From Taklimakanibacter lacteus (GTDB lineage: Bacteria; Pseudomonadota; Alphaproteobacteria; Rhizobiales; Aestuariivirgaceae): a stretch of 32,000 nucleotides of DNA. A model generated the notes under the pieces. That model was not told the origin of the DNA, searched no databases, and saw nothing but the letters and a program-made list of their open reading frames with translations. This document shows positions 1 to 32,000 of the stretch, piece after piece (the first letter of the stretch is position 1; every line of letters begins with the position of its first letter). The stretch lies in assembly GCF_003576695.1 (NCBI RefSeq), contig NZ_QOZQ01000007.1:41277-73276 (forward strand), in the 5' to 3' direction. A program made the translations under genes and the position numbers.

Positions 1-168
1 CGCGTCAAAGATGACCGGCTCCCACTCTGCGAAGAAATAGGAAGCTAGCGGCTCAGCCGAGAAAACGAGATTCGTTCCGATCTCGCACTGCGTCCAGCCT
101 GAACGTGCCCGCCGTCCCTTCTCGACGACGCTTATTCTGACCAATGGCAAATCATCTTCATCACTCAT
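1..168 (-). CDS. Hypothetical protein, N-terminal part only (ORF continues past the left edge of the window)
   Basis: Hand translation of the minus strand from ATG 168-166 gives 56 sense codons with no stop down to position 1 (MSDEDDLPLVRISVVEKGRRARSGWTQCEIGTNLVFSAEPLASYFFAEWEPVIFDA...). Its ATG overlaps the TGA of the upstream 192-aa ORF (ATGA at 165-168), suggesting translational coupling. It is absent from the ORF track because it is open-ended. No family recognised. Confidence 0.45.
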   Translation of the reverse strand, partial: MSDEDDLPLVRISVVEKGRRARSGWTQCEIGTNLVFSAEPLASYFFAEWEPVIFDA

Positions 169-743
169 GGCAACCTCACGCCGTCATCGAGTTCTTGTTG
201 TTTTTGGGATTGGCGCGACGGGGCACTGGCTTCAAGACCTGCGGCGTGGCGTGCGAATGCGTCGATCGGGGCGCGGGAAACAGCGTCATTGATCCGCGTG
301 CGCACATTTGCTGCACGCGTTTCGTTGCTTTTCCTGATGTAGTGCTCCTCGACTTGAAGCGCTCCCCTCGCCGCGCGTTCACGCAAGGCGTTGGAAATCC
401 CCTGACTGAGAGCGTCGGCACCTTGCTGGCCTTTGGCGAGAGCCTGGATCACATGGTCGACGATCAGCCGCCGTAAGCCGCGACCCGCCGACAGGTCGCG
501 GCGTGCAGCCTCGAGCTCGGCAGCCTTGTTGTTCGCGAGGAAAGACGTTTGCCTGACGTCGCCTAGCAGAGTGCGAATATTGCGGATCAGATCGTCGCAC
601 CCATGTTCATGCCAGCCCTCTTCCAAGGCGGGCAAAACTTTCTCTGCCACCTGCTCTACCTCGAAGGCCGTCTGGTCAGCCCGCTCCGCGAGCTTCTTCC
701 AGCCAGCCGTCATGTTCAGACTCTTATGCGGGCCATCGCTCAT
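165..743 (-). CDS. Hypothetical protein, 192 aa, predicted all-alpha and soluble
   Basis: ATG at 743 is preceded by GGAGAT (754-749, minus strand) at 5-nt spacing. The stop overlaps the start of the next minus-strand ORF. No TM segments. It contains one Rx4H string (RLIVDH), which is too weak to call HEPN. No family recognised. Confidence 0.6.
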   Translation of the reverse strand: MSDGPHKSLNMTAGWKKLAERADQTAFEVEQVAEKVLPALEEGWHEHGCDDLIRNIRTLLGDVRQTSFLANNKAAELEAARRDLSAGRGLRRLIVDHVIQALAKGQQGADALSQGISNALRERAARGALQVEEHYIRKSNETRAANVRTRINDAVSRAPIDAFARHAAGLEASAPSRQSQKQQELDDGVRLP

Positions 744-792
744 GACGAATCTCCATGTCAGATGGATATCAAAAAATAGCTGACAATGTCAA
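744..792 (-). promoter_or_regulatory. Putative sigma70-type promoter and SD for the minus-strand bicistron
   Basis: On the minus strand there is a perfect TTGACA (792-787), an 18-nt spacer, then TGaTATCCA (771-763, extended -10-like), then the GGAGAT SD (754-749) and ATG 743. Pattern match only. Confidence 0.3.
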
Positions 793-801
793 ATCTCGAG
801 G

Positions 802-902
802 TTTGCGGTGAATGGACGGCCTATTCACCGCAAAAGAGGCGGTGAATATGCTTGTGTCTGCGGCGAATACAGGCCATAATCACCGCAGGAGATGCGGTGA
901 TT
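802..902. promoter_or_regulatory. Operator-like array: six TGCGGTGA(A/T)T boxes in the fic promoter/leader
   Basis: Boxes lie at 804-813 (fwd), 823-832 (rev), 838-847 (fwd), 859-868 (fwd, one mismatch), 878-887 (rev) and 893-902 (fwd). Two perfect inverted repeats are present. One is tttgcggtgaat(802-813)-N9-attcaccgcaaa(823-834). The other is aatcaccgca(878-887)-N5-tgcggtgatt(893-902), which abuts the fic ATG (903) and covers its SD AGGAGA (887-892). A candidate fic promoter, TTGTGT(852-857)-N17-CATAAT(875-880), sits inside the array. Confidence 0.6.
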
Positions 903-2027
903 ATGGCAACGTACTACCATCAAAGGCCGGAATGGCCGAAATTCATTTGGGATTCCAAGGCGCTCGCCGACCAGCTGGCTGCCGTCCGGCACCGCCAAGG
1001 ACGACTAATCGGCCGCATGGAGGGCCTCGGATTTCCGTTGCGCGACGAGGCCGTGCTCCAGACGCTGACGCAGGATGTCCTCAAGTCTAGTGAGATCGAG
1101 GGCGAAATCCTCGACGCCGATCAGGTGCGGTCCTCCATCGCGCGGCGGCTCGGTATGGATATCGGTGCGCTGACGCCCGCCGACCGCGACGTCGAAGGCG
1201 TCGTCGAAATGATGCTCGACGCGACGCAGAATTTCGACAAGCCCCTTATAGCCGAGCGCTTGTTCGGGTGGCATGCATCCCTGTTTCCAACCGGCTATAG
1301 CGGCATGCACAAAATCACAGTCGGAGCATGGCGAAGCGATAAATCGGGACCCATGCAGGTCGTCTCGGGACGCGTCGGCAAGGAGCGCGTGCACTATGAG
1401 GCTCCCGAAGCAGCCCGCCTTGATCAAGAAATGAAAGCGTTTCTTGAGTGGTACAACGCGGAGAGCGACATCGACCCGGTACTCAAAGCCGCGCTCGCGC
1501 ATCTTTGGTTCGTGACCATCCATCCCTTCGACGACGGCAACGGGCGTATCGCCCGCGCGATCGCCGACATGTCGCTCGCCCGATCAGAGAAAAGTCCGCA
1601 GCGCTTCTACAGTATGTCTTCGCAAATCCGCAAAGAACGGAATGCGTATTACGACATGCTGGAGGCGACGCAGAAGCAAGACAACGGCGACGTCACCCCG
1701 TGGCTGCAATGGTTCTTGGGTTGTCTCGATCGTGCATTCGAAGGCGCTGAAGAAACGCTCGCGACGGTGCTGAAGAAGGCCAAATTTTGGGAAGCGCATT
1801 CGACAGCCGACTTCAATGAGCGTCAGCGCGATATGATCAACCGCCTGTTCGACGGCTTCTACGGCAGCCTGAATACGTCGAAATGGGCAAAGATCGAAAA
1901 ATGTTCCGCCGACACGGCCTTGCGCGACATCACCGATCTCGTTGAGCGCGGCGTCCTGAAGAAGGACGCCGGCGGCGGGCGCAGCACGAGCTATTCATTA
2001 AACGAGACTTGGATCAACGAACCCTGA
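903..2027 (+). CDS. fic: Fic family protein (AMPylase-type Fic/DOC fold) with N-terminal DUF4172-like region, intramolecular inhibitory motif and C-terminal winged-helix-like tail
   Basis: Canonical Fic active-site motif HPFDDGNGRIAR at 1521-1556. Inhibitory (S/T)xxxE(G/N) motif SSEIEG at 1086-1103. N-terminus MATYYHQRPEWPKFIWD is typical of DUF4172-Fic proteins. ATG 903 with SD AGGAGA is preferred over the track start at 852. Confidence 0.9.
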   Translation: MATYYHQRPEWPKFIWDSKALADQLAAVRHRQGRLIGRMEGLGFPLRDEAVLQTLTQDVLKSSEIEGEILDADQVRSSIARRLGMDIGALTPADRDVEGVVEMMLDATQNFDKPLIAERLFGWHASLFPTGYSGMHKITVGAWRSDKSGPMQVVSGRVGKERVHYEAPEAARLDQEMKAFLEWYNAESDIDPVLKAALAHLWFVTIHPFDDGNGRIARAIADMSLARSEKSPQRFYSMSSQIRKERNAYYDMLEATQKQDNGDVTPWLQWFLGCLDRAFEGAEETLATVLKKAKFWEAHSTADFNERQRDMINRLFDGFYGSLNTSKWAKIEKCSADTALRDITDLVERGVLKKDAGGGRSTSYSLNETWINEP

Positions 2028-2038
2028 TTGAGAAGCGC

Positions 2039-5000
2039 ATGTTTGATTTTAAAACCTATCTGTCAAAGCTGGACGAGGCATTGCGCGCAAACAATGCCAC
2101 CGAGCACACACATCGGCCTGCGCTCAAGCAATTGCTTGAAGGCATAAGGGACTTGCGAGCAACCAACGAGCCGTCGCGCATCGAATGCGGGGCGCCGGAT
2201 TTCATTATCACGAAATCCACGCATACGATTGGATACATAGAGGTCAAGGACGTTGGCAAATCTCTCGATGATGCCGAGCAAGCCGATCAGTTAAAGCGTT
2301 ATCGAAAGTCGCTGTCGAATCTCATATTGAGCGACTACCTGGAATTTCGTTGGTACGTGGATGGAGAACTCCGGCAGGAAGCGCGCCTGGCAAGCAGACA
2401 AAGCAATGGAACGCTCAAAGTTGATAAGGCGGGCGTTGCTAAAGTCGAAGCCCTTCTGAATAACTTTCTCAATCAACCGCCAATCAAAATAAACGCTCCG
2501 CGCGACCTCGCGGAAAGAATGGCGCGGCTCACCCATATCGTCCGCGACATCATTGTTACGGCCTTTGAAAAGGATATCGCTTCGGATTGGGTCAAGGGTT
2601 GGCGCAAGGCATTCTCCGACGTGCTCATTGCCGATCTTGATCAGGCAAAGAATACGCCGCAGTTCGCAGATATGTTTGCGCAGACGCTTGCTTACGGAAT
2701 ATTCACGGCGCGCGTTATGGCCGATCCCGGGGCGAGATTTACGCGGGAAGAAGCGCAGCGCTTAATTCCTCGGTCCAATCCTTTCTTGAGAAACTTCTTC
2801 ATCGATATTTCCAATCCCCGGCTCGATGACGAGCCGTTCGCATGCTTTGTCGATGACCTCGTTGCTCTTCTTGGCAACACCGATATGGCCACCGTCCTTG
2901 CGAATTTTGGCCATCGCACGAAGCAAGAAGACCCGGTGGTGCACTTCTATGAAACGTTTCTGGCAGCCTACGATCCCAAGCTACGAGAAACGCGCGGTGT
3001 CTACTACACGCCGGAACCGGTGGTGAGCTATATCGTCCGGTCCGTCGATAACATTTTGAAGACCCAATTCGATTGCCCGACCGGGCTGGCCGATCAATCG
3101 ATGATTACGATCAAAAATCTTGATCAGAGCCTACGTGTCAAAGGCAAGAACAGTGAAGTCCGCAAAACAACTCAAAGTCATAAAGTCATTATTCTGGACC
3201 CGGCAACCGGCACGGGAACATTTCTCTATTCCGTCGTCGATTTTATCCGCCAACAATTCATTGCGTCGGGTAATGCCGGAATGTGGCCGGGGTATGTAAA
3301 ACGACATCTGTTGCCCCGTCTCTTTGGATTCGAATTCATGGTCGCGCCATTCGCGGTGGCGCATTTCAAACTGAGCCTGCAACTTGCCGGCCGCGACCTC
3401 GCCGAGGATATCCGCGATCAATGGGCAGTGCTTCCTGAAGGTAGCGACCGCCTCGGCGTCTTTTTGACGAATACGCTCGACGAGGCCCACGAGCACACGG
3501 CCATGCCGCTCTTTACCCAGTGGGTCGCTCAGGAGAGCGCAGCCGCAGATGCAATCAAAATGCATTCGCCTGTGCTCGTTGTCATGGGCAATCCGCCGTA
3601 CTCCGGCCACTCTGCAAACCATGGCCAGTGGATTGACGATCTTCTTCACGGGGCGGGTAAGGACAAATCGGTATCCAGCTATTATCACGTCGATGGGCAG
3701 CCGCTTGGCGAACGTAATTCTAAATGGCTTCAGGACGACTACGTTAAATTCCTTTGTTTTGGCCAATGGCGTATCGAACGCTCCGGCCAAGGGATTCTTG
3801 CCTACATCACCAACCACGGGTTCTTGAATAATCCCACGTTTCGAGGGATGCGCCAGTCATTGATGAATACGTTCTCGGAAATCCACGTCCTCGATTTGCA
3901 CGGAAGCGTAAAAAAGCGAGCGCGCAATCCGTCCGGTGAAACGGACCAAAACGTCTTTGATATTCAGCAAGGCGTTTCCATCGGAATTTTTATCAAGCAT
4001 TCAGGAAAATCAGGCCCGGCGAAGGTGTTCCATGCGGACCTTTGGGGAAGCCGCGCCGAGAAATATAATTGGTTGTTTGAAAAGGATCAGGGCTCGACGG
4101 AGTGGGAAGAACTCACTCCCCAGGCTCCGTTCTATCTCTTTAAGCCGCTGGATACGACGAGCCTCGCCGTTTATCAGGCGGCTTGGAAGATTACAGATAT
4201 CTTTCCGGTCAACGTCCTTGGATTCCAAACGCACCGTGATCATTTCGCTGTGGGATTCGATTATGCCGATATGGAGAATCGTTTTCGGGAAATGCGTTCC
4301 GCGGCGCTAAGCGACGACGAATATCGGGAGCGATTCAAGCTTCGAGATAATCGAGACTGGAATCTTGCGGATGCGCGCAAGGCTCTGAGGTCGGACGCAG
4401 ATTGGCAGCAGGGTCTGGTCGATTGCTTGTACCGGCCTTTCGATTGGCGCACGTGCTACTTTAGTGAAGTCGCAATGGACTATCCCCGCCGTGAGATTAG
4501 GCAGCACGTTTTGGGTAAGAACAATATTTGCATACTCACCTCGCGCCAGCAGGCCGATGCCGGGTTCATGCATGTTCTTTTGAGCGAAGATCCCGCGGAA
4601 AGCTGTGCGGTCTCAAACAAGACCAAAGAACAGAACTACGTGTTCCCTCTATATTTGTATCCGAGCGCAGAGGCCGATGCCGCACCCGAACTTTTGTCGC
4701 AGGCATCCGACTGGCCAGCAGACGACAGAAATGGAGGTCGCACTCCAAATCTGAAAAAGGAGTTTGTAGCCGCGATTGCCGAGGCAACCGGGCTGACCTT
4801 CGCGCCGGCTGGAGACGTTACGCAGGCCGGTCGGTTCAATCCGCCAGATGTTCTTCACTACATCTATGCCATTCTACACAGCGGCAGCTACCGTGAAACT
4901 TACTCACAGTTTCTGATGTTGGATTTTCCTCGGATCCCCGTTCCGAAATCGGCTGATGAATTCATCCAAGTTGCCCAGCTTGGCGGGCAGCTTCGTTCGC

Positions 5001-5335
5001 TGCATCTTCTAGATGACTCGGTTTCCATACCCAAGGAAGTGCGTTTTCCGGTAGCAGGCGATAACACCGTGGCGCGCGCGCATCCTAAATTTGTCATGGA
5101 AGAAGGTTCGCCATTCGGACGCGTCTACATCAATACAAGCCAGTTCTTCGACGGAATAGCCCAGGAAGCGTGGGACTTCGAAATTGGAAGCTACCAAGTA
5201 CTGGAAAAGTGGCTGAAAGATCGCCAGGGGCGCCAACTGTCTTATGATGACTTGACGCAATATCAAAAAATCCTCGGCGCGATCAATGGCACCCTCAGTG
5301 TTATGACTACCTTGGATCAAATTATCGAGTTTTAG
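2039..5335 (+). CDS. Single-chain restriction-modification-type enzyme: PD-ExK nuclease-like N-terminus, gamma-class N6-adenine DNA methyltransferase and type-ISP/MmeI-like C-terminal (target recognition) domain; no helicase domain
   Basis: N-terminal GAPDF...GYIEVKD (D at 2198-2200, ExK at 2240-2248) parallels the MmeI-type D-Xn-ExK nuclease motif. Other motifs: FYETFL..YD..R...GVYYTP; motif I ILDPATGTGTFL (from 3197); motif IV NPPY (3590-3601). The C-terminal FPRIP....GGQLRSLHLL and IGSYQVLEKWLKDRQGRQLSYDDLTQYQKI are typical of type ISP / MmeI-family C-termini. The track start at 2009 is a TTG overlapping fic by 19 nt; ATG 2039 lies 11 nt after the fic stop. Confidence 0.85.
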   Translation: MFDFKTYLSKLDEALRANNATEHTHRPALKQLLEGIRDLRATNEPSRIECGAPDFIITKSTHTIGYIEVKDVGKSLDDAEQADQLKRYRKSLSNLILSDYLEFRWYVDGELRQEARLASRQSNGTLKVDKAGVAKVEALLNNFLNQPPIKINAPRDLAERMARLTHIVRDIIVTAFEKDIASDWVKGWRKAFSDVLIADLDQAKNTPQFADMFAQTLAYGIFTARVMADPGARFTREEAQRLIPRSNPFLRNFFIDISNPRLDDEPFACFVDDLVALLGNTDMATVLANFGHRTKQEDPVVHFYETFLAAYDPKLRETRGVYYTPEPVVSYIVRSVDNILKTQFDCPTGLADQSMITIKNLDQSLRVKGKNSEVRKTTQSHKVIILDPATGTGTFLYSVVDFIRQQFIASGNAGMWPGYVKRHLLPRLFGFEFMVAPFAVAHFKLSLQLAGRDLAEDIRDQWAVLPEGSDRLGVFLTNTLDEAHEHTAMPLFTQWVAQESAAADAIKMHSPVLVVMGNPPYSGHSANHGQWIDDLLHGAGKDKSVSSYYHVDGQPLGERNSKWLQDDYVKFLCFGQWRIERSGQGILAYITNHGFLNNPTFRGMRQSLMNTFSEIHVLDLHGSVKKRARNPSGETDQNVFDIQQGVSIGIFIKHSGKSGPAKVFHADLWGSRAEKYNWLFEKDQGSTEWEELTPQAPFYLFKPLDTTSLAVYQAAWKITDIFPVNVLGFQTHRDHFAVGFDYADMENRFREMRSAALSDDEYRERFKLRDNRDWNLADARKALRSDADWQQGLVDCLYRPFDWRTCYFSEVAMDYPRREIRQHVLGKNNICILTSRQQADAGFMHVLLSEDPAESCAVSNKTKEQNYVFPLYLYPSAEADAAPELLSQASDWPADDRNGGRTPNLKKEFVAAIAEATGLTFAPAGDVTQAGRFNPPDVLHYIYAILHSGSYRETYSQFLMLDFPRIPVPKSADEFIQVAQLGGQLRSLHLLDDSVSIPKEVRFPVAGDNTVARAHPKFVMEEGSPFGRVYINTSQFFDGIAQEAWDFEIGSYQVLEKWLKDRQGRQLSYDDLTQYQKILGAINGTLSVMTTLDQIIEF

Positions 5336-5384
5336 ATGTGCTGACACTCCTGCAGCTGCCTTGTTGAACCGGTCTCGCGGCGGG

Positions 5385-5412
5385 CGAACGGCCGACGCTA
5401 CGCGTTCGTTTT
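5385..5412 (+). terminator. Weak intrinsic-terminator-like hairpin after the methyltransferase gene
   Basis: cgaacg (5385-5390) pairs with cgttcg (5403-5408) across a 12-nt loop, followed by TTTT (5409-5412). The stem is short and the loop large, so this is tentative. Confidence 0.25.
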
Positions 5413-5427
5413 CATGGCATTCTGACC

Positions 5428-5497
5428 CTTTGTCTCCGCCCTCCGGCTTCGATTCCTCGCGCAAACGCTCTCCGGCGCAGCCGGGGCCAAAGCGCTG
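5428..5497 (+). repeat. Direct repeat copy A (3' flank of the nuclease-helicase gene)
   Basis: The 38-nt core ctttgtctccgccctccggcttcgattcctcgcgcaaa (5428-5465) matches 9030-9067 at 34/38 positions. Looser similarity continues to about 5497 (tccgg-cgcagccggggcca..cgctg versus tccgaccgctgccggagcca..cgctg). There is patchy similarity upstream (ggccgac, acgcg..cg from about 5390). Confidence 0.75.
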
Positions 5498-5506
5498 CGT
5501 CTGCGA

Positions 5507-8500
5507 TTAGATCGGCTGCGCCATCTCCAGATAACGGCAGAAGGCGTTCGCGAGCTGCATCTGCTGCGGCGTGCGGCATTCTGCCTCAAACAGCAACGGC
5601 GAGCCGACAAGGATGCAAACGCAGCGCGCTCGCGAGGTGGCAACATTCAAGCGGTTTGCACTGTAAAGAAATTCCATGCCGCGCGGCGCGTCCGCATGAC
5701 TCGAAGTGGTCATTGAATAGATGACAATCGGTGCTTCCTGCCCCTGAAACTTATCGACGGTGCCGATCCGGGCACCCAGCAAGCGATCTTGCAATTCGAA
5801 CACTTGTGCGTTGTACGGCGCAATAATCAGGATGTTGTCGAGTGCAACAGGAGCCTCTTTTCCGTCCGGCCCTATCCACGTCGCCTTCGATGCAAGAATC
5901 TCTTCGACCAAGGCCTTGATAACGTCCGCTTCCTCGGGGCTGGCGCTTTGATTGCCTTCATGCTCGACAGCCAGGTAGCGCAAGCCAGAGCCATTCACGC
6001 GGCCTTGTGACTTGACCGCCTGTTGCTGCAGGCCGGGTTTCGAGCGCAGCCTGTCTTCGTAGAACAGCTCAGAAGTGAACGAGCATATCTCCGGATGCAG
6101 CCGCCATGTTTCTTCCAAGAACAGCCCGCGGTCAGCAGTGACAGTGGCATGTTCGCCCAGGATGTGCTTGAGCGCCGATACGTCCGTTCCTTCCGGGTGA
6201 CTACCCTGCAATGGCTGTTCGAGTTGACGCGGATCGCCTAGCAGCACAATCGTCTTTGCCGCATGCGATACCGCTAGGACGTTCGCGAGCGACATCTGCG
6301 CCGCCTCGTCGACGAACAGCACGTCGAGGGTTTCGAAGGCCTCAGGGCGAGCCCAGAGCCACGACGTTCCACCGGCCACCGGACAATCGGGCCCGAGCGA
6401 GGAGAAGATTTCAGCGTTGTCGGTTGTAAGCCGAATCCCAGGAACGTCGTCCGCCTTTTCAGACAGCTTCTGGATGCTCTGAATTGGCTTGCCGTTCTGT
6501 TTGCAGGCGCGCTGAATCTCATCCAGCAGATTGCGGATGACTTTATGGCTGTTGGCCGTGATGCCGATCTTCTTTCCCGCTGCAACAAGGGCGCAAATCA
6601 TACGAGCGCCGGTGTGCGTCTTACCCGCGCCTGGAGGACCTTGAATGGGAAATGCACACGCCTCGAATGCCGGCGCGATACGAACCGCTGCGCTAAGCGT
6701 CGTCTCGTCCACGTTTCTGATCGGCTGTCCGCCGATTTTCGGCGCCTCCAATAGAAGGAGATCGCGCGCTGCCTGATAGCGTCCCGGCCTCGTCATTCCA
6801 TTTGTTATGACGTATTCGGCGATGCGGACGAGGGCCTCTGCCTGCTCCTCCGTTCCAATCACCTTGTGCGAGAAAACTGCTTCCGGGTGCAGTGAAGCCG
6901 TATCCTTCCGCTTCTTGATGTCTACCGTGCGGTCGTCAAGAGAGATCGCATCGATTTTTCCGAACGGCTTCCCTCCAACCGATCGCAGGTCCTCGTCGCC
7001 ACGCAATTCCGTTTCCTGCGCCGGGAAACCGTAGCGGTGAATAGGCGCTTTCGCCGTTCCTCCAACGTTGTCGACGAAGATCAGGCCGGAGATCGCAGCC
7101 CGCTCGTCGAGCAAATCCTCTGCTGACAAGGCTGACAGGCGGAAATACTCCCACCAGGTCGCCTTTATTTCGCGGCCGTGGAAATCCAGAACGTTGCCCA
7201 GAAGCCAGCGTGCATGCTCTTCCGTCGTCCGATCGGCCACATCGACAGGAACCGCCTGCGTCAGGCTTTCGACGAGCGGAGCGATGCGCTGCTGCCATGC
7301 GGTCAGCTTTTCGCTTGCGTCACCGCTCTTGGCTTCAGGACGGTCTATCGTCGCGCCTCCTGTGACGAGTTCGGCCCGCAATCCTTCGAGCCAATCACGC
7401 AGGGCCCACGCCGACAAACAATCATCTTTGTTGTAGGCGTCGACGGCCTTGCGATCGGCATCTTCTATGCCCTGGACATCGCCGAGCTCAAGGCAGGCCT
7501 GGACCTTGGCAAGTATCTTTCCGGCGTCGGACAGATCCTGCGCGCGCTTATATTCGTAAAGCGGCTCCAGCTTCTTGATGGAATAGCTCTCGACGCTGGC
7601 GCGGATGCTGTGGCGGATCACAGCGAACAGGTCGACAAGCACGCCGCTACGCAGCAAGCGATCGAGTTCTTCTTCGCGCGTCGCATATCGGCCCATGAGG
7701 CGCTTCAAGGCGGCAGGTTCGTACGGCGCGAAGTGATAGATGTGCAGGGCTGGGTATGTTTTGAGCCGATCAAAGACGAAGTCGACGAACCGCTCAAAAG
7801 CCGCTCTTTCTTCGGCGGGAGTGAACGACCATTCCGCACGATGCTGCGCTTGTCCGCTTTCGTTCTGATAGGCATAGCCGAACAGGAATTCGAGCCCGCC
7901 GCCCCGCACGAAGGGATCGCCTTCAAGGTCGAAGAAGATGTCTCCCGGCGACGGTTCGGGCAGACAACAAAGCCCGAACCCGGGCTGAATCGGCAAGGCT
8001 TCATGAATGACCTTACCTTCCGTCCGTCCCTTGACCTGCATCCGCGCCTGCTCGCGAATTTTCTCGTAGCTCTGAGTGGCGCCACGATCCGGTTTCCACG
8101 GCCAGGGCAGAGCAACTTCCGCCAGCTTCGCTGTCGTGCCGACATCATGGCGTTTCAGTTCGCCAATCTGGCTTTTCGAGATTCCCGCGACAAGCGAGAG
8201 GTGATCGTCCTTGCGTCGTTTCCCATCGCAATGCTGCCGCCACCGGCAAATGTCGCAGTGCGGATTTGGGTCGGGATAGAGATCGCCGCCCGCGCCGTTA
8301 TCGACGGAGTGTTCGAGGCTGCGGCGCACGCGGCGGTAATAGGCCGAATAATCTGTCGTGCGATAGATTTCCGGTTCAAAGCCCGTCTCGGGCGTAACGA
8401 CGTAGCTAAATTCGGGTAGCCTCTTCTGCACCGATGAAAGCAGCGCCGCATACAGCGAAAGCTGCAGGACCGTGCCGCCCTTGGTCTCCTTGGCAAGCTT

Positions 8501-8947
8501 GGTGTCGACGACTTCATAAGACCAGGCGCCGAAGACGCTTGGCTTCTCGACGCGGCGAAGCACGTCAGCCCTTCCGCTCCATCGGCCGTCCTGAAGTGCA
8601 GCCTGGACAACAATGGGTACGCCAGCCCTCATGGCCGCGACGGTCTTATCCACGGCATCCGTTTCGACGCCGATTCCGTCGATCGGGATGATCTCATCTC
8701 CCTGCCCTTTGAGATGATCGATGTACGCCTTTTCATGCTGCGCGCCGCGTTCCGCCAGGATTTCCAAAACAGGGTCCCAAACCGACGGCTTCACGATTTC
8801 GCCGCGCGCGACCGCGAGATCGAGCGCGGTCAGGTAGCGGCAGTTGAGATGCCCTACGAGATCGCTCGCCGTAAGATGGATCGTTTCGCCGCCCTTGCGC
8901 ATCAACGCCACGCTAGTGCAACCGGGGCGTGCCCCGCAACTCGGCAC
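5507..8947 (-). CDS. Fusion protein: Cas4/RecB-like PD-(D/E)xK nuclease with Cys4 cluster (TM0106-family-like), RNase-H-fold exonuclease-like module and SF1 Upf1/Dna2-like helicase (AAA_11/AAA_12 type)
   Basis: Nuclease motifs: GRADVL, YEVVDTKLAKE, QLSLY (QxxxY). Cysteines: LNC near the N-terminus plus CDICRWRQHC (8228-8257). Exonuclease-like motifs: IFFDLEGDPF, IYHFAPYEPAALKRL, SYSIKKLEPLY. Helicase motifs: Walker A GPPGAGKTHT (6611-6640), DEAAQ, LLGDPRQLEQP, WRLHPEI, VDKFQGQE, LNVATSRAR. The track start 8947 is a GTG; ATG 8902 (MRKGGETIHLTASDL) is an equally plausible start. Confidence 0.85.
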   Translation of the reverse strand: MPSCGARPGCTSVALMRKGGETIHLTASDLVGHLNCRYLTALDLAVARGEIVKPSVWDPVLEILAERGAQHEKAYIDHLKGQGDEIIPIDGIGVETDAVDKTVAAMRAGVPIVVQAALQDGRWSGRADVLRRVEKPSVFGAWSYEVVDTKLAKETKGGTVLQLSLYAALLSSVQKRLPEFSYVVTPETGFEPEIYRTTDYSAYYRRVRRSLEHSVDNGAGGDLYPDPNPHCDICRWRQHCDGKRRKDDHLSLVAGISKSQIGELKRHDVGTTAKLAEVALPWPWKPDRGATQSYEKIREQARMQVKGRTEGKVIHEALPIQPGFGLCCLPEPSPGDIFFDLEGDPFVRGGGLEFLFGYAYQNESGQAQHRAEWSFTPAEERAAFERFVDFVFDRLKTYPALHIYHFAPYEPAALKRLMGRYATREEELDRLLRSGVLVDLFAVIRHSIRASVESYSIKKLEPLYEYKRAQDLSDAGKILAKVQACLELGDVQGIEDADRKAVDAYNKDDCLSAWALRDWLEGLRAELVTGGATIDRPEAKSGDASEKLTAWQQRIAPLVESLTQAVPVDVADRTTEEHARWLLGNVLDFHGREIKATWWEYFRLSALSAEDLLDERAAISGLIFVDNVGGTAKAPIHRYGFPAQETELRGDEDLRSVGGKPFGKIDAISLDDRTVDIKKRKDTASLHPEAVFSHKVIGTEEQAEALVRIAEYVITNGMTRPGRYQAARDLLLLEAPKIGGQPIRNVDETTLSAAVRIAPAFEACAFPIQGPPGAGKTHTGARMICALVAAGKKIGITANSHKVIRNLLDEIQRACKQNGKPIQSIQKLSEKADDVPGIRLTTDNAEIFSSLGPDCPVAGGTSWLWARPEAFETLDVLFVDEAAQMSLANVLAVSHAAKTIVLLGDPRQLEQPLQGSHPEGTDVSALKHILGEHATVTADRGLFLEETWRLHPEICSFTSELFYEDRLRSKPGLQQQAVKSQGRVNGSGLRYLAVEHEGNQSASPEEADVIKALVEEILASKATWIGPDGKEAPVALDNILIIAPYNAQVFELQDRLLGARIGTVDKFQGQEAPIVIYSMTTSSHADAPRGMEFLYSANRLNVATSRARCVCILVGSPLLFEAECRTPQQMQLANAFCRYLEMAQPI

Positions 8948-9029
8948 TGAATTTTTCGGCTAATTTCATGTTCGTGCGCGTCGACCGCACCCGGCCGACC
9001 GGGCTCTCGTGAACGGAGCCACGCGAACG

Positions 9030-9097
9030 CTTTGTCTCCGCCATCTGGCTTCGATCCTTCGCGCAAATTTTCCGACCGCTGCCGGAGCCACCCGCTG
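9030..9097 (+). repeat. Direct repeat copy B (5' flank/leader of the nuclease-helicase gene)
   Basis: See copy A. The core is 9030-9067 and the looser extension runs to about 9097. Orientation is the same as copy A. Confidence 0.75.
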
Positions 9098-9151
9098 TAG
9101 CACTTGAAGCGGCCGTATTGGACGCCCCTGATGAAGCCTTGCGAGACCTTC

Positions 9152-9195
9152 GCCTCCAATCGCCACTACATCAGCCTCCAATCGCCACTACATCA
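9152..9195. repeat. Perfect 22-bp tandem duplication (2 units)
   Basis: gcctccaatcgccactacatca occurs at 9152-9173 and again at 9174-9195, with no spacer. Confidence 0.9.
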
Positions 9196-9446
9196 GAAGC
9201 AGGGCTCCGGATCGTGCGTCGCGGATCGCCATCGTGCGCCGCTATCGCCTGATCCACGGCCATGTCGAGCCGTTCCGATTCCGACATGGAATTCGGCCCC
9301 CGCCGCTTCTGACATTTCGAGTTCCGAATTGACCTTGCTCAGTCAATGTTCTTATTTTGTTCTCATGAAGTCAAGCAACGAAACCCGCAGATTTGCACCT
9401 TCCTGGTATCGTTGGAGCGGCTTTTTCAACGCCACCCCACATCTTA

Positions 9447-9674
9447 TTAGCGTTGCGTCGTGCGTTTCTCTTTTGTGAAGCCCTTGTCTGTCGCCATGAA
9501 GCGCTGGAGCATCGGCGCGACCAGCTTGGCCGGATCGGGTGGTGCCGCCTCGCCAGAGGTCCGGGCGAGAATCTCCGCGTAGGCGACAAGATCGCGATGA
9601 ACGGCAGCCGGCAGCTCGATGGTGATCTTGACCGGTTTATCGTCGGGGATGGCAGAGAGTCTCAGCTTGGTCAT
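9447..9674 (-). CDS. DUF2274-like small protein that follows trbI in Trb-type ICE operons
   Basis: 75 aa (MTKLRLSAIPDDKPVKITIELPAAVHRDLVAYAEIL...). ATGA overlap with the trbI stop (9671-9674). Position and sequence style match the conserved post-trbI ORF. Confidence 0.8.
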   Translation of the reverse strand: MTKLRLSAIPDDKPVKITIELPAAVHRDLVAYAEILARTSGEAAPPDPAKLVAPMLQRFMATDKGFTKEKRTTQR

Positions 9675-10879
9675 GACGGCTCCTTCGCGGCGCCGTAGGG
9701 CTGCATCACCAAGTCGCGATTCACGATGATGCGGACCGGGAAACCCGGCCGCACCGTGAGCGTCGGCTGGACGTTGAGCTGGCGGCGCACGATCTGCTGG
9801 CCGACGTCGGAGGCGGAATCCTGTGCGCTTTCGCGAATGGCGCGCGCGATCTCGCTCTCGTTGTCAATCGAGAGCTGGGTGCCGACACCGAGCAACGTCG
9901 AGAGCGCTGCGGCACGGAAGAGCTGACCCCAGTGATAGTCCACCTCGTCCTCGAGCCCGGAATATCCGCCGGCGTCGGCTCCCTGAAGGCGTTCCAGCAC
10001 GATCGACGTGCCGTTGGGCATGACGACACGATTCCAGACCAAGAGAACCCTGGATTGCCCGAACGCGACCTGACTGTCGTACTGGCCGATGAGCCGCGCA
10101 CCCTGAGGGATGAGAAGGTGCTTGCCGCTCGGGCTGTCATAGACGTGCTCCGTCACCTGCGCGGTGATCTGGCCGGGCAGATCGGAGTTGATGCCGGTGA
10201 TGAGCGCGGCGGGAATGATGGTGCCCGCCTGCACGACATGTGGCGAGGCTTTCTCCTGCACGCGGTCGGGACTGACCGTGCGCCGATCGGCCGCTGCGTT
10301 GACGAAAGCGAGCTTGCGGTCCTGCATGTTCTGCCTGGCGCCCGGATCGAGCGGCGGCGTCTCGGTCTGCAGCGTCAGGCCGGTCGGATCAATACGGGTG
10401 GCATCAGGCGTGGCCGGTCGGGTGTCCGGCGCTTGCGCACCGCGGCTGTCGGTGAACACCTTCGCGACACGCGCCGACTCGATCTCGGCAAGGCGACGCT
10501 GTTCTTCCGGGTCGGCGCGTGGTGTTCGAACATCCGGCGCGATCACGGGACGGCCTTGCTCCTGCGCGCGCAGGATCGGTCGGCCGAGGTCTCCCGGCAG
10601 CGCCGGGCCAAGCTGCGGAACCCCGGAATAGTCCTTGGGCAGGCCGGCCAGCCCGTCGGCCGCGGTGCGGTTTTCAGTGTTGTAGAGTTCGGTCGTGGGC
10701 TGCTTGGCACGACGATTGCTGTCGAGTGCCCAAACGAGCGCGCCGAGGATGGCGACGGCGCTGACGCCGCCCAGGCCGATCAGCACTTTTCGGGAGAGGC
10801 GCGTGACGCGCGGCGGCTCCGGCCGCAAGCGGAGCTCGGCGCGGATGTCGCCGGAAGGCGGATTTGGCGCATCGGTCAT
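9671..10879 (-). CDS. trbI: Conjugal transfer protein TrbI (VirB10 family)
   Basis: 402 aa with an N-terminal TM segment, a Pro-rich linker and a conserved C-terminal VirB10 core (GTIIPAALITGINSDLPGQITAQV..., RIIVNRDL). ATGA overlap with trbG. Confidence 0.93.
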   Translation of the reverse strand: MTDAPNPPSGDIRAELRLRPEPPRVTRLSRKVLIGLGGVSAVAILGALVWALDSNRRAKQPTTELYNTENRTAADGLAGLPKDYSGVPQLGPALPGDLGRPILRAQEQGRPVIAPDVRTPRADPEEQRRLAEIESARVAKVFTDSRGAQAPDTRPATPDATRIDPTGLTLQTETPPLDPGARQNMQDRKLAFVNAAADRRTVSPDRVQEKASPHVVQAGTIIPAALITGINSDLPGQITAQVTEHVYDSPSGKHLLIPQGARLIGQYDSQVAFGQSRVLLVWNRVVMPNGTSIVLERLQGADAGGYSGLEDEVDYHWGQLFRAAALSTLLGVGTQLSIDNESEIARAIRESAQDSASDVGQQIVRRQLNVQPTLTVRPGFPVRIIVNRDLVMQPYGAAKEPS

Positions 10880-11925
10880 CGGAACAGCCCCGCGCTGCGT
10901 CCCGGCCTGCCGTCCATGCGGACGATCCGTACGCGCCGCTCGCTGTCCTTGTCGCCGAGGCGCAGTTCGGCCGCAGCAAACAGCCGGTCGACGACATAAT
11001 AGTTCTGGCGCGCGCGGTAGTTGACCAGCTCGGAATTACCGGACGGGCCGATGACGAAGAGCGGCGGCATCTCGCCCTGGCCGATACCGGACGGAAACTC
11101 AATATAGACCTTGCTGCCATCGTCGAAGGCGCGGAGCGGCCGCCACGGCGCGCTGTCGCCCTCGATCGCATAGCGAAAGTTGAGTTTGGAGATGTCGACG
11201 CCGGTGGCCACCGGCTGCATCAACGCGGCCTGCGTGTTCTGCCGGCGCAGCGCGATCAACTGGTCCTGCGGATACTGCCACGAGACTGACGCCATGTAGG
11301 TCTTCTCGGTCGAGCGCAGCTCCATGTGATAGGTACGCAGATTGGTGTTGATCACGAGATTAGTCTGAAGGTCCGGCCGCGTCGGCTTGACGAGGATATG
11401 GACCTGCTGGTTTTGGCCGGAGCCGCTGACGGTGTCGCCGACGATCCATCGCACGGTGTCGCCCGCCGCGACGGGACCGGAACCGACGAGCTGCTCGCCG
11501 GGCTGCAAGGCGATGTCCGTGACCTGGCCGGGCGCGGCGTAGACCTGATAGAGCGCGCCGGCCGCGAAGGGATAGACCTGCACCGCGTTGATGAAACCGT
11601 TGCGGACCGGTTGCATGCGTGCGGCTTCGTTGGCTTGCGCGATGCGCGCCTTAGGATCGGTGGGCTCGGGCTTCTGTTTGGCCGAATCGACTGGCTTCAA
11701 CTGGCCGGGCAGCGGCAGCGGCTTCGGCAACTCGACCACCTTCACCGGACCGACCGGATCTGCGCTCAGCACGGCGGGCGCCGCGTCGTCGTAGTCGATG
11801 TCCGGCGGAATGAATTTGTTGGCACAGCCGCCGAGCGCCGTTGTCGACACCATTAGTGCGATCAACGCGAGTGAACGACGGCCTGCTCTTGCATACCTGC
11901 ATCTCTTCCCTGCCCCATCCATCAT
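10876..11925 (-). CDS. trbG: Conjugal transfer protein TrbG (VirB9 family), lipoprotein-type signal
   Basis: The start is reset to ATG 11925 (MMDGAGK...LALIALMVSTTALGGC lipobox), which forms ATGA with the trbF stop. VirB9-like core motifs: YQVYAAPGQVTDIALQPGE, LRTYHMELRS. The 477-aa track ORF is an upstream extension through trbF. Confidence 0.92.
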   Translation of the reverse strand: MMDGAGKRCRYARAGRRSLALIALMVSTTALGGCANKFIPPDIDYDDAAPAVLSADPVGPVKVVELPKPLPLPGQLKPVDSAKQKPEPTDPKARIAQANEAARMQPVRNGFINAVQVYPFAAGALYQVYAAPGQVTDIALQPGEQLVGSGPVAAGDTVRWIVGDTVSGSGQNQQVHILVKPTRPDLQTNLVINTNLRTYHMELRSTEKTYMASVSWQYPQDQLIALRRQNTQAALMQPVATGVDISKLNFRYAIEGDSAPWRPLRAFDDGSKVYIEFPSGIGQGEMPPLFVIGPSGNSELVNYRARQNYYVVDRLFAAAELRLGDKDSERRVRIVRMDGRPGRSAGLFR

Positions 11926-12608
11926 CCCATCTCCTTCGACCAGTTGATTGCATTGACAAACACACCCAGCGGATTGGCGCGCAGCCTGTCGGCGGTGCGC
12001 GGCTGCTGGATCACGACGGTGAGAATGGCGGTCCAGCGTTCGGTCGCCGCGAGTTGCCCGTTCTCGTAGCGTCGTTCCTGCCAGGCGATGCGGAAGGAGT
12101 CCGGCGAGGCGCGGATGACGCTGGAGATCTCGATCGCGATCTGCTGCTTGCCGACCTTCGTGAAGGGATCGTTGGCGCGCGCGTAGTCGTTCAGCGCGAT
12201 GGCGCCGCGATCGGTCGCGTAGTCGTAGGCGCGCAGCCAGTTTTGGCGCACGATGACCGGATCGGCCGGAATGCTCCGGACTTGCTCGACGAAGCGCGCG
12301 AGATGCCACGCGATCTGCGGATCAGTCGGCCTGTAGTCGGCAACAGCCGACGCCACGGCCTGTGCTTCGCCGAACTTGTCGACCTGCACGACCCAGGGAA
12401 CGACGGTGCCTTGCGTCGATTGCCAGACCAGCGCGACAGCAAAGCCGCCGGCGAGCGTAAGCGAGCCGAAGGCCATGAGCCGCCAGTTCGCCGCCTGGAC
12501 GCGGGCGGAGCCGATCCGCTCGTCCCAGGCTTGTGCTGCACGTTGATAGGGGGTCTCGGGTTCGGGCGTGCGCGCGTAACGCACGGAGGGTCGTCTGAAG
12601 AGATTCAT
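11922..12608 (-). CDS. trbF: Conjugal transfer protein TrbF (VirB8 family)
   Basis: The start is reset to ATG 12608 (MNLFRRPSVRYART...), which forms ATGA with the trbL stop. Single TM segment (WRLMAFGSLTLAGGFAVALVW) followed by a VirB8-like domain. Confidence 0.92.
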   Translation of the reverse strand: MNLFRRPSVRYARTPEPETPYQRAAQAWDERIGSARVQAANWRLMAFGSLTLAGGFAVALVWQSTQGTVVPWVVQVDKFGEAQAVASAVADYRPTDPQIAWHLARFVEQVRSIPADPVIVRQNWLRAYDYATDRGAIALNDYARANDPFTKVGKQQIAIEISSVIRASPDSFRIAWQERRYENGQLAATERWTAILTVVIQQPRTADRLRANPLGVFVNAINWSKEMG

Positions 12609-13981
12609 CGGCGGTCGTCCTGATCGAGTGAGACATTCATGGAGCCGCCGCCGTGATCGCCGGAGCGGATCGCGTGGGCGGCGGCAGTGGCGCCGTGGCT
12701 CATGGTCTGGCCGCGCTTCATTCGAGTGGCCCAAGCCGGCGGGGCCGAGGACGCAGAAGCACCAGCAGAGAAAGCATTGCCAGCGGCCGAGGCCGAACCG
12801 GCGGCTGGCGACGTGCCGCCGGTTGCGGTCCATGCACCGGCCCGGCCGGCGCGGTAGCTGGAGCGAAGGGAGTCGGCGGCGCGCGACATGGCCTGCCGCA
12901 CGGGCTGGACCGCAGCCGATGCGCCCGCCTTTGCGACGCCGCCGAGGCCGGCGGCCACGGCGCCCATGCCGCCCTGCCCTGACGTGGATGCCGCAAGGCC
13001 ATAGGCGGTCGACGTGCTGCCGGCGAGATGCGCGCCGCCGCGCGCGGCAGCCGCTGTCATGCGTGCGCCGGCTCCGGCGACGCTCGCCGCGCCGCCCAAG
13101 CCTGCGCTCGCTCCCATGACCCCGGCCGCCCCGATGCCGGCGACGGCGAGGCCGGTGCCAACCGCCGCCCCTGCGCTGAGCTGCGGGGCACCGGAGACGA
13201 GGCCGGTGGCGATGCCGGGACCGAAGATCGACAAGCCCATCAGCGACAGGGCGCCGAGCACAAGCGCCAGTGCGTCGGTGATCGTCGGCGATCCGGAGAA
13301 GCCGGATGTGAACTCACCAAACAGGCCGGAGCCGATGCCGACGATGACGGCAAGCACCAATATCTTGACGCCGGAGGCGACGATGTTGCCCAGCACCTTC
13401 TCAGCGAGGAACGCGGTCTTGTTGAACAGCGCGAATGGGATCAGCACGAAGCCCGCAAGCGTCGTCAATTTGAACTCGATCAGGCTGATGAAGATCTGGA
13501 CTGCGAGGATGAAGAAGGCGATCAGCACGATCGCCCAGGCGATCATCAACACCATGATCTGCACGAAGTTCTCGAAGAAGGAGATGTAGCCCATCAGGTC
13601 GCCGGCGGCCTTGAGGATGGGATTGCCGGCGTCGATGCCGACCTGCGCGACGCGGCCGGGCTGGAGCAGATCGGACGCCGAGAGCGACGATCCACCGGCC
13701 TTGAGACCAAGCCCGCTGAAGGATTGGAAGACGATGCCGGCAAGCCGGTTGAAATTGCCGATGATGAACGCGAAGAAGCCGATATAGAGCGTCTTCTTGA
13801 TGAGCCGCTGAAGCACATCCTCGTCGGCGCCCCAGGCCCAGAACAGGCCAGCGAGCGTGATGTCGATGACGATCAGCGTCGACGTCAGGAACGCGACCTC
13901 GCCGCCGAGCAGGCCGAATCCGCTATCGATGTAGCTCGTGAAGGTTTCGAGGAAGCGATCGATGACGCCGGTATTGTTCAT
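12605..13981 (-). CDS. trbL: Conjugal transfer protein TrbL (VirB6 family)
   Basis: The start is reset to ATG 13981 (MNNTGVIDRFLETFTSYIDSGFGLL), which forms ATGA with the trbK-alt stop. Polytopic membrane core followed by a long Ala/Gly/Ser-rich C-terminal tail. Confidence 0.92.
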   Translation of the reverse strand: MNNTGVIDRFLETFTSYIDSGFGLLGGEVAFLTSTLIVIDITLAGLFWAWGADEDVLQRLIKKTLYIGFFAFIIGNFNRLAGIVFQSFSGLGLKAGGSSLSASDLLQPGRVAQVGIDAGNPILKAAGDLMGYISFFENFVQIMVLMIAWAIVLIAFFILAVQIFISLIEFKLTTLAGFVLIPFALFNKTAFLAEKVLGNIVASGVKILVLAVIVGIGSGLFGEFTSGFSGSPTITDALALVLGALSLMGLSIFGPGIATGLVSGAPQLSAGAAVGTGLAVAGIGAAGVMGASAGLGGAASVAGAGARMTAAAARGGAHLAGSTSTAYGLAASTSGQGGMGAVAAGLGGVAKAGASAAVQPVRQAMSRAADSLRSSYRAGRAGAWTATGGTSPAAGSASAAGNAFSAGASASSAPPAWATRMKRGQTMSHGATAAAHAIRSGDHGGGSMNVSLDQDDRR

Positions 13982-14250
13982 GGGCGCGGCCGCTCCCCTG
14001 CCCCGCCGAGGAAATGGCGGCGGCTGTCGGACCAGGCTTTCCTGCACGCAGGATCGTCGAGGGCGGCCGCGCCGATGTCGCGGCAGCGAACCAGTTCGCT
14101 GGATGCGGGCTCGTCGCCCCGAGGTTGAACGGTCTGGGCGGGAGCATCCTCGGTGCGGTCCGGGCGCAGCGCGATGGCGCACGCGGCCATAACGGCGGCG
14201 AATGCGAGGACGGCGAGCATCCGGGTAGCGATCTTCATATCCATGCCCAC
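13978..14250 (-). CDS. trbK: Small lipoprotein in the TrbK position (TrbK-alt-like putative entry-exclusion protein)
   Basis: About 86-90 aa. Signal peptide with a Cys lipobox (LAVLAFAAVMAAC) and conserved Cys pair (RCR...DPAC). It lies between trbJ and trbL. The start could be 14250, 14244 or 14238. Confidence 0.7.
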   Translation of the reverse strand: MGMDMKIATRMLAVLAFAAVMAACAIALRPDRTEDAPAQTVQPRGDEPASSELVRCRDIGAAALDDPACRKAWSDSRRHFLGGAGERPRP

Positions 14251-14254
14251 GCCC

Positions 14255-15004
14255 TCAATCGTGGAACATGCGGACCGTCGTGGGGCTGTAGGCGCTTCCT
14301 GCCATGAAGCGGCCGAACTGCTCGCGCGCCTGCTCCTGCGCGGCCGCCTGCCGTGACTTTTCCAAAGCGTCGGCGCGGCCCTGCGCGGCGAGCATCGCCG
14401 TGAGGTCTGCGAGTTGCCGTGCCTGGACGCCGAGAAGCTGGTTGCCGGCCTGCGTCGCCTGGAGCACGCCGACCGCTGACTGGCTGGCGCTGACCAGCGT
14501 GCCGGTCTGCGAGCGCGTCCCCTCGATGTTCCCGACCGCGACAGCGCCGGCCTTCAGCGAATGTTCGTAGGCCGACAGCGACTGCTGCCAGCGTTCTCGC
14601 GCCGAAACGACGAGCTGCTGGCTGGTCTTGTCGGACGCGAAGTTTTGGAAGGTCGAAGCGAACTGTTGCTCGATGGTCTGGACGTTGTAGGCAAGCCTCT
14701 CCGCCTCGCCCATCAGCCGCTGCATCTCCGAGAAGTTGCCTTGAATCTGCGAGAGCATCGACGTTGGTAACCTGGCGAGGTTTTTCGCTTGGTTGAGGAG
14801 CATCTGCGCTTCGTTGGCGAGCGAGGTGATCTGGTGGTTGATCTGCTCCAGCGTGCGCGCGGCGGTCAGGACGTTCTGCGCGTAGTTCGACGGATCGAAC
14901 ACGATCAGTGCCGTAGCCGGCGCGGCGCCATACGCAATGCCGACTGCGAGTGTGCCGGCGGCCAGCGCATTGCGCAGACGGGCGGATCGGGACATTTCCT
15001 TCAT
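14255..15004 (-). CDS. trbJ: Conjugal transfer protein TrbJ (VirB5 family)
   Basis: 249 aa with a signal peptide. IVFDPSNYAQNVLTAARTLEQINHQI is typical of TrbJ. ATGA overlap with the trbE stop. Confidence 0.92.
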   Translation of the reverse strand: MKEMSRSARLRNALAAGTLAVGIAYGAAPATALIVFDPSNYAQNVLTAARTLEQINHQITSLANEAQMLLNQAKNLARLPTSMLSQIQGNFSEMQRLMGEAERLAYNVQTIEQQFASTFQNFASDKTSQQLVVSARERWQQSLSAYEHSLKAGAVAVGNIEGTRSQTGTLVSASQSAVGVLQATQAGNQLLGVQARQLADLTAMLAAQGRADALEKSRQAAAQEQAREQFGRFMAGSAYSPTTVRMFHD

Positions 15005-17496
15005 GGCAAGTCCTCCTGTTCGGTCGGATTGACGGGAACGGACCCGCCCGCGGTCGCGGACTGGTCGATGACATTGGTGAGGTCGGGAGTGAGATCGGCC
15101 GCCCAGGCGAGGCCGTTGGCGTGAAGCCAGGCTTCGAGAAAGTATGGCCCCGGACCATCGCGCAGCAGCTCGTCGATCAGTGCATGCGCGGCCTTGTCGG
15201 ACGATGCGCAGAGCGCGAGCGCGACAGACCCAAGGCCAAGCTCGAACAGGCGATTGCCACGTCGCGACTGACAGTAGTAATCGCGCTTCGGGGTCGCCCG
15301 CGCGATGATCTCGATTTGCCGGGCGTTGAGTCCGAACCGCTCATAGACGGCGGTGATCTGCGGTTCGATGGCGCGCTCGTTGGCGAGGAAGATGCGCGTC
15401 GGGCAGCTCTCGACAAGGACCGGCGCGATCGGCGACGCCTCGATGTCGGCCAGCGACTGCGAAGAAAAGACGACGCTGACGTTCTTCTTCCGCAACGTCT
15501 TCAGCCATTCCTTGATCTTGTCGGCGAAGCCGCCGTCATCGAGTGCGCGCCAGCCTTCGTCGATAATAAGTAGGCTCGGCCGTCCGTCGAAGCGGGCGTC
15601 GATGCGGTGGAACAGATACGAGAGGACGGCCGGCGCGGCCTTGGTGCCGACAAGTCCTTCGGTCTCAAAGGCTTGGACGTTCGCCGTGCCGAGATGCTCA
15701 TGCTCGGCGTCGAGCAGCCGGCCGTGCGCGCCGCCGATGCAGTACGGCCGCAGTGCCTGTTTCAGTGTTGAGGACTGCAACAGGACCGTGAGGCCGGTAA
15801 TGGTGCGTTCTTCAATCGGCGCAGAGGCGAGCGAAGTCAGCGCGGCCCAGATGTATTCCTTGACGTCCGGCGTGATGGTGACGCCTTCGCGTAGGAGAAT
15901 GTCGACCAGCCAGTCGGCGGCCCACGCCCGCTCGGGGACGTGATGGATGAGAGCTAGCGGTTGGAGCAAGACAGAGGTGGACTCCGCGTCCTCGGCGAGC
16001 GAGCCGCCGAGGTCCTGCCAATCGCCGCCCATCGCGAGCGTCGCGGCCCTGATGCTGCCGCCGAAGTCGAAGACGAAGACTTGGCTATTGCGATAACGGC
16101 GGAACTGGAGCGCCATCAGCGCGAGCAGCACGGACTTGCCCGCCCCGGTCGGCCCCACGATCATGGTGTGGCCGACATCGCCGACATGGAGCGCGAAGCG
16201 GAACGGCGTCGCACCTTCGGTCTTGGCGTAGAACAGTGGCGGGGCGCCGAGATGTTCGTCCCTCGCCGGTCCGGCCCAGACCGCCGACAGCGGCATCATG
16301 TGCGCGAGGTTGAGTGTCGAGATCGGCGGCTGACGGACATTCGCATAGGTCTGGCCGGGGATGGAGCCGAGCCAGGCTTCGATCGCATTGACGCCTTCGA
16401 CGATGCAGGTGAAGTCACGGGATTGAATGACTTTCTCGACCAGGCGCAGCCTCTCGTCGGCGACGGTGCGATCGGCGCCCCACACCGTGACGGTCGCGGT
16501 CACATAGCATTCGCTGACCTGATCTGAGCCGAGGTCTTGCAAGGCAGCATCGGCATCGGCGGCCTTGTTGGCGGCATCGGTGTCCATCAACACCGATTGC
16601 TCGTTCGTCATCACTTCCTTCAGGATCGCTGCAACGCTCTTTCGCTTGGCGAACCATTGCCGGCGGATTTTCGTGACGAGTCGCGTCGCATCGGTCTTGT
16701 CGAGCATGATCGCGCGCGTCGACCAGCGGTACACGAACGCGAGCCGGTTGAGGTCGTCGAGGATGCCGGGGAAGGTCGTGCTCGGGAATCCGATGACGGT
16801 GAGCGTACGGACATGAAAGTCGCCAAGCCGCGGCTCCAGCCCGCCGGCGAGCGGCTGATCGGCCAAGATCGCGTCAAGGTGCATCGGCGTCTCGGGCACG
16901 CGCACACGATGGCGCTTGGTCGAGATGGTCGAATGCAGGTACGTCAGCGTCTCCGAGTCATCGAGCCATTCGGCTTCCGGCACGAAACCTTCGACCAAAT
17001 TGAGCACGCGGTCGGTACGATCGACGAAACTCTTCAGCAGCTCCCATGGGTCGACACCGCTGTGCTCGCGGCCCTCGTAAAGCCAGGCTTCCATGCGCGA
17101 CGCTTCCTCAGCCGGCGGCAGCCAGACGAAGGTGAAGAAGTAGCTCGACTCGAACAGGACGCCTGAGTCCTCGAACTGTTCGCGTCGCTCGATGTCGAGA
17201 AGTGCGGAGGCGGAGTCCTGAAACAGGCTCTCCGGATAGTCGGTCGCGGGATGGCGCTGCGCCTCGACGAAGATCGCCCAGCCGGAGCCGAGACGGCGCA
17301 GGGCGTTGTTGAGGCGCGCGGTCGTGCCGACCAGCTCGGCCGGCGTGGCGCTGTCGAGATCGGGACCCCGAAACCGCGCCGTCCTTTGGAACGATCCGTC
17401 CTTGTTGAGAACGACGCCCGGCGCGACCAAGGCGGCCCAAGGCAGGAAGTCCGCGAGCTGCGCGCTCTTCTTCCGGTATTCGGCGAGGTTCAGCAT
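15001..17496 (-). CDS. trbE: Conjugal transfer ATPase TrbE (VirB4 family)
   Basis: 831 aa. N-terminus MLNLAEYRKKSAQLADFLPWAALV; Walker A GPTGAGKS; Walker B LLIIDEGW. SD GAGGTG lies upstream of ATG 17496. Confidence 0.96.
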   Translation of the reverse strand: MLNLAEYRKKSAQLADFLPWAALVAPGVVLNKDGSFQRTARFRGPDLDSATPAELVGTTARLNNALRRLGSGWAIFVEAQRHPATDYPESLFQDSASALLDIERREQFEDSGVLFESSYFFTFVWLPPAEEASRMEAWLYEGREHSGVDPWELLKSFVDRTDRVLNLVEGFVPEAEWLDDSETLTYLHSTISTKRHRVRVPETPMHLDAILADQPLAGGLEPRLGDFHVRTLTVIGFPSTTFPGILDDLNRLAFVYRWSTRAIMLDKTDATRLVTKIRRQWFAKRKSVAAILKEVMTNEQSVLMDTDAANKAADADAALQDLGSDQVSECYVTATVTVWGADRTVADERLRLVEKVIQSRDFTCIVEGVNAIEAWLGSIPGQTYANVRQPPISTLNLAHMMPLSAVWAGPARDEHLGAPPLFYAKTEGATPFRFALHVGDVGHTMIVGPTGAGKSVLLALMALQFRRYRNSQVFVFDFGGSIRAATLAMGGDWQDLGGSLAEDAESTSVLLQPLALIHHVPERAWAADWLVDILLREGVTITPDVKEYIWAALTSLASAPIEERTITGLTVLLQSSTLKQALRPYCIGGAHGRLLDAEHEHLGTANVQAFETEGLVGTKAAPAVLSYLFHRIDARFDGRPSLLIIDEGWRALDDGGFADKIKEWLKTLRKKNVSVVFSSQSLADIEASPIAPVLVESCPTRIFLANERAIEPQITAVYERFGLNARQIEIIARATPKRDYYCQSRRGNRLFELGLGSVALALCASSDKAAHALIDELLRDGPGPYFLEAWLHANGLAWAADLTPDLTNVIDQSATAGGSVPVNPTEQEDLP

Positions 17497-17505
17497 CGGC
17501 GCACC

Positions 17506-17769
17506 TCACACGTCCATATGCGCCGGGTAGCGCAGGTGCCGGCGGCCGACGTCGACGAACTGCGCGTCACGCTTTGCGGCCCACACGGCGGCGAAGTGCC
17601 CGATCGCCCAGATGACGAGGCCGGCGAGCCACAAGCGCAGTCCGAGACCCACCGCGCCAGCAAGCGTGCCGTTGGCGATGGCGACCGTGCGGGGCGCGCC
17701 GCCGAGCAGAATCGGTTCGGTGAGTGCGCGATGCACCGGCGAGAAGAAGCCGCGGACGTCTTCCTCCAT
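17506..17769 (-). CDS. trbD: Conjugal transfer protein TrbD (VirB3 family)
   Basis: The start is reset to ATG 17769 (MEEDVRGFFSPVHRALTEPILLGGAPR..., 87 aa), sharing one base with the trbC TAA (TAATG). The 300-aa track ORF is an upstream extension through trbC. Confidence 0.9.
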   Translation of the reverse strand: MEEDVRGFFSPVHRALTEPILLGGAPRTVAIANGTLAGAVGLGLRLWLAGLVIWAIGHFAAVWAAKRDAQFVDVGRRHLRYPAHMDV

Positions 17770-18104
17770 TAGACCAGCGCTCCGCCGCCAAAGCTGAAGA
17801 AGCTGAGGAAGAAGGAACTGGCCGCGAAGGCGATCGACAGGCCGAAGACAATCTGCACCAGCCGCCGGAAGCCGCCCGCGGTGTCGCCGAAGGCGAGCGT
17901 CAGGCCCGTCGTGATAATGATGATGACCGCCACGATCTTGGCGACCGGCCCCTCGATGGATTCGAGGATCTTCTGAAGCGGCTCCTCCCACGGCATCGAG
18001 GAGCCGGAGGCATGGGCTGGCGCCGCCATCAGCAACGTGATTGTGGCCAGCGCCGTCGCTGCGGCAAGGCGGCGGCGAACACGAGACAAGGCAAGTCGGG
18101 TCAT
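17769..18104 (-). CDS. trbC: Conjugative pilin precursor TrbC (VirB2 family)
   Basis: 111 aa with a long signal peptide ending AHA-SG, two hydrophobic helices and a C-terminal tail. ATGA overlap with the trbB stop. Confidence 0.92.
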   Translation of the reverse strand: MTRLALSRVRRRLAAATALATITLLMAAPAHASGSSMPWEEPLQKILESIEGPVAKIVAVIIIITTGLTLAFGDTAGGFRRLVQIVFGLSIAFAASSFFLSFFSFGGGALV

Positions 18105-19099
18105 TCAGAGTCTCCTTTCGAGGGCTGTGGGGATGGGAGCAGCGCATTGAGCGTGCGGTAGTCGCCGGTGGCCGGATCGAGCCCGTCGACATGGGCAATC
18201 TCGGCGAGGCGCCGTTCGGCGCCGCGGCCGGACAGCACAGCGACGATGTCGATGGTCTCGGCGATGAGCGCACGCGGAACTGTGACGACAGCCTCCTGAA
18301 CGAGTTGCTCCAGCCGCCGCAGTGCGCCGAGCGCTGTGTTGGCGTGGATGGTTCCGACCCCGCCGGGATGCCCGGTTCCCCAGGCTTTGAGCAGGTCGAG
18401 GGCTTCACTGCCGCGCACCTCGCCGACCGGGATGCGATCGGGACGCAGGCGCAGCGACGACTTCACGAGATCGGAGAGCGAAGCGACGCCGTCTTTGGTG
18501 CGCAATGCCACGAGATTTTGCGCCGCGCATTGCAACTCACGCGTATCCTCGATCAGCACCACGCGGTCGGAGGTCTTCGCCACCTCCGCCAGCAAGGCAT
18601 TCGTCAGCGTGGTCTTGCCGGTCGAGGTGCCGCCGGCCACGAGGATGTTCTTGCGCCGCTGGACCGCGAGCCGGAGCACGTCGGCCTGCGCCGCCGTCAT
18701 GATGCCGGCCGCGACGTAATCGGCGAGCGTGAACACGGCGACCGCGGGCTTGCGGATGGCAAAGGTGGGCGCCATCACGACTGGAGGCAAAAGACCTTCA
18801 AACCGCTCGCCGGTCTCCGGCAGCTCGGCCGAGACGCGCGGGCTGCCGGGATGCACCTCGGCGCCGACATGATGCGCGACCAGGCGCACGATGCGCTCGC
18901 CATCCGCCGGAATCAGCACGTCCTCGGTGGCGACGAGTCCTTCGCGCAGCCGATCAACCCAGAGCCGCCCGTCGGGATTCAACATCACCTCGACGACGGC
19001 GGGGTCTTCGAGGTAGCGCGCGATCGCCGGGCCGAGCGCCGTGCGCAGCATCCGTGCGCCGCGCGACAATCCTTCGTTGTTGTAATGATGCGCCGACAT
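18101..19099 (-). CDS. trbB: Conjugal transfer ATPase TrbB (VirB11 family)
   Basis: [28 protein letters not shown] is typical of the TrbB N-terminus. Walker [13 protein letters not shown] 19099, preceded by a G-rich SD, is preferred over the TTG at 19150 used in the track. Confidence 0.93.
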
Positions 19100-19289
19100 C
19101 CCGCCCCCATTCCAGCCATCCGCAAGACGGTCGGATGGCGACGGGGACAATCAAGAAAGGCAGGAATGGCACGCGGGCAACAGGATTTATTTGAAAATTC
19201 GTACTTCGTCGTAGCTCATCGTAGGGCGTCGAAAAAATACTTGAAGTGTTCGGCGCTGCTAGCGATTTCCGTTACGGCTTGAGAACAGA

Positions 19290-20189
19290 TCACGGCCGAA
19301 TCAGCATGGCCTCCTTGAAAGCATTGCGTAGCGTATTGAGCACCGGATTGATGTTGTCCGGTTTCCAGCAGACGATATAGCCGAGCCGCGTGGCCCCGTT
19401 GCCGTCATGCAGGGGTCGGAAGACGACGCCGAGGCCGGTTAAGCCCGACGCGGATTCGCATTGCAGGCTGATACCCTTGCCGCTGCCGACTTCGCTGAGA
19501 ATATTGTCGCGGTTGAGACGCAGGGTAACTATCTCGGGATGATCCGACGGCGCCGCCAGATGACGGAGCAGGATGTTCCGGATATCCACGCCGGGATCGT
19601 GATGGCTGATGATGAAACGCTCGCCCTTTAGCTCTGGCCAATAGATGACGGGTTTGTCCGCAAGAGGATGGCCTTGCGGCAGCGCGACCACGAGATGTTC
19701 CGACCAGAGCGCGAGGGAATCGAAGACGGCGCACTTGCCGGGGTCGCCCAGGATGAGCGCCGCATCGACCCTTCCGGAATGAAGGCCGGCGATTATCTCG
19801 GCGAACGGCGCCTCGAGGAGCTCAAGGTCGATGTCACGATAGCGCTCGCGGAAGTCGTCGATGAATGCGCGCAGCGCGCCTTGCGAAAGCGATTTGTATA
19901 AACCGACGACGATGCGCCCCAGCGTGCCGGCACCGCTTGCTCTCGTGCGCTCGGCAAGACGGTCGAAGTCCTCAAGAATGCGGCGCGCCTCGATGACAAA
20001 TGCCTCGCCGGCCGGTGTCAGACGTGCCCCTGCGGTCGAACGAACGAACAGCTTGACCCTAAGTTCCTCCTCGACCTCCTTGATGCGCTTGCTGATGATC
20101 GGTTGCCTGACATTGAACTCATGCGCAGCGGCGCTGAAGCTGCCATTGCGGGCGCTGGCAACGATATAGCGGAGATGGCGCAAGTCCAT
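19290..20189 (-). CDS. LysR-family transcriptional regulator
   Basis: 299 aa. The N-terminal HTH MDLRHLRYIVASARNGSFSAAAHEFNVRQPIISKRIKEVEEEL is a textbook LysR signature, followed by a C-terminal substrate-binding domain. It sits directly upstream of trbB and is co-directional with it. Confidence 0.92.
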   Translation of the reverse strand: MDLRHLRYIVASARNGSFSAAAHEFNVRQPIISKRIKEVEEELRVKLFVRSTAGARLTPAGEAFVIEARRILEDFDRLAERTRASGAGTLGRIVVGLYKSLSQGALRAFIDDFRERYRDIDLELLEAPFAEIIAGLHSGRVDAALILGDPGKCAVFDSLALWSEHLVVALPQGHPLADKPVIYWPELKGERFIISHHDPGVDIRNILLRHLAAPSDHPEIVTLRLNRDNILSEVGSGKGISLQCESASGLTGLGVVFRPLHDGNGATRLGYIVCWKPDNINPVLNTLRNAFKEAMLIRP

Positions 20190-20462
20190 CCTTATCTCCT
20201 TGACGGCGTGGCGGCTTGTGGTTTGCCGACCCTTGCTTTTGGTCCTTCTACGATGCTCTCCCAGTTCGGGGACCTAGACGATTTGGCCGCGCCTCTTCGC
20301 TACCAGGAGCTTGACATCCCTCGACGATCTGCATGACGAAAACGGCGATGACGAAAGGAATTCCTCGTTGAAACGAGAGCAGGACAGGCTTGCCTCGTCT
20401 TCGGCGTCGTTGCCTCCCGATGCGATCACAGCCGCAGGGCATTGTTTGGCCAACAATATGGC

Positions 20463-20575
20463 TGACCGTCAGTCAAAACAAGCGTATCAATTTCAGACGG
20501 CAGCCAGATAAACAGGGATACGAAAGCGCAAGTGCATTCTGAGCGTCGACGCCCTAAGATCATGACCGTCAGTCA
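20463..20575. promoter_or_regulatory. Two identical TGACCGTCAGTCAA boxes upstream of the tetR-family gene
   Basis: tgaccgtcagtca occurs at 20463-20475 and 20563-20575, start-to-start exactly 100 bp apart. The second lies 27 nt upstream of the TetR ATG (20602). The reverse complement is TGACTGACGGTCA, related to the boxes at 24773-24791 and 24959-24977. Confidence 0.55.
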
Positions 20576-20601
20576 ATACCGAATTGGTGGAGATACGCAT
20601 A

Positions 20602-21219
20602 ATGTCCTCGGCGGCAGGTAAGAAGCCCAGAACTAAACCTCCCGAGGCACGCCGTGAGGAGTTGATGGACGCCGCTCAGGCTCTTTTTCTCGAAAAGGGC
20701 GTCATGCAGACGACAATTGAGCAGATCACCGTCGCCGCAGGCGTCGCAAAGGGCACCTTCTATCTGCATTTCTCTTCGAAGGAAGATGTGCTGGTAGCGC
20801 TCCGGCGCCGCTGGCTCGCGACGTACTCGGCCAGAATCCAAGCGGCGGTCGACAAAAGGCCCAGTGCCGATTGGCCGGGCAAGTTGCGGGCCTGGGTTCG
20901 GGCCGCCGTAGACGGCTATTTCGAGACCGTGGAGATCCACGACCTCGTATTCCATGAACCGGTGCCCGCCTCGACGAAGGCGATTCCAGTTGGTGAATCG
21001 GCGCAGCAACTCGCGAAGTTGCTCGAATTGGGGAACAGGGCGAATGCCTGGGCGATCGATGATTGTGCATTCGTGGCCGCGTTCTTTTTCAGCGGGTTTC
21101 ACGGAAGCGTCGACTATGAGACTTCAAAGCAGAAGCCGGTGGGACGATCGGCGTTGGTGAAGCGGCTGCAAGAGTTGATGTTGCGGACGGTTCAGCCAAT
21201 CGGCGTCACACCGGTCTAG
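20602..21219 (+). CDS. TetR/AcrR-family transcriptional regulator
   Basis: The N-terminal HTH region ARREELMDAAQALFLEKGVMQTTIEQITVAAGVAKGTFYLHFSSKEDVL is a typical TetR_N signature. ATG 20602 with SD GGTGGAG is preferred over the TTG at 20584. Confidence 0.9.
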   Translation: MSSAAGKKPRTKPPEARREELMDAAQALFLEKGVMQTTIEQITVAAGVAKGTFYLHFSSKEDVLVALRRRWLATYSARIQAAVDKRPSADWPGKLRAWVRAAVDGYFETVEIHDLVFHEPVPASTKAIPVGESAQQLAKLLELGNRANAWAIDDCAFVAAFFFSGFHGSVDYETSKQKPVGRSALVKRLQELMLRTVQPIGVTPV

Positions 21220-21264
21220 CCTTGGGAGCCGCCAACCTCATGCGCGACCTTTCACGTCGACAAC

Positions 21265-23031
21265 TTAGGCGACCTCCGCCTCGGCCGTCGCCAGGAACCG
21301 CGCATAAGCACCTCCGCGCCCGACAAGATCCTCGTGACGGCCATGTTCTGTAACGGCACCGTCTTCTAGGACAATGATGCGATCCGCGCTACGAATGGTG
21401 GATGGCCGATGAGCGACGATCAACACGGTTCGATCTCGCTGCAACTGAGCTATCGCGGCCTGGAGGGCATGTTCGTTCTCGGTATCGAGATTGGAGACAG
21501 CCTCATCCATCACAAGGATTGGAGCGTCCCGGAGAAAGGCACGAGCGATCGCGATGCGTTGACGCTGACCGCCCGAAAGTCGAGCGCCCCGCTCGCCACA
21601 TTGCGTCTCATAACCATCAGGCAGCGTGGAAATGAATTGATCCGCTTGAGCCAGCCGGGCGGCCTCGCGAACGGCTTCGGCGGAGGCGTCTGGCCTTCCA
21701 AGGCGTATGTTGTCGGCGATGCTGGCGTCGAACAGGTGCACATCCTGCGGAACGACCGCCACTAGTGAGCGCAGCACGCTGATCGGCATTGCGCGAATAT
21801 CGATGCCGCCGATGGTAATTCTGCCCTGGAGCGGATCCCAAAACCGCATCAGCAGGTTCACGCAACTGGTCTTTCCCGCGCCGGAGCGCCCGACCAGCGC
21901 GACGGTCTCGCCAGGTGCGACTGAAAAGCTGACATCGCGAAGCACTTTGCGTTCGCGATCGTAGCTGAACTCGACGCGCTCGAAGCGAATCTCGCTTCCG
22001 CCCATCGGCTCCGCCTGCCCCTCATCGCGAACCCGCGACTTCTGGTGAAAGATGGCCAGCACCCGCGTCGCGGCCGCCCTTACCTCGCCCAAGTTGCGCG
22101 CGTTTCGCGTCACCTCCGCGATCGGCAGCATGGCGGCGGCGGGGAGGACGATGATCATCGGCAGGAGGTCAATGCTGATGTGACCAGCCTTCACGAGCAG
22201 AACGCCGACCGAGATGGTCACCAGGACCGCGCCGGCCAGAAGAAAGTCGTTGGCGGCGTGCTCCAAGCCCGATCGCGTTCCGTAGCGCCGCTGCGCGTGC
22301 GCAACCAAGCCCGCCTGCGCCATCAACCGTTGGAGTCGCGATCGGACCTGCCCAAAGATCACGAGCTCACGCAGCCCCTGGATCGTCTCGACAACATCGC
22401 CATTGAGCGTGCCGATCGCTTCAGAGACCAGCCGCCCTTGCGCATCGGCCCGCCTGCCCAGCCAAAGCGGAATGGAGGCTAGCAGCGGGAGGAATGGGAG
22501 TAGCGCCAAGGCTGCCGCCCAGTGGACAAAGGCCAGGCACACCAACGCGCCGAGCGGAACGACAATGGCGCTCACATAGTCGCCGAGCATGTGCGCGTAG
22601 AAGAGTTCAGCGAGGCTGGCGTCGGTGGCCGCGATCGACGCCAGCTCGCCGGAGCGCCGTCCGAGGATTTCCGCTGGGGCTGCCCGCTCCAGGCCATCGA
22701 AGACCCCAAGTTGGAGCGTCTCCACGAGCGCGTAAGCCATGTCGTGTGCGACATACATATGGAGCCAGCGCGCCGCGGCCGTCACCACTACGGTCGCGCT
22801 CAGGATCACGGTGGTCGGCAGAAGCTGTCCTCCCGTGAGGGCAAGGCCGGCAAGTCGCGCGCCAACAACGAGGCTCGCGACGGTAGCGGCCTGGGCTAGA
22901 ACGCAGAGCGCGACAGTCAGGATCAGCAGAGTCCTGTGAGACTTCAGCAGTGGGATCAGTCCGAGGATGCCGGTCTGGTCCCGATGTCCAGCAAGGGGTA
23001 GTGAGCGAACGGCAACGGTAGAGGTCGTCAC
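21265..23031 (-). CDS. ABC exporter, fused permease/ATPase half-transporter (CydC-like)
   Basis: 588 aa. Six-TM N-terminal domain. Walker A GRSGAGKTS; signature LSGGQRQRIAIARAFL; Walker B ILVMDEAVS. The GTG start overlaps the upstream stop (GTGA at 23028-23031). The CydC-like assignment rests on architecture and pairing only. Confidence 0.85.
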   Translation of the reverse strand: MTTSTVAVRSLPLAGHRDQTGILGLIPLLKSHRTLLILTVALCVLAQAATVASLVVGARLAGLALTGGQLLPTTVILSATVVVTAAARWLHMYVAHDMAYALVETLQLGVFDGLERAAPAEILGRRSGELASIAATDASLAELFYAHMLGDYVSAIVVPLGALVCLAFVHWAAALALLPFLPLLASIPLWLGRRADAQGRLVSEAIGTLNGDVVETIQGLRELVIFGQVRSRLQRLMAQAGLVAHAQRRYGTRSGLEHAANDFLLAGAVLVTISVGVLLVKAGHISIDLLPMIIVLPAAAMLPIAEVTRNARNLGEVRAAATRVLAIFHQKSRVRDEGQAEPMGGSEIRFERVEFSYDRERKVLRDVSFSVAPGETVALVGRSGAGKTSCVNLLMRFWDPLQGRITIGGIDIRAMPISVLRSLVAVVPQDVHLFDASIADNIRLGRPDASAEAVREAARLAQADQFISTLPDGYETQCGERGARLSGGQRQRIAIARAFLRDAPILVMDEAVSNLDTENEHALQAAIAQLQRDRTVLIVAHRPSTIRSADRIIVLEDGAVTEHGRHEDLVGRGGAYARFLATAEAEVA

Positions 23032-24743
23032 GCGGCTTCCTCCTGCATCTGAATGAGCTGGGCGTAGAGGCCGGTCCGTCGGGAAAGTTCGTCGTGGGAG
23101 CCGCTTTCTACGACGATGCCTTGATCCAGGACCAGGATGCGGTCCGCGTCGACGACATTGGACAGCCGGTGAGCGATCACCAGTGTCGTTCTTGATCGAG
23201 CGAGCGCTGCCAGCTCATCCATGATGGCGGCCTCGCTTGCAGGGTCGACGTTCGACGTGGCCTCGTCCAGAATCAGGATCGGAGCGTTCTTGAGCAGCGC
23301 CCGGGCTATGGCGATGCGCTGGCGTTGACCGCCTGAGAGTTGCGCTCCGCGCTCGCCGATCTCCGTCGCATAACCCTTGGGCAGGCTTTGGATGAAATGA
23401 TCGATGTGCGCCGCCTTGACGGCCGCCTCGATCTCCTCCCGAGTGGCGCTGGGCTTGGCGATGCGAAGATTGTCTTCGATCGTGCCGTGGAAAAGGAACG
23501 TGTCCTGCGAGACGACGCTGACCAAGCTGCGCAGGTCGTCCAACGCCATCTGTCTAATGTCCAGCCCGCCGATCCGGATCGTCCCCGCCTCGGGATCGAA
23601 CAGGCGCAGAAGCAAGGCCGCGAGCGTCGTCTTGCCGGCGCCTGATCGGCCGACTACCGCAATCGTTTCTCCCTGATCGATATGAAAGGACAAGTCACGC
23701 AATGCCGGTTCGCTGGTGGCCTCGTAGCGGAATGTCACGCGCTCGAAGGCGACATCCGTGCGGCCTGGACGAGGATGCGTTCCGCCATCGTGGATCGCAG
23801 GCTGTTCGGCTAGCAGGTCCAGGATCGGGCCCACGGCACCACTCGCCGACCAGGCCGTATGGAACGCGTTCTCCAGCCGATCGAGCGGCCGAAAGGCTTC
23901 TCGCGCGAGCATCAGAGTCATGAACAGAACAGTCGGCGTCACCTGTCCCGACGCCGCACGCCAGGCGTTCAAGCTCAAGACGGCCGCGACGCCCCCTAGC
24001 GACAAGAATCCGGTTATCCCGCTGCGCATGAGTGTGAGCGACAAAGATGTCATGGACTCGCGGCGGAGTATTGAGGCGCGTTCGGCCAGGGAGCGACGGC
24101 GACGCTCGGCTGCGTCGAATAATTTCAGCGTCACGATGCCTTGCAGGCTATCGAGAAAATAAGCGTTGAACGCGCCGAGCGCGGCGAACACGCCCGAGGA
24201 CGAAGGCATCCGCCAGCGCAGCCAAGCTTGGTTGGCGAGCACCAGAATGACGATCGAAGCCCCAAGGCAAACCGCGGACTTCCAATCGACAATCAGCAGG
24301 CAGAGTACTACCCCGGAGCAGCCGATCCATGCCACGAAGATCGCTGGCAGATAGCGGCTGTAATATGCCTCAAGGGCCTCGACACCGGCGACGATAGTGG
24401 CCTGAAGGTCGCCGGTCTGATGGCGGATTAGATGACCGGGTCCAAGCTGCACGAGTTTGTCCAGCAAGCGCTGCCGCACACGTTCTTTGGTCTTGCGGCT
24501 GATCTCCTGGGCCGCGAGCTCGGACAACCAGAGAAGAACCGCCCGGATTGCCGCTGCCGCCGCGGCGGCTGCAATCCAAAGGAAAATCTGGCGGAACCCG
24601 CGTTGCTGGAACGTTGCCGCCAAAGCGAATGTCAGCGCCAAGCCCTGCGCCACATAGCTGGCGACAACGGCGGTTCCGAGAACAATGCCTGTCACCAGCG
24701 AACGGGTGACGTGTGTGGCAAGGGCCAGAATGGGTCGGTTCAT
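23028..24743 (-). CDS. ABC exporter, fused permease/ATPase half-transporter (CydD-like)
   Basis: TM domain followed by Walker A GRSGAGKTT, LSGGQRQRIAIARALL and ILILDEATS. ATG 24743 (MNRPILALATHV, SD AGGTG) is preferred. The track start 24791 would place the TGACTGAC..CGGTCA box inside the coding region. Confidence 0.85.
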   Translation of the reverse strand: MNRPILALATHVTRSLVTGIVLGTAVVASYVAQGLALTFALAATFQQRGFRQIFLWIAAAAAAAAIRAVLLWLSELAAQEISRKTKERVRQRLLDKLVQLGPGHLIRHQTGDLQATIVAGVEALEAYYSRYLPAIFVAWIGCSGVVLCLLIVDWKSAVCLGASIVILVLANQAWLRWRMPSSSGVFAALGAFNAYFLDSLQGIVTLKLFDAAERRRRSLAERASILRRESMTSLSLTLMRSGITGFLSLGGVAAVLSLNAWRAASGQVTPTVLFMTLMLAREAFRPLDRLENAFHTAWSASGAVGPILDLLAEQPAIHDGGTHPRPGRTDVAFERVTFRYEATSEPALRDLSFHIDQGETIAVVGRSGAGKTTLAALLLRLFDPEAGTIRIGGLDIRQMALDDLRSLVSVVSQDTFLFHGTIEDNLRIAKPSATREEIEAAVKAAHIDHFIQSLPKGYATEIGERGAQLSGGQRQRIAIARALLKNAPILILDEATSNVDPASEAAIMDELAALARSRTTLVIAHRLSNVVDADRILVLDQGIVVESGSHDELSRRTGLYAQLIQMQEEAA

Positions 24744-24772
24744 ACGAGCACCTGACAAAATGCCCAATGATA

Positions 24773-24977
24773 TTGACTGACGACCGGTCATTCGTCAACA
24801 TAGATGCGAATTGTTCGCAGGTCGCAGCTGCCGCAAATGCGTTCCGACGAGGTGTTGAAGCCTCACTTGAGGCGTCCGTTGCGTTTCCTCGCTGCCTGAG
24901 CGGAGAGCGCCCCGTCCAAGTTGACACGCATGCAATGTTATATCATTACATATCCACGATGACTGACTCTCGGTCAT
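24773..24977. promoter_or_regulatory. Divergent promoter region (ABC exporter operon / TonB-receptor operon) with two TGACTGAC-N3-CGGTCAT boxes
   Basis: ttgactgacgaccggtcat at 24773-24791 and atgactgactctcggtcat at 24959-24977 are identical at 15 of 19 positions. A perfect TTGACA lies at 24921-24926, followed by an AT-rich stretch (24934-24955). Confidence 0.5.
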
Positions 24978-25020
24978 AATATTGCTGAGCTACTGGGTCT
25001 GTCAGAAGGTTGGGGGCACC

Positions 25021-27150
25021 ATGTTGCGTTTCGTTAGTTCGTCCTGTGCCGTGTCAGCAGCTATCGCTGCATCGACGCTTTCGGCCTTTGGGCAAGATGC
25101 GGTGACTCTTCCGGAAATCGTCGTCACGACCAGGCGCGCCCAGCCCGCTCCCGCGCAGCGATCCGCACCCGCCCAGCCCGCGTCGTCGCAGGCACCTTCC
25201 GTGCAACCACAAGACGCCGTCGAGCAGGGCGCAAGCCTCGTCATCAATCAGCCGGAAAGCGTCTCTGTGGTGCGGCGACAGCAGATTGAGCAAACACCGG
25301 CACAGTCGATTGACGATGTCTTGCGCACAACGACGTCTGTCAATCTTGGGTCTGGGGATGCTGCTTCCTACCAGATTCATCCCCATTCAAATACGATCTC
25401 CATGCGCGGACTCGGAGGCACTCGAGCGCTCGTTTTGCTGGACGGGGTGCCATTGAATGACCCGTTCGTTGGTTTTGTGCAATGGAACCGCGTGCCGTTG
25501 GAGAACATCGAGCGCGTGGAAGTCGTGCGCGGAGGTGGCTCGCCGCTATGGGGCAACTACGCGATGGGCGGCGTGATCAACATCATCAGTAAGACACCGG
25601 ATAAGAATGAGGTGTCGGGAGAAGCCGGATACGGCAGCTACGGCACGTACCGTGTCAATGGGGCCGCCTCCTACGTCGCTTCAGATGCTCTCAAAATCAG
25701 AGGCAATGTCAGCCAGTGGGGGACCAACGGCTTTCAGCAGGTGGCGCCCAGTTACGGCCCGATTTACGTTCCTACATCGTTCGATGCGTTTAACGCGCAG
25801 TTGAGTGCTTTTTTCAATCCTGATCCGAGCCTGCATGGCTATGTGCGGTTCAACGGCCACCGCAACGATCAAACCCTGCTCACAAGGCTCAGCACCAACA
25901 ATCAGGAGATCTACGATTTTTCCGGCAGCGTGACCAAGACCATCGGCGCCTCCGATGTCACGCTGACCGCCTTCCATCAGCACACCAATTATTCGAACGC
26001 CAATACCAATACGCCGTCCGGCGTACCGGCCGGCTTTGGTGAATACGTGCAAAATCGCCATACCAATCCGACGGATTCCACCGGTGCTTCGCTGCTGTGG
26101 TCGACGCGGATCAACGACGTGTTCCGACGTGTCACCCTCGGCGCCGATGTCCATAGTATCGCCGGCCAGGATACGGCCGACATATTCGCAGAGAACGGCA
26201 CGCAGGTTCGAACCGACATCGGACGTGGCAAGCAGCGCTTCCTGGGTACGTTCGCTCAGTTCGATATATTCCCGACTGAACAGTTGGAAATGCTCGCGAG
26301 CGTCCGCTACCAGAATTTTTTGAACTACGATGGCTTCAATGGCGTGACCGGCGCTGGGGCCGTGCCAAGCACATCGGCCGACAGCGTCGATCCTCGTCTG
26401 TCGGTCCGCTATGCGCTTACGCCGAATTTCGCGTTGCGTGCGGCAGCCTATACGTCGTTTCGCGCCCCGACCCTTAGCGAACTCTATGGCTCGTTCAGCG
26501 TGCCATTTGGCATCTTTTCTGGGAACTCACAGCTCAAGCCGGAGAAGTTGAAAGGCGCCGAGGCCGGTTTCGACGTGAAACGGGGACCGATTCTCGGCCA
26601 AGTCATCGTGTATACGAACGAGATTACGGATTTCATCACGAACAGGAATCTCGACCCCTCCGAACTGCCTCCGGGATTTTTCTTCGGCTCTCGCAAGATC
26701 AACGCGGGAAAAGCCAAGTCGGACGGCCTGGAAGCCAATCTTGAGTGGTTGATCATGCCGGGCCTGAGAGCGAACTTCGGCTACAATCTCTACGACTCCA
26801 AGATTGTGGAAAATCAATTCGAGCCGGGGAGTGTCGGCAAGCAGCAGGCCGGCATTCCGCTGCAGATGGCGACCGCTGGCTTGGCCTATAGCGATCCGCG
26901 CGGATGGCGCGCCTCGGCGCGCGTGCGCTGGCTCGACAGGTCGTGGGGCGACAACCTCAACACGCTGCCAATCGATTCGCACTTTGTGGTCGACGCTTCA
27001 TTTGGCTACAAGCTCACAAAACAAAGCGAGTTGTTCTTAAACATACAAAACCTGTTCGATAGGAGATATATCGCAGACAACAGCGGTATCTATCCTCCGC
27101 TGTTCGGCACGCCGTTCTCGGTTTTCGGCGGAATGCGGGCCACATTCTGA
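25021..27150 (+). CDS. TonB-dependent outer-membrane receptor (siderophore/metal-chelate type)
   Basis: Signal peptide (MLRFVSSSCAVSAAIAASTLSAFGQ). TonB-box-like VTLPEIVVT. Plug motifs (RGLGGTRALVLLDGVPLND, IERVEVVRGGGSPLWG). Beta-barrel body ending in a terminal F (GGMRATF). ATG 25021 is preferred over the TTG at 24982. Confidence 0.93.
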   Translation: MLRFVSSSCAVSAAIAASTLSAFGQDAVTLPEIVVTTRRAQPAPAQRSAPAQPASSQAPSVQPQDAVEQGASLVINQPESVSVVRRQQIEQTPAQSIDDVLRTTTSVNLGSGDAASYQIHPHSNTISMRGLGGTRALVLLDGVPLNDPFVGFVQWNRVPLENIERVEVVRGGGSPLWGNYAMGGVINIISKTPDKNEVSGEAGYGSYGTYRVNGAASYVASDALKIRGNVSQWGTNGFQQVAPSYGPIYVPTSFDAFNAQLSAFFNPDPSLHGYVRFNGHRNDQTLLTRLSTNNQEIYDFSGSVTKTIGASDVTLTAFHQHTNYSNANTNTPSGVPAGFGEYVQNRHTNPTDSTGASLLWSTRINDVFRRVTLGADVHSIAGQDTADIFAENGTQVRTDIGRGKQRFLGTFAQFDIFPTEQLEMLASVRYQNFLNYDGFNGVTGAGAVPSTSADSVDPRLSVRYALTPNFALRAAAYTSFRAPTLSELYGSFSVPFGIFSGNSQLKPEKLKGAEAGFDVKRGPILGQVIVYTNEITDFITNRNLDPSELPPGFFFGSRKINAGKAKSDGLEANLEWLIMPGLRANFGYNLYDSKIVENQFEPGSVGKQQAGIPLQMATAGLAYSDPRGWRASARVRWLDRSWGDNLNTLPIDSHFVVDASFGYKLTKQSELFLNIQNLFDRRYIADNSGIYPPLFGTPFSVFGGMRATF

Positions 27151-28514
27151 TGTCCCGAGCGCCAACCCGCGGCCAGCTCTATGCCATGTTTTGGCGGTGG
27201 CACTTTCTGGCGTCCCTGTTGGTCATTCCCTTTGTGTTGTGGCAGAGCACGACCGGCACGCTCTATCTCTGGTCGGAATGGTGGATGGATGTGAGCCGCC
27301 CGGAACTGCGGTTCGTCGAACCGTCGGCTGCGCGGGCACCGCTGCGCGACCAAGTCGCGGCGGCACTTGCAAGCTCGCTGCTTGTACCAGCGACTGCCGC
27401 GCGCCCGGCCCACTCTCACGGCGCAACAGATTCATCGCCTGCTGCGGCCGGCGCTGTCGGCGATCCACAGAACGGGATTCCGGTGGACAGCATCATCGTC
27501 GCCGACGATCCCCATCGCAGCACGACCGTCCTGCTGCAGAGCAGCAGCGGACTTTCCTACCCGGTGTTCGTCAATCCGTACGACGGGCACGTCCTAGGCA
27601 CCCTAAAGCCGACCGAATGGTTGCCCGGTCTTAGTCGCTCTCTGCACGGTGGATGGCCATTAGGCAAAGCCGGGAGTTGGCTGCTTGAACTCGCCGCATC
27701 TTGGGCGATCGTCATGATCATAACCGGCTTGTACCTCTGGTGGCCGCACGGGCGGAGCCTTCGTCAAGCGCTGTGGCCCCGTTTCAGCGCCGGACCGCGA
27801 ATCCTTCTCCGCGACCTGCACGCTTGCGTGGCCGTGCTGTTCTCGGTTGTTTTTCTTTTCTTCCTGATTAGCGCGCTTCCGTGGACAGCATTCTGGGGCG
27901 AACAAGTGCTGCTGCGCGTGCAGATGGCGCTCGGCCAGGAGAGCCCTGCTGGCTTTTCGCCCGGTGGCGCTTCGGCTACGCAAATTGCGGCTGCTTCCCC
28001 TTCCCTTGACGAGGCCGTTGCCACAGCGCGTGCCCGTGGCGTCAAGGGACTCCTTGAAATACGCCTCGCCCCCTGGCCGGGTGCGCCATGGTTCATGACC
28101 AATCGGACGGCGAGTCTCGCTGACGATCGGACCGTGCTAGGCGATACCAGAAGCGGCGCGATCGTGGGTGACTTTCGCCACGACGATCATCCGCTCATTC
28201 CACGGCTGGTCGCTGTCGGCATTCATGTGCATCAGGGCGACTTTGGCCCGGTCAATCTGTGGCTCAATACCGCGTTCGCGTTATCGCTCGTGTGGCTGAG
28301 CATCACGGGGATAGCGTCATGGTGGATTCGCCGGCCGAAACAGGCCTTGGGCGTACCGCCCAAAGTGCGTGTGCGATGGCCCCGCCCGCTGGTCGCTGTC
28401 GTCGCGACCATGTGCCTCCTGCTGCCGATCTTTGCGGCATCTGTCCTAGCCGTTGCCGGCATCGAAAAACTCGCGCGGGGATTTTGGAGCAGTCCTGAAG
28501 GTGAGCGCTGTTAG
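27150..28514 (+). CDS. PepSY-associated TM-helix protein (PiuB-like, often linked to ferric-siderophore handling)
   Basis: 454 aa. The N-terminal FWRWHFLASLLVIPFVLWQSTTGTLYLW is typical of PepSY_TM proteins, with four or more TM helices. The ATG shares a base with the receptor stop (TGATG at 27148-27152). Confidence 0.85.
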   Translation: MSRAPTRGQLYAMFWRWHFLASLLVIPFVLWQSTTGTLYLWSEWWMDVSRPELRFVEPSAARAPLRDQVAAALASSLLVPATAARPAHSHGATDSSPAAAGAVGDPQNGIPVDSIIVADDPHRSTTVLLQSSSGLSYPVFVNPYDGHVLGTLKPTEWLPGLSRSLHGGWPLGKAGSWLLELAASWAIVMIITGLYLWWPHGRSLRQALWPRFSAGPRILLRDLHACVAVLFSVVFLFFLISALPWTAFWGEQVLLRVQMALGQESPAGFSPGGASATQIAAASPSLDEAVATARARGVKGLLEIRLAPWPGAPWFMTNRTASLADDRTVLGDTRSGAIVGDFRHDDHPLIPRLVAVGIHVHQGDFGPVNLWLNTAFALSLVWLSITGIASWWIRRPKQALGVPPKVRVRWPRPLVAVVATMCLLLPIFAASVLAVAGIEKLARGFWSSPEGERC

Positions 28515-28523
28515 GAGTATTAC

Positions 28524-29225
28524 ATGCTGTCAACCGAACATCTGACCAAGCGCTTCAACGGCCTAACGGCGGTCGACGATCTCTCTCTGAGCGTCGCGCC
28601 CGGTGAAATCTTCGCGCTGCTCGGCCCCAACGGCGCCGGCAAGACGACAACGATCAATTGTTTCCTCGGCTTCCTCACGCCTGACCAGGGTCGGGTGTTG
28701 GTTGACGACCTCGATGTTGGAACGCATGCGCTCGAAACCAAGCGACGCCTTGCCTACATTCCCGAGCAGGTCAACCTTTACGGCCATTTCTCCGGCGTCG
28801 AGAATCTCGCCTATTTCAGCGAGCTTGCCGGCGCGAGCCATGACGATGCGGCGCTGCGACAATTTCTGTCCGAGGCCGGCCTGCAAGCCGATGCCCATGA
28901 CCGCCGCGTGAGCGGCTATTCGAAGGGCATGCGACAGAAGGTCGGCATCGCCATGGCGCTCGCCAAGAGTGCGAAGGCACTTATTCTCGATGAACCGACG
29001 AGTGGCCTCGACCCCAGCGCGTCGCACGAGTTCACCGTCTTGCTGCGGCGGTTTGCTGCGAGCGGCGCCGCCGTGCTGATGGCGACCCACGATCTCTTTC
29101 GTGCCAAGCAAGTCGCAAGTCGGGTCGGCATCGTCCGTCACGGCAAGCTCGTGCATGCGCTCACCGCAGCTGAACTCAGTCACACCGATCTCGAGAAGCT
29201 CTATCTCGAGACCATGGAGTCCTGA
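28524..29225 (+). CDS. ABC transporter ATP-binding protein (ABC-2/DrrA-like)
   Basis: 233 aa. Walker A GPNGAGKTT; signature YSKGMRQKVGIA; Walker B LILDEPTSGLD. Confidence 0.93.
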   Translation: MLSTEHLTKRFNGLTAVDDLSLSVAPGEIFALLGPNGAGKTTTINCFLGFLTPDQGRVLVDDLDVGTHALETKRRLAYIPEQVNLYGHFSGVENLAYFSELAGASHDDAALRQFLSEAGLQADAHDRRVSGYSKGMRQKVGIAMALAKSAKALILDEPTSGLDPSASHEFTVLLRRFAASGAAVLMATHDLFRAKQVASRVGIVRHGKLVHALTAAELSHTDLEKLYLETMES

Positions 29226-29230
29226 CAGCC

Positions 29231-30628
29231 ATGATCGCGACCATCGCTCGCAAGGAATTCATCGAGCTCATCCGTGACGGCCGGTTCCGTTGGGCCGCCG
29301 CTATTGTCTGGGCGCTCTTGGTAACGGCCCTTGTGGCAGGCGGTTACTATCAGCGCGATCTGGTCACGCAGCAGCGCGCGGCGCAAGCCGCCGAACAGGC
29401 GCGGTGGTATGCGCAAGACCCGAAGAATCCGCATTCAGCCGCCCACTATGGTCTCTATGCCTTCAAGCCGCGCCTTGCCCCGGCGTTTCTCGACCCAGGC
29501 GTCGAGCCCTATACGGGGATCGCGGTCTGGCTTGAAGCGCACAAGCAGAACGAGCTGATATTTCGACCAAGTGAAGACGCGACAATTGCGCAACGCTTCG
29601 GCGACATGACAGTCGCCCTCGTGTTGCAAGTTGTGCTGCCGCTCGTCATCATCATGCTCGGATTCAGCGCGTTTGCAGGCGAGCGGGAGCGTGGCACGCT
29701 GCGCCAACTTCTCAGCTTGGGGCTGAGGCCGCGCGACCTTGTCACCGGCAAAATGCTGGGTTCTGCCGCCGCCCTGGCGCTCATCGCAGGGCCGGCAGCG
29801 CTGCTAGGCGCAGCGACCCTCGCATTGATCGGGCCGGCTGGTGGCGAATTGCGATTTGCCCTGCTGGCAGTCGCCTATCTGCTTTATCTTGGCATCTTTC
29901 TGCTTCTCACTCTGGCCGTATCTGCGCGGGCACCCTCGTCGCGCTTTGCACTGGTGGTCCTGCTGGCGTTTTGGGCGGTGAATTGCTTGCTTGCACCCCG
30001 CCTGGTGGCCGATTTCGCCGCCGAACGTCATCCGCTGCCGGAGGCGGTCTCGTTCAAGGCCCGAGTGCAAGCGGCGCTGCACGACCCAGCCGCTACGTCG
30101 GCAATGATGAAAGCCCGGACCGCTGAACTGCTTAAACAGCACGGCGTGACGCGCGAGCAGGATCTGCCAGTCAATCTCGCGGGCTTGAGCCTTCAGGTCG
30201 GCGAGGAGCATGGCTACGAGGTCTTTGACAAATTCTACAATGAACTCTACGCGCCGATGGAAGCGCAAAACCGCCTGTTGCAGCGCGCCGCTGCATTCTT
30301 CCCGCAGCTCGGTCTCCAGGCGATCTCGATGGGGCTTGCGGGCACTGATCTCGCCCAGCATCGCGATTTCACTCGCGCAGCGGAAGAGCATCGGCGTGTG
30401 GAACTCAAGATCATCAATGATGACATTCTTGAGCATCCCGTAAAAGCCGGAGACATCCATCTCGGCGATCGCGGACTGTGGGCGAAAGTACCGGCCTTCC
30501 ACTATCAGGCACCCGACATCGGCTGGGTGCTGTCAAACCACGCGCTCACACTTGTCCTCCTCCTTCTCTGGTTTGGATTCGCTGCCTGCCTCGCCTGGAC
30601 CGGTGCGGTGCGACTCCGCCCGCTATAG
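29231..30628 (+). CDS. ABC-2-type transporter permease (DUF3526-like)
   Basis: 465 aa. N-terminal TM helix, a large loop, a cluster of TM helices (GERERGTLRQLLSLG motif) and a C-terminal soluble region with a final TM helix. It immediately follows the ATPase. Confidence 0.8.
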   Translation: MIATIARKEFIELIRDGRFRWAAAIVWALLVTALVAGGYYQRDLVTQQRAAQAAEQARWYAQDPKNPHSAAHYGLYAFKPRLAPAFLDPGVEPYTGIAVWLEAHKQNELIFRPSEDATIAQRFGDMTVALVLQVVLPLVIIMLGFSAFAGERERGTLRQLLSLGLRPRDLVTGKMLGSAAALALIAGPAALLGAATLALIGPAGGELRFALLAVAYLLYLGIFLLLTLAVSARAPSSRFALVVLLAFWAVNCLLAPRLVADFAAERHPLPEAVSFKARVQAALHDPAATSAMMKARTAELLKQHGVTREQDLPVNLAGLSLQVGEEHGYEVFDKFYNELYAPMEAQNRLLQRAAAFFPQLGLQAISMGLAGTDLAQHRDFTRAAEEHRRVELKIINDDILEHPVKAGDIHLGDRGLWAKVPAFHYQAPDIGWVLSNHALTLVLLLLWFGFAACLAWTGAVRLRPL

Positions 30629-30636
30629 GTGATTCC

Positions 30637-32000
30637 ATGTTCAAGACCGTTTTTCGGTGGGAGCTTCGGGCACTGCGACGGGATCCTGCATTTTGGGCAG
30701 CGCTGACTTTTGGCATTGTTGCACTTGGCTTCGCGCTTACCAACGGCGAACGCTGGCGTTCGCATTTGGGCGGCGTGCGCGCTGCGGCTGCACAGCAGGA
30801 CGTCTCGGCGCGCGAAACTGCTCGGGCGACAGCGACTCGTATCAACAGTGGACAGCAACCTGCGTCCTTCTTCGATCCGCGTAACGCTCTTGTTTATGCG
30901 AATTACCTCATGTCGCATTACGCAGTCTTGCCGGCGACGCCACTTGCGGCGCTTGCCGTCGGCCAGAGCGATCTCCTGCCGTCGGCTCTGCCGCTTACCC
31001 CTGGTCGCCTGCCTTCACTCGCGGACGGTTCTGAGCCGGAGAACCCCCATCGTCTTCTGATCGGCCGTTTCGACCCTGCGTTTGCAGTGATCTTTTTGTT
31101 TCCGCTACTGATCATAGGACTGAGCTACGCGTTGCTCGCGGGCGAGCGGGAGCGCGGCACTCTGACGCTCATGCTGGCGCAACCACTGACGCTGCAAGCA
31201 CTGCTCGTCGGCAAGCTAGTGCCTCGAATCCTGCTGATCGTTGGATTGCTGCTGGTTTTCGCTGCGATTTCGGCAGCTAACGTGCCTGTTTCGGCTTGGC
31301 CGCGCCTCGCGATTTGGTTTGCTGTCGCTATCGCCTACACTGCTTTCTGGTTTGCCTTGACTGCGGCAGTCGTGACTCGGCGCGGCAATACGGCCACGCA
31401 CGCAGTGACGTTGGCGGCCGCGTGGCTGACACTGACGCTGTTGGTGCCCACGCTTGTCAATCTTGTCGTCAAGACGATGGTTCCCGTGCCCTCGCGGGTC
31501 GAATTGATCCTTGCGTCGCGTGCCGCGACCGATCAAGCCACTGCCGAGCGTAGCAAGCTTCTCGGCGCCTTTTATGAGGACCACCCGGACCTTGCTCCTG
31601 CCGGTGGTGATGGCCTACACGGCGCAGACTTCATCACGCTGCAGTTGGTGACTGGCCAGAGGGTCGAGCGCGATCTTGCGCCTGTCCTGGCTCGTTTCTC
31701 TGATCAACTTGCCCGCCAGCAGCGCCTGGTGGAGAAGCTGCAATACCTTTCACCGGCATTGCTCGCGCAATCGGCATTCGCCGATGCAGCAGGAACAGGT
31801 CCGGCTCGCTACGCTTGGTTTTTCGAGCAAGCACGCGCACATCATTCGGAACTACGAGCGTTTTTCGAGCCGCGAGCGTTGCGCAAAGAGAAGTTTGCCG
31901 CATGGGATGACGTACCTGGATTCTATTACGTGGAGGAACCGATTATCTCTGTCGTCACGCGTCTTGCGCCTGCCGTCGGAGCACTTCTCTTTGTGGCCCT
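30637..32000 (+). CDS. Second ABC-2-type permease (DUF3526-like paralogue), 3' end beyond the window
   Basis: Hand translation from ATG 30637 (MFKTVFRWELRALRRDPAFWAAL...) stays open to position 32000. It has the same GERERGTLTLMLAQP motif (about 31141-31185) as the preceding permease. It is absent from the ORF track because it is open-ended. Confidence 0.75.
   Translation, partial: MFKTVFRWELRALRRDPAFWAALTFGIVALGFALTNGERWRSHLGGVRAAAAQQDVSARETARATATRINSGQQPASFFDPRNALVYANYLMSHYAVLPATPLAALAVGQSDLLPSALPLTPGRLPSLADGSEPENPHRLLIGRFDPAFAVIFLFPLLIIGLSYALLAGERERGTLTLMLAQPLTLQALLVGKLVPRILLIVGLLLVFAAISAANVPVSAWPRLAIWFAVAIAYTAFWFALTAAVVTRRGNTATHAVTLAAAWLTLTLLVPTLVNLVVKTMVPVPSRVELILASRAATDQATAERSKLLGAFYEDHPDLAPAGGDGLHGADFITLQLVTGQRVERDLAPVLARFSDQLARQQRLVEKLQYLSPALLAQSAFADAAGTGPARYAWFFEQARAHHSELRAFFEPRALRKEKFAAWDDVPGFYYVEEPIISVVTRLAPAVGALLFVA

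What the first reader, a model, noticed from the sequence alone, without database searches (positions are those of the whole stretch)
5507..8947. Three-module nuclease / exonuclease-like / SF1-helicase protein (Nhi-like logic with a Cas4-type Fe-S nuclease)
One polypeptide carries a RecB/Cas4-type nuclease (D, ExK-like DTK, QxxxY, plus C...CxxCx5C, a Cas4-like four-Cys pattern). It also carries an RNase-H-fold DxE module (FFDLEGDPF) and a complete Upf1/Dna2-like SF1 helicase motif set. Nuclease-helicase fusions with AAA_11/AAA_12 motors recur in characterised defence proteins such as Nhi and Mokosh-type helicases. As far as I know, the TM0106-type nuclease family itself has no assigned function. 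Its position convergent to an R-M-type gene and next to an ICE transfer operon fits an anti-MGE role.
Basis: partly seen in the sequence, partly recalled or inferred. Interest (0 to 1): 0.7.

Follow-up and report, generated by a model that had tools for sequence, protein, structure and literature searches.

The report
Dna2-like nuclease–exonuclease–helicase, candidate defence gene
This gene encodes one large enzyme that joins an iron-sulfur DNA nuclease, a 3'-5' exonuclease-like domain and a DNA-unwinding motor; it is a typical member of a large but biologically uncharacterised family, and in this lineage it moves as a single gene between anti-phage defence islands on mobile elements.

Summary
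Window 5507-8902 (- strand) encodes a 1131-aa protein; the real start is the ATG at 8902, not the GTG at 8947. It has a Cas4/Dna2-type PD-(D/E)XK nuclease with four invariant Cys, a PF13482 RNase H-fold exonuclease-like domain with conserved acidic and Tyr residues, a stalk plus beta-barrel, and a complete Upf1/Dna2-like SF1B helicase.

It is a clear member of TIGR03491/COG2251 ("TM0106 family"). That family is large and keeps a length of about 1130 aa across many phyla. Dna2 is the best solved structural match. The purified G. stearothermophilus Bad enzyme has the same nuclease-central domain-helicase order.

There is no conserved partner gene. Homologues at 91-92% identity sit in three unrelated defence islands (SoFic + type IIG R-M here; GmrSD/Mrr/RES-Xre; Wadjet-like). 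Others sit beside Azaca/Zorya, Shango or type I R-M. At least 59 plasmids carry a full-length copy and no phage does.

A distant mycobacterial clade sits in conserved core synteny (probably Rv1251c), and neighbours in distant clades are mostly metabolic.

Verdict: a stand-alone Dna2-like enzyme and a plausible single-gene anti-MGE effector in this lineage. This is unproven, and it is not a member of Nhi or Mokosh. Moderate interest.

The parts
5507..8902 (-). CDS of the 1131-aa nuclease/exonuclease-like/helicase protein (stop codon 5507-5509; likely start ATG 8900-8902)
   Evidence: ORF list and translation. Homologues of about 1131 aa align from this Met. TIGR03491, AAA_11 and AAA_12 hits.
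8207..8902 (-). Residues 1-232: Cas4/Dna2-type 'iron-staple' PD-(D/E)XK nuclease. Catalytic D113, D133-T-K135, Q147xxxY151. Cys ligands C21 (8840-8842), C216, C219, C225 (8228-8257).
   Evidence: Pfam PDDEXK_1 and weak Cas4 hits. Conserved residues. AF2 model with pLDDT about 90 in the core. Foldseek hits to type I-C Cas4 8D3L (TMt 0.57), Cas4-Cas1 7MI4, ACE1 9IAB and Dna2 5EAN.
7958..8206 (-). Residues 233-315: helical linker with invariant D233, H234, V238, A239, Q285, A286, Q289; function unassigned
   Evidence: Conservation. Helices 243-295 in the AF2 model. Lies inside the TIGR03491 match.
7358..7957 (-). Residues 316-515: RNase H-fold (PF13482, YprB/PolB-exonuclease-like) domain, predicted 3'-5' exonuclease. 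D325-x-E327 (7922-7930), Y394-E395, D424, Y490-x3-D494.
   Evidence: Pfam RNase_H_2 E 7e-16. Conservation. The strand and helix order in the AF2 model fits my reading of a DnaQ-type fold. PF13482/COG2251 is placed in the 3'-5' exonuclease clade by PMC3985635. No solved structure was detectable by sequence profile.
6659..7357 (-). Residues 516-748: stalk helices plus a beta-barrel (strands about 603-678) and connecting helices; accessory region of a Upf1/Dna2-like helicase
   Evidence: AF2 model. Foldseek alignment of the N-terminal model to IGHMBP2 4B3G (216 columns, E 8e-3) and to Dna2 over 775 columns. Stalk plus OB/barrel is described as a hallmark of the UPF1/DNA2-like family in PMC11090510. 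Assignment is inferred, with moderate confidence.
5510..6658 (-). Residues 749-1131: SF1B (Upf1/Dna2-like) helicase core. Motif I GPPGAGKT 755-762 (6617-6640), II DEAAQ 865-869, III GDPRQL 889-894, WRLHP 933-937, V TVDKFQGQE 1048-1056, VI NVATSRA 1086-1092.
   Evidence: Pfam AAA_11, AAA_12, AAA_30. PDB sequence hits to SETX, IGHMBP2, UPF1, Dna2 and Sen1. Foldseek top hit Dna2 5EAN, E 5.5e-16. Invariant motifs.
8903..9075 (-). About 170 bp directly upstream of the start codon that travels with the gene (putative promoter/5' UTR of the mobile unit)
   Evidence: This stretch is conserved with the 91%-identical homologue's locus L095, whereas everything further upstream differs.
2009..5335 (+). 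Neighbour, convergent: self-contained type IIG restriction enzyme-methyltransferase (context, not a partner)
   Evidence: Pfam N6_Mtase + Type_ISP_C. PADLOC REase_MTase_IIG E 2.8e-271. Only 23% identical to the IIG-like enzyme near the closest homologue.
852..2027 (+). Neighbour: DUF4172-Fic protein matching the SoFic defence family (context)
   Evidence: Pfam. PADLOC SoFic E 1.6e-50 over the full length.
9447..19150 (-). Neighbour: ICE/plasmid-type mating-pair-formation operon (TrbB, VirB3-like, TrbE, TrbL, CagX/TrbG, TrbI), ending with DUF2274 (9447-9674)
   Evidence: Pfam T2SSE, VirB3, CagE_TrbE_VirB, TrbL, CagX, TrbI, DUF2274. Mesorhizobium plasmid match annotated DUF2274/TrbI.

Best explanation
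The gene encodes a stand-alone bacterial Dna2-like enzyme of the TM0106/COG2251 family.

Likely mechanism (inferred from Dna2 and Bad, not shown here):
1. The protein binds a 5' single-stranded tail or flap at a single-strand/duplex junction.
2. It threads the strand past the Fe-S-stabilised PD-(D/E)XK nuclease.
3. The SF1B motor moves it 5' to 3' using ATP, unwinding duplex DNA and cutting the strand it tracks.
4. The extra exonuclease-like domain, which Dna2 lacks, would degrade 3'-ended DNA such as the displaced strand. One polypeptide could then destroy both strands of a DNA end or a replication/transfer intermediate.

Biological role: in this lineage the gene plus about 170 bp of upstream DNA moves as a single unit between defence islands on ICEs, plasmids and integrase islands. 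I therefore think it most likely acts as a single-gene anti-MGE nuclease-helicase. That would be functionally analogous to Nhi/Hna-type helicase-nucleases or to RecBCD's degradation of foreign DNA. It would target ssDNA-rich or end-containing intermediates of invading phage or plasmid DNA.

Shown: domain identity, conservation of catalytic residues, lack of a conserved partner, genomic context.
Inferred: polarity, substrates, Fe-S cluster, exonuclease activity, defence phenotype, and how self DNA is spared.
For: Architecture and active sites.

Structure:
- The N-terminal 748 aa model has pLDDT 87.5.
- Its PDB matches are Dna2, Cas4, Cas4-Cas1, ACE1 and IGHMBP2.
- The full-length model's best PDB match is Dna2 5EAN, aligned across nuclease and helicase.

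Biochemical precedent: Bad has an iron-staple nuclease (D150), a central domain and an SF1B helicase (K815). It contains iron and is an ssDNA endonuclease and a 5'-3' translocase/helicase that prefers 5' overhangs (PMC7430649).

Single-gene unit: across 72 loci the commonest neighbour family occurs in only 9. Among 104 neighbours there are 100 different Pfam families.

Defence context:
- Window: SoFic + type IIG.
- 91% homologue: GmrSD, IIG-like, Mrr, RES-Xre, ArdC, integrase.
- 92% homologue: Wadjet-like genes + E2/E1/JAB.
- Rhodoplanes: between Azaca and Zorya I.
- Bradyrhizobium: directly after Shango.
- Another homologue: after type I R-M and a ubiquitin-like operon.
- PADLOC hits among neighbours include Shango, BrxHI, Wadjet, HmaC and BrxD.
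- A WYL-WCX regulator lies directly upstream in 5 loci, and McrBC is nearby in 3.

Mobility: 69 plasmid records, 59 with a full-length copy, 26 of them conjugative; no full-length copy in 50,697 phage records. GC of the left 9 kb (0.52-0.60) is below that of the trb core (0.64-0.69).
Against: - No family member has a reported phage or plasmid phenotype, and the gene matches no defence model over its full length.
- The mycobacterial clade (31-34% identity, same architecture) sits in conserved core synteny. It appears to be Rv1251c, which is co-transcribed with lprE.
- Neighbours of distant clades are mostly metabolic genes.
- ATP-dependent DNA ligase/LigD genes occur near 3 of 34 loci, which fits repair.
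- Defence islands also hold non-defence cargo.
- No mechanism for self/non-self discrimination is evident.
- I could not obtain the Bad sequence, so homology to Bad, as opposed to the same layout, is untested.
- Foldseek listed no solved DEDD exonuclease among its top 50 PDB hits for the central domain. The exonuclease assignment therefore rests on Pfam, the motifs and topology.
Confidence: 0.55

Rival explanations
1. It is a DNA repair or end-processing enzyme, a bacterial functional counterpart of Dna2. It would resect or trim flaps, gaps or breaks for recombination or end joining. Its presence on mobile elements would simply reflect accessory repair cargo.
For: Dna2 is the best structural match. 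The mycobacterial orthologues lie in conserved core synteny and are highly conserved (82-99% within the genus). ATP-dependent ligase/LigD neighbours occur in 3 of 34 loci and SbcCD-like genes lie next to it on pSF1. Distant-clade neighbourhoods are mostly metabolic. STRING links rv1251c to repair genes (PMC10609372; weak evidence).
Against: Distribution outside Actinobacteria is patchy. Homologues at 91-92% identity occupy three unrelated defence islands. Neighbours recur as Shango, Azaca, Zorya, Wadjet, R-M and McrBC. The gene is frequent on plasmids. No SOS box is conserved upstream.
Confidence: 0.25
2. It serves the mobile element itself. It might process transferred single-stranded DNA, help establishment in the recipient, or attack competing plasmids or ICEs, rather than defend against phage.
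For: It lies immediately downstream of the T4SS operon both here (trbI-DUF2274) and on Sphingobium pSF1 (virB9-11/T4CP). At least 59 plasmids carry a full-length copy and 26 of the matching records are conjugative. An ssDNA-specific 5'-3' motor-nuclease would suit conjugative T-strand DNA.
Against: Most of the 72 loci have no conjugation genes nearby. It also occurs in non-mobilisable plasmids and chromosomal islands. The unit that moves is the gene alone.
Confidence: 0.12
3. It is the motor/nuclease subunit of a multi-gene restriction-like system together with the adjacent methyltransferase-containing gene. This is what was proposed for Bad and its neighbouring type III-like Mod.
For: The Bad paper reports a neighbouring methyltransferase in all Geobacilli examined and proposes a novel restriction enzyme (PMC7430649). 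Here a methylase-containing gene is convergent 172 bp away. An IIG-like gene also lies 3.5 kb from the closest homologue.
Against: The neighbour is a complete type IIG enzyme that needs no partner. The orientation is convergent, so the two are not an operon. The two IIG enzymes are only 23% identical. No methyltransferase recurs among neighbours in 72 loci.
Confidence: 0.05

Closest known systems
TM0106 family RecB-like putative nuclease (NCBIfam TIGR03491; COG2251; RNase H-like family F.13 of Majorek et al. 2014)
   Same: Full-length match to the family HMM well above cutoff. Same Cas4-like nuclease plus PF13482 domain. The fusion to tandem 'AAA' (AAA_11/AAA_12) helicase domains was already noted for COG2251. 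Hundreds of homologues of about 1130 aa carry this name.
   Different: Nothing structural. The family name describes only the N-terminal half, and the family has no established biological role.
Bad, the bacterial Dna2-like helicase-nuclease of Geobacillus stearothermophilus (Wilkinson et al. 2020, PMC7430649)
   Same: Same module order and similar spacing: iron-staple nuclease (motif III D150 against D133 here), conserved central domain, SF1B helicase (Walker A K815 against K761). Bad is a monomeric single polypeptide. The authors describe a second class in Mycobacteria, and this family has mycobacterial members.
   Different: Bad is 1245 aa. Its central domain was reported to have no detectable homology, whereas here it is a clear PF13482 domain. 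Bad is annotated 'AAA+ ATPase'. Bad neighbours a type III-like Mod, which is not seen here. Sequence homology could not be tested because the Bad sequence was unobtainable with these tools.
Eukaryotic Dna2 (PDB 5EAN)
   Same: Best solved structural match, spanning nuclease and helicase. Four-Cys Fe-S PD-(D/E)XK nuclease N-terminal to a stalk/barrel and an SF1B motor. Sequence similarity in the helicase C-terminal half.
   Different: Dna2 has no RNase H-fold exonuclease-like domain. TM-score is low (0.26). Dna2 is an essential replication/repair factor, whereas this gene is an accessory, horizontally moving gene.
Nhi (nuclease-helicase immunity, Staphylococcus) and Hna
   Same: Single-polypeptide nuclease plus helicase defence logic. 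Both are described as sensing phage replication intermediates or SSB (PMC10732053; the detailed Nhi domain layout is from my own memory).
   Different: No Nhi or Hna model appears among the PADLOC or NCBIfam hits. The nuclease type differs (Cas4/Dna2 Fe-S plus an exonuclease-like domain). No phenotype is known.
Mokosh MkoA/MkoC helicases
   Same: The helicase C-terminal half scores E 8e-43 (MkoA) and 4e-29 (MkoC). Both are Upf1-like SF1 motors.
   Different: The match covers only residues about 858-1124. There is no PLD nuclease and no MkoB partner, and the N-terminal 750 aa are unrelated.
CRISPR Cas4 and the Argonaute-associated Cas4-like ACE1
   Same: The nuclease domain fold and the four-Cys pattern.
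   Different: The TIGR00372 score of 18.7 is far below its cutoff of 65. No cas or Argonaute genes were found among the ORFs I annotated. The protein is much larger and multi-domain.

Membership tests
TM0106 family (TIGR03491/COG2251) | Score above the curated HMM cutoff over the whole model | tested here: met
   246.3 bits against a cutoff of 97.45; residues 11-505 match model positions 2-462 of 462.
TM0106 family (TIGR03491/COG2251) | Cas4-like PD-(D/E)XK domain followed by a PF13482 RNase H-fold domain | tested here: met
   Pfam PDDEXK_1 and RNase_H_2. Conserved D113, D133, K135, Q147, Y151 and D325, E327, Y490, D494.
Iron-staple (Fe-S) RecB-family nucleases (AddB, Dna2, Cas4, Bad) | Four conserved Cys spanning the domain (one N-terminal, three C-terminal as CxxCx5C) plus nuclease motifs | tested here: met
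   C21, C216, C219 and C225 are invariant in A1 and A2. Fold matches Cas4 and Dna2.
Iron-staple (Fe-S) RecB-family nucleases (AddB, Dna2, Cas4, Bad) | An Fe-S cluster actually bound | not testable with these tools
   Needs UV-vis or EPR spectroscopy, or an iron assay, on purified protein.
Upf1/Dna2-like SF1B helicases | AAA_11/AAA_12 domains with motifs I, Ia, II, III, IV, V and VI | tested here: met
   Pfam hits above gathering scores. Motif residues invariant. PDB hits to UPF1, IGHMBP2, Sen1, SETX and Dna2.
Upf1/Dna2-like SF1B helicases | Stalk helices plus OB/beta-barrel accessory domain | tested here: inconclusive
Upf1/Dna2-like SF1B helicases | 5'-3' translocation polarity | not testable with these tools
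   Inferred from the family and from Bad.
Bad (bacterial Dna2-like enzyme) | Order: N-terminal Fe-S nuclease, conserved central domain, C-terminal SF1B helicase in one polypeptide | tested here: met
   Layout and spacing compared with published residue numbers D150, K815 and 1245 aa.
Bad (bacterial Dna2-like enzyme) | Sequence homology to WP_053413574 | not testable with these tools
   The sequence is not in the paper's text or the held supplement. No Geobacillus locus was among the 80 returned.
Bad (bacterial Dna2-like enzyme) | Neighbouring type III-like Mod methyltransferase | tested here: not met
   The neighbour here is a type IIG enzyme. No recurrent methyltransferase was found in 72 loci.
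Nhi | Match to a Nhi family model | tested here: not met
   No Nhi hit at E up to 0.1 in PADLOC or NCBIfam. I could not verify that a Nhi model is in these libraries, so this carries limited weight.
Mokosh | Full-length MkoA/MkoC match with a PLD nuclease (fused, or as MkoB) | tested here: not met
   Only the helicase C-terminal half matches. No PLD domain in the protein or its neighbours.
CRISPR Cas4 | TIGR00372 score above cutoff and cas gene neighbourhood | tested here: not met
   18.7 bits against a cutoff of 65. No cas genes among the annotated neighbours.
Anti-phage defence system (generic) | Enrichment next to known defence genes | tested here: inconclusive
   Association is strong in the proteobacterial clade: 7 of 12 annotated non-mycobacterial contexts have recognised systems within 10 kb. 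It is absent in Mycobacterium and weak in distant clades. No background control was computed.
Anti-phage defence system (generic) | Experimental protection phenotype | not testable with these tools
   No report was found in the searchable literature.

The most novel reading that the evidence does not exclude
The proteobacterial branch of the TM0106/COG2251 helicase-nucleases may be an unrecognised, widespread single-gene immune system. It would combine a Dna2-like 5'-3' motor-nuclease with a 3'-5' exonuclease to destroy both strands of ssDNA-tailed replication or conjugation intermediates of invading elements. In some lineages it would be under WYL-type regulators. The mycobacterial Rv1251c clade would then be a domesticated repair or immunity version of the same machine.
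Probability: 0.4. Interest if true: 0.65.

Novelty: new variant of a known kind. Interest (0 to 1): 0.5.

Why it matters
If the defence role is real, it would add a widespread single-gene system to the catalogue. At least 150 clusters at 50% identity are full length or nearly so, and the family is present on ICEs and plasmids of rhizobia, sphingomonads, Piscirickettsia and others. Its enzymology would be unusual: two nucleases of opposite polarity on one SF1B motor.

It would also give a biological role to the Bad/'bacterial Dna2' enzymes, whose function their discoverers left open. It would suggest a function for the uncharacterised M. tuberculosis gene Rv1251c.

If the role is instead repair, the family shows how a Dna2-like end-processing enzyme spreads on mobile elements. 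Either way the gene is a clean, partner-free target for expression and phage or plasmid challenge.

Tried and rejected
- Literature searches for TM0106, TIGR03491, PF13482 + helicase + defence, and Cas4-like + Upf1-like found nothing.
- I could not obtain the Bad sequence. Homology to Bad stays untested.
- SOS regulation was rejected. A perfect alphaproteobacterial-type GAAC-N7-GAAC lies 461 bp upstream (9348-9362). Two such sites in the window against 1.1 expected is not significant. Only 3 of 72 loci (this window included) have any of the searched box types upstream. It also lies outside the 170 bp that travels with the gene.
- Partnership with the adjacent R-M gene was rejected.
- A conserved partner gene of any kind was rejected.
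- The exact protein is not on record in the contig index, so the window's own wider context could not be extended.
- The full-length AF2 model was mediocre (pLDDT 70.6, pTM 0.49). I did not interpret inter-domain geometry. I remodelled residues 1-748 with a deeper alignment instead.
- The promoter/terminator scan around the gene was at chance level.

Full report
**What is there.** The - strand ORF 5507..8947 translates to a protein whose homologues all start at the Met encoded at 8902. The CDS is therefore most likely 5507-8902, 1131 aa. Pfam finds PDDEXK_1 (107-226), RNase_H_2/PF13482 (322-505, E 7e-16), AAA_11 (750-803) and AAA_12 (917-1101, E 3e-27). NCBIfam places residues 11-505 in TIGR03491, 'TM0106 family RecB-like putative nuclease', at 246 bits against a cutoff of 97.

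**Conservation.** I aligned 29 close homologues (64-84% identity), 25 diverse ones (37-67%) and 63 that include mycobacterial sequences at 31-32%.
- Invariant in the diverse set: C21, C216, C219, C225, D133, Q147, Y151, D325, the Walker A GPPGxGK, DE 865-866, Q893, R934, Q1053, G1054 and R1091.
- Conserved in at least 90% of that set: D113, K135, E327, E395, D424, Y490 and D494.
- So all three catalytic modules, plus an iron-staple Cys tetrad, are under purifying selection. None looks degenerate.

**Structure.**
- The full-length AF2 model was mediocre (pLDDT 70.6, pTM 0.49). Its best PDB match was still Dna2 5EAN (E 5.5e-16), aligned over both nuclease and helicase. UPF1, IGHMBP2, Sen1 and SETX followed.
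- Remodelling residues 1-748 with a deeper alignment gave pLDDT 87.5 and pTM 0.74.
- That model matches Dna2, type I-C Cas4 (8D3L, TMt 0.57), Cas4-Cas1 fusions and Argonaute-associated ACE1 for the nuclease. It matches IGHMBP2 for residues about 520-748.
- Residues 516-748 form stalk helices plus a beta-barrel. This is the accessory element described for the whole UPF1/DNA2-like family (PMC11090510). The '250-600 unknown region' therefore resolves into a helical linker, the PF13482 domain, and the start of the helicase accessory region.
- The strand and helix order of the PF13482 domain fits my reading of a DnaQ/PolB-exonuclease topology. D325/E327 lie on strand 1, Y394/E395 at helix B, D424 after strand 5, and Y490/D494 in the last helix. 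Majorek et al. place PF13482/COG2251 in the 3'-5' exonuclease clade. They also note its fusion to a Cas4-like domain and tandem AAA domains (PMC3985635).
- Giant-virus 'YprB RNase H-like' proteins match 518-794 columns of the N-terminal model. The nuclease plus RNase H-fold pair is thus an older unit.

**Family size and spread.**
- A full scan of 1.84 billion cluster representatives gave 3445 hits at E <= 1e-30. The top 150 are nearly all full-length proteins of about 1130 aa.
- Genome loci come from Alpha-, Beta- and Gammaproteobacteria, Acidobacteriota, Bacteroidota, Chloroflexota, Actinomycetota, Myxococcota, Verrucomicrobia, Legionella and others.
- 69 plasmid records carry the gene, 59 of them full length and 26 conjugative. 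No phage record has a full-length copy.

**Is there a partner gene?** I called ORFs around 72 loci and clustered all neighbours.
- The commonest neighbour family is present in 9 of 72 loci (DEAD helicases, including Shango SngC).
- The next is a WYL-WCX regulator, directly upstream in 5 loci. McrBC occurs in 3.
- Pfam scans of 104 and 123 neighbours gave 100 and 111 different families, none in more than 4 proteins.
- The gene is a stand-alone unit.
- The upstream region of the window aligns with that of the 91%-identical homologue only over about 170 bp before the start codon. The mobile unit is the gene plus a short leader.

**Context in the window.**
- 852-2027 is a DUF4172-Fic protein matching SoFic (E 1.6e-50).
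- 2009-5335 is a complete type IIG restriction-methylase (E 2.8e-271). It is convergent with the gene, with a 172-bp gap.
- On the other side, on the same strand, lies a trb-type mating-pair-formation operon that ends with trbI and DUF2274 (9447-19150). Beyond it are LysR and transporter cargo.
- GC of the left 9 kb (0.52-0.60) is lower than that of the trb core (0.64-0.69). This suggests separately acquired cargo at the end of an ICE-like element. The element's boundaries are outside the window or were not identified, and there is no tRNA gene.

**Context of relatives.**
- 91% identity: ArdC, integrase, then the gene, GmrSD, an IIG-like enzyme (only 23% identical to the window's), Mrr and RES-Xre.
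- 92% identity: a Wadjet-like cluster and an E2/E1/JAB gene.
- 84% identity: type I R-M, an M78/HTH pair, and a ubiquitin-like/E1/BubE operon that ends 8 bp before the gene.
- 80% identity: an integrase island.
- Rhodoplanes: between Azaca (ZacABC) and Zorya I.
- Bradyrhizobium: directly after Shango and near an IS91 element.
- Sphingobium pSF1: after the T4SS, with HEPN, DUF3883, a divergent WYL regulator, SbcCD-like genes and an R-M pair.
- PADLOC hits among the first 104 neighbours include Shango, BrxHI, Azaca, Wadjet, HmaC and BrxD.
- By my count, 7 of 12 annotated non-mycobacterial contexts have recognised defence systems within 10 kb. I did not compute a background rate.

**Counter-evidence.**
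- The mycobacterial clade has the same architecture and name, at 31-34% identity. It sits in a conserved core neighbourhood: DeaD, LprE-like lipoprotein, the gene, an MFS transporter, an unknown gene, then 2-oxoglutarate dehydrogenase.
- From my memory of the H37Rv map this is Rv1253, Rv1252c, Rv1251c, Rv1250, Rv1249c, Rv1248c. [quoted passage not shown] I did not have the Rv1251c sequence, so the equation is inferred from synteny.
- Neighbours in the distant clades are mostly metabolic. ATP-dependent ligase/LigD genes occur near 3 of 34 loci.

**Known relatives.**
- The closest characterised enzyme by layout is Bad from G. stearothermophilus (1245 aa). It has an iron-staple nuclease (D150), a 'central conserved domain' of unknown function and an SF1B helicase (K815).
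- Bad binds about 3 Fe per monomer. It is an ssDNA-dependent ATPase, a Mg-dependent ssDNA endonuclease and a 5'-3' translocase/helicase that positions itself on 5' overhangs. Its authors note a second class in Mycobacteria. Because of a neighbouring methyltransferase, they speculate that Bad belongs to a new kind of restriction enzyme (PMC7430649).
- I could not retrieve the Bad sequence, so membership is untested.
- PADLOC hits (MkoA, MkoC, DpdJ) cover only the helicase half. No Nhi, Hna or other defence model covers the protein. NCBIfam anti-phage models (ProA, Hhe, PLuB) hit only the P-loop or helicase stretches, far below their cutoffs.

**Mechanism proposed.** I reason by analogy with Dna2 and Bad. 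The enzyme would load on 5' ssDNA tails or flaps and thread the strand through the Fe-S nuclease. It would translocate 5'-3' and cut the tracked strand. The exonuclease-like domain would trim 3' ends such as the displaced strand. In this lineage the likely job is degradation of invading DNA intermediates. How self DNA is spared is unknown. Candidates are substrate specificity for foreign replication or transfer intermediates, and induction by WYL regulators in some lineages.

**Verdict.** The gene is a bona fide member of a known but biologically uncharacterised family, and is best described as a Dna2/Bad-like helicase-nuclease with an added exonuclease-like domain. A defence role is the leading hypothesis for this clade (about 0.55). 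A repair role is the main rival (about 0.25). Interest is moderate, at 0.5.

Noticed in passing
window 9348-9362 (- strand): A perfect GAAC-N7-GAAC (GAACAAAATAAGAAC), the form I recall for alphaproteobacterial LexA boxes, lies in the AT-rich spacer between DUF2274 and the helicase gene, just upstream of a small ORF. Two matches in the window against 1.1 expected is not significant. It is not conserved upstream of homologues and lies outside the 170-bp leader that moves with the gene.
   Followed up: partly
window 9152-9196: A perfect 22-bp tandem duplication (GCCTCCAATCGCCACTACATCA x2) lies in the spacer upstream of the gene. It appears to interrupt a small - strand ORF that begins MSESERLDMAVDQAIAAHDGDPRRTIRS.
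   Followed up: no
window 852-5335 (+ strand): The SoFic-like Fic gene (852-2027) overlaps the start of the type IIG restriction-methylase ORF (2009-5335) by 19 bp on the same strand. This suggests a SoFic plus type IIG two-gene operon.
   Followed up: partly
L004 8022-9992 (homologue P0003 context): A Multi_ubiq / DUF6791-ThiF (E1) / BubE operon ends 8 bp before the start of the 84%-identical homologue, on the same strand. The same arrangement appears in three independent contigs. The helicase-nuclease could be co-transcribed with, or be an effector of, this bacterial ubiquitin-like system in that lineage.
   Followed up: no
L092/L093 (Mycobacterium paraseoulense and relatives), 7340-20323: The mycobacterial orthologue lies in conserved core synteny: DeaD, LprE-like lipoprotein, gene, MFS, unknown, 2-oxoglutarate dehydrogenase. 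This corresponds, by inference, to M. tuberculosis Rv1251c, reported as co-transcribed with lprE.
   Followed up: partly
BFVD hits to model m3bed47e1c6a3: Giant viruses (Faunusvirus, CroV, Yasminevirus, Sylvanvirus, a Megaviridae sample) encode 471-892-aa proteins that match 518-794 columns of the N-terminal model (TMq 0.35-0.44). The Cas4-like plus YprB RNase H-like pair therefore also occurs in nucleocytoplasmic large DNA viruses.
   Followed up: no
L091 (Sphingobium pSF1) 6913-7896; L018, L041, L043, L044, L085 upstream genes: An HTH-WYL-WCX regulator (BrxR/CapW-like) lies directly upstream of the gene, usually divergent, in the subfamily at roughly 34-48% identity. McrBC pairs are adjacent in several of the same loci.
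   Followed up: partly
window 19290-30628: Upstream of trbB, the element carries a LysR regulator, two fused ABC exporter genes, a TonB-dependent receptor, a PepSY-TM protein and an ABC-2 transporter set. This looks like siderophore or metal-uptake cargo.
   Followed up: no
L089 (Ensifer adhaerens plasmid pCTYH.Ch1_3) 1134-7989: Directly upstream of the 61%-identical homologue, on the same strand and next to repABC, lie a 184-aa hypothetical gene, a 1071-aa 'helicase-related protein' and a 1034-aa hypothetical protein. This may be another uncharacterised defence-like cassette.
   Followed up: no
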